Part shown: one piece after another, positions 1-64,000 of the stretch
How the letters are laid out: each line of letters begins with the position of its first letter
Numbering within the stretch: the stretch's first letter is position 1
DNA from: an uncultured virus (IMG/VR IMGVR_UViG_3300010157_000035)
Taxonomy: Duplodnaviria > Heunggongvirae > Uroviricota > Caudoviricetes
IMG/VR virus record: IMGVR_UViG_3300010157_000035
Span: 62,001-126,000 of that record
DNA: 64,000 nucleotides
Reading direction: 5' to 3' (one strand)
Position numbers and translations under genes: made by a program
The notes under the pieces: model-generated
Databases searched by the model: none
What the model was told of the DNA's origin: nothing
What the model saw: the letters and a program-made list of their open reading frames with translations, nothing else

Positions 1-283
1 CAAAGTTTGCGCTGTATTCGCCAGCATGTTCAGGGTCTATCACCTGCACTCGATTGTAAGGATCCGCTTCAGGTTCCTGTTCTTCATCATCATACTCTTG
101 ATCGGGCAAGTGTAAACTGGACAGTGAAACACGTTGTAGTTCATACTGCGGATAACGCAGGATCAATTTTTTTAAGAACCCGCCGCCCTTTTGATCGTCT
201 GGGTGTATACCATCTACATAATTCCAAACCTGTTGAGCCGAAGCAGTTTTAACAGATTCAACAACAAACTCATGGGCTTTCAT
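1..283 (-). CDS. Putative head-packaged protein (runs off the window edge)
   Basis: Not in the ORF track. ATG at 283 overlaps the upstream stop (ATGA). Reads MKAHEFVVESVKTASAQQVWNY... and stays open to base 1. The N-terminus resembles the T4 capsid-targeting sequence. Confidence 0.75.
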   Translation of the reverse strand, partial: MKAHEFVVESVKTASAQQVWNYVDGIHPDDQKGGGFLKKLILRYPQYELQRVSLSSLHLPDQEYDDEEQEPEADPYNRVQVIDPEHAGEYSANF

Positions 284-1206
284 CGTTGTGCTACTTGATA
301 AGATTTAAATTGGTCTTTGCGTGACTGTAGGCCTTTTGCGGCAGGATTGATAGTTTTAGTTACAGCCGCGGTGTTGCCGAAATCTTTTATTTTTGTAGCA
401 ACACGATTTTGCCAATACCATACTGCCACTTTGGCAGCAACGTCGGGTCTAGCAGCCAAATCTGGTTGTTGTGCTAATGGCAATCCTAATGCAGCACCAG
501 CTCTAGTATAATTGTCACGCCCGGTCAATTGTATAAACCCACGTCCTTTGAAACGTTCACCATCACCTTTGACCTTGTTGCCTAGGATCCGTGCCTTGCG
601 TGGGTTCTGTTCGTACTTTTTAGTAAAGTAAGTTGGACTACCACGTTCTTCCATACTGGCAAAGTTTGCACTTTCATGGGCACATTGTGCCAAAAACTGT
701 GCCAATTCGGTACCTTTGATTCCGCTGGCCACGGCAACTGCTTTTAATTGATCTACTAGTGAAGATTGTTGTGCAGGTGCCGCTTGTTGTGTTAAGGCAG
801 CTGGTCGTACCGGTGCAGCTGCTGTTGATTGAGCAGTTGTTGCGGCTGGTGCTTGTGCAACAGGTGCAGTCATTTTTGCATTTGCTGCGCCACCACCTAG
901 GGCCATTGCTCCAGCCAGTGCAGCACCACCTAGGGCACTTTTCCATCCTTCTTCTAGTTCTTCTAACTCCTCAGCAGGCCAACTGATAAAACTATTGCCG
1001 TTGATGTCGCCGGCTCGCACAACAAACGCACCACCGTTGTCGTATCCTTCGTCTTGGCCAATTTCCCAACCCATTGACGCCAGTGTGCGTTCGGCACGTG
1101 GATCTTCGTCACCTTGCCACCATTGTGCGGCCAGCTGACGTAGGATTTCTTCTTCGTCGGGCTGTCTATCGTCACCACCTGCGGGTGCAAATTCGCGTAG
1201 TCTCAT
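280..1206 (-). CDS. GH19 (chitinase/lysozyme-like) muramidase with long N-terminal extension, probably virion-associated
   Basis: GH19 motifs AQFLAQCAHESANF and FKGRGFIQLTGRDNY. The N-terminus has MRLREF, an acidic module, LEELEEG, a hydrophobic segment and an Ala/Pro linker. Confidence 0.85.
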   Translation of the reverse strand: MRLREFAPAGGDDRQPDEEEILRQLAAQWWQGDEDPRAERTLASMGWEIGQDEGYDNGGAFVVRAGDINGNSFISWPAEELEELEEGWKSALGGAALAGAMALGGGAANAKMTAPVAQAPAATTAQSTAAAPVRPAALTQQAAPAQQSSLVDQLKAVAVASGIKGTELAQFLAQCAHESANFASMEERGSPTYFTKKYEQNPRKARILGNKVKGDGERFKGRGFIQLTGRDNYTRAGAALGLPLAQQPDLAARPDVAAKVAVWYWQNRVATKIKDFGNTAAVTKTINPAAKGLQSRKDQFKSYQVAQR

Positions 1207-2355
1207 TTAGCAATTCCATCTACGACGTGCTTTACATATGGCCTTGTCTGGAGTTTTAGCACAGCTGATGTTGTGCATTTTCATTTGACCACGACTGCGA
1301 CTACAATAACTCTTGCGGCGCTTTGATGCTTTACTACCCTTCTTCAACTTTGAAGGCTTGGTAGTCACAGCAGTTTGTAGTTTTGATCCTGGGTGTTCTC
1401 TGCGATATGTTTTAACAGCCTTACGACTCATGCCATCTGTTTTGTCGCGATTGTTGGCTTTTTGCCATGCTTCGGTTTCTGATAGATTTTCTTTGGCAGG
1501 TTCCTGTGTCACAGCAAACACATACAACTCATCATCTGACAAACTTTCTAAATCTTCCCAGATTGCTTCTGCATCTACACCATTGCGATCAGCAAGATCA
1601 GTTATAATGCTTTCTATTAGATCAAACTCTTCAGACAATTCTTGTTGACCCCCGATAGCTTGTAGCATAGCACGAGCAACCACACGATCTTTTTCTTTTT
1701 CATCTTCGGGCAATTGAGCATACTGTTGAGTCATTAGTTTCTGACGCTGTGCTATCTTGGCTTGTAGTTTTTCTGGAGCCATTGTTTTGGAATCATCAAA
1801 CATCTGTGGATTTTTAACAAACGCCTGTGCTGTTACATTCCAACCTTTGTGGATGGCATCGCTAATTGCCTCAATATCTGTAACACCACGATCAATCATT
1901 TGTTTGGCAAAGGACGCAGATTTTAAGTTGGCCTGCCAACCAAATGTATTGCCTGGACTACTACGACCATAACCATATGCTGCATCCAATGCTGCATCAC
2001 TAATTTGTGCCAACTGTTGAACACTTAGTTGTTGACCTTCGTTAATGCTTTCATTGGGCACACAGTTACGAACTGGTCCACCATTTTTGCCCTTCTTGGT
2101 ACCTTCTGCGTGTTTACCTGGCCAACAACGGGTATATCCATTTGCGTCTTTTTGACCTTTCTTGATTTCCATGACATTGCCGTGTGTTTCACACATGCCA
2201 CAGTCTTCACACACCATTTCCATCTCAACCGATTCGTTGTGCTTTTTCTTACCAGCACAGTGCGCCCGTTGGCTGAAACCTTTGGGGTGGCTACAGTTGA
2301 TACTGCTTTTGTATTTTTGACTCCACTTTTCAGTTATAAATTCATTAGCTTTCAT
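1207..2355 (-). CDS. Modular putative head protein with a RyR-like domain and Cys/basic modules
   Basis: Starts MKANEFITE. IHKGW...YAQLPEDEKEKDR resembles a RyR repeat. Also CWPG...RNCVP and a C-terminal RRKSYCSRS...ARRRWNC basic module, separated by x-x-E junctions. Confidence 0.65.
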   Translation of the reverse strand: MKANEFITEKWSQKYKSSINCSHPKGFSQRAHCAGKKKHNESVEMEMVCEDCGMCETHGNVMEIKKGQKDANGYTRCWPGKHAEGTKKGKNGGPVRNCVPNESINEGQQLSVQQLAQISDAALDAAYGYGRSSPGNTFGWQANLKSASFAKQMIDRGVTDIEAISDAIHKGWNVTAQAFVKNPQMFDDSKTMAPEKLQAKIAQRQKLMTQQYAQLPEDEKEKDRVVARAMLQAIGGQQELSEEFDLIESIITDLADRNGVDAEAIWEDLESLSDDELYVFAVTQEPAKENLSETEAWQKANNRDKTDGMSRKAVKTYRREHPGSKLQTAVTTKPSKLKKGSKASKRRKSYCSRSRGQMKMHNISCAKTPDKAICKARRRWNC

Positions 2356-5300
2356 TTTTTGTGTCCTCTACGCATATTTAGTTGCCAACGGGCCAGCTGT
2401 CCTTTTCGACCCTTTGCGTGGCTGGCCTTTTCTAGTTGAGCCATAGTGGCACCCTTAGGTATGCCATGACGCTGACTATCTCCTGGACGTCCAGGGCCCT
2501 TGCCATCAGCAAAGTTTTCCGCCACATCTTGCTGACCAATTTGAACCAACCACTCTAATTCATCATCAGCATCCTTGACATCATAGAATTTGACATTGGG
2601 AATCTTTTTTGCGGCAAACCACTTGTTGGCCACTTTAACCATAAGGGCACGATGTTGTGGATCACGAACATCCGGCTCGTAGCCTCCTGTTAAGTTGACC
2701 CATAACGCACTTGGATTGCCGTTCCGATCATAACCTAGCAATTCACGCCATTGCTGTTGCAATCGATCTGGCACATACTGGTCTAACTCTGTGTCACTCA
2801 TCCACTCTTGCCCAATGTCAACACCTTCCGCCACACCTTGCTTGCCCGAGATATTTTGTACCGCTTTTAAGTGTCCAGCACCCACCACATAGACTCCGGC
2901 TTTTCTTGTGGCTAGGTATTGGTCTCTAGTATCAACTGTGGCCGCTCGTGCTATCTTGCCTGCACGATTGGGATATTGCTCCCAATTGCTGGGCCACATC
3001 AAAGCCTCGCCGGCTTTGAGGAATTGAGTGAGATTTTCTTCAGTAGCCGGCTGTTGACTCATTTTGACAAAATCATATTTGCCTTCGCTGGCCAATGATA
3101 GAAATTTTTCCAGTGCCGAGGCAGTGAATCCCATGCCTTGGAACGAGTTGTCTTGGGCAGTGACCATGAGTCTATTGAATATGGTGTCTTTGGGATCCAC
3201 ACCTACTCGTTGTATTCTATTGTTGGCATCTACATTGGCAAACAAAACATAAATCCATTTTGGATCATTGGGGCTGGCAGTTTTTGCTACCTCGTCATCA
3301 AAACTGCCCACATAGCGGTCAATCACCCCGCGAGTGTAGGCACGATCAGCACCGTTGCCTTCGTACCAGGCACCGTGTTGAGCCGCTATGGCTTGAACTT
3401 TTTTCAATGTCTCAGGAGACAACTCCAAGGGCTGGCCGTGTTGTTGTCCAACTATTACGGTGTTGGGGTTTAGGAATATGGCAGATTCTGTCAACTTGCC
3501 TTCCGCCACACCTTGTTTGCCAATTTCTTCTATGTCCTTGTCTGCTACTATTCGCACAGGAATACTTTTTGTACCCGACAATTTATATGCCCAGAATCTA
3601 TGATGACCATCTAATACCTGATATCCATTTTTATATTTGCGAACCAACAATGGTGGCAACTTGTCACCCTTCTTTAAGCCAGCAACAATCTTTTCAACAT
3701 TGGCTTGGCTTTTTGGTTGATTCATCTTTGAATCTGGCTCAAAGCCCACAAGTTTATTAGCGGGTATGTTGACAACTGGTAGGCTATCAAACCCTGTGTC
3801 ATCTACTTCTGCCCCAAAATAGCCAGGATCTGTGTGGAGTTTGACCTTGCCTTCCGCCACCGCCGGCGCTTGTTTTGTTAGAGTATAAGTTGCGCCGCCT
3901 GGCATATCGCTTCTTGCTAAATCGTAACCGCTACCAGTGACGTAGCGTCGAAGCATTCTATCATACAGTCTAGCTCTGCTGCCGGTAGGGTCATCCTCTT
4001 TTTCTGCACTGAAGTTTAACCGCGCTGGTTTCTTCTTAGCAATAAATTGTTGCATGGCAGTCAATACTGTGGCAAACACACGAGGAGCATCGCCTTCACC
4101 GGTGATTTCCATGTTTTCATCACGCTCAAACTCTACCATCCAACTGTTGTCGCCTTGAGCCATAAACAGCACGATCAGTTCACTGCCGTCATCCAAGTCA
4201 GCTGTGGCATGCCAGTCACCATTTTGTTTGCTCCATTGTATAGTGTAAGGTTGATCAAAGGCTTCTGTGATTGGTTCGGTCGGAGTCCATTCGAAACTTT
4301 CAACTGGCACTGAATATTTGTCACTGAGTTTTTGTAACAGTGCATCTAGCGTGGCAACAGGAATATTTTGGGCGACCACACGTCGGCCCTGACTGCCTGG
4401 AACTGGACGATAGTATACATCCACATGTTCAGGATCAATGATACGTGTTTCTGCCACAGGCTTGGTCCAAGCACGGGCCGGCACATTCAATGTTTTTTCC
4501 AAATGTTTCAGCGTGGCCGTTGTCAGCAGGTCAGTGCTGTCACGACCGGGTTGATAATACCACCGGCCCTTTTGAGTTTGTCTTAGGCCCATGATTCTCA
4601 AATCAAGATGGTCGAAACTGCGGCCGCCTTTGGCCACATCAAAGAAGTAGAGTGTATCAGCAGGGTTTGCACTTTCTGTAACGCTTTCCGTCATGATCGG
4701 CACCACTTCAACATCTGCACCCGGTGCAGGAGATAACGATCCTTGACTGCGTTGATCCTGCAACCAGGTTTGAGCAATGCGATTGGCATCTGCTTGATTG
4801 TTGCCCACACCACGGAAGCGCCACACTTCTTCTCCGTCCAACATGACTTTCCACTGTCCACTAAAACTGTTGCCTGCCGGTGCTGAACTGGTCTGATATC
4901 TGTTGCCAAACAAGTCTCTGAATGAGTAATTCGTGTCACGACCATCGGTCCTGTTCTGCGGGAAATTCTGTGCCACGTCTACAGGCACTTCAGGAATGTC
5001 ATCCGAGGCTGGCGCAGACTGCAGGCTCAGCACGTCAGGACGCACACCATTTCTACGGGCTGTGTCGTGTAGCACGGCTAGAGCCTGATCCCGACTGGCA
5101 CCACTCACAGTGTTCAGTGTTTCTCCAGTGGCACTGTAGATTATGCGCCAGTTGCTGTTTGATTCGGTGCCTCTAGTTCTCACACCAAAACGGTCATAAT
5201 TTTCAGCGGCAATGCTTCCCATGGCCATGCGTTGTGCTTGAGCACGATCGGTTATGGGTCGGCCGTCCACACTGAGGTTGGCAGCCGAGTTACCAGTCGC

Positions 5301-8300
5301 TCTGTTGTAGATTTCCCAAGGGCCTGGGCCGGTGGGTCGTAGACTGTTAGGCAGGGCGCCTTGATCAGCATCACCCACGGGTCTGGCACCAAACACCAAT
5401 CTAGCATCTACTGTGCCTATGCCGTGGGGCCCAAAATTGATATAATCATCTAATCTTGTGTTTACATCTGATTGATTGCGAGCAGAGAATTCAGTGTCGG
5501 GAATTACCTCACCAGTGCGTCTATCGAACAGTTCATAGGTTCCTGTGCCGGTCTGTGTTGCGCCAGGTTTGTCTGGTTGTTCATCGTAGGGCCGTAAAAC
5601 TTCAGCATCCATTTGAGCCAGAGTGTTGACCAAGAGCGGTTCGCCCCATTCTTTTGCAGCCTTCTGTTTGGCTTCTTCTTCTGAGGTAGCAACCACTTCC
5701 ACTGTGTAACTATATTGGCCAGCATTCTTGCCGTATTTGTAAACTTTCCACCACATTTTTTGGCCGTCATGCTTGCCACGCTTGATATTGCGTTGTAGTT
5801 GTGCTTGTTTGACAAAGCTTCTCAGTGCAGCTTTGGGAATCTTGCCAGCCACATAGTCACTGAAGTATCGGATAGTGTCAACATCTTTGTTACCGTCGCT
5901 CAACAACTTGTATAGTTTAGTCAAATATTCTTGGCGGTATGCATCAGGATCAAGTGCCGCACTCATAGCCACTGTGAAACGCAATAGAGTGTTTTCAATT
6001 TGATCAAAGTTCTCATCCAACCAGTCACCGCCGGGTGAGCGGAATTCAATGTGTCCGTCCTTGGTGTTGATTGACGTATACTTGCTGGTGATACCTGAGT
6101 GTATGGCCTTGCTGGCCAACTGGTCCATGTTGCCCTTCATCTTGTCCAACAGTTTGGCCGCATTGTCAGGATTGTCACGTACGGCTTTTTTAACAATGTC
6201 CAAGGCTGACTTGGCATAGGTATTGCCGGCACGCCCAAATGCATCCAACACATAATTGTCGCCCATGAGCAAGGCCAGTTTCACAAAGTCTAGTTTCTGT
6301 CTACTATAGTCGGGCACTGAGATGTTGATGTGCAAGCCGGTTGAATCATTGGTATAGCAACCATATTCTTTGGCCCAGGCCCGGACCTTGTTTAGGTCAC
6401 CTAGTATTTCATCAATGGGCAAGGGTGGTGATACAAACTCCAAGCCTTGGTCGCCGGAATTGTCCGGTTCTAAACTGCCATCGGGTTCAACCACATAACG
6501 CAACTGTGTAGGACTGGGTCTGATCACCGAGCCTGAATGATAGTTGCCACTGGCTCTAACATCACGCCCAATGGCATTTTCAAACTCTTGTGCCACATCT
6601 TCAATGTTAGCTTCGCCACCGCCTTGTGATCGCCAGTGCGGCCAATTCATACTGTATGAACCTTCAACATAACTCATGCGATCTAGATCTGCATCATCCA
6701 ACCAGTCGCTTTCATCATAACTTTCTTGATTTTCTTCACGGAACTCTTCATAGGCTGATTCATAGTCTCTACTATCAGGGTCAGCATGAATATTGGCTGC
6801 ATATTCTTCCAAGGCTTCGTTGCGAGCATCACCCGCCAAATCGTCGGGATTCCATACAGATTCATCCACATTGTTCTTGACCCATTCAGCAATGTATTCC
6901 TCACCACCTCGTGTCCAGTCCGTGGCTATTTTGTCATCCAACCACTCTAAATAGTCCTCGTGCATTTTTTCACGCATACGATCACAATCACGGCGACTGT
7001 TGTAGTCACCATCATAGAAAAAGTCATAGGCATCCTGTATGCTACGGCAACGCTCGTCCATGTCATAGTCAGGTTCTAAATCTTCGTCCCCACTGCCTTC
7101 AACATTGGGCACAATCATTTCAAATTCCATGCCTGCAATGGCACCGGTTTTAGCAGCCTCTCTGCGCAGGTTCTTGCTCCCCATGTTGATTTCAAATAGA
7201 TCTTGCTGTTTGAAATGATCCAGTTCTGTTGCCAACTGTTCAAACAGACCATTGGGGTTGGCTATCTGTGGATGACCTTGACTGTCGGTCTTGAGTTTTA
7301 ATTTATTGGCTTCTCGGCCCACTTGTCCTGGTTTAATGTCCACCGTGAGCGCCATACTATAGCGTGGATCTTTAGCCTGCCGCTTGGTAGGAATATAACC
7401 TGATGCACTTTCGTGAACTTCGTCGGCATGTAAATCATCGGCTTGGCCCACAGCAAAGTATTCTGGATGCATTCTAGCATAGTCACGCATGAGTATGCCG
7501 GCTCTGGCATTGGCTTCATTTTCCCATGGTGATCCAGTTTCGCCAGCAGTGCTATCCATGCGCTTGCCATCACGCTCGTGTTGATGTTTGTGTGTGAGTT
7601 CATGTGCCACAGTGCGCAGCACATCCATGATGTGACGATCGCCCCAGGCCACTTCCAACAGGTGTTGATCATTGATGTAGCGGCCAAAGGTGGTGTGTGT
7701 CACAGGCCATTGCGGATCTCGACGCAGTTTGATTGTGGGCATGGATTTGATCTTCAGTTCAGCAACACAGAAACCAATAAAGTCTTTGAGTATTGCTTCA
7801 TCTGACGGTACCGACGCTTCTTCAAGCGCCACTGTATCAGCTTCGACTACAGTAGGAGTGCGGAAGCCATATGTTGTTCGTGGTACAACTGCTTTTTCTT
7901 TGAGACTAAATTCTCTATCCTTGGCCGTATTGCGGGCATCGTATAACTGTTTAATCAAACCCTGACTACGCAACATTTTAAATGCTAAATTTTCTGGACC
8001 AAACTCACCGTGATTTTCCAATCCAGTCTGACGCATCTTTTTAATTTTTTCCGCTAAACGTGTTATGCGTTTTAAATTACCGGACTTAATGGCCGATTCA
8101 ATTTGCCGGCCAACTTTTTCAAACTTGTTGCGGGTGCTGGTATCATCCACTACACTCCGTACTCTACGTGGAACCTGTAACCAGTCGTTGTTTAGTATAG
8201 AATATATGCCCTGACTGACGTGCGGCTTGTCGGCATCTTGCACATATAGTTCTACATCGGCGCCACCAATTTTAATATCGTGTTGTTCGTTATACTGAAA

Positions 8301-8600
8301 CTTTTTGGCATCAAACAGTTCACGGTAAACAGGATTATCTGGCATGTCTACTACCAAGTGTAGGTCGATATCACTGTTGGGCGTATATGTATAAGCCGCA
8401 TTTGATCCGCTGATGGTAATGTCCTTAATTGCTAGATCTGTTACACCCAAAAACTCACGAAAGTCGTCGGCTATTTCCAGCAAGCGTTCGCGCACTTCGG
8501 GGCGCAAATGCTCACGATTGTCCCACAAGCGTGGATTCAATTGATCATTGAATTTAACAGCGTCGTCAAGATTATATGAGTTTAATTCCGTGATGTTCAT
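2352..8600 (-). CDS. 2082-aa polyvalent protein: nucleotidyltransferase, zincin peptidase, amidoligase-like domain, diverged repeats, ParB-like domain and unknown modules
   Basis: GS...SDIDL (Pol-beta NTase); VAHELTH (HExxH); GMEFE / DGSL / GLEFVSP / GLHINI / IEFR (COOH-NH2 ligase, amidoligase type); PPLLV...VLDGHHR (ParB/Srx). Confidence 0.8.
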   Translation of the reverse strand: MNITELNSYNLDDAVKFNDQLNPRLWDNREHLRPEVRERLLEIADDFREFLGVTDLAIKDITISGSNAAYTYTPNSDIDLHLVVDMPDNPVYRELFDAKKFQYNEQHDIKIGGADVELYVQDADKPHVSQGIYSILNNDWLQVPRRVRSVVDDTSTRNKFEKVGRQIESAIKSGNLKRITRLAEKIKKMRQTGLENHGEFGPENLAFKMLRSQGLIKQLYDARNTAKDREFSLKEKAVVPRTTYGFRTPTVVEADTVALEEASVPSDEAILKDFIGFCVAELKIKSMPTIKLRRDPQWPVTHTTFGRYINDQHLLEVAWGDRHIMDVLRTVAHELTHKHQHERDGKRMDSTAGETGSPWENEANARAGILMRDYARMHPEYFAVGQADDLHADEVHESASGYIPTKRQAKDPRYSMALTVDIKPGQVGREANKLKLKTDSQGHPQIANPNGLFEQLATELDHFKQQDLFEINMGSKNLRREAAKTGAIAGMEFEMIVPNVEGSGDEDLEPDYDMDERCRSIQDAYDFFYDGDYNSRRDCDRMREKMHEDYLEWLDDKIATDWTRGGEEYIAEWVKNNVDESVWNPDDLAGDARNEALEEYAANIHADPDSRDYESAYEEFREENQESYDESDWLDDADLDRMSYVEGSYSMNWPHWRSQGGGEANIEDVAQEFENAIGRDVRASGNYHSGSVIRPSPTQLRYVVEPDGSLEPDNSGDQGLEFVSPPLPIDEILGDLNKVRAWAKEYGCYTNDSTGLHINISVPDYSRQKLDFVKLALLMGDNYVLDAFGRAGNTYAKSALDIVKKAVRDNPDNAAKLLDKMKGNMDQLASKAIHSGITSKYTSINTKDGHIEFRSPGGDWLDENFDQIENTLLRFTVAMSAALDPDAYRQEYLTKLYKLLSDGNKDVDTIRYFSDYVAGKIPKAALRSFVKQAQLQRNIKRGKHDGQKMWWKVYKYGKNAGQYSYTVEVVATSEEEAKQKAAKEWGEPLLVNTLAQMDAEVLRPYDEQPDKPGATQTGTGTYELFDRRTGEVIPDTEFSARNQSDVNTRLDDYINFGPHGIGTVDARLVFGARPVGDADQGALPNSLRPTGPGPWEIYNRATGNSAANLSVDGRPITDRAQAQRMAMGSIAAENYDRFGVRTRGTESNSNWRIIYSATGETLNTVSGASRDQALAVLHDTARRNGVRPDVLSLQSAPASDDIPEVPVDVAQNFPQNRTDGRDTNYSFRDLFGNRYQTSSAPAGNSFSGQWKVMLDGEEVWRFRGVGNNQADANRIAQTWLQDQRSQGSLSPAPGADVEVVPIMTESVTESANPADTLYFFDVAKGGRSFDHLDLRIMGLRQTQKGRWYYQPGRDSTDLLTTATLKHLEKTLNVPARAWTKPVAETRIIDPEHVDVYYRPVPGSQGRRVVAQNIPVATLDALLQKLSDKYSVPVESFEWTPTEPITEAFDQPYTIQWSKQNGDWHATADLDDGSELIVLFMAQGDNSWMVEFERDENMEITGEGDAPRVFATVLTAMQQFIAKKKPARLNFSAEKEDDPTGSRARLYDRMLRRYVTGSGYDLARSDMPGGATYTLTKQAPAVAEGKVKLHTDPGYFGAEVDDTGFDSLPVVNIPANKLVGFEPDSKMNQPKSQANVEKIVAGLKKGDKLPPLLVRKYKNGYQVLDGHHRFWAYKLSGTKSIPVRIVADKDIEEIGKQGVAEGKLTESAIFLNPNTVIVGQQHGQPLELSPETLKKVQAIAAQHGAWYEGNGADRAYTRGVIDRYVGSFDDEVAKTASPNDPKWIYVLFANVDANNRIQRVGVDPKDTIFNRLMVTAQDNSFQGMGFTASALEKFLSLASEGKYDFVKMSQQPATEENLTQFLKAGEALMWPSNWEQYPNRAGKIARAATVDTRDQYLATRKAGVYVVGAGHLKAVQNISGKQGVAEGVDIGQEWMSDTELDQYVPDRLQQQWRELLGYDRNGNPSALWVNLTGGYEPDVRDPQHRALMVKVANKWFAAKKIPNVKFYDVKDADDELEWLVQIGQQDVAENFADGKGPGRPGDSQRHGIPKGATMAQLEKASHAKGRKGQLARWQLNMRRGHKK
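2517..3860 (-). repeat. Four dispersed linker repeats GTGGCGGAA (Val-Ala-Glu) inside the polyprotein
   Basis: Plus strand: ccttccgccacaccttg is identical at 2824-2840 and 3499-3515; cttgccttccgccac is identical at 3495-3509 and 3846-3860; ttccgccaca at 2517-2526. Confidence 0.85.
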
Positions 8601-8606
8601 AGATAG

Positions 8607-8612
8607 TATTTA
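8607..8612 (-). promoter_or_regulatory. T4-like late promoter core TAAATA (representative copy)
   Basis: TAAATA lies just upstream of gene starts at 8607, 9560, 10367, 11345, 17446, 22732, 26033, 32947, 35266, 42479, 43404 and 53545 (minus) and at 22675 and 26147 (plus). It matches the core of the T4 late promoter TATAAATA. Confidence 0.75.
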
Positions 8613-8618
8613 CCGGAT

Positions 8619-8644
8619 AAACAAAAGCCGCTAACTTAGCGGCC
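8619..8644 (-). terminator. Intrinsic terminator
   Basis: Minus strand reads GCCGCTAAGTTAGCGGC followed by TTTTGTTT, just downstream of the 8669 gene. Confidence 0.7.
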
Positions 8645-8668
8645 TGTGTAGAACAAACAAAAATTAAT

Positions 8669-9535
8669 TTATTTTTTCTTTTTCTTGCTTGAGGCTAGCA
8701 CTGTGGCTTCAACTGGTGCAGGCGGTGTATTGCTTAGGGCTTGTCCATTAGACATGGCCAAATTATGCAGATCTTTGTAAAGTTGATCCTGTGTCTGGAA
8801 GTCAAATACGTAGGTTCCGGTGTGTTTAAGCAGGACACGTTTGTCCACCCAAACTTTACCGCCGATGTCACGCCAGTTTTCACAGAATGTCCAGTCTTCA
8901 CTGTAGTAGCGATTTTCGCGCACTGCTGTGTCAAAGTAAGTTTTCATGTAAGGATTGAGTTCTGCAGGCAAACCAATGTCGTTGATAAAAGGTTTGGTAG
9001 CAGGATGAGCATTTAGTTTCTCAAATACATCACGCTTGATCAACATGAAACCTGTGCCAGTTTTGCTGACTTCTTGTAAGGTGCCGTCTTCTGACACTTC
9101 TGCACCATCAAATCCGTTCACACACCATTTGACCGGCAACGATTTCATTGGATATAATCCACCAATGACATCTTTTTGTGCGTTCAGCATGACCAGCAGG
9201 TGCCAGGGTTCCCAACCAATGTCAGCATCAACAAACATCAAGTGAGTGCTTTCTTTGTTGTGCAGGAACTTGGCTGTGAGCGTATTTCTAGCACGACTGA
9301 TCAAACTTTCATTGGTCATGGTTTCCATGGTCCAATCAATGCCCAATTGACGACAAGTGTTGGCCCACTTGATGTAGCTCATAAATGTCGATTCTGTTAG
9401 CATGCCACCATAACACGGCATACAAATATGCACACGGGTAGTTTTTAAATAGTCAACGTTGACTTGGATCTGTTGTTGACCTGGCTGTAATGCCGGTGCT
9501 TGTGTTGTTGGTGTTGCGTCTTGGGTTTCAGCCAT
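8669..9535 (-). CDS. GT-A fold glycosyltransferase-like protein
   Basis: ICMPCYGG, ESLISRARN, THLMFVDADI (DxD), GTGFMLIKR, SEDWTFC. Confidence 0.75.
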   Translation of the reverse strand: MAETQDATPTTQAPALQPGQQQIQVNVDYLKTTRVHICMPCYGGMLTESTFMSYIKWANTCRQLGIDWTMETMTNESLISRARNTLTAKFLHNKESTHLMFVDADIGWEPWHLLVMLNAQKDVIGGLYPMKSLPVKWCVNGFDGAEVSEDGTLQEVSKTGTGFMLIKRDVFEKLNAHPATKPFINDIGLPAELNPYMKTYFDTAVRENRYYSEDWTFCENWRDIGGKVWVDKRVLLKHTGTYVFDFQTQDQLYKDLHNLAMSNGQALSNTPPAPVEATVLASSKKKKK

Positions 9536-9585
9536 AAGTTCCTCTATTAAAGTGTATGATATTTAATAGAGTATAACACACACGG

Positions 9586-10359
9586 CTATTTTTTCCTAGT
9601 CTTGCGTTCGTCAATATAGTCTTGACCGTCCTTAACGGTTTTGATTTTGCTCTTTAGCCATTGAATATTTTCTTGTATTCGAGCCAACTTGTGCTCACGC
9701 ATCACACTCACAGGATTATCGCCGGCGAATACTGCTTCCTGTCCGTATATGACACCTTCTTCAGGTTGATTTACTCCTAATCGTTGATCAAACATGTCTC
9801 GTAGCTCTGGATCTGGTGTGCCATATAGGTCTGTTATAATTTGATCACGATCACTATCGTTGCCATCCAAATACAATTTGCGAATTTGGCTAGCACTATT
9901 GGCATCTACACCTCGTACTCGAAAGTTCACAGTAGGAGTCACCACAACATACCCATGTTGAGTCATGGGCATCATGCCTTTTTCGTTGTCGGGCAAAGGT
10001 TGTAAGTAACTAGCAGATCCGTCTTTTTTAGGAGCAAAGTTAAAACGTTCGGCATCCTTGGCGCTGACAGCAAATATCAGTGCTGTGTCGGCCTTTTCTT
10101 CGGCCGACAAGCCGGATGTAATTTCTACAGCTTGGTACGGGTTTTTGACATTGACCACATGCCCGGGCGGAACACCCAGTTTGGTCATCATTGCGACTTT
10201 GTCACCGAAACTAAACGGACTTGTGTCTGCGGCCTGCACACTACTACTGGCAATATATACACTGTTTTCGCCAAACTTGTTGGTCAGCCAATCGTAACTG
10301 GCCATGTGGCCCAGGTGAAAAGGATGGAAGCGCCCAGGATATATTACAAGATAATTCAT
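9586..10359 (-). CDS. HIGH-family cytidyltransferase-like nucleotidyltransferase
   Basis: YPGRFHPFHLGH (HxGH motif) and SASQIR. Confidence 0.75.
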   Translation of the reverse strand: MNYLVIYPGRFHPFHLGHMASYDWLTNKFGENSVYIASSSVQAADTSPFSFGDKVAMMTKLGVPPGHVVNVKNPYQAVEITSGLSAEEKADTALIFAVSAKDAERFNFAPKKDGSASYLQPLPDNEKGMMPMTQHGYVVVTPTVNFRVRGVDANSASQIRKLYLDGNDSDRDQIITDLYGTPDPELRDMFDQRLGVNQPEEGVIYGQEAVFAGDNPVSVMREHKLARIQENIQWLKSKIKTVKDGQDYIDERKTRKK

Positions 10360-10375
10360 TGTAATATATTTATGG

Positions 10376-10813
10376 TTACATGTTTTCTAGCAACCACAGG
10401 TATATAGGCGTGGTAAATCGTAAACCAACTACACCGTTACAACCCATTTCGCCATAGAATTGATCCTGTACCAGTTCTTTTGTACCGTTAAAATTGTGAT
10501 CATACGTGGCCAACTTGGTTACCATATGCCCAAGTTTAATTTCATCAAATGCCAAATTGGAAATAGACAATGTTGCATCTGACACAATATTACCTTGCTC
10601 ATCTATTTTAGTATGCGTTTCCGTTTTGTTCTTTAATATCAGCCGCAATTCATGATCACCGTCGGCGTCGTTGATGTCTATTTTGATCAGTTGCTGGCCT
10701 TGCACATGATTGATATCAACAAATTTTTCATCGTCGACCCAGGCTTCGAACCCCAATTCAGCTCGACTGTCAGAGGTGTTTAAATTAAAAGAGATACTGA
10801 TAGTGTTTGTCAT
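10376..10813 (-). CDS. Hypothetical protein
   Basis: 145-aa ORF tightly packed in the operon. Confidence 0.6.
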   Translation of the reverse strand: MTNTISISFNLNTSDSRAELGFEAWVDDEKFVDINHVQGQQLIKIDINDADGDHELRLILKNKTETHTKIDEQGNIVSDATLSISNLAFDEIKLGHMVTKLATYDHNFNGTKELVQDQFYGEMGCNGVVGLRFTTPIYLWLLENM

Positions 10814-11176
10814 TTAATACGCTGCAGTAACGGTGTTTATATTGCCGGCAGCAAAATCAGTAATGGTTGCTCGTAGCCAAGTAAAATTGCCAATTACAGT
10901 GTTGCTAGTAATTTGGGTCGCCACATTGGCCGCAATCACATTGGCTATTTCAAACCAAGGTGCTGAATCTTGAAGATCATTTAAAGTAGCTTCCACGGAG
11001 ATATTACCTTGAAAACCTGCCACATTGGCTGTTAAAGTTTGAATAGCACCTTGTCCACCGTAGTAGTTGGCAGCAGGAACTGCATTACTAACAAACGTAT
11101 TGCCACCAGCATAACCATTGCCCGGTATGCCTTGTTGCAAAAACGGCACTAGTGTTTGTGTAGTATATGCGGTCAT
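10814..11176 (-). CDS. Hypothetical beta-rich protein, possibly structural
   Basis: 120 aa, rich in A/G/N/T; ends GNFTWLRA. Confidence 0.6.
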   Translation of the reverse strand: MTAYTTQTLVPFLQQGIPGNGYAGGNTFVSNAVPAANYYGGQGAIQTLTANVAGFQGNISVEATLNDLQDSAPWFEIANVIAANVATQITSNTVIGNFTWLRATITDFAAGNINTVTAAY

Positions 11177-11337
11177 ACTTGTTGAATTTCCACAATGATG
11201 TCTGACCCAGCCAGTTCTTCTGCTATTGCTTGCAAAGCAATTAACATATCGTCTGTAGAAAGTTTACCACCTGGGGCAGCATCTTTAATCAATTTTGATA
11301 GTTTGATCACAACTAATTCTTCGTGTATTTTAGCCAT
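11173..11337 (-). CDS. Small hypothetical protein (54 aa)
   Basis: Not in the ORF track. Reads MAKIHEELVVIKLSKLIKD...IIVEIQQV. TAAATA lies just upstream and the stop overlaps the next ATG. Confidence 0.7.
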   Translation of the reverse strand: MAKIHEELVVIKLSKLIKDAAPGGKLSTDDMLIALQAIAEELAGSDIIVEIQQV

Positions 11338-11343
11338 AGTCAA

Positions 11344-12021
11344 CTATTTAGCCGGGATTATTTCTAATGTTTTTCTTATTAGTCCCGGCACCACCAAACT
11401 CAACATGGTCAACCAAACGGGTTCATTATAATCAATGAAGAAATAATCTTGTGTTCGTGTATATTTAAAATTGATCCAATTTTTTAGTGCAGGACTAATT
11501 CTAATACCGGACTGATTTGCTAAAAAGTTTTTTAAATGAGTTTTTTGCTCGGCAGTTAATTTGCCTACTTTAAAATAACTGCGCCATTGATATTTGGGAT
11601 CTCGTAATTGAATTGTATTTCTAGGGCGACTCACAACAGCTTGACTATATTCAACGTAAGACACGCCTGGTAATTTAGCCACTTGATCAATTAACATTCG
11701 ATCGTTAGCGTAAACATACCCAGTGAACGCACTAACTACCAACTTAAAATTTGCTGGCGTAGTCAATAATACATCAGCCAATACGTGCAAATTTTTAACT
11801 GTTGTTTCGGTAATTTTATTTGACTGATTGGATAATTGTGTCACAAGTGGTCGGTTATTCATAGTTTGACTTATTGACCGCCAGGCAATCCTACGCTCAA
11901 TCATACTGTCAATGTGTGCATGTTCCAGAGTTCTTAAACAACTAACTTCTTCCAAATGAAACCTTACGCAATACTCAAATTGACTGTAAAATAATCGATC
12001 TTTGACAACAGGTTTAAACAT
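11344..12021 (-). CDS. Hypothetical protein
   Basis: 225-aa ORF coupled to the end of clpA. Confidence 0.6.
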   Translation of the reverse strand: MFKPVVKDRLFYSQFEYCVRFHLEEVSCLRTLEHAHIDSMIERRIAWRSISQTMNNRPLVTQLSNQSNKITETTVKNLHVLADVLLTTPANFKLVVSAFTGYVYANDRMLIDQVAKLPGVSYVEYSQAVVSRPRNTIQLRDPKYQWRSYFKVGKLTAEQKTHLKNFLANQSGIRISPALKNWINFKYTRTQDYFFIDYNEPVWLTMLSLVVPGLIRKTLEIIPAK

Positions 12022-14290
12022 TTGCGCCTGTTTGGTTGAGCACGATGTATCCGTCTTTGTCTACTGTAGGAGCCAGCACCAGAGGTTCAATATCAAATTC
12101 AACAGTATCTTCGACCATTGTGGCAGTTATAGTGCAGTTGTCCAGGCGATCAAACAAGATACGCTTACTAAGCGGCACACGGATTAATTCGTCAATTTTA
12201 CGGCCCAGTGGTCTAGCACCCATTTTGCTGTCGTAACCTTTGTCAGCCAACATGTCAATCACTGACTCGGTCAAGTTTAACCGGATGTTTTTGTTTAACA
12301 AACTATCTTTGAGTTCGTCGACAAATTTAAGCACAACCTTCTTGATGGCCAATGTATCTAACTTGTCAAACTTACACACACAGTCAATACGGTTGCGTAG
12401 CTCGGGCTTAAAGAACTCTTTCATGGCTTTTTCTTCACTGCCAGTGCGTTCTAAACTTTGTCCAAATCCAATGTTGTTGTTTTCATTGTCTCTGGCACCC
12501 AAGTTTGATGTCATAATAATGATACAGTTTTTAAGATCCACTGTTTTGCCACTGCTTGATGTAATACGTGCTTCATCCAACATCTGCAACATGATGTTGA
12601 TCACGTCAGGGTGTGCCTTTTCGATTTCATCAAACAGCAAGATACTAAACGGATTTTTACTTACATCACTGATCAGTTTACCGCCGCCCACTGTGCCGGA
12701 CTCAAAACCCACATAGCCTGGAGGAGCACCAATGAGACCCGACACAGTATGACGTTCTTGGTATTCACTCATATCATACTTGAGCAGTTTCATATCTAGA
12801 TGCTCACCGAGCAATTTAGCCAACTCTGTTTTACCTGTGCCAGTTGGGCCCAAGAACAAGAAACTGGCAATAGGACGCTTGGCATTGCCGATGCCACTGA
12901 AGTTGATATACACACGTTCCAGCACACGATCCACTGCCGCATCTTGTCCATATAATTTTTGCTTGATGTTGGTTTCTAAATCAACAATCTTGGCACTGCG
13001 TTCATTCTCCAATCGATCCAAAGGAACCGCGGTAACTCGACTCAATTGCTCCATGATCATTTGCTTGTTGACAGTTACATTGCCCGCATCTCGTACACGT
13101 TCCTTGGCACAGGCACCGTCTAATAGATCAATTGATTTGTCGGGATTTTTACGATCGTGTATGTAACGTCCACTCAAGTGAACTGCGGCTGTGATAGCTT
13201 CGGTGTCAATCAACACATTGTGAAACGATTCCAATCGTGGGCTAAGTCCAATAAGGATTTGCTCTGTTGTTACTGCATCAGGTTCATCAATGCTGACCCG
13301 ATGGAAGCGACGCATCAACGCACGATCTTTTTCAAATGATTCGTAGTATTCTTCCCAGGTGGTTGACGCTACCACTTTGATATTGCCTCTAGTGATGGCA
13401 GGTTTAAGCATATTGGCCATGTCTAAACTGCCTTGACTGCTGGCACCTGCGCCTTGCATAGTGTGTGCTTCGTCCACAAACAAGATACAGTTTTTCTTGG
13501 TTTCAAGTGCAGTAATAACGGCCTTGAACTTTTCTTCAAACTCGCCGCGATACTTGGATCCAGCCAACAGGCTTCCTACTTCTAAACTCCACAGTTCGTG
13601 TCCTTTAAGGAATGCTGGAACACGGTTGGCCTGCATTTCCTGCGCTAGGCCTTCGACGATGGCAGTTTTACCCACACCAGGATCGCCTACCATCAGCACA
13701 TTGGCTTTGAACTTGCGGGCCAACACTGTGATCATTTCATCTAGTTCGTCGGTGCGGCCAATCATGGGCTCTAATCGATCTTCTCTGGCCAAGTCAGTCA
13801 AATTAACACAGTGCTCGGCCAGTATTTCTGTTGCCTGTTGGTCAGTGAGTCGAACATCACTTTGTTTATAATTGGTTTGATAAAATTCTGCAAATTCTTG
13901 TTTTTTCACTCCAAATTTAAGCAAGAAATAGTGTGCATGACTATTGGTCTCGCTCATTATGGCCAAGTATAAATCCAAGGTGCTAACACTTCTGCGACCA
14001 GTAAACAGCACCTGTGTTAGTGCGCGATTAAACACACGTTCCAGCGCATTGGTTTTCTTGGGTGGAACTGGAGTTGCTGCAACTATTGTGACTATACCAC
14101 TGAGATAAGATTCTAGCTCTTGTTGTAGTCGTCCTGTGTCAGTGCCGAACTTGTCTAATACACGACAGAAAGGATCATGTTTAATTAACGACAACAACAC
14201 ATGTTCAGTCATTACATATTCATGATGACTATCACGTGCCATTTTGACTGCGGCATCGACTATTTGTTCAATTTCGGGATTGTTTTGCAT
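12014..14290 (-). CDS. clpA: ATP-dependent Clp protease ATPase subunit ClpA
   Basis: Clp N-domain; two AAA+ modules (GDPGVGKT / FVDEAH and GPTGTGKT / LFDEIEK); IGF ClpP-docking loop; no ClpB coiled-coil M domain. Confidence 0.9.
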   Translation of the reverse strand: MQNNPEIEQIVDAAVKMARDSHHEYVMTEHVLLSLIKHDPFCRVLDKFGTDTGRLQQELESYLSGIVTIVAATPVPPKKTNALERVFNRALTQVLFTGRRSVSTLDLYLAIMSETNSHAHYFLLKFGVKKQEFAEFYQTNYKQSDVRLTDQQATEILAEHCVNLTDLAREDRLEPMIGRTDELDEMITVLARKFKANVLMVGDPGVGKTAIVEGLAQEMQANRVPAFLKGHELWSLEVGSLLAGSKYRGEFEEKFKAVITALETKKNCILFVDEAHTMQGAGASSQGSLDMANMLKPAITRGNIKVVASTTWEEYYESFEKDRALMRRFHRVSIDEPDAVTTEQILIGLSPRLESFHNVLIDTEAITAAVHLSGRYIHDRKNPDKSIDLLDGACAKERVRDAGNVTVNKQMIMEQLSRVTAVPLDRLENERSAKIVDLETNIKQKLYGQDAAVDRVLERVYINFSGIGNAKRPIASFLFLGPTGTGKTELAKLLGEHLDMKLLKYDMSEYQERHTVSGLIGAPPGYVGFESGTVGGGKLISDVSKNPFSILLFDEIEKAHPDVINIMLQMLDEARITSSSGKTVDLKNCIIIMTSNLGARDNENNNIGFGQSLERTGSEEKAMKEFFKPELRNRIDCVCKFDKLDTLAIKKVVLKFVDELKDSLLNKNIRLNLTESVIDMLADKGYDSKMGARPLGRKIDELIRVPLSKRILFDRLDNCTITATMVEDTVEFDIEPLVLAPTVDKDGYIVLNQTGANV

Positions 14291-14320
14291 GTATTCCTTT
14301 TAATAATACGCCTTACAGTT

Positions 14321-14349
14321 ATTATACTACCGTTAGAATAGAATTGCAA
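14321..14349 (-). promoter_or_regulatory. Sigma70-like promoter of clpA
   Basis: TTGCAA-N17-TATAAT. Confidence 0.6.
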
Positions 14350-14362
14350 CCTATATGGTTAT

Positions 14363-15145
14363 TTATTGGTCACGACTTTGGACAATGGCCGCCATCAATG
14401 ATTCAGGAATATGTGCAGGTATCACAGCATTAACCCGCACAAACATATCGCCAGGTGCATTGCCTTTTTGCCCAAGTCCTCGTCCTTGTAATCTAAACGT
14501 GGTTTTGGCCTGTGTTCTGGGCGGTACAGTTAAGGTAAGTTGATTGCCCAAAACGTCTTGAATTACAATATCCTTACCTAAAATGAGGTCCCACACGCTT
14601 ACGTCTTGGTCTACAGTCAAATTCGGGCCTTGACGATGCCATTTGGGATTGGGGTGAATTCTAAAGGTTATTACTAGGTCAATACCACCTGGGCCTACAC
14701 CAGCGTATTGAACACTATCACCATCATCGATATTGGCAGGTATATCTATTTCTATAACTTGTGTGCCTTGAGGAGTGCCTACACTGATAGTTTTGCGGCC
14801 AGCTACGGCCACATCGTTTAGTGTAATCCACAAGGTCATTTGTGCTCGATTCACCCGTTGATGTGGCTGTTGGAACCTGGCACCGAACACATCAAATATA
14901 GTGTTAAAATCAAATCCGCCTGGCCCCTGATGTTGAAAATTAAAACCCTGCGGACGCGGATTGTTGTATTCGGCACGTTTTTGCTCGTTGCCTAGTATAT
15001 CGTATGCGGCTTGAATTTCTTGAAATCGTGCTTTGTCTCCACCTTTGTCAGGATGATGCTGACTGGCCAATTTACGATAGGCCCGTTTGATTTGGTCAGG
15101 AGTAGCGTTGCGGTCAACGCCCAGAGTTTGGTAGTGGTCAGTCAT
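14363..15145 (-). CDS. dnaJ: DnaJ-family co-chaperone without zinc finger (CbpA-like)
   Basis: J-domain with HPD motif, G/F-rich region and C-terminal DnaJ domain. Confidence 0.9.
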   Translation of the reverse strand: MTDHYQTLGVDRNATPDQIKRAYRKLASQHHPDKGGDKARFQEIQAAYDILGNEQKRAEYNNPRPQGFNFQHQGPGGFDFNTIFDVFGARFQQPHQRVNRAQMTLWITLNDVAVAGRKTISVGTPQGTQVIEIDIPANIDDGDSVQYAGVGPGGIDLVITFRIHPNPKWHRQGPNLTVDQDVSVWDLILGKDIVIQDVLGNQLTLTVPPRTQAKTTFRLQGRGLGQKGNAPGDMFVRVNAVIPAHIPESLMAAIVQSRDQ

Positions 15146-15201
15146 GTCAAAAAAAAAGCAAACAGCATATTAATTATACTGTTTGCCTGGAGTGATTACA
15201 A

Positions 15202-15420
15202 TTACTTCTTGGGTGCTTTTTCTGGAACCCGGGTTCCGTCTACCTTTTTATGCACTTTGATTTTTTTGCACGTCTGTGTAGTTTTTCCACTTTTGTCTCG
15301 AACCACTTTGCCAGCTTTGTCTACTTTGTCTCTACAGACTTCTTTGGTGGTTACTTCAGCATAGGCCGGGTTGGTGACAATTAACACAATCAAAGCGATC
15401 ATTGATATTATGTAATTCAT
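15202..15420 (-). CDS. Small exported basic protein
   Basis: Signal peptide ending AYA, two Cys, Lys-rich. Confidence 0.6.
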   Translation of the reverse strand: MNYIISMIALIVLIVTNPAYAEVTTKEVCRDKVDKAGKVVRDKSGKTTQTCKKIKVHKKVDGTRVPEKAPKK

Positions 15421-15422
15421 GA

Positions 15423-15566
15423 TTACCTCCAGAAAAATAACACAACTTTAAGTTTGTCAATATATTTTTGCAAATATTTTGCTTGTATGTTTTTTGCAAA
15501 GTCAGGTTGTGGAAAGTTCCAACCTACAAATGCTCCTACTGCGATCCAAAATACAGTGTCTAACAT
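15423..15566 (-). CDS. Small membrane protein
   Basis: Start reassigned to MLDTVFWIAVG (AGGAG upstream); hydrophobic N-terminus. Confidence 0.6.
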   Translation of the reverse strand: MLDTVFWIAVGAFVGWNFPQPDFAKNIQAKYLQKYIDKLKVVLFFWR

Positions 15567-15582
15567 GATGTTTCTCCTTATA

Positions 15583-16107
15583 TTATAATGCTGGGAATGA
15601 TTGTGCTGGCCCGGTGGGCTTACTGCCAAATGCTGGCGGTGTGGTTGTTATGGTTGGCGCAGCTGCAGTCGCTCCTGCTCCAAAGCCTGCACTGCTACCA
15701 AAGCCGCTTGCGGCTGGTGTTGGTGTTGCAGTTGTGCTTCCAAAGCCGGTGGGTGCTGTGGGCTGGATTGGTGTCGGCGGCGTATATGTTGTTCCTCCGC
15801 TTGTTGGCAGGGCGATGCCCCCGTTGTTGGCTCCATTTAGTTTCTCCTGTGTGCGACCATAGGCCGCAATACCCAGCACAGCACCCATGGAGATGTGGAA
15901 CAATCCAGCACCTTGTAGAGTGAGTGGTTGCCATTGCACATTAACACCACCGTGGAACATGGCCTGTGTCAGGCTCCACAAGATAGGTGCAATAACAAAG
16001 TCAAAGAAGCAGACCAACATATACATCCAGCCCATCATTGGACGCCACTTTGAATTCATCCAATCTTCTTTTTTCTTTTCACTTGCGCTCAGTGTTTCAT
16101 CTGCCAT
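15583..16107 (-). CDS. Holin (3TM/GTA-holin-like)
   Basis: WRPMMGW...FDFVIAP...GAVLGIAAYGRTQEK with transmembrane segments; lies next to the endolysin and spanins. Confidence 0.7.
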   Translation of the reverse strand: MADETLSASEKKKEDWMNSKWRPMMGWMYMLVCFFDFVIAPILWSLTQAMFHGGVNVQWQPLTLQGAGLFHISMGAVLGIAAYGRTQEKLNGANNGGIALPTSGGTTYTPPTPIQPTAPTGFGSTTATPTPAASGFGSSAGFGAGATAAAPTITTTPPAFGSKPTGPAQSFPAL

Positions 16108-16123
16108 GGTTTGCTCCTTGTTG

Positions 16124-16381
16124 TTATTTTACTTCCTCAAAAGTTTTCTTTTGAGTGTTATACCAGTCGACCCATCCCCGTTGTAGTGTAGCACATTCGT
16201 GGTATGTGGTGTAGTTTGACACAACTGTTTTGGTCAACACACTGAATACTGTTGTTTCAGTATCAATAGTTTTCAATTGTGGGCATGTTTCTAGCAGTTG
16301 CGTTGGAGCTTCAGGAAACCGGCGTGCCACTGGAACTGTTGTGCAACCTGCCAGTAACATGACTAATAAGAGGTATTTCAT
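16124..16381 (-). CDS. o-spanin (Rz1-like lipoprotein)
   Basis: Lipobox LLAG-C; Pro/Cys pattern; overlaps the end of the i-spanin gene. Confidence 0.75.
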   Translation of the reverse strand: MKYLLLVMLLAGCTTVPVARRFPEAPTQLLETCPQLKTIDTETTVFSVLTKTVVSNYTTYHECATLQRGWVDWYNTQKKTFEEVK

Positions 16382-16806
16382 CGACGGTCTCCGGCTGCAT
16401 CATTGTGTGCTTTGACAACTTCCTTGGGCACCGGGCAAGTGTTGTCATATTTTGCAACTTCACGATCTACGTATTGAACAATATCGTTGCCTTGGGTCCT
16501 GTAATACTCACGCTTGGTAACAATTTTGGTTACAATTTTTACATTTTCTGCTTGGCTCCGGGCTTCGGCCGCTGCCACTTGCTGTTCCAGATCAGCCACG
16601 CGGGCTAACCATGCATGGTTGTCACTGATGGCACCGGTCATATACAAACCAAATGCAGTTATGATGGCCGCAATCCATTGAATAGGCGCACGATACAGTG
16701 ATACCAGTGGAACAAATTTTAGAACCGAACTTGCCGCAAGACCCGCCAGTCCGGTCAACAGGACCAAGTAAAATACAATGTCAGGCAACCACTTTAAAAT
16801 CCACAC
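16378..16806 (-). CDS. i-spanin (Rz-like)
   Basis: N-terminal TM segments, coiled coil, C-terminal CPVP...HNDAA; directly follows the endolysin. Confidence 0.7.
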   Translation of the reverse strand: MWILKWLPDIVFYLVLLTGLAGLAASSVLKFVPLVSLYRAPIQWIAAIITAFGLYMTGAISDNHAWLARVADLEQQVAAAEARSQAENVKIVTKIVTKREYYRTQGNDIVQYVDREVAKYDNTCPVPKEVVKAHNDAAGDRR

Positions 16807-16807
16807 A

Positions 16808-17419
16808 TCAAGCTCCGAACACTAGTAATGCGTGGTTATAATGTTTTTGGCGATCTTCTAGGCCAATGGTGCCACCGTTGATGCGTTTGGTCATTGTCAG
16901 GATATCACCCGAGTCGGCGTATTGATTCAAGTTGTTGCTTTCCCAGAACCAGCAGGCACTTTGTATAGCACCTTCAAATGTTTGTAAGAAGTCAGGAACA
17001 GCTTCTACTGGCATTTCTAAACTGTCGGCAAAGGCTTGATAGTTGGCTTTGCCGGTCAACTGAATAAGTCCACGACCGCAGTAACGGAAGCCGTCACCTG
17101 ACGCTTCGTCACCATTGCCCATTCTGTTGGCATAGACCCGATTGGCAATCATTTCGGGTTGATGAGCAAACTGTTCTGCACTGGAGTCAGTGAAATACTT
17201 GGGGAAAATTTTTCTCAGTGTTTCGGCCCGATAGTTCAAGTTTTCGTGTAGTGCAGTAAAGTTACCACTTTCGTGTGCCGATTGAGCAATAAAAGCAGCC
17301 ACACGCTGTGGTGTGTTGATTTCATAATCTGGTAGTATTTTGTTTAAGGCTTCGGCCCAGTGCTCTAAATATGGGTTATTGCCAATGCATTGTTGTAGCT
17401 GTTGTGGTGTAATTTGCAT
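16808..17419 (-). CDS. GH19 endolysin
   Basis: AAFIAQSAHESGNF, ENLNY, YCGRGLIQLTGKANY, TKRINGG. Confidence 0.9.
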   Translation of the reverse strand: MQITPQQLQQCIGNNPYLEHWAEALNKILPDYEINTPQRVAAFIAQSAHESGNFTALHENLNYRAETLRKIFPKYFTDSSAEQFAHQPEMIANRVYANRMGNGDEASGDGFRYCGRGLIQLTGKANYQAFADSLEMPVEAVPDFLQTFEGAIQSACWFWESNNLNQYADSGDILTMTKRINGGTIGLEDRQKHYNHALLVFGA

Positions 17420-17448
17420 AATATCAGTACCTTGTTAGATACTAATAT

Positions 17449-17655
17449 TTAGTTGGTCCTGCCCCATTTGACCCTGTTCCACACTCTTTCATGCGCCCAA
17501 AATAACCCTACTTTGGTCAAGATTTCTGTCAAGGCAATACCACTGGCTAGCAGTGCCTGTCCTGTAATCAACCAACTGATAAGGAAAGTATCTATAGTGC
17601 CAGTGATACGCCAGCTAACTGCCTTGGCAAGGCTACGAACTGGCGTATCATTCAT
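17449..17655 (-). CDS. DUF2061-like small membrane protein
   Basis: RSLAKAVSWR...HERVW pattern. Confidence 0.75.
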   Translation of the reverse strand: MNDTPVRSLAKAVSWRITGTIDTFLISWLITGQALLASGIALTEILTKVGLFWAHERVWNRVKWGRTN

Positions 17656-17659
17656 GATG

Positions 17660-18505
17660 TTATTTTAATCCTAACTCTTTACGAATCTTTGTAGCACTGA
17701 TGTCAGTGACTGATTCATCAAAAGTTTCCTCTCCGGCAGTGTAACCTACACCTCGTCCCCAACCTATGTGAACAATATTAGGCACTACTTGTATTTCGTA
17801 TTGTCCTTGATAGATAGGATCTAGATCACGCCGAATAAACTTTTTAACCTGTTCTACTTCAAATGGATTTGACCCTTGCCAACCTTGAACGTCACGTATT
17901 TGAATAACTACCTGGCCGGTCTTGGCAATCAATCGTTCAAACAAGGCACGGTGTCCATCATGCCATGGTTGCCAGCGACCCAACATCTGCACAGTTTCTC
18001 GTTTCCAATCAAACACAGGTCGGCGACGCTGGTCTATAATGTGCTGGCCAATAAATTCAGCCCACTTTTCTGCATTTTGTTCCGTGACACGGAAGTCATA
18101 TACTTCAGGTTCAACAAAGGCTGCATTGGTATCTGCATAACGGCCTTCACGAATTGTATCGACCCAGATAGTCCAGTCGGCTTTGAAATTGTTACGCTGT
18201 TCGACCAAGGGTGCAACAAAGTCACAGATAACATAATCGCCACCGGACTCGATACTGAACTGAAACATGCGTATACTTTGACGAATACGTCCGTCATTGC
18301 TGAAGTCCCAATCGTTGTATTTGCGACGAATATCGTCGGCGTTGAACCAAGTGACGTGTGGTCGGAATCCGGTGATGGGCAACATTTCAGCATTGCTTAG
18401 ATCTGCTGTTCCGTGCAGTTCTAAATAGCGTTTGAGTTCTGCAGCCAATGTTGTTTTGCCCGAACCCGGTAATCCCATTATCAATATACGTTGGGTCATC
18501 GCCAT
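17660..18505 (-). CDS. cysC: Adenylylsulfate kinase-like domain fused to a cytidyltransferase-like domain
   Basis: GLPGSGKTT, NADDIR, DFSNDGRIRQ in the kinase part; GRWQPWHDGH and ISATKIR in the C-terminal part. Confidence 0.75.
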   Translation of the reverse strand: MAMTQRILIMGLPGSGKTTLAAELKRYLELHGTADLSNAEMLPITGFRPHVTWFNADDIRRKYNDWDFSNDGRIRQSIRMFQFSIESGGDYVICDFVAPLVEQRNNFKADWTIWVDTIREGRYADTNAAFVEPEVYDFRVTEQNAEKWAEFIGQHIIDQRRRPVFDWKRETVQMLGRWQPWHDGHRALFERLIAKTGQVVIQIRDVQGWQGSNPFEVEQVKKFIRRDLDPIYQGQYEIQVVPNIVHIGWGRGVGYTAGEETFDESVTDISATKIRKELGLK

Positions 18506-19125
18506 TTCCTTGAAGTGTGTCTTGCTAAATCATCTGTTGGATGATGTGCTACCGGTTGAAAGTATTTTTGATTAGTGTCATCTTGGAGTATTTCCGCAAT
18601 GTAAGCATTGTTGTAATCTATTGGAAACTCTAATAGAATACTTAGTTGCCTCAAATAGTCACAAGAATACAATTGCAGTAACTCGTAGCTGAGATATACA
18701 GGATTCCATGTGGCCAATCGTTGATACTGTTCTACAGCTATATTGTATGTGGGCTCACCACGCAACCGAGTTTCTTGAAACGACAAGATATTACGATCTC
18801 GCCCGATGATAGCAAATCGTACATTGATGCCACAGCCCATGGCCTGTGCTGCAAAGCCGATTAAATTGGGCACAGTGCGTTCACCATTGTTCATGTAAGG
18901 ACAACTTACACCGGTCACATAATAATCGCTTTGATTCCAATCGAAATTTTTCAATAGATCGGTGTTGTTCCAACAGTCAGCAAATGGTTCTTGATCATGC
19001 CCGATCCAATAGGTTTGATTCAATTCTTTCCACCCATACACTGCTGGATGCAAGGCAAGTATTTTACTCCAGACATGATTACCAGATCCTTGTGGACCTG
19101 ATATAATCAACAACTGTTTTTTCAT
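18496..19125 (-). CDS. P-loop sulfotransferase-like protein
   Basis: IISGPQGSGNH loop, IIGRD and LSYE motifs; adjacent to the APS kinase. Confidence 0.5.
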   Translation of the reverse strand: MKKQLLIISGPQGSGNHVWSKILALHPAVYGWKELNQTYWIGHDQEPFADCWNNTDLLKNFDWNQSDYYVTGVSCPYMNNGERTVPNLIGFAAQAMGCGINVRFAIIGRDRNILSFQETRLRGEPTYNIAVEQYQRLATWNPVYLSYELLQLYSCDYLRQLSILLEFPIDYNNAYIAEILQDDTNQKYFQPVAHHPTDDLARHTSRKWR

Positions 19126-19808
19126 ACTAGATATTTGACCAACGGTCCTGCTACGGCCATCATCTGACGAGTTTTCTCTGTTTTAAGTCCTGTGACCTGT
19201 AGTGTTGGACGCATGTAGCGACTGGCATTGGCCGTGGCATGTGGAACATTGGCCCAGTCGAATATGTGAACATCTCCGGCTTGCCAATGCGAATATGTGT
19301 GAGTACCAAATAGATAGAATTGTCCAGGGCGCCAATCATCTAACATTACGGTCATACGCACTACCTGTTCTGGATCATCGGGACAGCGTTCTTGTAATTT
19401 GTCTATGTGCAGATTAAACATTTGACCAGGTTGTTGATAATGCATACGTATCTTGGGATCTTCCAGCCCAAAGTATTCACTTATTCTAGTCAACGTAGGA
19501 TATGCACTGATATCAAATACCGCATCGGTTAACTCAAGGTCTACTGGTGCACCTGTTGTGCGTAAATCATTTTCTTCTTGTGCCAGCATAGGGCTAACTG
19601 TGTTGTCATCGTTGCCGTAAAATTTACGTGTGGCCCAAGTTATAGGTTTGCCCTGTGCTTGAGCGACTTCATCTGACCATGTGCCTACAAAGCGGCCCAA
19701 CACTTGGAACCACTCACCTGGTTGATCCTTGCGAGAATCATTGAAATGATAACGACTATGGTCTACACACCACTGCCAACTGCTGTCATAATCTGCTTGA
19801 TTTTTCAT
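19122..19808 (-). CDS. 2OG-Fe(II) oxygenase / Asp-Asn hydroxylase-like protein
   Basis: HID (HxD), distal PHATAN His and Arg in RPTLQ. Confidence 0.7.
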   Translation of the reverse strand: MKNQADYDSSWQWCVDHSRYHFNDSRKDQPGEWFQVLGRFVGTWSDEVAQAQGKPITWATRKFYGNDDNTVSPMLAQEENDLRTTGAPVDLELTDAVFDISAYPTLTRISEYFGLEDPKIRMHYQQPGQMFNLHIDKLQERCPDDPEQVVRMTVMLDDWRPGQFYLFGTHTYSHWQAGDVHIFDWANVPHATANASRYMRPTLQVTGLKTEKTRQMMAVAGPLVKYLV

Positions 19809-20425
19809 ATTACTTTTACCTCTAGGTCAGACGCCATATAGTCTTGCTGATATTCTTCTGGCGGTTGTGGAATACCTAATATTTCTGCTAGTTCTTGATT
19901 GTTGCGAACAACAAGGCCATCATAATTAGCCCATGCCCGGCCTATGTCTCGATTTTGCCAATCAATGATTTTACTCATTTCACGCAAATTCTTATAATAC
20001 TTATCGTAGCTGGGATAGGTAATATTAAAATGTCCGCAACGCACCCACCAGCCCAGACAAGCATCGTTGTCACGCAGGGCTAAAATAATAGGACAGTCGG
20101 GCCACGTAGATTTAATAAAGTCTACATGGTGTGCAAACACATGACTTTTGATAATACGTGTACCTTCGCCTGAAAAAGGCCGATCAAACTCTGCTTCACA
20201 TTGTTCTTTTGTATAGTCACTGAGCTTGTCAAAGAAATCGCCAAACTCCATTCCAGGATCAAAGTATACTCCAAGATGCATCAGGTCTAATTTGCCCGAA
20301 GCATCGTGGTAGTAGGTTCTATCTTCGGTATAGTCAGTACGATCTATACTGGGACTATAGTAGATATTTTTAATCAAGCTCGACCATTTACTGCCTGGAG
20401 CACCGGCACAAAAAATATACTTCAT
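19805..20425 (-). CDS. Sulfotransferase-like protein
   Basis: GAPGSKWSS loop, IIKSH, IILALR. Confidence 0.5.
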   Translation of the reverse strand: MKYIFCAGAPGSKWSSLIKNIYYSPSIDRTDYTEDRTYYHDASGKLDLMHLGVYFDPGMEFGDFFDKLSDYTKEQCEAEFDRPFSGEGTRIIKSHVFAHHVDFIKSTWPDCPIILALRDNDACLGWWVRCGHFNITYPSYDKYYKNLREMSKIIDWQNRDIGRAWANYDGLVVRNNQELAEILGIPQPPEEYQQDYMASDLEVKVI

Positions 20426-21414
20426 TCTTTACTCAAATCAATTCGTTGTAGCACTGGCAAGAATGTTTCACGTAAACTTTCCATTTGTTTTTTCAAACCT
20501 GCTGGAGTAAGTTCGGCCTCTTCATAGAATACTACGTTTTTCTCACGCCATTCGGCATATTCCTTGCTGCGAATTGCGGCACTGAATGTTTTCTGATACC
20601 ATGCAACAATTTCTTTGTCTGTGTTGGGGGGCAATTCAATTGACCAAGCTGCGTATACATTAATTCCCGGTGCCACAGTGTTCAACAGTGGCACATCCGG
20701 ATACTGTGGCATTGTGCGTGTACCAGTAAATCCAATGGCTTTGACTTTGCCGGCTTCGACCAATGGCCTAGCCACAGCAATAGGCATAATACCAAACTCT
20801 GTGCCTACTTTTCCATCGTACTGTGCCACGCTGGTCACTGCTGGCAATGGACCGTTGAATTTGATTGGCTTGATCAGATCACGATTGCCATGTGCTTTGT
20901 TAATCAAATATTCGTATGCTGTTCTATGTGCTCCGCCGCCTACAGCAATATTAATAGGCCGAGTAGACTTAGCAAGATAACGCACAAAGTCAACTGGTGT
21001 TTCTACTGTGCTTTTTGGGCTGGCAACCAATACCAGCGGACTCTTGCCCATGGTCAATACATCAACAAAACTGTCCCATTGATATTTTTTAATCTTTGCT
21101 TCCCAAATATCATTGGTGACATAGCTGCTCATATGGCTTGGCAAGTTGATGGTATAGCCATCTGCAGGTTGTTGTATGAAATGGTTGTTGGCCACTGCAC
21201 TGTCGGCACCCGGGCGATTTTCCACCACATAAACAAACTTGGGATTTTTCTTCTGCACAATTTCGGCCAGTTTACGGAATGCTATCTCGTTTCCGGCACC
21301 GGGTGTGTTGCCCACAACAACTGTGACTGTTTTTGTAGGTTCCCAAGCATGGGATACCGAACATGCGCCCATTCCGGCCATGGTAATAAACAATGCTGCA
21401 AATAATCGTTTCAT
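20422..21414 (-). CDS. tctC: TctC/Bug tripartite tricarboxylate transporter substrate-binding protein
   Basis: Signal peptide; WEPTKTVTVVVG..PGAG; VVENRPGA; PDVP. Confidence 0.85.
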   Translation of the reverse strand: MKRLFAALFITMAGMGACSVSHAWEPTKTVTVVVGNTPGAGNEIAFRKLAEIVQKKNPKFVYVVENRPGADSAVANNHFIQQPADGYTINLPSHMSSYVTNDIWEAKIKKYQWDSFVDVLTMGKSPLVLVASPKSTVETPVDFVRYLAKSTRPINIAVGGGAHRTAYEYLINKAHGNRDLIKPIKFNGPLPAVTSVAQYDGKVGTEFGIMPIAVARPLVEAGKVKAIGFTGTRTMPQYPDVPLLNTVAPGINVYAAWSIELPPNTDKEIVAWYQKTFSAAIRSKEYAEWREKNVVFYEEAELTPAGLKKQMESLRETFLPVLQRIDLSKE

Positions 21415-21415
21415 T

Positions 21416-21967
21416 TTATTCCTTAAAAGTTAAATTTAAAATTTCATCTGGTAACCAAGGCGTTTTCATACGTTCCGGGTGCCAGACCACTCCTGCTGTT
21501 TGACCATCAATCCACGCTTCACAATTGCCTTCGGCGTCAGTGGCTAATACCGTACCAGACCGATGCAATTTTTTAATTGCCAAAGTATGATAGCTATTGA
21601 CCGCTATTAGCTCACCAAAGTAATTTACGTTGTGCGTGGTATTATGATGTCCTGCTACTTCTTCTACTCGACCACCTAATACATCAGTTAACAAAAAACA
21701 ACCATGACAAACACCAACAACTGGTTTTTTACGCAAGGCCATTTGTCCTGCTAACTTTAATTCTACTGTGCGGCGAAGAGCAGTGTCGTCTCCACCTGTG
21801 ATGATTAATACATCTAATTCTTGTGCTACTGCTTCAAAATCTTGATCTGTTCTATTTGCTACTGGAACAAGCGTATGACCCTGTAAGTATGAATACCATC
21901 CATGCTGGGTGGCATCATACGCTTGACCGTTATGATATAGGATTCGTTGTGTTAATCCTATATTCAA
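21416..21967 (-). CDS. Class I glutamine amidotransferase / peptidase C26
   Basis: ITGGDD, GVCHG nucleophile elbow, VNSYH, WHPE. Confidence 0.85.
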   Translation of the reverse strand: MNIGLTQRILYHNGQAYDATQHGWYSYLQGHTLVPVANRTDQDFEAVAQELDVLIITGGDDTALRRTVELKLAGQMALRKKPVVGVCHGCFLLTDVLGGRVEEVAGHHNTTHNVNYFGELIAVNSYHTLAIKKLHRSGTVLATDAEGNCEAWIDGQTAGVVWHPERMKTPWLPDEILNLTFKE

Positions 21968-21968
21968 A

Positions 21969-22664
21969 TTACCAACCGTATGCGTCTGCTACCAATGCTT
22001 TACCAGCATCTGCGGCAACAGTGTTCTTGCATGAAATTTCATACAAGTCTTTACGCATGGCGGCAACCAAAGTTTCAACTTTGGCAGCAACGTCTGCGTC
22101 TGTAACCAACTGCTCTAACTTGCGAGCACCGATCTTGCTGTGGAAGCCTTCGTCGCGAGCAATTTTAGCATAGCTCTTGGAGATAAATGGATCTTCGATG
22201 CAGTCGGCCATTTGATCCCACACTGCTTCGGCACGGCCTTCGGCTACCAACTGGTAAGCTGCCAAGGCAACTGGATCATTTTCTGCGCCGTATTTGGCCA
22301 ACAAACCAGCGCCTTTGGCAGTGGGTTTGGCAGCTTCTTTGGCGATAGCAGCTTCAACATCAACCGGTGCACCAGTGATGTGTTCAATTACTTCTTTGAC
22401 CATGCGGAAATGAACAGCTTCGTCGTGTGCTTGTTGTGTCAACAACTGCAATTCAACTGGATCTGCATCAGCAGGCATTGTTGCAATAGCTTGGCTGATT
22501 TCAACCATGTTCATACGCTCGTTGACCATGCGGCCAACAAAGTGCTCGACCAACTCTTCTTGAGCAGGCTTGCTGTCAAAGTATGCTTTCACATTGTGTT
22601 GACTAGCTTGGAATAATGCTTGATTGTCTGCCACGATCTTGGCAACAAATTCTTTACTGTTCAT
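21969..22664 (-). CDS. Ferritin-like di-iron enzyme
   Basis: Two ExxH motifs (DEAVH and DEGFH) in a helical protein. Confidence 0.75.
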   Translation of the reverse strand: MNSKEFVAKIVADNQALFQASQHNVKAYFDSKPAQEELVEHFVGRMVNERMNMVEISQAIATMPADADPVELQLLTQQAHDEAVHFRMVKEVIEHITGAPVDVEAAIAKEAAKPTAKGAGLLAKYGAENDPVALAAYQLVAEGRAEAVWDQMADCIEDPFISKSYAKIARDEGFHSKIGARKLEQLVTDADVAAKVETLVAAMRKDLYEISCKNTVAADAGKALVADAYGW

Positions 22665-22758
22665 ATAATCTCCTTAAATAGTTATGATGAATTTACAAGG
22701 GAGGCAAAATTTTTTATCTCTCTTGTAAATTTATTTATCAAAGAACGGAAAATTTCGT

Positions 22759-23543
22759 ATGAACACTAAAATTTTTAACCTTTTTAAAGAAATTTTAATG
22801 AACACCAAAATTTTTAACTTGAACTGGAAAAACTATGTTAATTAACCCCTATTCACCGAACACAACATTTAAAAATTTCCCGGACCTGAATGCTAAATTA
22901 TTAAAACACTATGATCGACTGTTTGATACTGTGGGTGATCTTGAAATTAGTCCCAGATACCTTTATGAATCAGGGTTGAAAATAGGATTCCGAGACATTT
23001 GCTATTACATTGATCAGTTATATAACAATCAACCCGAATCGGTTATTGACGTAGGCTGTGGAGAATGTGTTTGGAAAAACTGGTTCCCGAACATTGTGGG
23101 ATTTGATCCTAATACAAATGAATTTTCAAAACAAGATTTTGTTGATTTTTTTGATGAGGATTTCAGTCGAGGACATGCAAAGAATTGGACTTGCGGAATG
23201 GCGCTGAACAGCCTTCATTTCATTAAATGGAGTGAGGTGCCCAAACAAATTGATCTAGCAATGAATATAGTAAAAGATCAATTTTTATTTACATTTAATT
23301 TTAATGTTTTACCTAACAAGCCTAATGTTCCAATGGAACAATTGATTTTATTATTTGATGATATACTGCATTCAACAGGATACAAAATTAACTTATTAGA
23401 TTATCCCACACTTCAAGGATTTCCGCAAAGTAAAATAGACAAATGGGCACATATAAATGGACATGTGCGTTTTATATTGCAACACAAACAATGAAAGATA
23501 TCAATGAACACCAAAATTTTTAACCTGATTAAAGAAAATTTAA
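22759..23543 (+). repeat. Three copies of a gene-start sequence ATGAACACYAAAATTTTTAAC
   Basis: Copies at 22759, 22798 and 23504; copies 1 and 3 match over about 40 nt. Confidence 0.85.
22835..23494 (+). CDS. SAM-dependent methyltransferase-like protein
   Basis: VIDVGCGE motif I, GFDP, NSLHF; visibly AT-rich. Confidence 0.65.
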   Translation: MLINPYSPNTTFKNFPDLNAKLLKHYDRLFDTVGDLEISPRYLYESGLKIGFRDICYYIDQLYNNQPESVIDVGCGECVWKNWFPNIVGFDPNTNEFSKQDFVDFFDEDFSRGHAKNWTCGMALNSLHFIKWSEVPKQIDLAMNIVKDQFLFTFNFNVLPNKPNVPMEQLILLFDDILHSTGYKINLLDYPTLQGFPQSKIDKWAHINGHVRFILQHKQ

Positions 23544-24223
23544 CTACAGCCTTTAATTTGCCCAAGTATGCCGACATCGTAATTGACGCCGATACTATTG
23601 TGCAAGACCTGCCCTGGACTCCGGCACGTTATAGAAAGTTCAAAGATGCTGTGGAAGCAGAGTTGAGTTTGCCTTGTGAGTATATAGGCACCGTACGGGA
23701 TATAACACATGACCTAAGTGAGCGTTATATCAATCGCTTTTTTGGCGAAATTTGGAAGCCTAGAACAGGCGATTATGATTACACAGGATGGGAACTAGCA
23801 GATGAAATTAATAAACAGAATCCTCGAAGCGTTTTGGACGTTGGTTGCGGGTATCACCCATTTAAGGGTAGGATTAACAATTTACTTGGTATCGACCCTT
23901 ACAACAACTGTGCTGACTATATGGTTGATATTTTGGATTATGTGGGGAGCCATGATGTTGTTATTGCACTAGGATCAATCAACTTCAACGATCGTGATGA
24001 AATAGAAAGTCGCTTTAAAAAATGTGTGGATATACTGGATGCAGGCGGTCGATTTTACTTGCGGGCCAATCCAGGTATTACACACAAGACCGGTCCGTAT
24101 GTGGAAATATTTCCGTGGACATTTGAAATAGTAAAAGAGTTTGCTGAAAAATACAATTTAAAATTGTTAGAGTTTAAAAAAGATACTAATGATCGATTGT
24201 ATTTTGTTTATCAAAAACTTTGA
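23504..24223 (+). CDS. Class I SAM methyltransferase with an N-terminal carrier-protein-like extension
   Basis: VLDVGCG, GIDP, ALGSINF. Confidence 0.75.
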   Translation: MNTKIFNLIKENLTTAFNLPKYADIVIDADTIVQDLPWTPARYRKFKDAVEAELSLPCEYIGTVRDITHDLSERYINRFFGEIWKPRTGDYDYTGWELADEINKQNPRSVLDVGCGYHPFKGRINNLLGIDPYNNCADYMVDILDYVGSHDVVIALGSINFNDRDEIESRFKKCVDILDAGGRFYLRANPGITHKTGPYVEIFPWTFEIVKEFAEKYNLKLLEFKKDTNDRLYFVYQKL

Positions 24224-24875
24224 TCATATAATCACCAGCGGCACAGTGTGCCGCTTCTAGTGGGTGGCCGCCAGACCCAATCGGATGCCCGTTGCGTTTG
24301 GTCCACTCTAGGAAATTTTGTCCATCGAAATCAGTTATAAAAGGTCGTATATAAGCCTGAAGATCCAATATGGCTGGCGAAACATGCCAGCGTTGATCAA
24401 ACAATAACTCGTCTAGACTGGTCATAATAAACGGTATATTGCGTTGTTGTAAGGTATCGATTGCTAGTTTTATGCTGGTTAAACTCACTAACTTATCACG
24501 AAATTCAGAATGTAGATCTCGATAGTATATTTGTGCAACTGTGCTTTGATCCGTTGGGCTTATAGTATTCCAAGGGTCTATGGCTTGATCACCGTGATTG
24601 TCAACGTAATAATCAAAACGTTCAATCCAAGTCCATCCAATTACAAATACATCTAAACTGTCGCTACTGGCTGCTTGATCTAATACTCGTGTTAATATTT
24701 GTAAATTTCCAGACCCGCCATGAGAAAAACATCGATATTGTCGGTTGAGGTGACGTGCCAAGTGTGCTGGCCAGGTGGATTGACTTGGCATATCTCGTAC
24801 GCCAACAAATGTTTGATCGGATAATTCTGTTCCGTGTATGAAACTACACCCAAAACTTTTTAATCGCATAGGCAA
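24186..24875 (-). CDS. SGNH hydrolase-like protein
   Basis: FGCSF..G, GSGN, C-terminal GHP...AH. Confidence 0.55.
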   Translation of the reverse strand: MPMRLKSFGCSFIHGTELSDQTFVGVRDMPSQSTWPAHLARHLNRQYRCFSHGGSGNLQILTRVLDQAASSDSLDVFVIGWTWIERFDYYVDNHGDQAIDPWNTISPTDQSTVAQIYYRDLHSEFRDKLVSLTSIKLAIDTLQQRNIPFIMTSLDELLFDQRWHVSPAILDLQAYIRPFITDFDGQNFLEWTKRNGHPIGSGGHPLEAAHCAAGDYMIKVFDKQNTIDH

Positions 24876-24910
24876 TTATATACCTATATTACGCAGTTGA
24901 ATCAGAATTT

Positions 24911-25480
24911 TTACAGTATGCCAGCGGCTGATTGAATGGCTTGTAATGCTCGATCTCGTTTATCATAGTTACTGACCACTGGTATACCGGCAGCAACACG
25001 CACTTCATTTAGATCTCGTTCATAACGTTCGCGGTAAGCTCTTGGGCTCAACGGAACTAACCGATCGAACTCATCTCTACTAAAAGGAGTTTCTTTACCT
25101 TTATAGTGCATGGTCCACGCCGAACTGTCGTCAAATTCAGTCAGGGTATTTAGATCATCCAACAACTGTTCTACATTGCCACCAGCCGTTGAGCGACGGC
25201 GAATTTCCACATAGACCAAATACCGATTGGGTTTGATTTCACCTGGACTACGATCAGCATCCAACACAAAGTCGTAACCCTTTTCAAACCAATTCATTAG
25301 GTCTTTGGCGGCCTGTTGATCACGCACAAAGAAGCTGATGACTATGACATCGTCGTCATCGCCCATTTTGCTTGAAAATTCGTCCACGTGAACCGTGGGC
25401 TTCATCATGCCGTCAAGGTCTTTAAACCCTAGGCTTTCAGAAAGCAGGTTGTTGAGGTTGTTGGAGTTGTTGTTGTGCAT
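24911..25480 (-). CDS. Hypothetical protein (late gene, possibly virion)
   Basis: Acidic protein with N-terminal LLSE; overlaps the tail of the upstream gene. Start is uncertain (25480 or 25498). Confidence 0.6.
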   Translation of the reverse strand: MHNNNSNNLNNLLSESLGFKDLDGMMKPTVHVDEFSSKMGDDDDVIVISFFVRDQQAAKDLMNWFEKGYDFVLDADRSPGEIKPNRYLVYVEIRRRSTAGGNVEQLLDDLNTLTEFDDSSAWTMHYKGKETPFSRDEFDRLVPLSPRAYRERYERDLNEVRVAAGIPVVSNYDKRDRALQAIQSAAGIL

Positions 25481-26027
25481 TTTGGGCCTGTGAATCACTT
25501 TGATAACTTTCTTGATCTAGATCCTGCTCGTAGGCATCATCTAAGTCAGCTAAATCAATATCTTGATCTTCTAATTCTACTGAGCCTGTGCGTATATCAC
25601 TCATCAAGGCTTTGGGCATGGATATTTCTACTAGCCATACGGGTTTTTCTGTTATGCGAGCTTTATGGGTGCCTGGACGATAATCACTAGGATCTTCAAT
25701 CTTGATCGGCACTTTCATTTGTGTTTTTTTGTATTTGACCACACAATCAAACGGCAATAATCTACGCCCGCCTCTTGGATCTGGCATTAGCTTTTCTGGC
25801 CACATAAAAATGCAAGTCACACGGTATTTGCTGATCTCAGGGCCAGATACCAATTCGCCAATTTGCCAGTTTTTAAAAGCATACAAATCCAGCTCATCCA
25901 GCACACGCTCAAAGTCCAGTAGGGTCAGGAGACTGCCTTCACTGAGATAGATATCCTGAATGTTTTGGGCTATTTGCCAATAGTCGGCACCGTCTTTGAA
26001 TATAGCTTGATCAATGGTTTTGCTCAT
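25437..26027 (-). CDS. Hypothetical protein (late gene)
   Basis: TAAATA directly upstream; acidic and Gln-rich tail. Confidence 0.65.
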   Translation of the reverse strand: MSKTIDQAIFKDGADYWQIAQNIQDIYLSEGSLLTLLDFERVLDELDLYAFKNWQIGELVSGPEISKYRVTCIFMWPEKLMPDPRGGRRLLPFDCVVKYKKTQMKVPIKIEDPSDYRPGTHKARITEKPVWLVEISMPKALMSDIRTGSVELEDQDIDLADLDDAYEQDLDQESYQSDSQAQNAQQQLQQPQQPAF

Positions 26028-26193
26028 ACGATTATTTATGGTGATTTCGATCTAAGCAGAGAGTTTGAATATCTGGAGTGTAGCCTAATACTTATGCCGT
26101 TTTTGAATCATTTACTACCCACACTAAACTCAAGGAACTAGATCCGTAAATACTTGGACAGCAAAAGGTGCTGTTAGAAGTAACTCAACTACA

Positions 26194-26943
26194 ATGGAGT
26201 ATAAATTGAGTAGACAAAGAGCAGCAAAATCACAAAAACGTCATGACATGACATATCAAGAAAATACAATCCGCTTCGATCAAGTAAAACCAGTAAAACA
26301 ACGACCCATTGATATTGTGCCACGCACAAGAAATCAAGAACGTTTGGTGCTGGCTTTGCAAGATGCAGATCAGCCGATTGTGATCACAGCAGGACCAGCA
26401 GGAACAGGAAAAACATATTTAGCCATGCTGGCAGCAGTAAAGGCATTTAGAGCAGGTGAGGTCAATCGTATAGTATTGACGCGGCCCGCAGTGGGTGTAG
26501 AAGATGAACAGCACGGGTTCTTGCCCGGTGATTTAAATCAAAAGATGGATCCATGGGTTCGTCCATTGACTGATATACTACGTGAGTATTATCGTCAGCC
26601 GGACATTGCTGCCATGATCCAGGAGCAACGAATAGAGATAGCTCCATTGGCCTTCATGCGCGGCCGCACTTTTAAAAATGCGTATATTATCGCTGACGAG
26701 ATGCAGAATGCAACTCCCAATCAGTGCAAAATGCTAATGACCCGTATTGGCCAAGGTAGTAAAATTGTAATCACGGGCGACGTAGAACAAGCGGATCGCA
26801 ACCGCGGCAATAATGGTCTAATGGACCTGTGCCAAAGACTGGGGGAAGGGGGTGTAAAAGGAATAGCTGTTTGCAATCTTGACAATCAAGACATACAGCG
26901 GCATAGAATCATTGATTCTGTGCTACGACTTTACTCCGATTAG
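26194..26943 (+). CDS. phoH: PhoH-family ATPase
   Basis: GPAGTGKT, LTRPAV, GFLPG, MRGRTF, DEMQN, GDVEQ. The start may be TTG at 26206 after GGAG. Confidence 0.95.
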   Translation: MEYKLSRQRAAKSQKRHDMTYQENTIRFDQVKPVKQRPIDIVPRTRNQERLVLALQDADQPIVITAGPAGTGKTYLAMLAAVKAFRAGEVNRIVLTRPAVGVEDEQHGFLPGDLNQKMDPWVRPLTDILREYYRQPDIAAMIQEQRIEIAPLAFMRGRTFKNAYIIADEMQNATPNQCKMLMTRIGQGSKIVITGDVEQADRNRGNNGLMDLCQRLGEGGVKGIAVCNLDNQDIQRHRIIDSVLRLYSD

Positions 26944-27668
26944 GAAACCAGTAGCCCAGCAACTTGTTGGGCTAGTTTTTTATATATGTCTGCACCAGGA
27001 TGTAGTAAATCTCTAGCTGTGCCACCAGGCCATGGATAATCCATGGCGTTATCTCTGGGCAAAATTATACTCTGTATACCCAAAGAATTGCATAGCTGTT
27101 TAAATGCCAAGGCGTTCTTTTGAAGATTCAACTGTTGATTAGAGGGCGACGTGAACCAAGTTTTAATAAAGAAATCGTTGGCACAGGGATTTTGAGTATC
27201 ACTAGCTATAATATTCAAGCTCATTGGAAATGATTCATCCAATAGCTCAATACGATGCATATCTGTTTGTAGCCATATGGCATACTGAGGGCGTAGCAAT
27301 GGCAAATAATGCAATGCAAATCTAACGGCTGTATCGTTGCTACTGCCAGCATGTCCAAGATTGGCCACCGACAGACCGGTGATAGCAGACAACTGTTCAG
27401 GCCAGGTATCTCGACTGTGAACTCCGGTGCCCATGGTAAAACTACAACCAAAACACACTGCATCAAATGGCTGATCAAATTCTTTTGTTCTAAACCCGTG
27501 ACTATTGTATTGGTAGTCAATCTGTGTATTTATAAATCCAAGATCATGTAGTCGTTGATATGCTACTGGATTTTGTAGGCTCTGAATATAGTTATTTTTA
27601 TTGTCGCTGGTATCCCAGTGTAGGGTTCGACCTGCTACTTGTGAATAATTGTGTATCAACGGCGTCAT
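26940..27668 (-). CDS. SGNH hydrolase-like protein
   Basis: YNSHGFR, FGCSFTMG, NLGHAGSS, RDLLHPG. Confidence 0.6.
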   Translation of the reverse strand: MTPLIHNYSQVAGRTLHWDTSDNKNNYIQSLQNPVAYQRLHDLGFINTQIDYQYNSHGFRTKEFDQPFDAVCFGCSFTMGTGVHSRDTWPEQLSAITGLSVANLGHAGSSNDTAVRFALHYLPLLRPQYAIWLQTDMHRIELLDESFPMSLNIIASDTQNPCANDFFIKTWFTSPSNQQLNLQKNALAFKQLCNSLGIQSIILPRDNAMDYPWPGGTARDLLHPGADIYKKLAQQVAGLLVS

Positions 27669-28267
27669 CCGGTAACGATCTCGTAAATGTGCTTCCAGTT
27701 TTTAACTACAGTAATGCCTTTGTGATAATAATGCATGTTATGCCCGTGTTCTACCAGTAGACTTTGTAGGCCTACATTGTAGCCAGCTTCGGCATTTTCT
27801 GGTTTGTCCTCAAGCCAATAGCATCCAGAGCCTTTGTATTCTTCCAAGGCCTCTTCTTTGTCAGCACCGGTGTCCAAGCACACAATACGTTCAAATACCG
27901 ACGTCCCGAACAATTTATTTAGATTCATTTCGCGAAGTTTTTGTGCATTAGGATCCAAACTCAAACTGGTGATACAGTGAAATCTAAATCCGTATTCTTC
28001 ATGCAGTCGCTTGACATAATACATGGCATCACGTAGTGCAGGTAAAAATCCAATTGCGGCCGATTCATTAAAGATGCGTATCAGTTTTTTAACTTGCTCT
28101 TTTGGTATACCGTAACGCACACTCATATCATAATTGAGTTTACTGCCCGAGACTTCTTCAAAGCCGTGTTCTTGCATCCAAACATTAAATGCCCATTCCC
28201 AATCTAATAGCACACCATCAGCGTCGGTTAGAATCAGTTTGTTTAAATTTTGATATTTTGATTTCAT
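27665..28267 (-). CDS. HAD-family 5'(3')-deoxyribonucleotidase-like phosphatase
   Basis: DADGVL motif I, ITS, K, EDK. Confidence 0.8.
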   Translation of the reverse strand: MKSKYQNLNKLILTDADGVLLDWEWAFNVWMQEHGFEEVSGSKLNYDMSVRYGIPKEQVKKLIRIFNESAAIGFLPALRDAMYYVKRLHEEYGFRFHCITSLSLDPNAQKLREMNLNKLFGTSVFERIVCLDTGADKEEALEEYKGSGCYWLEDKPENAEAGYNVGLQSLLVEHGHNMHYYHKGITVVKNWKHIYEIVTG

Positions 28268-28273
28268 ACTGTT

Positions 28274-28302
28274 ATTATACTACAAAGCACAGTTTTGGTC
28301 AA
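28274..28302 (-). promoter_or_regulatory. Sigma70-like promoter, predicted near-leaderless mRNA
   Basis: TTGACC-N17-TATAAT, followed by ATG 6 nt later. Confidence 0.75.
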
Positions 28303-29207
28303 CCGGCTGTGTTTGGGCAGTTGTATTGGCATCCAGGATGTTGATCCAGTGTTTGATAAAACTCTATGGTCTGCGGCTGTTGTAAAATTTCAGACAGGGT
28401 ATGTTGACGAATATCGTATTGCGGTTTGTTTTTACCAAATGGTGTTTTGTAATAAAATCTATGGTCGGCAAGATAGCAACATGGAATATAATGTCCGCCG
28501 GCTGTAATAAAATGCTCATGGCCGGTATGGCATTTGGGTGTCAATGCTGTTGCGGCATTTTCTAATTTCCATTTGGCCTGCACAGCGTAACGAGAACTAA
28601 TCAACGACTTGTCTGGGATCAAGTGCTGAGTTTTTTCGTCAAATCGGTCACTGAATCCCACATAGAAATTCTTGATGCCAATTGTCTGACTGAGTTTTTC
28701 TACCTGTTCAATATCAGTTTGATTGAACGCAAAAGGTATATATTTCCAATGACTATTGCAATTGGAACCAGCAACAACATCTAGTCCAACTCGAATTGAA
28801 TCCCAATCGGCGTTGATTCGATATTGGGTAAAATTTTCAGGAGTACCGTCGATACTGAACGTTATGTTGTCCTGGGACGATAACATATCAACTAACTCTT
28901 GCCACCAGTTATGTGTTTTATAACTGCCATTGGTGGTGATCATCACCACAGCACCTTTTTGTTTTAACCGCCGGACAAAATTGATAAAATCATAATGATA
29001 TATCGGATCACCGTAGTCGCCGCATAATTTTATACCTATATTGGTCAAATCAATATCAAGAAACTGCAACAATAAATCAATATCAAGACTTTGATTTTTC
29101 CAGTGCTGTGGCCACTGTTCAATAAATTGAGTTCTTGCACAACCAGGACATTTTAGTGTGCAAATATTAGTAGGTTCAATGTGAAATCCAGTAATTGATT
29201 CAATCAT
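28299..29207 (-). CDS. Radical SAM enzyme with SPASM/twitch-like C-terminus
   Basis: CTLKCPGC, GDP, TNGS, FSIDG, C-terminal PCC and CQYNC. Confidence 0.85.
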   Translation of the reverse strand: MIESITGFHIEPTNICTLKCPGCARTQFIEQWPQHWKNQSLDIDLLLQFLDIDLTNIGIKLCGDYGDPIYHYDFINFVRRLKQKGAVVMITTNGSYKTHNWWQELVDMLSSQDNITFSIDGTPENFTQYRINADWDSIRVGLDVVAGSNCNSHWKYIPFAFNQTDIEQVEKLSQTIGIKNFYVGFSDRFDEKTQHLIPDKSLISSRYAVQAKWKLENAATALTPKCHTGHEHFITAGGHYIPCCYLADHRFYYKTPFGKNKPQYDIRQHTLSEILQQPQTIEFYQTLDQHPGCQYNCPNTAG

Positions 29208-29213
29208 GAGTCA

Positions 29214-29495
29214 TTATGGTTGCATTGCGACTGCCTTGGGTAATTCATGACCGTTTTGTTGCAATAATCTTTCCATGATGTTGGTATAGAACGGATAATA
29301 GTAGCCAACAATTCGATCCCAGTCTTTAGGAATAGCAGTATCACGCAGGGCAGCTTTGAGAACTATTTGTTCTTTAAAGTCCAAAATTACACTGGCAGTT
29401 TGCCAATCTTTATTTTTGACTCGAGTTGCCACAGTCATGACTTCGTCGATTTTACCAGAGGGCTGGTAATAATATGTTAGCATCAGGTATCTCAT
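29214..29495 (-). CDS. Hypothetical protein
   Basis: 93-aa ORF in the operon. Confidence 0.6.
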   Translation of the reverse strand: MRYLMLTYYYQPSGKIDEVMTVATRVKNKDWQTASVILDFKEQIVLKAALRDTAIPKDWDRIVGYYYPFYTNIMERLLQQNGHELPKAVAMQP

Positions 29496-30628
29496 GTGAT
29501 GTGATTTTTTTGATATTTTTTTATGATTGAATGATATGTGTCTAGATTTTTCGCTTTAGGAGCGCAAAGACCACAACGACATACGGGTATTTTACATTGT
29601 ATTACAGGCTGTCCGTTATTTAGTTGTGTTTTTAGTTGGTTGATGATTTTGTCAGGCTCATCTAAATTTCCAATTGGCCCAACGGTTCCATCAAATGTCA
29701 TTTTGCAATCTTTATTGACATATACTTCTCCATTGACCTGTTTGATAAAAAGAAAAAATTGATTCACACTACAATACCAGTCTGGAAATTTATTATCGAG
29801 AACGTAATAGTGGCGTTCCTTGTAATTCTGATCTAGACAACTTTGTCTGCCGCCACAACAGGCTCGTCCGACCTGACTGAGATTGGAAGACGCACCAACA
29901 TCAGTATTGATAATTTCAAAGATTTTTGTTCCGTATGTTTTATTTTGATATATTGAATTAAACCATTTTATTTGTTGTTGATCATACGATTGATTTAAAC
30001 TGGCGCCGTCGATTTGTTTGGGCAATGAGCGTATTTGATTTTCATCAAGCCATAATAAAAAATCTTGAGATTGTTGAAATAGTTGCGGATTATCATGCAG
30101 CATCACAATACATTTTAATCTCTTACCCGAGTCTCTAATAGACAATAGATTGTGTTTAAACTGTTGTTTTTGACGGTCGGTACATTCCACATGAGAACTC
30201 ACGGTGAATTCATCAATATAAGGAATTATTTTTGATAATTTTTTATCGGATATTATGGCATTGGTTGTTGTAGTAACTGTTAATTTCCAACGGTCTGCGT
30301 ATGGTTGATATTTTTGTTGTATTTGAGATAATATTTCTACTATATCAGGGTGGTGTAAACTTTCTCCACCATACACATTGAGCACAACATACCGTAGTCC
30401 ATTAGGCTTGAATTGCATGTATTGATCCGCATATTCAAACATAAACTCTAGAGCTTGGATACATTTGTCTTTTGGAGGATGTTTGGTAGAGTTATCGTGT
30501 CCTCCGTTTAATCCTGAGTCACAATAACTACAATCAAGATTACACTTCATTGTGAGTTCCCAATCCAATAGAAAAGAGATTCTATTGTTGGGATCTATTG
30601 CAGGTTCAAGAACCTCATATGCCGGCAT
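29492..30628 (-). CDS. Radical SAM enzyme
   Basis: CNLDCSYC, YGGE, TTN, Cys-rich C-terminus (CCGGR, CRCGLCAPK). Confidence 0.85.
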   Translation of the reverse strand: MPAYEVLEPAIDPNNRISFLLDWELTMKCNLDCSYCDSGLNGGHDNSTKHPPKDKCIQALEFMFEYADQYMQFKPNGLRYVVLNVYGGESLHHPDIVEILSQIQQKYQPYADRWKLTVTTTTNAIISDKKLSKIIPYIDEFTVSSHVECTDRQKQQFKHNLLSIRDSGKRLKCIVMLHDNPQLFQQSQDFLLWLDENQIRSLPKQIDGASLNQSYDQQQIKWFNSIYQNKTYGTKIFEIINTDVGASSNLSQVGRACCGGRQSCLDQNYKERHYYVLDNKFPDWYCSVNQFFLFIKQVNGEVYVNKDCKMTFDGTVGPIGNLDEPDKIINQLKTQLNNGQPVIQCKIPVCRCGLCAPKAKNLDTYHSIIKKYQKNHIT

Positions 30629-30630
30629 TG

Positions 30631-31551
30631 TTACAGCCTGCTTAGTTCACACAGTGTGGCACTTAAATTGATTTCTTGATCAGCTACCATTGGCATTGCA
30701 GCCATGCCGTTGCGAATAATAATGATTGCTTGGTCTTGACGTTCTACATCAGTGGTCCAGAGATCTAAATTGTCATACATCCAGCGAAAAATATCTTCGG
30801 TTTCTTCTGGAGTGCTTTGCTGACAAATTAGTGTTCGGGCTTCACGAATTTTGCCCGACTTAAACAACTGAACACAATCCAGTTTCCAATCGCCTACACT
30901 CTTGTCTGCGCTGTTGGGTGCATTCAACACGCCAGACTGACTATTTTGTTGTAATAACTGTAAGCACTTACGCAGATCTGGATAAGTGGCACGGACATAA
31001 CTATCTAAGGTATCAATATCAAATTCAATTTCTTCTGTCACTAACACCGTGGCAGCGCGGGCTGTAAATTCAGTATGATCACTTTTTAAGATATGTAACT
31101 GTTGCAGTCTTGAATGTAGCGGCGGAATAATTTTATTAGGATAGTTACAAGTTAAAATGAATCGAACGCTGTGACTATAGTCTTCCATTAAGTTACGCAT
31201 GGCAGGTTGAACTGAATTAGGATTCAAATAGTCTGCTTCGTCAATAAACACAACCTTAAACTTACCAAATGGCATAGTCTGACAAAAACTGATCAGTTTA
31301 TCTACCCATTCAATCTTACGACCTTCTTTTGATCCGTTAGCATATAGGACATCATACTCATCAACACCTAGTTCATTGATCAGTAGTTTTCCTAATGTGG
31401 TTTTGCCTGTGCCAGGACTGCCGCTAAACAATAGATTTGGAATACTTCCATCTCGAATCCATGACTCTACTTGTTGACGTTGATTATCATCAACAAACAC
31501 ATAACCATCTACAGTTTTTGGTCTATATTTCTCTATCCAAAGTTCTTTCAT
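30631..31551 (-). CDS. Sliding-clamp loader AAA+ subunit (RFC small / T4 gp44-like)
   Basis: WIEKYRP, GSPGTGKT, DEAD, FILTCN, SR. Confidence 0.9.
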   Translation of the reverse strand: MKELWIEKYRPKTVDGYVFVDDNQRQQVESWIRDGSIPNLLFSGSPGTGKTTLGKLLINELGVDEYDVLYANGSKEGRKIEWVDKLISFCQTMPFGKFKVVFIDEADYLNPNSVQPAMRNLMEDYSHSVRFILTCNYPNKIIPPLHSRLQQLHILKSDHTEFTARAATVLVTEEIEFDIDTLDSYVRATYPDLRKCLQLLQQNSQSGVLNAPNSADKSVGDWKLDCVQLFKSGKIREARTLICQQSTPEETEDIFRWMYDNLDLWTTDVERQDQAIIIIRNGMAAMPMVADQEINLSATLCELSRL

Positions 31552-31572
31552 TCAATACCTTTAATCAACTGT

Positions 31573-31761
31573 TTAAATTAATTCTTGGGCCACACCCAAC
31601 AGCTCTGCTACTAGAAACAAACAGGCTGCAATTTGTATGTCGTAATAGGCTAAAAATCCACAGGCCACAATACGCAGTCCGCTTTTGGTAAAAGTAATAA
31701 CACGATGTTTGATGATGTTTGGATTTTCTACTTGTGTTTTGGTAGGTCTAGTCAATGCCAT
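31573..31761 (-). CDS. Small membrane protein
   Basis: Hydrophobic C-terminal half. Confidence 0.55.
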   Translation of the reverse strand: MALTRPTKTQVENPNIIKHRVITFTKSGLRIVACGFLAYYDIQIAACLFLVAELLGVAQELI

Positions 31762-31779
31762 TTTGTTTTTCCTTTGATG

Positions 31780-32001
31780 TTATTGTTTGAGTATTTCTAC
31801 TAGTCTGTCTTGTTCCCATTTTTCTTCGCCTGAAAAAGTTGGTAGCTTTTTATACTCGGCGTCTAACCAACATTTTAACATATACAATTCTTGTTTGCAA
31901 GCTCGTCCGGTAAAACCGTCGTTGTAAGGACTATGTATTTCGCCTAGACTCTGGCGTATAATAGAATACGCTGACGCTACATCGGGTTTACGAAATCCCA
32001 T
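31780..32001 (-). CDS. Hypothetical protein
   Basis: 73-aa ORF in the operon. Confidence 0.55.
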   Translation of the reverse strand: MGFRKPDVASAYSIIRQSLGEIHSPYNDGFTGRACKQELYMLKCWLDAEYKKLPTFSGEEKWEQDRLVEILKQ

Positions 32002-32007
32002 ACCGCT

Positions 32008-32409
32008 TTATTCGTTGGATTTGTTAGGAACGTAAACAGCATCGCTATGTGTGTCATCGCGTGGACGGTCTGGCTCGTCTGAAACCAACAAGATATCATT
32101 GGGATCAATTTTACGAATGGTTATTTTATGGTCAGCGGTGCCATCGTCAATATCAATGCCCCTTGTCCAACGGCCATGTGCTACCATAATCCATTGACCC
32201 ACAACGACATCCGTTTGCTTTGGACCCACAGCATATACACGACCCCAGCGTGGGCGAATACCCAGACTGGTTCCATTATCATTGGGTATAATAATACCGC
32301 CCTGACTTAATCGAGTATCAAACTCCATGTCTGCTACTAATATGTTATCATTTAAAGCCTTGAGTTGGCTTTGAGAGATTCGGTGTGGTTCAAATGCTAA
32401 TTTAGTCAT
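32008..32409 (-). CDS. groES: GroES-like co-chaperonin
   Basis: LKALNDNILV, GGIIIP mobile loop, GRVYAVGP. Confidence 0.8.
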   Translation of the reverse strand: MTKLAFEPHRISQSQLKALNDNILVADMEFDTRLSQGGIIIPNDNGTSLGIRPRWGRVYAVGPKQTDVVVGQWIMVAHGRWTRGIDIDDGTADHKITIRKIDPNDILLVSDEPDRPRDDTHSDAVYVPNKSNE

Positions 32410-32418
32410 ACGGTCCTT

Positions 32419-32922
32419 TTAAATCCTTCTTACGCCTTGCGCCTGTGCTTGTTGGCGACGTGTTTTTTCCAATTCTTGTTTGACTTCTCTAGATCTAGCA
32501 ATAGCGCCGGCTAGGCCGCCGCCCTGGGCCGGTGTCGGAGTATTCTGACGCTCTGGAGACACTGGAGGAGGTGCTGTCACTATAGGTGTGGCTGGTTCTG
32601 GAACAACCACTGGTTCTGCAGGTGGCTCGTCTATTGGCAGATCTGAAAAACTATCGGTGGGGTCAACCACGGGCTGTTGAACTGCTTCTTTGGCCGAACG
32701 TGTGCTTGAATGTGCTGGTCCAGCAGATACATTGGTTTGCTTTTTATACCTACGTTGAGCTTGTTGATTTTTTGGCTCAACTATTTCGTTATTACTGTTC
32801 AAACGATCGCCGCGAGCATTTACATTCATGTTGCCCACAGCTCGAACTCTTTCGTTTTGCAATAACAATGATCCCATGTCTACTGTTTTACCCATGGCTG
32901 ATTTATAAACGTTGCGTGTCAT
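32419..32922 (-). CDS. Hypothetical protein with a Pro-rich region
   Basis: RAVGNMNVNARGD; late promoter at 32947. Confidence 0.6.
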   Translation of the reverse strand: MTRNVYKSAMGKTVDMGSLLLQNERVRAVGNMNVNARGDRLNSNNEIVEPKNQQAQRRYKKQTNVSAGPAHSSTRSAKEAVQQPVVDPTDSFSDLPIDEPPAEPVVVPEPATPIVTAPPPVSPERQNTPTPAQGGGLAGAIARSREVKQELEKTRRQQAQAQGVRRI

Positions 32923-32949
32923 TTTGATTTCCTTAGCATATACCTGTAT

Positions 32950-33471
32950 TTAACGCAGAAATTCACGGCAGTCTAAATTATAGAATAGGCTGTCAATTCG
33001 ATGAACGCCCAATTTGTATAAAACATAACTGGCCACACTCGATCCACGTCCTACTCCCCAAATGACACAATTAATGGTCATAACATCCACTAGGTATTTT
33101 AAATATCGTAACAGGTCAAACAGATTGCGTTCTTGGAATAGCAATAATTCTTCCCCGCATCGCTGTAGTTCAGCTTCAGATTTACAAAGTCCAAGTATAT
33201 GTTCTGCAATATCCAACTGCTTATATTCCGCAGGCATGTGCCAACTATTTTGTTGTGTCAAATGAAACTCTGGAACTGCTATGTCGCTGTTATGAGGGAA
33301 GCTCCAACGAAACAATGATTCTGGCTTTTCAATCAGCCCGACTAAATTTTCAAGATCAACCGTTTCATCAACTGTCATGCGTTGTAAAGAATCGACAGTG
33401 CGCCCTTGCATCAACAAGTCACAAATGTCATCTTCTGAAAATACTAGTTCACCGAATTTATTTTGTTTCAT
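32950..33471 (-). CDS. dnaE: Stand-alone fragment of DNA polymerase III alpha (family C)
   Basis: WGVGRGSSVASYVLYKLGVHRIDSL..NL...EFL matches DnaE; the ORF ends before the catalytic PDID motif. Confidence 0.75.
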   Translation of the reverse strand: MKQNKFGELVFSEDDICDLLMQGRTVDSLQRMTVDETVDLENLVGLIEKPESLFRWSFPHNSDIAVPEFHLTQQNSWHMPAEYKQLDIAEHILGLCKSEAELQRCGEELLLFQERNLFDLLRYLKYLVDVMTINCVIWGVGRGSSVASYVLYKLGVHRIDSLFYNLDCREFLR

Positions 33472-34069
33472 TGGGCTGTTTAAAATCTGCAAACACTACA
33501 ACATTTCCTGGAGAGTTTGCTGCAGGTTCGTCGGACCAGGCCAATTCCAACTCTCTCCAATCTGTGCTGGTTGGTATAGATAATACTTTTTCAGATTTAT
33601 TAGCGAGCACAAAATCACTGTGAGCTAAGTCGGGACTAGTCCACCAGTCGGGTTGTTTGAATCCAGAAGTGTTTTCAAAATCAGAATGTAGATACGTCAT
33701 ATTAGCACCGTATGTGCTGGATATTTCAGTTTCCATAATAATCATACGATCTTCTGTAATGGCATTTAACTTGTAGTATAACATTATTCCTACCAATTGG
33801 TCAACAGGATCATTTGGCATGGTTGTAATATCGAGCCCAGCTTTGGAAAAAAGAGTGCATTGTGCTTTTTGGTTACTGTTGATAAAAATAGTATTGTCGA
33901 TTTGAGTGTAGACAAAATACTTAATTCGTTCAAATGAAATACTTTGGTCAACAGAATTTTCACTGTTGGTGGTCATCCACAATCTAAGAGTGTAGTTGTT
34001 CATGATCAGTTTATTGTCATGGTATATGCCCGCGGTAAATTGTATGTCGTGTTTAAGTCTAACGTTCAT
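33458..34069 (-). CDS. Hypothetical protein
   Basis: 203-aa coupled ORF. Confidence 0.6.
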   Translation of the reverse strand: MNVRLKHDIQFTAGIYHDNKLIMNNYTLRLWMTTNSENSVDQSISFERIKYFVYTQIDNTIFINSNQKAQCTLFSKAGLDITTMPNDPVDQLVGIMLYYKLNAITEDRMIIMETEISSTYGANMTYLHSDFENTSGFKQPDWWTSPDLAHSDFVLANKSEKVLSIPTSTDWRELELAWSDEPAANSPGNVVVFADFKQPNETK

Positions 34070-34287
34070 GAGATGTCGATTACTCCATCAAAGTTGGTGT
34101 CGGTGTTGCGGCGAATTTTTTCTTGGTATTTGTTTTGATGGCTTTCAATGGCCATTCTGAGTTGATTGCAAAGATGGCCATTGCCCATGCTGTAGGCTAT
34201 GCCCAATTTGCGACTTAGTTCGGTAATTTTTTCCAGCAGTTGTTCGGGTGTAAAATCTTCCAAACTACCAATTAAAGGATGTTCCAT
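34066..34287 (-). CDS. Hypothetical protein
   Basis: Helical 73-aa protein; TTGACT-N17-TACAAT promoter at 34294-34322. Confidence 0.6.
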   Translation of the reverse strand: MEHPLIGSLEDFTPEQLLEKITELSRKLGIAYSMGNGHLCNQLRMAIESHQNKYQEKIRRNTDTNFDGVIDIS

Positions 34288-34332
34288 ATACTGATTGTAT
34301 ATGATCTCGTGACAAAAGTCAATGAGTTTTGG

Positions 34333-35241
34333 TTAGCTAAATGTGGCGCCGTTGTTGCCAATACAGAACCATTTGCTTTGAGCTATGTTGGCCACATTGC
34401 TGTTGATATATTGTAGTGTGCAGGCCTGGCCAGTTGCAGTGAATAGGATATTTCCGGTGCCTGAAGTTTTCCATCCGGCATTGGAAACAGTGATTCTCAT
34501 GTTGCCCGAAGCTGAATACATGGCCAAAGTTTTAATTTGTCCAGGAACACCTGCAAGCAATTGAGCTGTAGTAGAAGTGACTGTGCTGAAATAACTGGTA
34601 GTTACTGCTGCATTAACGTTTGCAGTGTCGGTTAAATTTTCACTGCTGTTGTTGAATGGCTGTAACACTTTGTTAACTTCTCTAACTGTAATGGTACTTC
34701 CACCATTGCTGGTTGAAAATTCAAAACTATAAACACCAGTGGCAGCAAACGAAATAGTATTGGTTGAAGTATTAAGACCTTGTATTCCTGTGTTGTTTAC
34801 TGTGACTGCGGCCGGCAATACCAGTGTATGAATTGTGCTGGCCACTGTGACTTGAACCACTACAGATGCGGCCGCTCCAGCTGCTGGAAAATTAGTAAAA
34901 CTTAGACTTACAGCACCGTTGGTTGTTAGGGTTTGATAACTGGCCAAGGCATAGTTGATAACAGTTGTTCCGCTCACTGTGTTTAACACAACTACATTTT
35001 CGCTCATGTTAGATAATAGTGCATTGGATAAAGGACTGCCCAACATATCGTTGTCAAGTGTAGTTCCAGTTAATGCTGCTTTTAACACTGCTTTGCTTTG
35101 CAGATCTGAAATTTCGTCAGCTGCATATTGAAAGTTCGTAGAGGTATTTGTGAAATTATCACGGAATCCTTGCGAATTATTGTCCTGCCCGGCTACTGGG
35201 TAAGCACCGTTAATGTTGTTTGGGTTAATTGCACTTGTCAT
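34333..35241 (-). CDS. Virion structural protein (baseplate/fibre-like)
   Basis: YPVAGQDNNSQGFRDNF N-terminus; T/S/N-rich; late promoter upstream. Confidence 0.65.
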   Translation of the reverse strand: MTSAINPNNINGAYPVAGQDNNSQGFRDNFTNTSTNFQYAADEISDLQSKAVLKAALTGTTLDNDMLGSPLSNALLSNMSENVVVLNTVSGTTVINYALASYQTLTTNGAVSLSFTNFPAAGAAASVVVQVTVASTIHTLVLPAAVTVNNTGIQGLNTSTNTISFAATGVYSFEFSTSNGGSTITVREVNKVLQPFNNSSENLTDTANVNAAVTTSYFSTVTSTTAQLLAGVPGQIKTLAMYSASGNMRITVSNAGWKTSGTGNILFTATGQACTLQYINSNVANIAQSKWFCIGNNGATFS

Positions 35242-35287
35242 ATGTATTCCTAATTTATCCTATAATATTTATCAAACTCTAATAAGG

Positions 35288-35734
35288 CTAAGAATAATAA
35301 CTTAAAGTTACAATTCCTTGGGCACCTGCACTATTAATGCTGCCGCCATTTGATCCAGCAGATACAACACCACCGGTGGGCACTAAACAATTGCCGTTTT
35401 CTCCAGAGTATGCGCCATTGTCGCCACCGGTCACAAGTCCACCTGCACCACCAAATTGGCCACCACCTCCACCACCTCCACCTGCGCCGTCTCCGCTGCC
35501 TTTGCCTTGCCCATACCCACCATATGTGGTACCAGCATTACCCGGAGTGTTTTGATTGGGGAGGCCAGCACTATACTGCCCGCCACCGCCCCCGCCACCA
35601 CCACCACCGGCCACAGCTAGTATTACGGTGTTTACAGAAACTACCGAAGCGGCACCGCCACCGCCACCCCCTCCGCTATATCCAGAGCCCCCAAAACTTC
35701 CACCTAACCCCCCGTAATAATCTGTAATGGCCAT
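35288..35734 (-). CDS. Glycine-rich adhesin, C-terminal half
   Basis: Polyglycine runs, ILAVAGGGGGGGG, ends GIVTLSY; has its own AGGA RBS. Confidence 0.65.
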   Translation of the reverse strand: MAITDYYGGLGGSFGGSGYSGGGGGGGAASVVSVNTVILAVAGGGGGGGGGGQYSAGLPNQNTPGNAGTTYGGYGQGKGSGDGAGGGGGGGGQFGGAGGLVTGGDNGAYSGENGNCLVPTGGVVSAGSNGGSINSAGAQGIVTLSYYS

Positions 35735-35742
35735 ATTTTTTC

Positions 35743-35943
35743 CTACAAACTATGTTTCCAAGCGGTGTAGGCTTGAATAATTGGACTATCGTCAACCGGC
35801 ATACCGCTTATGATACTGACCAATAAGGGTGCGTTTGGTATCACTTTTATCAGAACATCAGCATTGTCGGACAACATGCGAAACACTTGGGCCTGATCTG
35901 TTTTGTTTAAAGTTAATATATTTTGTGTTAATAGATCTATCAT
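35743..35943 (-). CDS. Small hypothetical protein between the adhesin halves
   Basis: 66 aa; ATGA overlap with the upstream gene. Confidence 0.6.
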   Translation of the reverse strand: MIDLLTQNILTLNKTDQAQVFRMLSDNADVLIKVIPNAPLLVSIISGMPVDDSPIIQAYTAWKHSL

Positions 35944-36878
35944 GGTTTTTTTCCTTCAATCAATCGTCCTAGTTCGGCTACAAGTTTAAGTAAGACAAAT
36001 ACAGGAATCAACATCAACCCTTTTCCAAATCCAGCTGGTTTGTTGCTTGGCCCAACGACTCGTTGCCATACACCGACTATTTTACATATCGGTGTTCCGA
36101 TGGCCATAATGGCTTTACCTGTATTGTTGGGCAACATACTTTCTGACATTTGATAGGCCATTTCTTCGGCCCACGGTGTAGCAATAGCTTGTGCCCATCG
36201 AGTAGACCAAGACCGGGCAGCATTGCTAAAATCTTCATCTGACATCCAAGGCATCATTTTAGGTCCGCGTCCGTCCATCCAGTCCACTACTATTTCAGCC
36301 CAGGCGCGATAACCATTGTAGATATCTGGATGAGATTTAACTAACTCTGCACCAAATGCTTGATCTGCAAGATATATTTCTTTGCTCATTAGTCCAAGTT
36401 CATATAGTTTGGTGCAAATAATCTTGCCACCCCCACCGCCACCGCCGCCGCCGGATCCACCTGCGCCACCTCCGCCTCCAACATAGGCGTTGATTACATC
36501 TCCTGGGCTTGCAGGTATATTTCCACCGGTGATAGTTAATCCAGGATACCCTACTCGCCCTGGCTGGCTGTCTGGGCCACCTCCACCACCTCCACCACCA
36601 GTCATTGTAACAATGGTCAAATTACCAGAAAAAGTTGCTGGAAGAATTATAAAATTACTTCCCACATTATTAAAACTAACAGTAGTTAATCCTGTGCGTT
36701 TAGCTCCATAAAAATCGCCAAGGCTAATAGGACCCGACGCTGGTACATTTGGTGCATAATCAGTGTCTAGCACATAGGCACCACCACGATAATAATTCTC
36801 TAACTTGATTGGTGTTGGGCCGCCAAACTCTGCCTGTATGTCAACGAGACTTATAGGTCCTGAAGTAGGCAAAGTCAT
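35940..36878 (-). CDS. Glycine-rich adhesin N-terminal half fused to a Cys-initiated helical domain with a C-terminal TM/basic tail
   Basis: MTLPTSGPISL.DIQAEFGG...GPISLGDFYG; Gly-rich; then G8-KIICTKLYELG...GYRAWAE...LMLIPVFVLLKLV..GKKP. Confidence 0.65.
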   Translation of the reverse strand: MTLPTSGPISLVDIQAEFGGPTPIKLENYYRGGAYVLDTDYAPNVPASGPISLGDFYGAKRTGLTTVSFNNVGSNFIILPATFSGNLTIVTMTGGGGGGGGPDSQPGRVGYPGLTITGGNIPASPGDVINAYVGGGGGAGGSGGGGGGGGGKIICTKLYELGLMSKEIYLADQAFGAELVKSHPDIYNGYRAWAEIVVDWMDGRGPKMMPWMSDEDFSNAARSWSTRWAQAIATPWAEEMAYQMSESMLPNNTGKAIMAIGTPICKIVGVWQRVVGPSNKPAGFGKGLMLIPVFVLLKLVAELGRLIEGKKP

Positions 36879-37933
36879 TACAAGGTTCCAGATCCAGTTA
36901 TATTGCCGATGGTGGTAAAGTTGCCACTTGAATCTAACTTAGCAATATTACTTCCGCTAAAACTAAAAAACAATGTATTTCCACTAGGAGTTATAGACCA
37001 GCCGCCAGATAAACCAACTGCTGACACATTGCCAATGGCGCCACCGGTGATTGAAACAGCATTGGCATTTTGGCTAGACATAGTTCCCAGACTGGCACTT
37101 TGGAAGGCAGTTATTTGATTGTTAACAAAAGCCGCGGTGGCCACTTGATTGTTGTTTGTGCCAGTTGATGCTGTTGGTGCTGTAGCTATTCCAACCAATT
37201 GAGTTGTACCAGTAACTGATACATTAGCCGCCACTGATAAATTACCACCCGTAGTAATATTGCCCTGTGCTGATATTGTACCTAGCACACCCAATGCATT
37301 AGATCCTTTGTTATAGGTCAATCCGCCAACAGCATCAACGTTGCCAGAGGTATTGAATAAAACTTGCGAAGTTGATCCAGGTGCACCTGTGATGTTTCCA
37401 ACAATGCTGCCCTGAAAAGCTCCCACAAACTTGCCAGCAGTCACAATGTTACCAGTGGCTGACACAATACCTTGTGCCAGCACATTACCTTGAGTGCTGA
37501 TATCACCAGTGGAAGTTATGTTTCCGCCAGCATTGACATTACCAGTAATTGACGCAGTTGAACCAAGGCCTAAGATACCTGTGACTGATATGTTGCCAAC
37601 AGTGGCATTGCCGGTGGCACTAATCGATCCAGCTGTTAATAAGTTACCACCTGTAACATTGCCTGTAGCACTGACACGCCCGCCGGTGGCAATGTTGCCT
37701 ACTGCAATATTACCAGTGATTGATACAGCGCCATTGGTTACCAAGTTCCCACCTGTGACATTGCCAGCGACTGACAACGAAGTCAACGTGCCAACACTGG
37801 TAATATTTGGCTGTGCAGCATTGGCAACATTGCCTGCTGTGTTGGCAAATGCTATTGGGGCAGCAAAATTTGCATCTAGCTGACTTAATGGAATTGGGCT
37901 GGATTCTGTGCCGAATGTGAATGGAACTGTCAT
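36878..37933 (-). CDS. Tail fibre-like protein
   Basis: GNVTGGN / SATGN repeats, AAQPNITSVGTL, ATTA-like motif. Confidence 0.75.
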   Translation of the reverse strand: MTVPFTFGTESSPIPLSQLDANFAAPIAFANTAGNVANAAQPNITSVGTLTSLSVAGNVTGGNLVTNGAVSITGNIAVGNIATGGRVSATGNVTGGNLLTAGSISATGNATVGNISVTGILGLGSTASITGNVNAGGNITSTGDISTQGNVLAQGIVSATGNIVTAGKFVGAFQGSIVGNITGAPGSTSQVLFNTSGNVDAVGGLTYNKGSNALGVLGTISAQGNITTGGNLSVAANVSVTGTTQLVGIATAPTASTGTNNNQVATAAFVNNQITAFQSASLGTMSSQNANAVSITGGAIGNVSAVGLSGGWSITPSGNTLFFSFSGSNIAKLDSSGNFTTIGNITGSGTL

Positions 37934-37936
37934 TTT

Positions 37937-40399
37937 TTATCCTAAAATATTGCGTCGGGGGAATACGAGATATTTATCGTATACATTGGTGTTAGAATAC
38001 ATGTCAACTGGCGCAGTGAACTGCATACTTCCGCCGTCAAACGTAGTACCCGGTGGTGTTGCATAAGTCCAATTGGTCAGTGTAAAATAGTCATCTTCCC
38101 AGGTGGTTATTGCATCTGCGTCGTTGATCCAGCTGCCGATATTTTGACCATTTTGATTCCAATATGCAGGATCAGTGGGCAACGTTCCTGGCACAGTCGC
38201 TTGTATACATTCGTATATTTTATTAATTCTGACGTCGCCGCGTATAGTTTGATATTCCACAACCTGCCCAACTTGGTATGATTCAGTCGAAGAGAATATA
38301 GGTAATCCAATAAGGTCAAACGTGGTCAAGCTAGCTGGGTACGGGATCGCTGAATTGTCGGAATAGCCCCAATGTTGATCGGCTCTATTCCAATTCCGGG
38401 TTAATAGATTGTCTAATTCGTAACGATCAACTTCAAAGTCAATCACGTTGAGTTGGTCAATAAAATCTTGACCAATATAATAGGCCAATTGTTCACCGCG
38501 TCCGGGATTGGCATAGGCTATGACCCAGGCCGGAGTAAAGCCCAAAGTTTGGCCATTGGCCTGTTTACAAATCATCCACAAGGGCAATGTATTTGAAATT
38601 TGTCCTACTACATCAATAACTTGATCTCGCATGTTGATCAAACTGTTAGGATATACTGTGCTGACACTCACTGTTGAGTTTTTAGGATACGGTAATTCGG
38701 CAGTGACAGGATAGGGTAGTGTGACATCTTTACTGACACTTTGGCCTTGTGCGTTGACCAGGTCATCAATGATTCTACTGTAGACCACTTCGTAGATGAC
38801 CGTTCCTGAACTATCAATGGCCTGTGCAACTTCGATAGAACCCAGCACAAGATTTTTCCAATAGTGGTTAATGTCTAAACTGGCTACATATTCATCCAAT
38901 GTGGCGGCACTAAGACCATACGCATGATAATAAGTTACATTTTTTGCCACACCAAAGTTGGGATCGGTTGGGCGATATAATAAGTTTTGTTGAAAAATAT
39001 CACTATTTTGTAGCAGACTATTGATCACGGCCCGATCATTGAGTGGTGGCATGGCCTGAATATAAAGATTGTCGTAAGGCTCGTTATAGGCTCGGTTGAC
39101 TCGAATTGAAAATACTTTGTTAGAGCTGATTAAACCGTCAACACTATAAGCGGTAACTGTAAAATAGTAAACCAAATCAAATGTAGTAGTGTTGTTGTCA
39201 AATGTAGTTGTGCCCATGTCCAAGGCAAAAGTATTAAAACTTACTCGCCCGGCAATTTCACCCGAGGGTAATAATTCTAAACCTTGAGGTAATAAACTAT
39301 CACTGCCTGACAGCAGTTGATATTGTAGTGTTACACCACTTCTATTTACAGCCGCTACATAAAATGTGCTAGTGGCACCGTTGTCGATTGTTCCAAGATT
39401 GTCAGGAACCAACCAAGTTACATCAGCACTTACTGGTCCGATTACAGTTAATGAAAACGCATATGGAGGACTAATGTAGTCAGGGTAGGCAACTAATTGC
39501 AGATAAATGTTAAAAGAATACGTTTGATTGTTTATACCCAATGGAGGAATGTTTCCATAGAACCAACCTGAATTGGGATCTAATGTCAGTCCAGGTATGT
39601 CGGCGTCAGTAGAATACTGAAATTGATCACCATTTAAATCTACACCATTGAATTGATAAGCAAAGAAATTGTCACTACGCACAGTACCAATTGATCCGGG
39701 AGTATTTAATAATACTGGCACAAGTATAGGTGTTCCGTCGGCAGTAATAAATGTGTTGTCTGAGGTGATATATGTATCGTCAGCCGAAAGACTATTTCTA
39801 CTCCATACATATATACTGAATGATCTATTAACAGTTCCGTTTACTGTGCCATCGGTCAGTTGTAGTGTAAACGCATAGTCAGTGTTTGCGCTACTAAGGC
39901 CAATTAAACCAGATATCAATCCGGCAGTGCTGATAGTTAAACCAGGAGGTAAGCTGCCTGCTATCAGTTTAACTATGGTATTATCCGGGCCTGTGTATTG
40001 TATTTGCAAATCTGTAATTAAACTGGCATCATACAACTGAGCCAGTTGCCCTGCCGGTGTAACAAATGCAGGAATCGCGGTATTGGCCACTTCAATGGTA
40101 AACGTTCTGTCGGCCAGTCGATTGATTACCATACCGGTTCGTGTATACGCTCTTACGGCAAACTTACTCAGAGTGTCTACTGGCACATCAAGTGGAACGC
40201 CTTGAATTGTTGCCCGGGCGTTTGGAACTCCGGTGATAATTCCTGTTTCATTAATCTGCATACCGCGAGGTAATGCACCAGCTATTAGCTGATAATATAC
40301 AGTATTGTCAGCTGTGGCCAATAAAGGAAGACTGTAAAAGACTCCTTCGGGTATGGTCCCTAGGCTACCAGCAGGAGTTTGCCAAACCGGTTGTGACAT
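37937..40399 (-). CDS. Baseplate wedge-like protein with repeated Ig-like domains
   Basis: Repeated PVW.TPAG.LG / G.LP.GL / G.I.G units; ends DKYLVFP. Confidence 0.7.
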   Translation of the reverse strand: MSQPVWQTPAGSLGTIPEGVFYSLPLLATADNTVYYQLIAGALPRGMQINETGIITGVPNARATIQGVPLDVPVDTLSKFAVRAYTRTGMVINRLADRTFTIEVANTAIPAFVTPAGQLAQLYDASLITDLQIQYTGPDNTIVKLIAGSLPPGLTISTAGLISGLIGLSSANTDYAFTLQLTDGTVNGTVNRSFSIYVWSRNSLSADDTYITSDNTFITADGTPILVPVLLNTPGSIGTVRSDNFFAYQFNGVDLNGDQFQYSTDADIPGLTLDPNSGWFYGNIPPLGINNQTYSFNIYLQLVAYPDYISPPYAFSLTVIGPVSADVTWLVPDNLGTIDNGATSTFYVAAVNRSGVTLQYQLLSGSDSLLPQGLELLPSGEIAGRVSFNTFALDMGTTTFDNNTTTFDLVYYFTVTAYSVDGLISSNKVFSIRVNRAYNEPYDNLYIQAMPPLNDRAVINSLLQNSDIFQQNLLYRPTDPNFGVAKNVTYYHAYGLSAATLDEYVASLDINHYWKNLVLGSIEVAQAIDSSGTVIYEVVYSRIIDDLVNAQGQSVSKDVTLPYPVTAELPYPKNSTVSVSTVYPNSLINMRDQVIDVVGQISNTLPLWMICKQANGQTLGFTPAWVIAYANPGRGEQLAYYIGQDFIDQLNVIDFEVDRYELDNLLTRNWNRADQHWGYSDNSAIPYPASLTTFDLIGLPIFSSTESYQVGQVVEYQTIRGDVRINKIYECIQATVPGTLPTDPAYWNQNGQNIGSWINDADAITTWEDDYFTLTNWTYATPPGTTFDGGSMQFTAPVDMYSNTNVYDKYLVFPRRNILG

Positions 40400-40400
40400 A

Positions 40401-42458
40401 TTAAATTATAACAGCGATAATAACTTTTTTGCCGTCCTCAAGATTGGTTTCAAGAGCCTTGGCAAACACAGCCTGTCCATATAAACGACTGCGGCCAACG
40501 CTTTGAGCATGTCCTGCAGTCGAACTGGTTACCAGACTGTCACCCTTAACTACAGACCCAACGACATTGACCGGCACTCGTCCACGCAATGCCACTGGTA
40601 ATCCTGGCATGGCGGCATTCATTAAATGCGCCGGATTGGTAGATATTGCACCAGCTACCCGTTCATCAGCAACGTCGGTGCTGATAGTTATTTCTTGCTC
40701 GCCACCAAACACAACCACAGTGCCTGGTGTGTAATCTGTGTCAGCTAGATAATTTTCAGCCAAGTCAGCATATTGAGCACTAGTGGCTTTAGCAAACACA
40801 GTGTTAAAATAGCTGCTCGAACTACCAATATTGCCAACGGCGTTGCTGTTGTTGTTTGTTATGCTGCCCACTGATACAGTGCCAGTTGACACGGTTATAT
40901 TGCCAGCTGTTATGTTGCCGGTTACACTCAACGAGCCAATGGTGCCAATTCCAGTGGCAATCACACCAGTTAGTGCAGATCCGTTACCAACAAAATAGTT
41001 ACCAGTTATGTTGCCAACAGCACTTACCAATCCACCTGTTACTACGTTGCCACCAGTTATGTTGCCAACAGCACTTACCAATCCACCAGTTAATACATTG
41101 CCACCTGTTACATTGCCGGCTGTGATTGTGCCAGTGGTTAATACTGTATTGGACCCCCACGCGGCCAGCAGTGTGTTGACATTGCTGTCGCCATAATTGC
41201 TGACGCCGGTTAGTGCAGATCCGTTACCAACAAAATAGTTACCAGTTATGTTGCCAACAGCACTTACTTGTCCACCAGTTAATACATTGCCACCTGTTAT
41301 GTTGCCAGTGACATTGACTGCGGTTCCGGTATGTGCAGTAGCCGATACATTTCCGCCGGCATTGACGTCAAGGGTAGCACGAAGATAATTGCCCGAAACA
41401 TTGCCTGCAGAACTGACATTACCTGTGGCGCTGACCACACCGCCAGTTGATACATTAGCACTTGTTACATTGCCCGTGACACTGACTGCGGTTCCGGTGT
41501 AATTTGTAGCACTGATATTACCAACTGTGGCATTCCCGGTAGCACTGATCACACCAGTGGTCAATACATTGCCACCTCTGACATTGCCAGTGGCACTTAC
41601 TTGACCACCAGTGGTCAAGTTTCCACTTATAACATTACCTTGGCTACTTACAACTCCTAATACTATAAATGTGTTAGAATCTCTGTTAAAAGTCATACCG
41701 GCGACGGCATCAGCATTGCCGTTGGTATTGAATATAACTTGAGTATTGCTGCCAGGGACTACAAAGTTACCGGTGATGTTACCAAAAAAGTTGCCAACAA
41801 AATATTGATCTGTTACAATGTTGCCAGTGGCACTAACTTGCCCACCAGTGGTTAAATTTCCACCTGTGACATTGCCGACAGTAACACTATTATTAGTTAC
41901 ACTTAGATTACCACTGGTAATATTACCAGTGGACGAAATTGTATTTGATCCAAATGTGGCCAACAATGTGGTAACATTTGAATTGGTGTAAGTTGCTGGA
42001 AGCCCAGTTAATTGACTACCGTTGCCTAAAATGTAACTGCCAGTGACATTGCCAAGAGCACTAACAACACCTTGAACATATTGTCCAGTGGCAGCAACCG
42101 TTACAACATTTGAGAATCCGCTGACTCCAGTAATTACATTACCATTGATGTTGGTAATGGCTACATTACTGGTTCCATTTTGAATGGTAGTAACGGTTAC
42201 ATTGCCAATTTGACTTATCTGTGCCCAAATAACACTGGTTCCATCATAATCTGCAAAGCAATAGTAAAAATACGTGCTGTCGTAGGCATACCAACCGGCT
42301 TGATCACCTATCTGTCCAACTAAAGTAGTAGGAGGAGAGACCTGGGCACGAGCATAAAGTTCTGTAAAATTTTCATTGGTAATGATAAAAGAGTTGCGTA
42401 AAGGGGTGCCCTGCCCGTCATTTGGTTCGGCTCCTACTTGGATAACTTGTTGGGTCAT
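40401..42458 (-). CDS. Tail fibre/spike: gp9/gp10-like N-terminus, 17-aa repeats and an intramolecular-chaperone-like C-terminus
   Basis: NDGQGTPLR...NENFTELY; many SATGNVTGGN repeats; YADLAENY...GRVPV...KGD.LV. Confidence 0.75.
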   Translation of the reverse strand: MTQQVIQVGAEPNDGQGTPLRNSFIITNENFTELYARAQVSPPTTLVGQIGDQAGWYAYDSTYFYYCFADYDGTSVIWAQISQIGNVTVTTIQNGTSNVAITNINGNVITGVSGFSNVVTVAATGQYVQGVVSALGNVTGSYILGNGSQLTGLPATYTNSNVTTLLATFGSNTISSTGNITSGNLSVTNNSVTVGNVTGGNLTTGGQVSATGNIVTDQYFVGNFFGNITGNFVVPGSNTQVIFNTNGNADAVAGMTFNRDSNTFIVLGVVSSQGNVISGNLTTGGQVSATGNVRGGNVLTTGVISATGNATVGNISATNYTGTAVSVTGNVTSANVSTGGVVSATGNVSSAGNVSGNYLRATLDVNAGGNVSATAHTGTAVNVTGNITGGNVLTGGQVSAVGNITGNYFVGNGSALTGVSNYGDSNVNTLLAAWGSNTVLTTGTITAGNVTGGNVLTGGLVSAVGNITGGNVVTGGLVSAVGNITGNYFVGNGSALTGVIATGIGTIGSLSVTGNITAGNITVSTGTVSVGSITNNNSNAVGNIGSSSSYFNTVFAKATSAQYADLAENYLADTDYTPGTVVVFGGEQEITISTDVADERVAGAISTNPAHLMNAAMPGLPVALRGRVPVNVVGSVVKGDSLVTSSTAGHAQSVGRSRLYGQAVFAKALETNLEDGKKVIIAVII
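40969..41267 (-). repeat. Exact 59-bp direct repeat plus 51-bp-period repeats in the tail fibre gene
   Basis: 40969-41027 equals 41209-41267; a shorter unit recurs at 41001 and 41052. Confidence 0.85.
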
Positions 42459-42521
42459 AGATAATTGTCCTCTTGCTGTATTTAGCAGAGGGCCAATTCT
42501 AGACTACGTGGGGTATTTTAT

Positions 42522-42848
42522 TTAACCTGGGCTAAAACTACTGCCGCAGCCACAGGTGGTTTGTGCTGTGGGATTTTTGATACTAAAAGTAGCACCGTAT
42601 TGGTCTTCTTTGTAGTCTACTTCTGCACCTTGTAGATATCCGCCGCTCATGCTATCAACTAGCACTTGAACTCCGTTATAGTTTAAGTCCCAGTCATCTT
42701 CGTTTTTTATTTCGTCTAGGGTAAAACCGTATTGCATTCCGCTGCAGCCGCCGCCTTGGACAAATACACGTAGTTTAAGTTCGGGATTGTTTTCTTCGGC
42801 AATGATATCTCGTATTTTTGCCACTGCGTTGTCGGTAATTGTGATCAT
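42522..42848 (-). CDS. erpA: A-type Fe-S carrier ErpA/IscA
   Basis: [16 protein letters not shown]...[12 protein letters not shown]. Confidence 0.9.
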
Positions 42849-43399
42849 ATTCTTTCGTTGCAAACGTTCCAGTCAATAATTTTCCAGATGTTATCTAGAT
42901 AACGCTCTTTGTCCCATTGGTAATCTAGGCTCCATGCGTGTTCCCACCAGTCCACTAGCACACAAATATCTGTCCTAACCTGATGGTTTGGAATGGTTTT
43001 AATTGTGCCCGCGGTGCTGAGATATACCCAGCCTGATCCTTGAATCTTCATCGCGACTTCTTTGAACGCCGCTTTAAAATCTTCGTAGGTTTCGAAGTTG
43101 GTTTCAATTAGTTCTAGCACAGCGCCTTTGGGGCGATTAGCTCCTTTGGGTTCTCGAAGTTGTGGAAAAAATTTATTATGTAAAAAACTACCAGCACGGT
43201 TAAAATCTGCATTGCCTTCACCCGCATTGTAGCGTTTGGCATAGCCTTTGGCCAAATGCTCGTAATGGTATTCAATTGTAGCCGGGCTCATTACAGGCTC
43301 CAACGCCTTGTGTGTGTAGGGCAAAGGTGTGGTTTCCAACTTGGCTGGCCGAGTCGAAGCTTCTAATAATTCAATATCTTGTCTTATACTAACATGCAT
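42845..43399 (-). CDS. Fe/Mn superoxide dismutase
   Basis: LPY..ALEP; metal ligands in HYEH, FLHN and DWWEHA; GSGW. Start reassigned to the ATG just after TAAATA. Confidence 0.85.
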
Positions 43400-43406
43400 A
43401 GGGTAT

Positions 43407-43625
43407 TTATCTACGGCGAGTAATACGACCACGGGTTAGATCGTAGGGACTAAATTCCATTTCTACACTGTCGCCCATCAGGACCTTGATGTTGTTTTTA
43501 CGCATACGACCACTGAGGTTGGCCAGCACAGGCTTTTCAAAGTTTTCCATTTTGATACGAAACATGGTATTGGGTAAAACTTCTGCTACAACCCCTTCCA
43601 TTTTTATTACATCTTCTTTGCTCAA
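43407..43625 (-). CDS. infA: Translation initiation factor IF-1
   Basis: [20 protein letters not shown]...SGRMRKN.I...GD.V...[10 protein letters not shown]. Confidence 0.95.
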
Positions 43626-43643
43626 TTAATAAGTTCTTTCATT

Positions 43644-44033
43644 TTAGCGACGCATTTTACTTATATCTTTGGCTTCCTCATCTGAAAATACCGGAACAGC
43701 ATTTGACTTGTGCATGGTAGCGATCCCTTTGACTTTGGTACCTGTGTAAACTTTGGCCGGTGCTAGAGTAGCATTGCCACCAGTGTTGCGACTGGGAATA
43801 TGATGTGTGGTAAAACGGCCGGCGGGCGCGGACAATTTATAATCGAGTGGCTCGGCCTTTAAGGCCCGGCTACGTTTTTTCTCGTCTGCGTCTACTTCCC
43901 ACTTCTTTTTTAACTCTTGCCATGATGCATCGAGCTCACGTGATTTACGAGCTTCGTCGGCGTTGCGAAATTTCACTCGGCCTTTCTTTTTGCCGTTGAG
44001 ACTAAGATACGGGCCTACTAGGTGCATGGTCAT
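43644..44033 (-). CDS. Basic hypothetical phage protein
   Basis: YTGTKVKGIATMHKSNAVPV. Confidence 0.6.
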   Translation of the reverse strand: MTMHLVGPYLSLNGKKKGRVKFRNADEARKSRELDASWQELKKKWEVDADEKKRSRALKAEPLDYKLSAPAGRFTTHHIPSRNTGGNATLAPAKVYTGTKVKGIATMHKSNAVPVFSDEEAKDISKMRR

Positions 44034-44260
44034 TTTTGTAATAACTCCATAGTGTATTCGGTATCACGCATATAGGCCACAGGTTTGAGCCAACCGTGAC
44101 GAATGCATTCCTGTATAAGATCTTGATAGTTTTCTGGACATCGCTGACTGATTTCAATTGCGGCTCGTGACACCAGTGTAAAGCCATCAGGCGAGAATGT
44201 AAAATCTGGGTCACTTGGACGCAAAGTTTTATAGGATCGACCCTGAGAAATCTTAATCAT
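44030..44260 (-). CDS. Hypothetical protein (near-leaderless)
   Basis: TTGACC-N17-TATAAT at 44266-44294, 5 nt before the ATG. Confidence 0.6.
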   Translation of the reverse strand: MIKISQGRSYKTLRPSDPDFTFSPDGFTLVSRAAIEISQRCPENYQDLIQECIRHGWLKPVAYMRDTEYTMELLQK

Positions 44261-44298
44261 ACTGTATTATAGCAGATAATTGGGCGCAGGTCAACCGT

Positions 44299-44610
44299 TT
44301 ATTTGAACAAGATCACAGCCATTATGACGGCTTGTATTATAAACCCAACACCTATTGTGACAATGTTTAAGGTGTCCTTGAGCACAATGGCTCGACCAAA
44401 CAACAACAACAGGCCGGCCCAAATGAACAGCACAATATCTAGGCCCGGAGTGCGATCACTTAACCCGGTTAATAACGCTATCAAAGAAGGAATGGTAGCG
44501 GAATGCATTAAGATCACAGCCAACCACCCTAGCGTATCGGCACTTACTTTGGGCAATTGCTGATCTAACCATGCTCTTGCACACTTGATCCAACCGTCGA
44601 GTTTTTCCAT
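44299..44610 (-). CDS. Small multi-pass membrane protein
   Basis: Three hydrophobic segments; start MEKLDG after GAGG. Confidence 0.6.
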   Translation of the reverse strand: MEKLDGWIKCARAWLDQQLPKVSADTLGWLAVILMHSATIPSLIALLTGLSDRTPGLDIVLFIWAGLLLLFGRAIVLKDTLNIVTIGVGFIIQAVIMAVILFK

Positions 44611-44612
44611 GT

Positions 44613-45173
44613 TTATATCCTCTCTGAATAAAATACGTGTCGACCAATTTTGGCCACTTGTGGTTTGCCCCATTGAGCTTGAACATAGTCTGCATGAAAA
44701 TACAGAGCATTCTTCAAGCCGGGTAGTCTAAAACCTTCTAGTAATACTTTTTTAGCCACTTCTTCTGACTCTTTCCAATAGGCTGGATAAATGGGTCTAA
44801 TTCGACTGGATCCGTCACACATCCAACTGAATTGGCAAACTTCTCGGCCTAAGACCATGTTCTTTTGATAAACCACACCGCAAATATCGGATGCAAATTT
44901 GCCGCTGTCTACACGGTTAATAGTGACTTGGGCTACAGCGACCTTACCTTCAAAAGGTTCGCTTGCACTTTCCCAATAGATGTTTTTGGTTAAACAGGCC
45001 AGTTGTCTGGTTCTGTCCTCGACGCTGATAAAACCTTGTCGAGCTGTTTCGTTTGTTACTTTTAGGATATCTAATTTATATTGTGTTACTGTGATTACAG
45101 CAAACATCACAATCATAAAACCACAAAATTGAAAAATTTTGTTACCTACGTCAGTTATCGAATTTAATTTCAA
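44613..45173 (-). CDS. SleB-like cell wall hydrolase (Hydrolase_2)
   Basis: CLTKNIYWES, VAVAQVTINRV, ICGVVYQ, CQFSW, ALYFH, IGRHVFY; N-terminal TM; TTG start with AGGAG. Confidence 0.9.
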   Translation of the reverse strand: MKLNSITDVGNKIFQFCGFMIVMFAVITVTQYKLDILKVTNETARQGFISVEDRTRQLACLTKNIYWESASEPFEGKVAVAQVTINRVDSGKFASDICGVVYQKNMVLGREVCQFSWMCDGSSRIRPIYPAYWKESEEVAKKVLLEGFRLPGLKNALYFHADYVQAQWGKPQVAKIGRHVFYSERI

Positions 45174-45184
45174 TGCCTTCTCCT

Positions 45185-45460
45185 CATCACAAGACTGTGC
45201 GTGTCAGCGGAGGTGCCCAGGATGAGCGCATTGACGGTGGCTGTAGATTCGACAAAAGACCTCGGGCCTCAGTGCCATATTCTCCGAATTGACTGTTGTT
45301 GCTGGCCAATTCGGACCGTTTGTCAATGAAGAGGATTTCCGAAGCCCTCTCTAAAAAAGACCAGCTTTGCGGCACTGGTCCATCCGTTGTGGAGTAGATC
45401 TAAGATTATAATCCTACGCTAAACATCTGTTAGCTTGGTTGTGTATTCTACTCTCTAAAA
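45185..45460 (-). ncRNA. Putative structured RNA / long 5' leader of the hydrolase gene
   Basis: At least six helices read by eye, including a perfect 9-bp stem (45283-45291 / 45307-45315) and a terminator-like hairpin followed by a U6 tract. Confidence 0.55.
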
Positions 45461-45533
45461 TACTTATTATTATACACCCTATGCCGGCAAAGATCTACGA
45501 TTTTTGATAGGTTTTTGCCGTTAACTGGGCATA

Positions 45534-46067
45534 TTACTCTGTCACTGGCGGTGGCATGGCCTTCAAACGGTCCCATGTGGCCTGTTTATCTTTGATGTGC
45601 TGTTCAAGTTGACGATACTGTTCGCCCAGAGCACGGAGTTCTTCCCATTCCTCTTCCAATTTGGTGTTAGGTGTTAGGATGTTCAATCGTTCCTCAACCC
45701 GTTCCATCCAATCTCGCATACTTTTTTCGCCTATCACAAGATCGGCATTATCGCCTTGAATAACAACTTTACCACTTTGATTCATGGTGTAAGGACTGTT
45801 AACAGTGTATGGGCTAGTAGTTCCGGTGGTCCAAACATGCCCAGCAGTATTACTAAATGTAAACGGACTTCCGGTAAGACTAATGTTGCTGTAAGTGGTT
45901 CCGTTGATGTTGCCATCAATATTGCTCACAGTCAACGGCGGAATAGCACCATATTGTGGATCGGCCCATCCGTTGGTTTTTTTATAGTAGCCGTCTAACG
46001 ATATTGTGACAGTATCGTTAAGCTCAGAGACGAGCTCGTCTAAGGTTTTTTCTTGCGTAAGGTCCAT
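45534..46067 (-). CDS. Hypothetical protein
   Basis: Thr/Ser-rich middle; C-terminal coiled coil (VEERLNIL.PN..LE..W). Confidence 0.6.
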   Translation of the reverse strand: MDLTQEKTLDELVSELNDTVTISLDGYYKKTNGWADPQYGAIPPLTVSNIDGNINGTTYSNISLTGSPFTFSNTAGHVWTTGTTSPYTVNSPYTMNQSGKVVIQGDNADLVIGEKSMRDWMERVEERLNILTPNTKLEEEWEELRALGEQYRQLEQHIKDKQATWDRLKAMPPPVTE

Positions 46068-46210
46068 GTGCCGTCCTTGTTATCTATCCACTCTAGAACA
46101 TCACCTTCCGTCCACTCCATGTGTTCGCAGAGCTCATCACCCAGGAGCAATAACATTTCGCCTGGGTGATCAGGGTCTTCTACTATAGTTGTAATAGAAC
46201 TATACCGCAT
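46040..46210 (-). CDS. AbrB/MazE-like small DNA-binding protein (56 aa)
   Basis: Not in the ORF track. Reads MRYSSITTIVED...EWTEGDVLEWIDNKDGTWTLRKKKP. Confidence 0.65.
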   Translation of the reverse strand: MRYSSITTIVEDPDHPGEMLLLLGDELCEHMEWTEGDVLEWIDNKDGTWTLRKKKP

Positions 46211-46211
46211 G

Positions 46212-46400
46212 TTATTTTGCGGCTAGAGCTTCTTTTTCTACTGTGATTTCTTTACGACGTTCTTTGATTGCTTTGCTCATTTCTTGCAAGGCTTTTCTAG
46301 CACGAGCCGCGGCAGCTTTAACACCCTTGGCTGTGAACTTTTCGTTTTCGGTAAGATAGTTATCAAACGCTGTTTTGATTGCGTCATGGTTTTGTGACAT
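46212..46400 (-). CDS. Histone H1-like (Hc1-type) basic protein
   Basis: KF..KGVKAAAARARKAL.E..K..KERRKEI. Confidence 0.7.
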   Translation of the reverse strand: MSQNHDAIKTAFDNYLTENEKFTAKGVKAAAARARKALQEMSKAIKERRKEITVEKEALAAK

Positions 46401-46472
46401 TGTATTTCCTTTATAATAAAGTGCCTAAGCACCCTTTAATTATACACTATAAAGACACGATGTCAAGAAATA

Positions 46473-46715
46473 TCAAAGACTAATATGCCGTTTTGTCCAG
46501 GCATCCCAAATGACCATGTTGTCCCAACCATGTGTCCAAGTGACCATAAACAGGCTCAAAGTATTTTGATTATAGATGTGCATACGATTGTCGTCAACAC
46601 GAGCCCGTATGTTTCGGCTAGTATTGATCCATCGAGTCAGTTGGCTTTTTGCGTCAGGTGCCCGTAAGATTACCGTATATAGGGCGTCCCCATTTTTATT
46701 TGAAGGTGCAGTCAT
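46473..46715 (-). CDS. Hypothetical protein
   Basis: 80-aa coupled ORF. Confidence 0.55.
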   Translation of the reverse strand: MTAPSNKNGDALYTVILRAPDAKSQLTRWINTSRNIRARVDDNRMHIYNQNTLSLFMVTWTHGWDNMVIWDAWTKRHISL

Positions 46716-46945
46716 TAATGTAAAGATTGATCCGAAGATCTTGGTGAACCAAATTCACTCACATGTTTAACAAAGTCGTCATCTAACAGTATACGCTCAT
46801 CGTCATACTCTTGTGAAACTTCGTTTGGAACTCCTAACAAGCGCATGAGTCCGCCTGTGTGAATTTCCGTAATACCTTGCTGATACAAAACCAACAACAG
46901 TTGGTTAATGGCCATCCTAATGGGATAATCAAGGTCGTCTAACAT
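46715..46945 (-). CDS. Hypothetical protein
   Basis: 76 aa; TAAGTA upstream. Confidence 0.55.
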   Translation of the reverse strand: MLDDLDYPIRMAINQLLLVLYQQGITEIHTGGLMRLLGVPNEVSQEYDDERILLDDDFVKHVSEFGSPRSSDQSLH

Positions 46946-46972
46946 ACAACATACTTAGCTCAAATGATCAAG

Positions 46973-47257
46973 TTATTGACGATATCTCAACTCAATTTCG
47001 CTAACTGTAGATGGCTTGGTGCCAGTTGTAGTTAATTGTATTTTGGTTAATGCAGGATCTTGACAAATGGATTGATTATTGAGTGCCCTAGGAAGTCTAC
47101 AGTCTTGTTGCGTTACTGCACTGGCAGTATGATCAGCAATGCCTTTGCCTGTGGTTTCGTTAACGACCACACTCGACACGCCTAGCCCGGTCCACACCAA
47201 TGGAGCCGCACAACCGGATAACAAAAAAAGAAAAGATACTGCAAGTATCTTGTTCAT
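46973..47257 (-). CDS. Lipoprotein
   Basis: MNKILAVSFLFLLSG-C lipobox. Confidence 0.65.
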   Translation of the reverse strand: MNKILAVSFLFLLSGCAAPLVWTGLGVSSVVVNETTGKGIADHTASAVTQQDCRLPRALNNQSICQDPALTKIQLTTTGTKPSTVSEIELRYRQ

Positions 47258-47299
47258 GGTATAAGTTAGGGGACTTATTGGCACTGCCCCTGGTACCTA

Positions 47300-47632
47300 T
47301 TAAGCCGTTACTTTGGCTGAAGTTTTTGCAGTGGCCTTGATACTAGCGCCTGCTACTTTGACTTCGCCTTTCTTGGCGACCTTGGTCTTCTCAGCCAATT
47401 TGTTGGCTACAGCATAACCAGCATCACCTTCGGTAATGCCCAAGCTCTGCAAATGCTGGAGAGCTTGCAATTTGGTCATTGGGCTTGGGAGCTCAACCAA
47501 ATTGATGTTGGTGCATCCTGCTTTGTTCAGGATCTTGATACGAGCCACCAAGTCGTTAGCGAAACGAGCTTTCACTGTTCCGTTAGAATTAGTTGCGGTA
47601 CCTGCTACGGTAAAAAGTTTATCTTGCGACAT
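47300..47632 (-). CDS. Hypothetical basic protein
   Basis: FTVAG...KARFAND; TTGACA-N17-TATAAT promoter at 47705-47733. Confidence 0.65.
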   Translation of the reverse strand: MSQDKLFTVAGTATNSNGTVKARFANDLVARIKILNKAGCTNINLVELPSPMTKLQALQHLQSLGITEGDAGYAVANKLAEKTKVAKKGEVKVAGASIKATAKTSAKVTA

Positions 47633-47764
47633 AAGTTGCCTTTCGTTGTTGCCTGTTAAAAAGTTGATTTAAAATACACATGCTAAATTGTTTAGCATAT
47701 CCATATTATAGCGGACTGTTGTTTGAATGTCAACCATAATGTAGATTCCGGTTAACCAAAAGTA

Positions 47765-47902
47765 TCACTTTTGATTAAATTCTTTTTTGCTGATTTTGTC
47801 TTTGGTCCATTCTGCGCTGCCGGACAGATCTTTACCAAGACCCGACACGGTGTTACACGCGGTCAATAGACCAATCATTGCAATGACAATTAAAGATTTC
47901 AT
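47765..47902 (-). CDS. Entericidin EcnA/B-like lipoprotein (45 aa)
   Basis: Not in the ORF track. Reads MKSLIVIAMIGLLTA-CNTVSGLGKDLSGSAEW. Confidence 0.75.
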   Translation of the reverse strand: MKSLIVIAMIGLLTACNTVSGLGKDLSGSAEWTKDKISKKEFNQK

Positions 47903-48027
47903 TGTGCTGCCTCTTTGGTTACTTGTTGAACTTTGGATACACCGTTATCAAACATCCGAGCAATGCCCGAAAATCCCACGGTGCAGAGAACGATACCAAA
48001 AATGGCACCAATGATAAATGTTTTCAT
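47899..48027 (-). CDS. Small membrane protein (42 aa)
   Basis: MKTFIIGAIFGIVLCTVGFSGIAR...; ATGA overlaps at both ends. Confidence 0.6.
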   Translation of the reverse strand: MKTFIIGAIFGIVLCTVGFSGIARMFDNGVSKVQQVTKEAAQ

Positions 48028-48677
48028 TCGGAAACTCCTAACACTTTGACACGGTTGAGTTGAGTGGCCAGGTTATTGTGTCGCTTCACCGTGCCACGAA
48101 TAGTTGTGTGAGTATCGGGTTCGATTGACTCACGATACGAAAAGTAAACTGAATGATTGTTGTCAGTAATGGCTGTGATAAACCAAGTATTAAATTTTTC
48201 ACTGTAGCTGCTGCGAACCACTTCTACTGTGAGCTCAACCTTGTCACCTACCTTGCCAACCAGGCCATCACAACGAGCAAGTCTAGCATCTACTGATTCT
48301 TTTCTTAATTGTCTAGCATAACCGTGCGGCATGGCTGTGATCACACTCATATCGTAACGGCTGGTAATCTCATCCAAACTGCACACTCGAGCAGTTATCC
48401 TAGCCCATTCGTTTAGTTCGGTTCGCAAGGCCTGCAAGGTAACAGCCGAGGCCAAGTGTCGACGACAGTCCACACCCATAGTACGATCAGCATCAGTAAT
48501 CATACTGGCGTCAGACAAAGCTCGCTCAACAATAACACGATTGGGTGAACGCACAACCTGATCACCGATCATTTCGGGTTGCTTATAGTAACCGTTGTTG
48601 ATACGGAAGGCAGTGCAAGCCGCAGCCCAGAGCAAGTTGGCATCAACTGCGGCCATTGTATCGCGATTCGCTTTCAT
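48024..48677 (-). CDS. Hypothetical protein with an OB-fold-like C-terminus
   Basis: GKVGDKVEL...IRGTVKRH...TQLNRVK. Confidence 0.6.
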   Translation of the reverse strand: MKANRDTMAAVDANLLWAAACTAFRINNGYYKQPEMIGDQVVRSPNRVIVERALSDASMITDADRTMGVDCRRHLASAVTLQALRTELNEWARITARVCSLDEITSRYDMSVITAMPHGYARQLRKESVDARLARCDGLVGKVGDKVELTVEVVRSSYSEKFNTWFITAITDNNHSVYFSYRESIEPDTHTTIRGTVKRHNNLATQLNRVKVLGVSE

Positions 48678-48838
48678 GCCATTTCCTTTGCGGTGTTCAT
48701 AAAAAATTTCAATGCCTGACGAACTTTGGGATCTAATGTACGATAGTTCTCGACCATGTGCTCAATTGCCTCTAGATCTTCTAAATCTTGTTGCACAGCA
48801 TAGGCTTCCATGATTTCGCAGGCTTGATCTATGTTCAT
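48674..48838 (-). CDS. Small hypothetical protein (54 aa)
   Basis: Not in the ORF track. Reads MNIDQACEIMEAY...; fills the gap exactly with an ATGA overlap. Confidence 0.6.
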   Translation of the reverse strand: MNIDQACEIMEAYAVQQDLEDLEAIEHMVENYRTLDPKVRQALKFFMNTAKEMA

Positions 48839-48839
48839 T

Positions 48840-49028
48840 TTATTTCTTAAATGAAACGCCAGTTGTGCCGCCTACAACACCGCCTAGGACCAGTGACGCC
48901 ATCCAGGTATCAAATGTCACGGGTATTGCCAAGGCAGGAAACAAGGTATTCAAGGACCAAATGGTTGCAATTGGTGCAAGTATAATAAGCAATATCACAA
49001 ATGCCACGATAAGAAAAACTTTATTCAT
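48840..49028 (-). CDS. Small membrane protein
   Basis: Two hydrophobic segments; IWSLNTLFP. Confidence 0.6.
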   Translation of the reverse strand: MNKVFLIVAFVILLIILAPIATIWSLNTLFPALAIPVTFDTWMASLVLGGVVGGTTGVSFKK

Positions 49029-49040
49029 ATGTTACTCCAA

Positions 49041-49388
49041 TTAATCTAAACGGCTACCAGCGTAGGCTGTGAACCCGTATTTCTTAAACACTTGAGCGGC
49101 TGCTTCTGCACCGGCTTCCAGTGTGTCCACGTTCTGAACATACATGCCTGCTGGATTCCAAATTTGGAAAGCACCGGTATGGCTCTTGCTGACACCGGCT
49201 TCTTTGAAAGCCCGGCCTAATTTGGTATTGCCTTTGACACCAAAAATGTCAACCCAAGCAAAGCCACAAGCAAACTGATCACGGCCGCCTAGTTTATCTT
49301 GGAAGAATCGTTCAGCGGCTTCACGAGCGGCTGACTTGGCTTCGGCTACAATTGCATCTACTTTGATACCGTTAACTGTAACTGACAT
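49041..49388 (-). CDS. Early hypothetical protein
   Basis: Start MSVTVNG after AGGAG; CGFAWV...AYAGSRLD. Confidence 0.65.
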   Translation of the reverse strand: MSVTVNGIKVDAIVAEAKSAAREAAERFFQDKLGGRDQFACGFAWVDIFGVKGNTKLGRAFKEAGVSKSHTGAFQIWNPAGMYVQNVDTLEAGAEAAAQVFKKYGFTAYAGSRLD

Positions 49389-49452
49389 CTTGAACTCCTT
49401 TTTAGTTTCTATACAAGTATTATACAAAAATGGGTGTTTCTGGTCAACCGTT

Positions 49453-49728
49453 TTATGCGGCTTCCAACATGTTGGCCGGCACCTTCCACAAGCCAGATGG
49501 AGTGCGAACTGTGACAAACTTGATGGCAATTTTGGTCACATCACCTACCATGACCTTGCCGGTACGGCTTGATGTAAACTTGACCATTTGACCCGGCTTG
49601 ATTGAATTCTTCACGTCCTTGGTCAATCGGGCACGGTTAAACTTGACAGCATCGATCATGCTACTCAGTTCTACATTGGTCCAATTACCGAACATGATTG
49701 CTTGGTTGACTTCTTGAATGGTTTTCAT
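49453..49728 (-). CDS. Early hypothetical protein with an SH3-like C-terminus
   Basis: Start MKTIQEVN after the cassette RBS; PGQMVKF...WKVPANML. Confidence 0.65.
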   Translation of the reverse strand: MKTIQEVNQAIMFGNWTNVELSSMIDAVKFNRARLTKDVKNSIKPGQMVKFTSSRTGKVMVGDVTKIAIKFVTVRTPSGLWKVPANMLEAA

Positions 49729-49783
49729 TCTGGGCTCCTTTTTAGTTTCTATACAAGTATTATAGCAAATCGGGCATTTCTGG

Positions 49784-50011
49784 TCAACCACCCTTTTTTA
49801 GGGCAAAAAACACAGCATCTACGCTGTTGCGAAAATACAACACCAGCTGCGTGTCTAAGCGACCTTTTTTGCGCCATTCTCTATCGTCGAGTAACCTATA
49901 GAACCAACGACGGTCTGCTTGAGTACCACCGGGGCCAAACAGTTTGGTAGCCTGTTCAACGTCATCATTGCTCAATGTCCAAGCGCCACAGTTGATCCTG
50001 GTGGTTTTCAT
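49784..50011 (-). CDS. Hypothetical protein (F..DA..F.LK paralog family)
   Basis: Ends LYFRNSVDAVFFALK. Confidence 0.55.
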   Translation of the reverse strand: MKTTRINCGAWTLSNDDVEQATKLFGPGGTQADRRWFYRLLDDREWRKKGRLDTQLVLYFRNSVDAVFFALKKGG

Positions 50012-50481
50012 GCAGGTACTTCTTCCTTCACTGCTTCAAGTGCTTCTGCCAATGGTGTTAACTTATTGCTTAAGGCCGTTGAGCCATAAGTGTCACCCAC
50101 ATACCATGTACCATCTTTCATCACATAGTAAAACTCAGCACCGCAACCCTTGGTACGGTCCAAAAAGTCTTCAAATGAATGATCTACTGACCAAGTGCAT
50201 TCTGTTTCGCCGCGATCGCGATCGTAAAAGGTACACATGTTGCCATAGCGTTGTTCATAGTCGCTACCAGCCTCAGCATCCAAGCAACTGAAAGGATGCT
50301 TTACACCAATCTCAGGGCGTAGGCTACTCAAGTCGCCTAGGGCAACCAGTTGGTTGGCTTTGCTTGAGTCATAATGCTCTTGCAAAATAGCACCATTGTG
50401 TTCCAGATAGCCGTCCCAATGACAGTAGACAGACTTTGCGATTGGACCATGCATGACTGCGATACGTGAACGAGTTCCCAT
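50008..50481 (-). CDS. Hypothetical phage protein
   Basis: MGTRSRI...VYCHWDGY...EFYY...W. Confidence 0.65.
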   Translation of the reverse strand: MGTRSRIAVMHGPIAKSVYCHWDGYLEHNGAILQEHYDSSKANQLVALGDLSSLRPEIGVKHPFSCLDAEAGSDYEQRYGNMCTFYDRDRGETECTWSVDHSFEDFLDRTKGCGAEFYYVMKDGTWYVGDTYGSTALSNKLTPLAEALEAVKEEVPA

Positions 50482-50490
50482 TTTTATTCC

Positions 50491-50736
50491 TTAGAAGTAA
50501 AAGGCAGAGGTAAAATTACAACGACTATAAACGATTTCACGCACTTCAGTGTCCATGGCTTCACCATAGATCTCAGGGTTAGACTCGCTTAGGATTCCTA
50601 ATATTTGATATGTTTCGGGCCAAGTCAATTCTGCAGTCTTGGCAAAGTTTACCAAGTCACCAATTGCGGCATTGCCGCGATCTGTGAACATACCATAATC
50701 TCTTACTGCAATCATTTCTGACTCCTTGTGTATCAA
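50491..50736 (-). CDS. Hypothetical protein
   Basis: YGMFT..GN...DTEVRE. Confidence 0.55.
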   Translation of the reverse strand: MIHKESEMIAVRDYGMFTDRGNAAIGDLVNFAKTAELTWPETYQILGILSESNPEIYGEAMDTEVREIVYSRCNFTSAFYF

Positions 50737-50739
50737 TTA

Positions 50740-50988
50740 TTAACCTATTACTACCACACGACGGACTTCTGTCTTGTAGTCGCCTGTTTCTTCGTCATAG
50801 ACATCCTCATCGTCTGTGACCAGTTTGTCCATACGGTGATAGTCGCTGAACTCCACAATGCCCTCAGACACTTGGTTAACCGCAGGGGCTACTTCGGTGC
50901 GCCAGTGGTCGCCATAGTTGTAGCTGAAATGCACTTCGGCATCAGGGTTCATATAGCCCAGGGATTCAATAAGTTCTCGAACTTTCAT
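50740..50988 (-). CDS. Hypothetical protein
   Basis: Start reassigned to MKVRELIESL. Confidence 0.6.
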   Translation of the reverse strand: MKVRELIESLGYMNPDAEVHFSYNYGDHWRTEVAPAVNQVSEGIVEFSDYHRMDKLVTDDEDVYDEETGDYKTEVRRVVVIG

Positions 50989-50989
50989 A

Positions 50990-51262
50990 TTACATGCTCC
51001 AATAAGATTCGCTTGCGGGTGAGCAGAAGTAAGGCGTATCATAACGCTCTTGGAATTCTTTACCACCTATTAGGTTTTGCTTGGTGACAAAAGTTTCAAA
51101 CACTTCAACAACAAAACCCAAACCGCGTTTAGCATCGGCCGCGGCATTGATGTAGTCCTTGGTGCTAGGTGCAAAATCCTGCTTGGCATACAAACGACGA
51201 CCTGCTTTGACACGTCGATCAGTTCGGTAAATTTCTAATGTGTATTCTTTTAGTTGGGACAT
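50990..51262 (-). CDS. Hypothetical protein
   Basis: Follows the cassette RBS; ends TPYFCSPASESYWSM. Confidence 0.65.
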   Translation of the reverse strand: MSQLKEYTLEIYRTDRRVKAGRRLYAKQDFAPSTKDYINAAADAKRGLGFVVEVFETFVTKQNLIGGKEFQERYDTPYFCSPASESYWSM

Positions 51263-51328
51263 TTTTCTGCTCCTTTTTAGTTTCTATACAAGTATTATAA
51301 CCGAAATGGCTTTTTTGGTCAACCTAAA

Positions 51329-51655
51329 TCAATGTGTATTTAGAGCTGGCGCATATTCGCGAATCAGCTCGCGCTCACGTGCATGGGCTGGCTTGCGACC
51401 GCGGACTTTTTCAACAAATTCAACAGTATGCATCTCAGCACCATATTCACGGATACTGTTGCATAAAGCCCACACTTTTTCTTCAGTTACTGCACGGCGA
51501 ACGTGCTTCTAAAAACGCACTTTTAGGGCCCGTTTTATGCTACCTGAGCACACGGTAATACCAATGTAGTAATCGCCTGTGACCAAGTTGGTTATGGTGT
51601 AGACAGCATGGTTGCTGTCTTGACGGCGTTTTCGGGTTTGCTTTTTAACTTCCAT
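51329..51655 (-). pseudogene. GIY-YIG nuclease gene interrupted by one in-frame TAG
   Basis: AVYTITNLVTGDYYIG...VRF*KHVRRA...ERELI...LN; TAG at 51509-51511; not in the ORF track. Confidence 0.75.
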
Positions 51656-51727
51656 ACAAGTATTATAGCAAATGGAGTATTTTGAGTCAACCGAATTGTG
51701 GCCACTGAGTTAGTGGGCACTGACCAC

Positions 51728-51755
51728 AAAAAACCCTACAAAAAGTAGGGTTTTT
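51728..51755. terminator. Bidirectional intrinsic terminator
   Basis: AAAAAA-CCCTAC-AAAAA-GTAGGG-TTTTT downstream of ahpD. Confidence 0.8.
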
Positions 51756-51778
51756 GGGTGTTGTTTTTACACAACAGA

Positions 51779-52285
51779 TCAGCTGTTTAGCACTCGAGCC
51801 ACTGAATTCATAACTGACGCGATACGGCCAATGTCACGAAGTTGTTCCACAGTATAGCCTTCTTGCTTCAATGTTTCATAGTGTGCTTTTACACAGAAAT
51901 GACACTTGCCCACAATGCTTGCGGCCAAACTAAATGCTTCAAAATTGCTTTTGGTTGTGCCGCCATGATTAGCAATAGCGTTCATACGTAAACCTGCTGG
52001 CAAACCTTTTAATGCAGGATCATCGGCCATCTCAACATAGGGGTACCAAACGTTGTTTTGGGACATGATGCTGGCCGCTGTCATTGCTGACTCGGCATAT
52101 ACCGGAGAATCTGCCAAAATTACTGATAGGATTTTACCATTGCCAGTTGCGGCCAGTGCGGCCACAGCACAACCCATGGCCACATCTGCATCTAATGTGC
52201 TACGAAGTAATACTGCATCCAGATTCAATTTTGTATCTTTGGCATAGTCTGGCAAAGCACCTTTTACTGATTCAATAAAACTCAT
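51779..52285 (-). CDS. ahpD: Alkylhydroperoxidase reductase AhpD
   Basis: LPDYAKD.KLNL, MSQNNVWY, LRMN, C-H-F-C..AH. Confidence 0.9.
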   Translation of the reverse strand: MSFIESVKGALPDYAKDTKLNLDAVLLRSTLDADVAMGCAVAALAATGNGKILSVILADSPVYAESAMTAASIMSQNNVWYPYVEMADDPALKGLPAGLRMNAIANHGGTTKSNFEAFSLAASIVGKCHFCVKAHYETLKQEGYTVEQLRDIGRIASVMNSVARVLNS

Positions 52286-52307
52286 TTTGTTTTCCTTTTA
52301 ATGTTAT

Positions 52308-52577
52308 TCATTCATCAACTCCGAAATGTTCTCTAATCTCTACAGCACAATCCTGCCTACCTGACCTAGCATCAATGTTATCTTCGCCATCTACATCTTG
52401 ACAAATAGAAACACATTCTCGCACAATCAACTCGGCGAACTTTTCCAAATCAATAGACGCATACATCTTATCACCAAGTTGTGGATAGACATTGTCTGAC
52501 CATTCAACTCTGCCCCAATTACCAATAGTTGCAACAGGACTTACCTGTTCAGCAAGTTCGTTTATTCGTTTGTTCAT
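52308..52577 (-). CDS. Small hypothetical protein
   Basis: MNKRINELAEQ...LEKFAELIVREC...IREHFGVDE. Confidence 0.65.
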   Translation of the reverse strand: MNKRINELAEQVSPVATIGNWGRVEWSDNVYPQLGDKMYASIDLEKFAELIVRECVSICQDVDGEDNIDARSGRQDCAVEIREHFGVDE

Positions 52578-53482
52578 TCTTCAACTCCGAAATGTTTCTT
52601 GTTTAGTATAACACAATCAGCAGGTGTAGTCAAATCAGACTTAACCAAGTTTTCTATAGTTCTTCTAGACAACCCAGTTTTTAATCTGGCTTCTGACATT
52701 GATGAATAAACTACACCATCGATTTCAATAGATTTGGCATTGTGTGGAAGTCTTCCATACATAGGATTTTTTGATCCTAGTTTTGACTCAACTTTTAACG
52801 CACTTTTCTTTTCTATTTTACCTTTATACCATCCTTCGGGGATGTTATCTAGATTATTACAGACAGAATTAGTTGTTCCGTTTGTGATAAAAAATAATCC
52901 AAACATTGGATTAAGTTCGCCCGGTTGGCTAGATTTTTCTTTCTGATAATCTGCCTGTCCCCAGTAAAATCCTTCCGGAAGAATATTATGTTTTATTTGG
53001 TATGACACATTCCCATCAGTAATCCACTTCTTCCCCTTGTTGCCGGCACCGTGCTTCTTAATGGTAAGAGGTGAAAATCCCGGATAAAATCCTTCAGGAA
53101 TACTATCACCTGCGAATATCGCTTTGTCAACAACTCCATTGGTAACTGGAATCTTTCCGAGGTGTAAGTTACTCATTCGTTCGGCTAAAAGTTTTTTAGT
53201 AGAATCATAAATCTTACTACCGTTCTTACCAGACATCAATACTAACGCAAATGCCATTTTACCTCTAGACTCACCTTCAGTCATTCTTACTAAAAGTTTA
53301 TGACAGATAAAATGTTCTCTAGCAGTTAAGTTAACTAGATTACCAGAAGAATTATCCCCGCCCATCGAACGAGGAATAATATGATGAGTTTCTTTGTAAT
53401 GGTCTTTTGATAGCACTCTTGATCTAGCAGTTTCTATTATAGAAAAGTAGATACGAGTGTATCGGTTGGTGATAAATATCAT
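52574..53482 (-). mobile_element. Free-standing HNH homing endonuclease
   Basis: ETHHIIPRSMGG...NLV.LTAREHFICH; repeated (W/F)IT(D/N)G...IPEG(F/W)Y.G DNA-binding modules; NPMYG; own late promoter; visibly AT-rich. Confidence 0.85.
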
Positions 53483-53566
53483 TGCTGATTGCTCCTTTGT
53501 AGCATTAGAGTAGTTGGGGATTGCCGTCCCGTGAACTACACTATTATTTATCACCAATCCTTCCAT

Positions 53567-54112
53567 TTACTTGCCTAGTGTTTCTTGACCCACTTGTCTA
53601 TTACACTGACACAATTCTCCAGTTTGGCAAGAATCCAATACACGAAGTGTTTCTTCTGGTGAGCGACCCACATTCAAGTTGTTGACTGTAACGTGTTGGA
53701 TCGTGTTGTCTGGGTCAACAATAAATGTTGCACGAAGTGCGGCACCTGCTGGCGCATAGAATACACCCAGTTGTTCAATCAAGCTCAACTCACCACGCTG
53801 TGTGTCTGCGAACTGCATGTGGGTAATTTTCTTTAGATCGGCGTGTGCCGTTTGCCATGCCACTTTGCAGAACTCATTGTCTGTGCTACCTGTAAGCAAT
53901 ACTGCGTCACGGTCAGCAAAGTCACTGGCTAGTTTATCGTAGGCTACGATTTCTGTAGGACATACAAATGTAAAGTCCTTTGGATAGTAAACGATTACTT
54001 TCCACTTGCCAGCAAAGCTCTCGTCTGTGATTTCGAAGAATGCATCTTCTGGTTGTCCTGGCTTAACACCTGTTACAGCGAATTTTTCTAATTTATCACC
54101 AACTGTTTTCAT
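53567..54112 (-). CDS. ahpC: Peroxiredoxin AhpC
   Basis: YYPKDFTFVCPTE, RATFIVDP, GRS, GELC. Confidence 0.95.
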   Translation of the reverse strand: MKTVGDKLEKFAVTGVKPGQPEDAFFEITDESFAGKWKVIVYYPKDFTFVCPTEIVAYDKLASDFADRDAVLLTGSTDNEFCKVAWQTAHADLKKITHMQFADTQRGELSLIEQLGVFYAPAGAALRATFIVDPDNTIQHVTVNNLNVGRSPEETLRVLDSCQTGELCQCNRQVGQETLGK

Positions 54113-54357
54113 AATATTTCCTTTAAAGTTTGTTTGATATCTTGATGTTTGACGACAATAAAATTCTTTACTTCGCCATTGATTCGGATTGGTAAATCCA
54201 AGTGAATAGTTATTTCTGGGCCAGCAGGACTGACTACGCGATCGTTTCCAACTGTTCCTACAAAAGGAATGTCGTTGAATCGACCAAATACTCTATCGCC
54301 GATTTGATATGTTGATTGGTAACCTATGCGGTTGAAATAATCAGTTTGATTGCCCAT
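54109..54357 (-). CDS. Hypothetical protein
   Basis: IGDRVFG...IPFVGTVG...HLDLP. Confidence 0.6.
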   Translation of the reverse strand: MGNQTDYFNRIGYQSTYQIGDRVFGRFNDIPFVGTVGNDRVVSPAGPEITIHLDLPIRINGEVKNFIVVKHQDIKQTLKEIL

Positions 54358-54384
54358 AATAACTCCTGCAAGTAAGTAATTATA

Positions 54385-55557
54385 CTAGTTTTTCTGGAAG
54401 ATGTAAATTCCTTCTGACTTGTAAGCCTTCTCAAGTTTGCCGTTTCCGACCCCTGGGCGCACATTTAAAATCATGTCCACAGTTTCTACGTGTCGAAATC
54501 CTACAGATTCAGCCAATCGAATCCAGCGGTCAACAATTTTAAACTCTTGCTTGCCGTTCTTATAATCAGCGATGTTCACAGCATATAGACTGTCTGCGGC
54601 CAAAGCCTTATGTGTCATTGCAACAGTCTTGGCCACGTAGTCATCAAACCATTCATCTAAGGTGGTATAACGATTCATACACTGAGTAGGCTCGTCCGTG
54701 TAAGTTTCCAAATTGAAGTAAGGTGGACTTGAAAATGCTGCATCATAAAAACCCGGTTCAGGCTCAAATTCTTCGCTAGGAACACAATGCATCCGATATC
54801 CGGCACCATGCCCTTGTTCGTCTAGTAATGCACCCAGGGCTTCAAGTCCTTGAAAGGTTCTGGTGTTGGGATCTAAACCCGTATAGTGATAACGTAGATT
54901 GCTGGTCATTGAGCCAAACATGCGTCCGCCATAGCCTGAACTAAAGTCCAACAAGTTGCCACGGAACACAGGGCAAATGTGTTCCCATACTGCACGAGCA
55001 TTCATGGGCTTGAAGTTTTGTATAGTGCCACCATTGACTAGTTCCAATGCTCTGCGTATGTTTTTGGGTATGACTGTGTCTTCACCTTCATCTCTGTGAA
55101 CATAGGCCAACTTAATGGCACGTTTGAGTTTGTTATCGTGATTGAATCTAGCACGAATGCTCACTGTGGCATTGTCGTTCCACTTGGCGTCCTGCATGTT
55201 AGGAAACCAAAAGCGACCAAAAGCTAGACCTTCGTTGTTGCCCACACCCAGTTGACTGTTTCTAACTGATTTGGTTTTGGTTGCCAAGTCATTGACCTGA
55301 GCACGACATCCATCTAGGCTGTAGTAAGTAATAGGAACTATGCCCACTGATCTATAGATGTCAAATACTTCTTGTTGGATAGATTCTTTGCCAGCATCGT
55401 CAGCCTTGGTCCATACATCTTTGCCCAAGGCGCGAAGTCTCGGCATAACCGGTTCGTAGCCCGTGCAGACATCAACAGTAGGTGTGTATCCCCACTCGTC
55501 ACATAGTTGTTGGTAGTATTGATCAATCAAACTGTCTTGGTCCACTGGCTTGTTCAT
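54385..55557 (-). CDS. Amino (N4-C/N6-A) DNA methyltransferase
   Basis: LLDFSSGYGGR (motif I) precedes FSSPPYF (motif IV). Confidence 0.8.
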   Translation of the reverse strand: MNKPVDQDSLIDQYYQQLCDEWGYTPTVDVCTGYEPVMPRLRALGKDVWTKADDAGKESIQQEVFDIYRSVGIVPITYYSLDGCRAQVNDLATKTKSVRNSQLGVGNNEGLAFGRFWFPNMQDAKWNDNATVSIRARFNHDNKLKRAIKLAYVHRDEGEDTVIPKNIRRALELVNGGTIQNFKPMNARAVWEHICPVFRGNLLDFSSGYGGRMFGSMTSNLRYHYTGLDPNTRTFQGLEALGALLDEQGHGAGYRMHCVPSEEFEPEPGFYDAAFSSPPYFNLETYTDEPTQCMNRYTTLDEWFDDYVAKTVAMTHKALAADSLYAVNIADYKNGKQEFKIVDRWIRLAESVGFRHVETVDMILNVRPGVGNGKLEKAYKSEGIYIFQKN

Positions 55558-56167
55558 ATGGAAGTTGGATGCCTCGATATGCTGTTTCATATTTACGATG
55601 CGGAATTGCTTGTGCTGTAATCAGATCTTTGATTCTAAAACGACCTTGAACCCTGCGTTGTCGTTTACTGTCAATCTTGGCATCAATTTGACAAAGTCCT
55701 TGACCGTAAGTTTCATAAATTTCCTTGCGTTTTTGTTTCCACAGCTTCCTATGCGCTCGTTGTCCTTCTGGTCCGTGCGGCACACTCTTAACATATTCAA
55801 CAAATTGTTCAACAGTTTCTTTGTTAACATTGGCCCATAACAGATTGTAATGAGCAGGAGTGACGTCAAATTCGTAGATGCAGGTATAGCGTTTGACTGT
55901 GGGCGTTATCTGTTGCCATACACCAACCACCATAGTAAATTCCGTGTCTCGACAATGGTCAATAAATCTAAGTATATTAGCACAGCCAATGTCTCGGCCT
56001 TTGCTGACTTTGATACTGTAATTGACGTCGCTCTCAATGCCTTTGACCACATCCATAGTGGCAAAGTAGGCATGAGTTAATCGGGTTTGATATTCGGCTT
56101 TGCTCAGGCCAGTGATAGATCTGACTACACTGTCCTCAAATACCACACCATGGCTTTGAACTTCCAT
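55523..56167 (-). CDS. Putative PD-(D/E)xK restriction endonuclease-like protein
   Basis: QSHG..FE...MD.V...YSIK arrangement; overlaps the methyltransferase gene. Confidence 0.55.
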   Translation of the reverse strand: MEVQSHGVVFEDSVVRSITGLSKAEYQTRLTHAYFATMDVVKGIESDVNYSIKVSKGRDIGCANILRFIDHCRDTEFTMVVGVWQQITPTVKRYTCIYEFDVTPAHYNLLWANVNKETVEQFVEYVKSVPHGPEGQRAHRKLWKQKRKEIYETYGQGLCQIDAKIDSKRQRRVQGRFRIKDLITAQAIPHRKYETAYRGIQLPYEQASGPRQFD

Positions 56168-56168
56168 G

Positions 56169-56726
56169 TTAAATCACCAAGTGTTTAAAGTAATCAAAAT
56201 GTCGTTCCAAGGTCCAAGTAGTTGGATCTACTGCTGTTCCGTCGTGTGTTTGATACGTAGCCTCAAATACATTAGTGTATCGACGAAACGGCAACCACAT
56301 GTCTGGAGTCTTGCTGGCCCATCCAGCATCTTTCAGTGCCATGTGTTTGGCACGACTTAAAACTACAGTAGGAGCATTAAGAGCTTGATCCACAGTGATA
56401 CAGTCAGCTAACAACAGATCGCGAATACGGGCCGCTGGTATCAAGTGTTCAAAGTCACAGTCTTCATCGGCACCAATTTCGTGATAGTGTGCTTTCATAC
56501 CATCACGTTGTTGAATACAGTATTCGTGATATCTACGTAGGTTATCATCAATGTCGTTGCGTATTTCTCGTAACTCTTGCTGGTTATTTTCCACGCCGTG
56601 GTACTCTTCTACTAACCTAGTGAGATTTCTACGGCAACGAGCAGCTACTGTACGATATGTTTCAGGACTGCGTTGAGTCTTACCATAGATTGGTGCTGTG
56701 AATTGGTCCAAGGATTCTTTAAGCAT
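56169..56726 (-). CDS. Hypothetical protein with an HNH-like EH..P motif
   Basis: DFEHLIPA...VVLSRAKH..L...RRY. Confidence 0.5.
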   Translation of the reverse strand: MLKESLDQFTAPIYGKTQRSPETYRTVAARCRRNLTRLVEEYHGVENNQQELREIRNDIDDNLRRYHEYCIQQRDGMKAHYHEIGADEDCDFEHLIPAARIRDLLLADCITVDQALNAPTVVLSRAKHMALKDAGWASKTPDMWLPFRRYTNVFEATYQTHDGTAVDPTTWTLERHFDYFKHLVI

Positions 56727-57183
56727 TTTCCGTTAATACCTGGTTAGATGTTTTAACAAAAGTTTCAAAGATTGAGTCAGACCAAGTGCTTTTAGCATTA
56801 TTGGCCCAGTGTGTTAACAGTCTTACATTTCCTTTGACATACCCTCTGGTGTTGTCGATGCGATCAACACTAGCACGATATGGATTTTTATATTCTGGAG
56901 TGCCGCTGACATGATCCAACCATTGGCCAGTTAATGAACATTTTCCATTTTGAGCAATCCATAATTCAGCCAGGTAAGGCAAATCCAAATTGCAGTCCCA
57001 TTTAAATTTTTTTGCTCGTTTTTTAGAATTTGATAAGTTTTCACTTAATCCCATCACGACCTGATACCAGGCCGGAACTTTTTCAAACATGACTTTATAA
57101 TTTGTGTCGTATGGATGTGTGGGCACCAACGACATTAACTTTTTTTTGTTGTTCAACAACTCAATAAATTTTTGCTCGTTCAT
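56719..57183 (-). CDS. His-Me finger (HNH-type) endonuclease
   Basis: QNGKCSLTG...SVDRIDN.RGYVKGNVRL...AN.AK; start MNEQKF after GAGGAG. Confidence 0.75.
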   Translation of the reverse strand: MNEQKFIELLNNKKKLMSLVPTHPYDTNYKVMFEKVPAWYQVVMGLSENLSNSKKRAKKFKWDCNLDLPYLAELWIAQNGKCSLTGQWLDHVSGTPEYKNPYRASVDRIDNTRGYVKGNVRLLTHWANNAKSTWSDSIFETFVKTSNQVLTENA

Positions 57184-57184
57184 T

Positions 57185-58234
57185 TCAATTCTCCTCAGGA
57201 AACAAGCCAGGAGCCGTATTACCATCTTCGATACCAACCTTGGCGCCAGCACCGTGGAATGGTAAGTTTAAATCGCCACCATTGCGTAGGTGCAATTCAC
57301 GCAGGAAGTTACTCATGGCAGTTGGAGCGACCCAACCTGCGCCAGGGTGACTGTGCTCCCATTGAATCTTTGCTTTGGCATGCATCAAGTGACTGCTTCT
57401 AAACGTCTGCCTACAAGATTCTAATAGTGTTTTCATCCAGTCTGCGGGTAACTGAACTGTGCCAGCAGTGCCAGCCAGTCGTTGCAATTCATAGAGGCCA
57501 ATAAAAACACCTTGATCAATTTCTTCTTGTAATGGATACACAGATTTAACAGCCGCAAGTATCTGACTCAAGATCCGACCAGTCTCGTCTAGCTCAATGC
57601 CTTTTTGTGCATACTTAAAGTGACTAAAGAAGTAGTCGTTGTCACCACGTAGGTTATCACTGGCACGGCTACCTTTGTCTTGCAGGTCAATACCGTTGTT
57701 GTCAAATTGATCTTGCATAGTTCTGGCACGAACGTTCTTGATATCACGACTGCCATTTTTGTAACGCACCAAAGCATTACGATGCAAGTCGCCGGGATTA
57801 AGACGCTTGACTCCAGTGTCGTTTAACATTTCAAACGCATACGAAGCAAAGTTTGGGTCATCAGTTTCTACTACAGCACAAGGAATTTCTGTATAGCCAA
57901 GGATGGCTGCGGCCAAGGTACGATGTTGAGCATCATACAAATAGATATTACTGCCCTTAATACGGCATGCACTTCCTGGACTACAAATACGTGGATCCCA
58001 TTTTTTCATAATGTTGATAACATGTTTATGAATAACGTCACGTTGGACTTCATAGTCAATCCAAAGATCTTCTATGGTAATCATGGTACTATGTGGGAAT
58101 GTATGAACTAGAGCTTTTGCACGAGCTCGCCAAGCCGCCAGATCTTTTTCTGTGACTTCGTAGTGTGCTTTGAGCTGTGATTCTACTTCTGCGACAACTT
58201 CCGTAAATTTACGGACAAGGCGTTTTGCGGCCAT
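57185..58234 (-). CDS. ParB/Srx-superfamily (DGQHR-like) protein
   Basis: IDYEVQR...LYDAQHR...IPC.VV...F..LN. Confidence 0.65.
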   Translation of the reverse strand: MAAKRLVRKFTEVVAEVESQLKAHYEVTEKDLAAWRARAKALVHTFPHSTMITIEDLWIDYEVQRDVIHKHVINIMKKWDPRICSPGSACRIKGSNIYLYDAQHRTLAAAILGYTEIPCAVVETDDPNFASYAFEMLNDTGVKRLNPGDLHRNALVRYKNGSRDIKNVRARTMQDQFDNNGIDLQDKGSRASDNLRGDNDYFFSHFKYAQKGIELDETGRILSQILAAVKSVYPLQEEIDQGVFIGLYELQRLAGTAGTVQLPADWMKTLLESCRQTFRSSHLMHAKAKIQWEHSHPGAGWVAPTAMSNFLRELHLRNGGDLNLPFHGAGAKVGIEDGNTAPGLFPEEN

Positions 58235-58298
58235 TTTACTTTTTCCTTCGTTACCCGACACAATGCGGGATTAGTTGATAAATTGTTACTACAGCACT

Positions 58299-58327
58299 AG
58301 TATAACATCATTATAACTTGGTGTCAA
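58299..58327 (-). promoter_or_regulatory. Sigma70-like promoter of the ParB-like/nuclease/methylase operon
   Basis: TTGACA-N17-TATACT. Confidence 0.7.
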
Positions 58328-58335
58328 CCTGTAGG

Positions 58336-58530
58336 TTAGTGCCCACTAACCCTGCGAGATTCGTTTACCAATGGTTGAAATCGCTGGCTAAATGCATCCA
58401 ACAGACATGAGTATTTTTGCCCGGTAGTGGCATTATTATAGTAAACCCACAGTTCCTTTTCAACCTGTCGAACTTCTTCTACTACAAATATCTTACCATC
58501 CGGTGATGTAAATCGTGTTGCCATTGTCAT
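58336..58530 (-). CDS. Hypothetical protein
   Basis: YSCLLDAF..RF. Confidence 0.55.
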   Translation of the reverse strand: MTMATRFTSPDGKIFVVEEVRQVEKELWVYYNNATTGQKYSCLLDAFSQRFQPLVNESRRVSGH

Positions 58531-58531
58531 A

Positions 58532-59281
58532 TTATACCTCTTTTAGTCCTGTTGTAGTGATGCTAACTAGTCGTTCTTTAGGAGCCGCCAGCATATTTTG
58601 ATAATCAACCAAATAAAAAACATAGTCATCCAGTTCAGCCAAAGCCGTTTTAATTGGATCCGCTCCGGTGATAAAATATTCAACCCAAATCCACGGACGG
58701 TGTTGCTTTATGGTTGCAAGTGCGCCGGTTAGTGCTGGAACTTCGTAGCCTTCTACGTCCAGTTTAAAAAAATCCAGTCTGGCCAATGCCATAGCGTCAA
58801 TACTGGTGATGTTTACCACACGGTCGTTCATCCAACCATCTTCATCTACGGTAGTTTCATCTGTTAACGACACAGTACCAAAATCTTGCACTTCACTGTA
58901 ATTGACCTCGGGCAGTTGGGCTATACCGGGTTCTGCACCAAGTCCGCAATTGTGCAGATACACATGGCGATATCCATTCAGTGCCAAACTGCCACCCAAG
59001 GCTTGGAATAATTGACGCTGTGGTTCAAAGCTAACGATCCTAGTGCCGCGGCCTTGTGTTCTATGGGCCACAGGCACAGTAAAGAATCCAACATTGGCTC
59101 CACCATCCACAATGACCGCATCTGCAGGCAAGGTATCAATAATGGCAAAGATATTGGCCAGTTCTGACTCGATATGGGTACGTCCAGTTTTGACCAATGC
59201 TTCTGCTTGAAACAAACAGGTCCTAGCCACAATGAATCGACCATATACACTGTCTAACACTACAAAATTATCTACTGTCAC
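58532..59281 (-). CDS. FkbM-family methyltransferase
   Basis: VDGGANVG, SFEPQ, KLDVEGYE. Confidence 0.9.
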   Translation of the reverse strand: MTVDNFVVLDSVYGRFIVARTCLFQAEALVKTGRTHIESELANIFAIIDTLPADAVIVDGGANVGFFTVPVAHRTQGRGTRIVSFEPQRQLFQALGGSLALNGYRHVYLHNCGLGAEPGIAQLPEVNYSEVQDFGTVSLTDETTVDEDGWMNDRVVNITSIDAMALARLDFFKLDVEGYEVPALTGALATIKQHRPWIWVEYFITGADPIKTALAELDDYVFYLVDYQNMLAAPKERLVSITTTGLKEV

Positions 59282-59282
59282 A

Positions 59283-59549
59283 TCAACTCCATTTCATTAC
59301 AAATGCCAAGTAATCACGCTCGCTATCAAAATAGAAAATATATTCCCCGGGTCGATCGTTAGAACTCACAGTGACCAGTTGCCATCGCCATTGGTCTATC
59401 AATGATTTTTTGGACCAGTCCAGGATCTCTTCCAACACACCATAGTTTTTTTGAATTCTACAGGCATGATCAAAACTGTCTTTGTCCCGCATAAACTGCA
59501 TGGGACTTTGTAACAACTGATCAGCAGATTCAACTTGGACGTTAGGCAT
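59283..59549 (-). CDS. Hypothetical protein (F..DA..F.LK paralog family)
   Basis: Ends FYFDSERDYLAFVMKWS. Confidence 0.55.
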   Translation of the reverse strand: MPNVQVESADQLLQSPMQFMRDKDSFDHACRIQKNYGVLEEILDWSKKSLIDQWRWQLVTVSSNDRPGEYIFYFDSERDYLAFVMKWS

Positions 59550-59949
59550 GTGACTGCAAGGACTCGGTTAATAACTCGGTAGGCAATTGCCAAAGTGCAT
59601 AACTTTCTGCAATGTCAGATACATATCCTGCACCAGGCCGGCCTGATTTAGGACTGGTCATTTCATAAAAGAAAAATTCTACTCCATCTTGTGTCCAAGT
59701 GCGTTTGGTGTAGTAGTGCGGATATCCTTCAAATGCATCCAGACTACGTTCGCAATCAGCAGTAATGTTCCATAAGACTCCGGCTACTTCTGCACCTCTG
59801 CATGGCTCAACGGTGGCGTGGTTGTAGAATTTCAATTGCCAATCCTGCAGAATAAAAGCACCATCGGCTTGAGCTTTAGGACAACGCCATGACATGGCTT
59901 CTGGATGCATGTTGGCACCATAAGCAAAATATAAATTCTTTTCTAACAT
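59542..59949 (-). CDS. Gamma-glutamylcyclotransferase-like protein
   Basis: YFAYGANM, V.GVLW, LDAFEGYP..Y. Confidence 0.85.
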   Translation of the reverse strand: MLEKNLYFAYGANMHPEAMSWRCPKAQADGAFILQDWQLKFYNHATVEPCRGAEVAGVLWNITADCERSLDAFEGYPHYYTKRTWTQDGVEFFFYEMTSPKSGRPGAGYVSDIAESYALWQLPTELLTESLQSHA

Positions 59950-60161
59950 ACGACCTCGCTGAATTTCAATTTAAAAAGTAATGCATCTTGTTGGTCTCGA
60001 AAAATCCAATCCATTGAGTTGCCACCAATATCAGTTATGTATCTACCACCAGGCAAGCCGAACAGATCAATGGCGTCAATACAGATTTGATCCCACCTCA
60101 ACATGTCATCTTTGTTGTCCAGGGCAACCGTGATTGAGTGGATATATTCAGGGTCGTGCAA
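59943..60161 (-). CDS. Hypothetical protein (F..DA..F.LK paralog family)
   Basis: FGLPG.RY...WIFRDQQDALLFKLKFS. Confidence 0.55.
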   Translation of the reverse strand: MHDPEYIHSITVALDNKDDMLRWDQICIDAIDLFGLPGGRYITDIGGNSMDWIFRDQQDALLFKLKFSEVVC

Positions 60162-60393
60162 TGTAGTGTTTCTTTATGTAAAGATCAGCTTTGGCTGGAT
60201 CGTCGAAGGTATAAAACAGAATATTATCAGTAATACCAAAGTGATTACAAAAACTTTGCCCGTATCTAATGCCGTACAAGGCATCAAAACTGAACTCCTG
60301 GCGCCATTGCTCGAATTGTTGTTGAGAGATAGATTTACGAATTTTACTATCTTGATCGGCAAAGGCCACTATCTGTTCAAAAGGGTTTGTCAT
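60148..60393 (-). CDS. Hypothetical protein
   Basis: RYGQSFCNHF. Confidence 0.55.
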   Translation of the reverse strand: MTNPFEQIVAFADQDSKIRKSISQQQFEQWRQEFSFDALYGIRYGQSFCNHFGITDNILFYTFDDPAKADLYIKKHYIARP

Positions 60394-60396
60394 ACT

Positions 60397-60897
60397 CTAT
60401 TTTAACACGCTTTCTCTATTTGTGTCAATCTCTAACCAAGTATGATCTCCTATATATTTGACCTGCGTCAGGTATTCATAATCTTCGGGTACACCGGTAT
60501 TCCATTCTGTAGGACCGGTCATGACCAAGAGAGTTCGTTCACGTCTCCGGTGCCATACCAACCAATACGAGTTGCCCATCACAACTTGAAACTGATATTC
60601 TGCGGCATGCACCCGGTCAGTGACTTCTAGTCTACGTCGAATATCTTCGGCTTGTTTTTGTAGCACTGCGACCAATTCCATAATACGATCATATTCCTGC
60701 TGGGCATACATCCTGGCATGATTGATCATGAGATCTTTTTGTTTTTCTACCGGCACTAGATCAAATGCGGGTCCTAGGGTGCTGGTAGCGTAAGGCGTTA
60801 TGTTTCGATTGAAAAAGGCAACTAAAGTGTTGCCAGTAGAAATATCAAAACTGTCTCTGCCTTTGGCAATGTTGGATTCTTCTGTCATCAGTCCCAA
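60397..60897 (-). CDS. DUF2452-like protein
   Basis: PY......PAF, coiled coil, F.VVMG..Y.L, P.EW, DHTW. Confidence 0.6.
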   Translation of the reverse strand: MGLMTEESNIAKGRDSFDISTGNTLVAFFNRNITPYATSTLGPAFDLVPVEKQKDLMINHARMYAQQEYDRIMELVAVLQKQAEDIRRRLEVTDRVHAAEYQFQVVMGNSYWLVWHRRRERTLLVMTGPTEWNTGVPEDYEYLTQVKYIGDHTWLEIDTNRESVLK

Positions 60898-61565
60898 AGA
60901 TTCTGGTAGTATTTTCCAAACAGCACAAACCCATTTTTGATACGTTTCTGAACCTTTTCTATACCTTTGTAATCACATTGGTAAGTGTGATTAGGGCCGT
61001 CTTCCCATTTATACATGGTGGCCTTGCCGGTTTCGTCCCATGCACAAGCCACTGTTTTCTGATCAAACTCGCCCGAACGAAACTTCTCTTCCCACGAGTC
61101 ATCTGTTTTACATTCGAACGCAAAAATCATTTCACCCAGCACCCAATCCCAACGTCGGAAGTGGTTGGCATCAGTATCCCACTCGTTTTCTTTGGCTGGT
61201 GCTTCTGTGCTACGCAAGCCTAAGCCTTTGGGCACATCTTTGTCATCCACATACGGAGCACCGTGTTTATCTTTATTCAACTGTCGAAGCATGGGCAGAA
61301 CAATTTCAGCCAAAGTGTGATCCATGCTCCAGGTATCCCACCGATCAATTTTGACATACGTGATTCGAGGATGCACAACGTCTAAAAACTTACGCACGGC
61401 AACGCAAATGGGATTTAAGAAGTTGACCCACTTGACATATCGGCCTTGGCCTGTATCTTCGTGGTCGTAAAATACACCCTCATCCTTTTCCCAAAAACAA
61501 ACAGTTTTTAAGATGGTGTATGGTGAGATCCAATGATCACGATATTTGCTAATGTAAACTTTCAT
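60888..61565 (-). CDS. Hypothetical phage protein
   Basis: IDRWDTWSMD.TLA...RWDWVL.EMIFAF...LFGKYYQNLWD; start MKVYISKY. Confidence 0.65.
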   Translation of the reverse strand: MKVYISKYRDHWISPYTILKTVCFWEKDEGVFYDHEDTGQGRYVKWVNFLNPICVAVRKFLDVVHPRITYVKIDRWDTWSMDHTLAEIVLPMLRQLNKDKHGAPYVDDKDVPKGLGLRSTEAPAKENEWDTDANHFRRWDWVLGEMIFAFECKTDDSWEEKFRSGEFDQKTVACAWDETGKATMYKWEDGPNHTYQCDYKGIEKVQKRIKNGFVLFGKYYQNLWD

Positions 61566-61966
61566 TCTAATCCTTTTTCCTTTACACCATCTTTGTACCA
61601 TTCGGTAAGAGGTTCATTGAATATTTCTCGAATCTTTATCATCTGCCCATCCATGAACAAGGCCTTGTATTCTATCCAGGCATTGCTTTCCCATGATTTC
61701 TGCGGGGTTTCTAATGCATGCCGATAAAAACGTATTTCCCCATCAAACTCATTACAGCATATCCAATGCTGGTTTGACTGTTTTATATAGCCGCCCAACA
61801 ATGCTGCATCATCCTCAACCCACTCGGCATCGTATTCTTCATGCCATAGATACCAATACCCGTCATCCTGATTCTGTTCTATCTTGTAATTATCCAACAA
61901 CTGAGCCGGAGTATCTTTTGTTTGATACTCCTCGCCTCGATAACGGATATTATCAAACATGCCCAT
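61562..61966 (-). CDS. Hypothetical protein
   Basis: MGMFD...YQTKD...FY...F.DG. Confidence 0.6.
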   Translation of the reverse strand: MGMFDNIRYRGEEYQTKDTPAQLLDNYKIEQNQDDGYWYLWHEEYDAEWVEDDAALLGGYIKQSNQHWICCNEFDGEIRFYRHALETPQKSWESNAWIEYKALFMDGQMIKIREIFNEPLTEWYKDGVKEKGLE

Positions 61967-61976
61967 AGTTCAACGA

Positions 61977-62186
61977 CTACCAGGTGCTTACATCAGTGAT
62001 ATCAATTGTGGTGTCAACATCTTTGTCGTTATCGTTGAACAGATTGAATGTAACTACCAGTCCTGTGCCAATGCCACTGGTGTGATCCACTTTGATCGTA
62101 AACCATTCTACTTCTTTAAAATGAGTATATATCTCGGTTAACTTGCCCAGCTGTTTACGGTTAAGTGCCAATTCAGTCATTACCAA
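61977..62186 (-). CDS. Hypothetical protein
   Basis: SGIG...DITDVSTW. Confidence 0.55.
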   Translation of the reverse strand: MVMTELALNRKQLGKLTEIYTHFKEVEWFTIKVDHTSGIGTGLVVTFNLFNDNDKDVDTTIDITDVSTW

Positions 62187-62362
62187 CTCCCATCATCAAT
62201 CCAAACACTAACAGTTAAAAAAAGAAATCGAACATACCAGCCCTTTTCATTGGGTCCGGCCCACTCACCTCTAAACTCACGACCGGCGCCGCCCAAATAA
62301 GACCAGTGGAATGGATTTAGATTCAATCTAACTGTGATGCCACTGTATCTTAGCCAGTTCAT
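62180..62362 (-). CDS. Hypothetical protein
   Basis: NPFHW...WIDDGSW. Confidence 0.55.
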   Translation of the reverse strand: MNWLRYSGITVRLNLNPFHWSYLGGAGREFRGEWAGPNEKGWYVRFLFLTVSVWIDDGSW

Positions 62363-62802
62363 CGATACTCCCGATCTAAACTAACGTTGGTCAAGCCAGC
62401 CACTGTTTGAAACTGATCCCATGCACTTTTTGCCGCAGGATTACTTTCCAGTTCGCTACTAGGCAAAACAGTTTCTAACCAAATCTCTGGACGGCGAGCA
62501 GGTTTTACGCCAAACTTGCGTGGCTGATGTAGTCGACCAGTTTCCCAAAGTTCAATGCTGACACTACGGAAACGATCTTCATCGTGGTAGCCGGCCCATT
62601 CGGGATTGCTGTGGCTAAAAAATCCACGGCTGTATGCATTGTCTGTGCCACCACCGTAGCCAATCCAAATACCTGACCATTGCTTGTCATCATGCGGATC
62701 GAAATCGGTACGAGTAATCAGCACTAGCACATCCGCAATGTCTACCTTGCCGTCCACAATGTCTCGAACGCATCGACTATAACTAAGTCCGATTTTCATC
62801 AA
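62359..62802 (-). CDS. Hypothetical protein
   Basis: IGLSYSRCVRDI...G.LHQPR. Confidence 0.6.
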   Translation of the reverse strand: MMKIGLSYSRCVRDIVDGKVDIADVLVLITRTDFDPHDDKQWSGIWIGYGGGTDNAYSRGFFSHSNPEWAGYHDEDRFRSVSIELWETGRLHQPRKFGVKPARRPEIWLETVLPSSELESNPAAKSAWDQFQTVAGLTNVSLDREYR

Positions 62803-62990
62803 TCAATCTCCATGGTTGTTTCATTGTCAAACGTAAAATACTCCGAAATTTCCAACAACACAGCATCAGCAATCTGTTCTTCAATGTAGGCCCGTGTGGG
62901 GGTTTCTGAATATTTATATGCACGGTTCATACCGTATTTGACTCCGCGCTCGATACAATCTACCAACACTGTATATTCTTTTACTTTCAT
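62799..62990 (-). CDS. Hypothetical protein
   Basis: 63-aa coupled ORF. Confidence 0.55.
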   Translation of the reverse strand: MKVKEYTVLVDCIERGVKYGMNRAYKYSETPTRAYIEEQIADAVLLEISEYFTFDNETTMEID

Positions 62991-63910
62991 TCGACCTCCA
63001 AATACTTTAGTTCAAAGTTGTTTGCACATGTTTCATAGCCAATGTATCCACGTGGGTTACACACCACTCGGGTCTCACCAATCCGGTAGTCACTGGCGTT
63101 GTGCATGTGACCATGCACCCATAGTCGGATACGTGGACGATCTGCAATAAATTCATCCAGCTCACTGCGGAACGCACCATTCATCACTGTGTCGGCACGA
63201 TAATACTCTGCTACACTGCGACTGCTGGGTGCATGATGCCCGACCACAATGTAGTTGCCGGGATCCTGAACCACGGTATTGATATAGGCCAACATCTGCT
63301 GATGCTCTTCTACAGTATCTTCTGGGCTCCAGTTGGCCGGCTCTTCTTTGCGTTTATGCCCAATGACAATCATTTGACCTGCTTCATTTGTGAGATACCG
63401 CCCACCATTCTGGCCATCTTCAGTCCACAGTGGGTTGGGTTCGTAAAGTGGTACTTTACGTGCTATGGTCCGACGGCTGTTCACCACTCCACGGAAATCA
63501 TTCATGGCCGTTTTGGTATGCATCAAGGTTATCGGGTCCTCACGATTCATATCAGTCCACAAGGTACCACAGATAAAGGTATGATCCTGATGACGCCATG
63601 TTTCTTTTTCAAGAATATGCAAATTTCCAAAATCCAAATGCTCTCGAAGAATACTATAACTTTTAGCCGCGTCACCGTGATAGTGTTCATGGTTACCCAG
63701 GATGTAAACCACGTGCGGAAATTCACTGCATGCCTGCTCAAAGAATTTACGATACTGTTGTGCCTGTTCTTGCTTGAAACCACGTGGACTAACAAAGTCG
63801 TCGGCCACACAGATATCTCCGGCCAGGATCAGCACATCAGCTGCTTGATCATTGGTTAGATCAATTGGACCAAATTCCAAATGAATATCAGACGCTAGAG
63901 CTATTTTCAT
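62987..63910 (-). CDS. Calcineurin-like metallophosphoesterase
   Basis: SDIH, AGD, GNHE, HH, HGH.H. Confidence 0.9.
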   Translation of the reverse strand: MKIALASDIHLEFGPIDLTNDQAADVLILAGDICVADDFVSPRGFKQEQAQQYRKFFEQACSEFPHVVYILGNHEHYHGDAAKSYSILREHLDFGNLHILEKETWRHQDHTFICGTLWTDMNREDPITLMHTKTAMNDFRGVVNSRRTIARKVPLYEPNPLWTEDGQNGGRYLTNEAGQMIVIGHKRKEEPANWSPEDTVEEHQQMLAYINTVVQDPGNYIVVGHHAPSSRSVAEYYRADTVMNGAFRSELDEFIADRPRIRLWVHGHMHNASDYRIGETRVVCNPRGYIGYETCANNFELKYLEVE

Positions 63911-64000
63911 TGATTTCTAATTCTGCTTTGAACTGTGCTACGATTACAGGATCGCCGGCTACCAAGTAGGCCGCTTTGCCCGGAAAACGAGTTTGCAAGG
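63888..64000 (-). CDS. C-terminal end of a gene entering from the right edge
   Basis: Open frame LQTRFPGKAAYL...ENSSSV followed by a stop that overlaps the next gene. Confidence 0.45.
   Translation of the reverse strand, partial: LQTRFPGKAAYLVAGDPVIVAQFKAELEINENSSSV

Follow-up and report, generated by a model that had tools for sequence, protein, structure and literature searches.

A two-gene cassette splits the glycine-rich domain of a fibre-tip adhesin in a freshwater jumbo phage

The freshwater jumbo phage represented in the window (the whole stretch of DNA analysed here, 64,000 nucleotides from an uncultured virus) encodes one fibre-tip adhesin as two separate proteins, its glycine-rich domain being interrupted by an inserted cassette that carries a helical, Cys-containing domain, referred to as KIICT, and a small linked gene, B. 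The locus consists of three minus-strand ORFs, A (312 aa), B (66 aa), and C (148 aa), all intact and translationally linked, with a fibre-type gene on either side:

36878..37933, minus strand: upstream neighbour, a 351-aa fibre-type protein whose stop overlaps the start of ORF A
36878..35940, minus strand: ORF A, 312 aa, N-half of the adhesin plus the KIICT domain
36426..36878, minus strand: N-half of the adhesin, ORF A residues 1-151, from the alignment to residues 1-150 of the uninterrupted homologue
35940..36425, minus strand: KIICT domain, ORF A residues 152-312 plus stop, without a counterpart in the uninterrupted homologue
36414..36416, minus strand: Cys155 codon, encoding the family-wide invariant Cys at position 3 of the KIICT domain
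35743..35943, minus strand: partner gene B (66 aa), its start and the A stop sharing ATGA
35735..35742, minus strand: B-C spacer, 8 nt, purine-rich TAGGAAAAAATATG, between the B stop and the C start
35288..35734, minus strand: ORF C (148 aa), the C-half of the adhesin with the second half of its glycine-rich domain
35720..36425, minus strand: inserted cassette, 706 bp, from Lys152 of A to Asp5 of C, with boundaries from two alignments
34333..35241, minus strand: downstream neighbour, a 302-aa fibre-type protein whose homologue adjoins the uninterrupted gene in the relative L048

The N-half comprises an attachment-type module, 'GPISLxDIQxEFGG...TDYAPNVP' (approximately residues 1-60), and the first half of the glycine-rich domain, after which the KIICT domain is fused in frame following a Gly run. 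At this junction, which includes Cys155, ORF A reads ...GGGGGGGGGKIIC, and its C-terminal end, ...LMLIPVFVLLKLVAELGRLIEGKKP, consists of a hydrophobic helix followed by GKKP. This confirms the organization described in the original prediction, in which a glycine-rich N-half breaks at the Cys codon (36416-36414) and continues as a helical domain with a hydrophobic stretch and GKKP; the three intact minus-strand frames are confirmed as well, with the A/B overlap at ATGA and with C starting 8 nt past the B stop, preceded by an AGGA of its own. The B-C spacer is similar to the A/B junction (direct repeat D5) and restarts translation of the C-half, which ends in the terminal strand ...GIVTLSYYS. 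The 351-aa upstream neighbour has weak matches to tail-fibre PHROGs.

The split is revealed by comparison with an uninterrupted 298-aa homologue (L048:3001-3897), to which each part was aligned using the Smith-Waterman algorithm and 300 composition-preserving shuffles. Residues 1-151 of A align to residues 1-150 of this protein (80/149 identical, z 29.7) and residues 6-148 of C to residues 157-298 (88/141 identical, z 21.7), while the KIICT part has no match in it (z 0.2). The concatenated halves, for which a continuous homologue had been sought, therefore align end to end to a single protein, supporting the proposal of one adhesin domain split by an inserted Cys-started domain and a linked small gene. 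Because both halves align and KIICT does not, the 706-bp cassette splits the glycine-rich adhesin domain at a Gly tract; it contains the KIICT domain, B, and restart signals, and it replaces six codons of the uninterrupted gene. The uninterrupted homologue is found at the same locus in two relatives, L048 and L049. In L048, it is preceded by a homologue of the 351-aa neighbour and followed by a homologue of the 302-aa neighbour, and then by homologues of 73-aa and 203-aa ORFs. The uninterrupted-gene record, a related jumbo phage of 340,172 bp and 98% completeness, has neither KIICT nor B, and two split-gene relatives (100% and 93% complete) have exactly one of each. AlphaFold2 models the uninterrupted homologue poorly (pLDDT 52.7), and this model was not used for fold searches; a PDB sequence search with the protein returned no match. 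A weak internal repeat links the two adhesin halves (z 3.1), and they might fold separately.

RNA splicing finds no support as an explanation of the split, since Rfam has no match to introns or other RNA families in 34000-38000. Candidate joints for a fused, cassette-less form in the sequencing data have sides of only 20-24 nt at Gly-tract repeats and were not counted as evidence. A flanking inverted repeat, I1 (26 nt, 77% complementary), was rejected as a terminal repeat because it is at chance level in five relatives.

The glycine-rich domain of the adhesin is probably of the PF21722 (Gly_rich_2) kind, i.e., a receptor-binding tip that is TNF-like and Gly-rich. Singly, A and C have no match to PF21722 (Pfam, E ≤ 0.1; six-frame search, E ≤ 1), which is likely due to their glycine bias and half-length; the uninterrupted L048 protein is also without a match. 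The N-terminal attachment-type module is present in 561 viral stretches, and phrog_30374 matches residues 1-71 of A. Uninterrupted proteins of L050, L058, and L067 share this module and match PF21722 from position 4 or 5 to 220-224 with 28.6-50.3 bits. Residues 60-152 of A and the C-half align side by side to the PF21722 region of P0175 (z 10.8 and 7.4) and of P0071 (z 8.0 and 7.3), the N-half being collinear with the first part of PF21722 in both, and the C-half also aligns to residues 91-234 of P0142 (z 15.5) and 95-246 of P0197 (z 13.6). The window's adhesin is thus homologous to proteins that match PF21722 over its full length. In 12/12 proteins in which a PF21722 match abuts KIICT or a Hint domain, the match stops at profile position 31-184 of 226. 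In L032 and L034, the gene that comes next has an N-terminus matching the missing PF21722 part (z 8.1 and 10.5); behind other cassettes lie four mutually homologous ORFs of the 'MAGGGAGG...' type (z 8-28 among themselves), which reach a z of at most 4.5 against the missing half-domains. A homologue search with C alone found one protein, probably owing to glycine bias.

The arrangement is not an artefact of this assembly. The three-ORF order recurs in L005, L006, L007, L041, and L003 (the last with identical sequence), and contigs of X2, a run from another study, are identical over 35686-36393, spanning both gene junctions. The split state is maintained in five lineages. Compared with the four lineages for which dS was computable (dS 0.8 to >3), the N-half has a dN/dS of 0.09-0.11, KIICT 0.08-0.10, B 0.12-0.18, and the C-half 0.10-0.19, one swapped KIICT domain (0.34) being the exception. 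All parts, at 0.08-0.19 outside the swapped domain, are under purifying selection, in agreement with a locus that is maintained rather than broken. The cassette also moves and is swapped between genes. In L041, the N-half, B, and C are kept together with a KIICT domain of another subtype (dN 0.74 vs 0.19-0.31 in the flanks). In L004, the N-part is an unrelated one of 408 aa; behind it stands the same cassette segment, with a DNA identity of about 90% as judged by eye from the alignment, together with no more of C than its first 46 residues. L010 has two cassettes in tandem. As no mobility enzyme is encoded, we infer the mode of cassette movement from the Gly-tract repeats only.

KIICT belongs to a family of 741 representative clusters (50% identity, E ≤ 1e-3), found in phage and metagenome sequence only, and the cassette is carried by hundreds of fibre genes of uncultured aquatic phages and by one cultured cyanophage. 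The domain is nearly always C-terminal and usually followed by a B-type gene, which starts -43 to +3 nt from the KIICT-gene stop in 32/39 KIICT genes (36 viral loci). AlphaFold2 predicts six helices (residues 2-8, 14-30, 32-49, 62-92, 100-123, and 132-156 in domain numbering) with a pLDDT of 94.9 and a pTM of 0.87. The Cys is conserved in 135/135 aligned domains, as are Asp20, Gly37, and Tyr38, and it always stands directly after [KS]-[IV]-I behind a flexible linker; no His is conserved among the 135 domains. The tail of the window's domain reaches a Kyte-Doolittle maximum of 1.95 (19-residue window) and 85/135 domains reach 1.6, making membrane anchoring by this hydrophobic tail plausible; the last helix is missing in 25/135 domains, and seven representatives have an extra hydrophobic segment immediately upstream of KIICT. 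The N-parts in front of KIICT are not always Gly-rich; exceptions include the L004 N-part, Asn-Cys linkers, and DUF4815 and He_PIG proteins.

KIICT has no match in Pfam (E ≤ 0.1) or NCBIfam, none among PDB sequences, whether searched singly or as a profile, and nothing at E ≤ 1e-3 in a Foldseek search of the PDB. A BFVD search gave family members only and an ESM Atlas search unnamed viral clusters only; two pattern scans of prokaryote genomes found no relatives, a PADLOC defence-system search gave no match, and a literature search found no paper on KIICT. Gene B has no Pfam, PHROG, NCBIfam, PADLOC, or PDB sequence match and only sub-threshold matches in the ESM Atlas. Several specific candidates were considered. 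For the NEL E3 ligase domain (IpaH/SspH/SlrP), the best VIA-align wide matches (Z 6.2, 4.8, 3.4, and 2.9) are below the tool's stated chance level for helical models, there is no Pfam match, and the KIICT Cys is followed by Thr-Lys and not by x-Asp, the NEL catalytic motif being Cys-x-Asp. The Peptidase_S74 intramolecular chaperone, a family with a Ser in place of the Cys of KIICT, finds no Pfam profile match in KIICT (E ≤ 0.1); its folds are not among the Foldseek PDB or VIA-align wide matches listed for KIICT, an absence that does not by itself exclude the family. For B, a free-standing homing endonuclease was rejected on its size of 66 aa and lack of a family match. B occupies the position of a Tfa-type chaperone gene, directly downstream of a fibre gene, and has no match to Tfa families (Pfam, PHROG).

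A Hint or C-terminal sorting domain, the identity originally proposed for the Cys domain, does not fit KIICT, which has no Pfam or NCBIfam match and a six-helix AlphaFold2 model; a CFI-box-CTERM-like domain was likewise rejected, with no NCBIfam match to the 160 aa and six helices of KIICT. Hint domains do occur nearby in relatives. A Hint motif lies between the Gly-rich part and KIICT in 5/150 representatives, four of them confirmed by Pfam, and Hint forms a separate domain upstream of KIICT in P0175, P0142, P0197, and P0265; the HN motif of these Hints is followed by Cys in one (the P0265 type) and by Lys in the others (the P0175 type). Separation at the Gly-rich/KIICT junction is thus used by some relatives. 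In the window, we saw no sign of cleavage or ligation by the Cys domain. No Hint family matches A, as an N-intein at the end of the N-half would, and the model there is six-helical; the C-half has only five residues (MAITD) before the homologous sequence, leaving no room for a C-intein; and the N-termini of C-type ORFs have Ala or Pro after Met and no conserved nucleophile. With KIICT being neither a Hint nor a sorting domain, the cleavage/ligation idea is unsupported. The original prediction therefore holds for the split, the continuous homologue, the recurrence, the selection, and, in relatives, Hint domains at the junction, but not for the Hint/CTERM assignment or for cleavage and ligation.

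We favour, with somewhat better than even confidence, a genes-in-pieces adhesin that is split by a two-gene cassette and whose halves reassemble non-covalently. The intact form would be a fibre-tip adhesin of about 300 aa with an N-terminal attachment module and one glycine-rich domain. Entering at a Gly-tract-coding repeat, the cassette would have brought the KIICT domain (160 aa, six helices), which the Gly run joins in frame to the N-half, the translationally coupled 66-aa B, and a ribosome-binding site, start codon, and five codons that restart the C-half. The two halves would each be produced as a protein of its own and come together non-covalently as a single domain on the virion. More tentatively, KIICT and B may form an accessory C-terminal holding or assembly module, possibly membrane-associated via the hydrophobic last helix, which could cap or park the incomplete N-half until the C-half pairs with it. 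KIICT and B would not be needed for the fold itself, because the near-complete relative lacks both, and since KIICT is also found behind N-parts without a Gly-rich character, its general function cannot be a capping role tied to the split domain. The reassembly reading leaves the invariant KIICT Cys unaccounted for.

That Cys is the centre of a covalent alternative, which we consider highly unlikely: the KIICT Cys would form a thioester with the preceding residue, and the N-half would be cut off and transferred, either to the N-terminus of the C-half or to a different acceptor. We give equally little credence to a variant in which KIICT is an all-helical cysteine autoprocessing module, with the C-half, the membrane, or the wall as acceptor and a rejoined or anchored tip as product. 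Although the invariant position of the Cys behind its flexible linker, the Hint domains at the junction, and the many downstream ORFs that start with Met-Ala/Pro and then Gly runs would suit such processing, the all-helical, non-Hint fold without a family match, the absence of a conserved His or other usual catalytic partner (the invariants being Asp20 and Tyr38), the C-half with only five non-homologous residues and no C-intein, the variation of the acceptor N-termini between Ala and Pro, and the near-complete relative without the system all argue against it. If it were true, the relatives with a Hint at this junction would be using a different engine for that step.

Two further alternatives do not involve processing. 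A membrane-active or tethering module with its inhibitor is rather unlikely: the C-terminal helices of KIICT would enter the host membrane as a tail anchor or as a Bcl-2/colicin-like buried hairpin, B would keep the module soluble or harmless, and the N-half, instead of belonging to the virion, would be a membrane-parked copy that serves, for example, exclusion, receptor masking, or timing. Against this stand the 25/135 domains without the last helix, a model that places all helices confidently in one body, the absence of a membrane segment in B, the lack of a PADLOC match, and Bcl-2 matches in Foldseek at chance level; in its favour are the hydrophobicity of the tail in the window and in the 85/135 domains noted above, and the further hydrophobic segment in seven representatives. 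In polymorphic toxins, a Hint domain precedes the C-terminal domain and a small gene lies directly downstream. The small downstream gene and the Hint before the C-terminal domain in some KIICT proteins recall this layout, but a conserved C-terminal domain behind a variable N-part is the reverse of polymorphic toxins. We also judge it unlikely that KIICT and B are a purely selfish cassette that spreads by recombination at Gly tracts without benefit, the split adhesin either working despite it or heading to loss. Presence and absence do differ between close relatives, hitchhiking and swapping are seen, and the cassette is always at internal Gly tracts; however, selection on KIICT and B is strongly purifying at a synonymous divergence that is saturated, and both halves are also under selection; the family is conserved and of great size, and the cassette encodes neither a nuclease nor a recombinase to drive its spread.

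The closest parallel to reassembly of the two halves is the nrdA gene of Aeromonas phage Aeh1, which according to PMC3045599 is cut into two ORFs by an insert, mobE, with both pieces kept and with insert-derived tails that are needed for assembly. In that system, the protein pieces assemble to restore function, with no splicing involved; for the window, we infer reassembly only. As in that system, an uninterrupted homologue exists at the same locus (L048, L049) and both pieces are under selection (0.09-0.19). Unlike Aeh1 nrdA, the cassette has no homing endonuclease (no mobility endonuclease is recognisable in KIICT or B by Pfam, PHROG, or NCBIfam), the 'tail' of the N-half is a whole conserved 160-aa domain present on hundreds of proteins, and the target is a structural receptor-binding domain, not an enzyme. 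The layout of an N-half with an extra domain, a small free-standing gene, and a C-half, mainly in phage and metagenome sequence, also resembles the fractured split-intein genes described in PMC2677866, from which it differs in that KIICT is helical, the C-half bears no C-intein, and B is no recognisable endonuclease; the Hints of KIICT relatives are in one piece and upstream of KIICT, in contrast to a split intein.

Fibre proteins offer other comparisons. PMC9608196 describes gp24 of cyanophage Pam3, a solved structure in which a Gly-rich receptor-binding tip is interleaved with a TNF-like sandwich and requires a chaperone, gp25, encoded just downstream; the window likewise has a small helper gene directly downstream, and gp25 likewise has a helical part. 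According to the same source, gp24 is one chain and gp25 a Tfa-type chaperone with a beta-sandwich, unlike the window, and the window's domain is linked to gp24 only through PF21722 and weak ALK_LTK_GRD matches in relatives. Peptidase_S74 chaperones (phage K1F endosialidase, T5 pb1), as treated in that source, resemble KIICT in being a conserved C-terminal domain behind very different fibre parts, and are removed by self-cleavage, for which the analogue in the KIICT family would be Hint, in some members only; unlike them, KIICT, which lacks a sequence match to that family, combines an invariant Cys with a hydrophobic tail and has a partner gene. Among cultured phages, a KIICT-type domain was found in Synechococcus phage SynMITS9220M01 (gp028-gp029-gp030, MT408532.1) only. 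As in the window, a Gly-rich part and a linker come first there, then a KIICT-type domain that bears a hydrophobic tail, then a small ORF and a Gly-rich protein; the linker, though, is poly-Pro/poly-Arg and the small ORF is of another type, unmatched by the B profile. The proteins carry hypothetical annotations, and the genome was published as an announcement only.

As a large family with a confidently predicted fold, an invariant Cys, Asp, and Tyr, a partner gene, and no family model, solved relative, or paper found, KIICT is a clear target for structure determination and biochemistry. Which bacteria a phage can infect is decided by its receptor-binding tips, and here a tip domain is encoded in two pieces, the break always being made by the same previously undescribed cassette. 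If the halves reassemble, the adhesin would be naturally two-piece and would extend genes in pieces, so far described for a phage enzyme, to a second case, a structural one, in which the split is made by an element without a recognisable endonuclease.

A run of fibre-type genes includes three intact minus-strand genes arranged head to tail:

36878..35940, minus strand: A, 312 aa, the adhesin N-half followed by KIICT, a helical C-terminal domain starting at a Cys
35943..35743, minus strand: B, the 66-aa partner
35734..35288, minus strand: C, 148 aa, the adhesin C-half

Protein A opens with a 'GPISLxDIQxEFGG' module, continues as a glycine-rich segment, enters KIICT at a junction reading GGGGGGGGG-KIIC (Cys155, codon 36416-36414) and ends in ...LMLIPVFVLLKLVAELGRLIEGKKP. 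The A stop and B start overlap in ATGA, and C starts 8 nt past the B stop with AGGA in front. Our reading of the ORFs agrees with the original prediction, which had placed three intact frames here and a break from the glycine-rich pattern to KIIC at this cysteine. The viral record holding the window (130,621 bp, estimated completeness 38%) belongs to a jumbo phage, as its relatives with complete genomes measure 320-340 kb; genes in the window encode an endolysin, a clamp loader, PhoH, a Lon-type protease and fibre-type proteins. Sequencing runs that contain this DNA carry freshwater or lake metagenome labels. In four freshwater runs, contig depth shows a 10- to 20-fold peak at window positions 36397-36453 (Gly tract and KIICT start), where most matching pieces extend over nothing but the Gly-tract repeat belonging to other genes.

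A search with profile A5, which represents the N-terminal part, gave 561 related viral stretches; we kept 80, among which two (L048, 106,918 bp, and L049, 340,172 bp) carry a single 298-aa gene at the position of A-B-C. On one side of it lies a homologue of the 351-aa ORF upstream of A in the window, on the other lie homologues of the three ORFs (302, 73 and 203 aa) downstream of C. In Smith-Waterman comparisons against 300 composition-preserving shuffles, A 1-151 aligns to residues 1-150 of this gene (80/149 identical, z 29.7) and C 6-148 to residues 157-298 (88/141 identical, z 21.7), so the two halves correspond to one continuous homologue, as expected of a split adhesin; A 153-312, i.e., KIICT, finds no match in it by the same test (z 0.2). 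From these alignments, 706 bp (36425..35720) stand in place of six codons; they code for KIICT (stop included) and B, and supply a ribosome-binding site together with a start codon and five codons. The two halves are placed likewise, collinear, adjacent and non-overlapping, in the regions of P0175 and P0071, two representative KIICT proteins, that match the Pfam glycine-rich adhesin domain PF21722 (Gly_rich_2). A structure model of the whole glycine-rich domain was too poor for use. Within the window, A 84-150 and C 33-92 show weak mutual similarity (z 3.1; none of 500 shuffles attains the score), and MAFFT likewise placed C onto the N-half of the glycine-rich domain, which suggests an internal duplication within it.

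The split arrangement recurs in four related loci (L005, L006, L007 and L041), and also in L003, whose sequence is identical. Against these four, where dS was computable (0.8 to beyond saturation), dN/dS is 0.09-0.11 for the N-half, 0.08-0.10 for KIICT, 0.12-0.18 for B and 0.10-0.19 for C. Contigs from a run of another study are identical to the window over both gene junctions, and with the other loci they show that the arrangement is not unique to one assembly. On these sequence comparisons the split adhesin is maintained, not broken, which the recurrence and the dN/dS range of 0.08-0.19 bear out as originally proposed.

The cassette (KIICT, B and the restart signals for C) is, judging from its distribution among related genomes, accessory and moving. 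A genome-wide search of a 98%-complete record that carries the gene in one piece found neither KIICT nor B; two split-gene records (100% and 93% complete) hold exactly one of each. L041 has the window-type N-half, B and C but a divergent KIICT subtype (dN 0.74 versus 0.19-0.31 for the flanks). L004 has a segment, ~90% identical to the window in DNA as judged by eye, that runs from the Gly linker through KIICT and B to residue 46 of C. It lies between an unrelated 408-aa N-part and an unrelated gene, and both limits of the homology fall in Gly-tract-coding repeats; L010 carries two tandem cassettes. The Gly tracts in the window are imperfect direct repeats, and the cassette itself encodes no enzyme for its movement. 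We infer that movement would occur by recombination at these repeats.

Elsewhere in the window, a homing endonuclease gene (52574-53566, minus strand; phrog_655, E 1.9e-41) indicates that classical mobile elements are therefore present in other parts of the genome. A 180-aa ORF (32950-33492, minus) matches the phage DNA polymerase family phrog_11127 across its whole 171-position profile and may be a small fragment of a split polymerase; a 2082-aa ORF (2352-8600, minus) contains a ParB-like stretch and several PHROG families of unknown function. Two radical-SAM-type genes (28299-29207 and 29492-30628, minus strand, by PHROG matches) lie ~5-7 kb downstream of C.

KIICT forms a large family: in a phmmer search of 1.84 billion representatives, 741 clusters pass E<=1e-3 and 205 pass E<=1e-10. 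The proteins that carry it are 69-1859 aa long, with the domain placed C-terminally or close to that end. The N-parts ahead of it are highly varied (PF21722, DUF4815, He_PIG, Laminin_G_3 or no known family). The linker is poly-Gly in most and poly-Pro in some; one group of T4-like phage proteins has an Asn-Cys-rich stretch there, which the window's A protein lacks. A hydrophobic segment takes this place in seven representatives (P0143, P0158, P0163, P0165, P0185, P0203 and P0232), large phage structural proteins without a signal peptide in which ~20 hydrophobic residues adjoin the KIICT start. In 5/150, the linker is the end (..VHN) of a Hint domain, the self-cleaving or splicing type, confirmed by Pfam in four of the five and with an NCBIfam intein C-terminal motif in two. 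P0175 is ordered PF21722 (profile 2-167), Hint, KIICT, and splicing is not expected in it because Lys-Lys follows HN; in P0265, Cys directly follows HN. Cys3, Asp20, Gly37 and Tyr38 occur in every one of 135 aligned domains, which share no conserved His. An AlphaFold2 model from a 60-row alignment (pLDDT 94.9, pTM 0.87) has six helices. The last is hydrophobic and scores 1.95 on a 19-residue Kyte-Doolittle window, for which the customary threshold is 1.6; 85 of the 135 domains attain the threshold, and 25 are missing this helix. KIICT has no match in Pfam, NCBIfam, PHROG, PADLOC or PDB sequences and no convincing one in fold searches. No copy turned up in prokaryote genomes in two pattern scans, and among 50,697 phage records only that of Synechococcus phage SynMITS9220M01 contains it, with the same three-gene layout.

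An iterated profile over 36 loci places the start of a B-type ORF -43 to +3 nt from the stop of 32/39 KIICT genes; the remaining seven have a different small ORF or none. B matches no family, and its 75 relatives are all 'hypothetical'. After some KIICT genes, B is replaced by a second small-ORF type of 114-140 aa (L013:4504-4926, L034:6164-6577, L001:4519-4860), Cys/His-rich at the start in two of three and giving no match to the B profile. In L014-L031, L036 and L038 (~3500-5900 of each locus), ~300-aa KIICT proteins with the linker ..NCTNNQNCFTYNCNCS, not poly-Gly, are followed by two tandem B-type paralogues (94-134 aa) and by a conserved ~230-aa protein starting ..DRYHWYQNAQNMFWQSPIWE.

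Twelve proteins have a PF21722 match directly adjoining KIICT or Hint, and in all 12 it stops short of the end of the 226-position profile (at 31, 104, 111, 111, 113, 114, 120, 167, 167, 182, 183 and 184); in three uninterrupted proteins it runs to 220-224. The missing part is the start of the next gene in L032 and L034 (z 8.1 and 10.5), and could not be demonstrated in the downstream gene of four other loci. Such internal cuts fit a cassette able to recombine only at internal Gly tracts, and they equally fit a KIICT functionally tied to an incomplete domain. L034:3428-6887 holds a three-gene chain: a 353-aa gene with a truncated Gly-rich domain and KIICT, a 557-aa gene beginning with the missing part (z 10.5) and continuing into a second truncated domain and KIICT, with a small ORF after it, and a 102-aa Gly-rich ORF. 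By its gene layout, this resembles a daisy chain, each gene completing the one before.

In cyanophage Pam3, the Gly-rich tip of gp24 interleaves a TNF-like sandwich with Gly loops and depends on a chaperone encoded immediately downstream (PMC9608196). Because that tip requires a chaperone from the next gene, the most economical guess by analogy is that KIICT and B would have a holding or assembly role; it stays a guess, since KIICT also occurs behind unrelated N-parts and is absent from a close relative. A-B-C share their gene order with fractured genes that use split inteins (PMC2677866), whereas the defining parts of those systems are absent from the window's three genes. A-B-C is most likely a genes-in-pieces adhesin. 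Its closest described parallel is the Aeh1 nrdA gene, interrupted by mobE, in which insert-derived tails are required for assembly of the pieces (PMC3045599).
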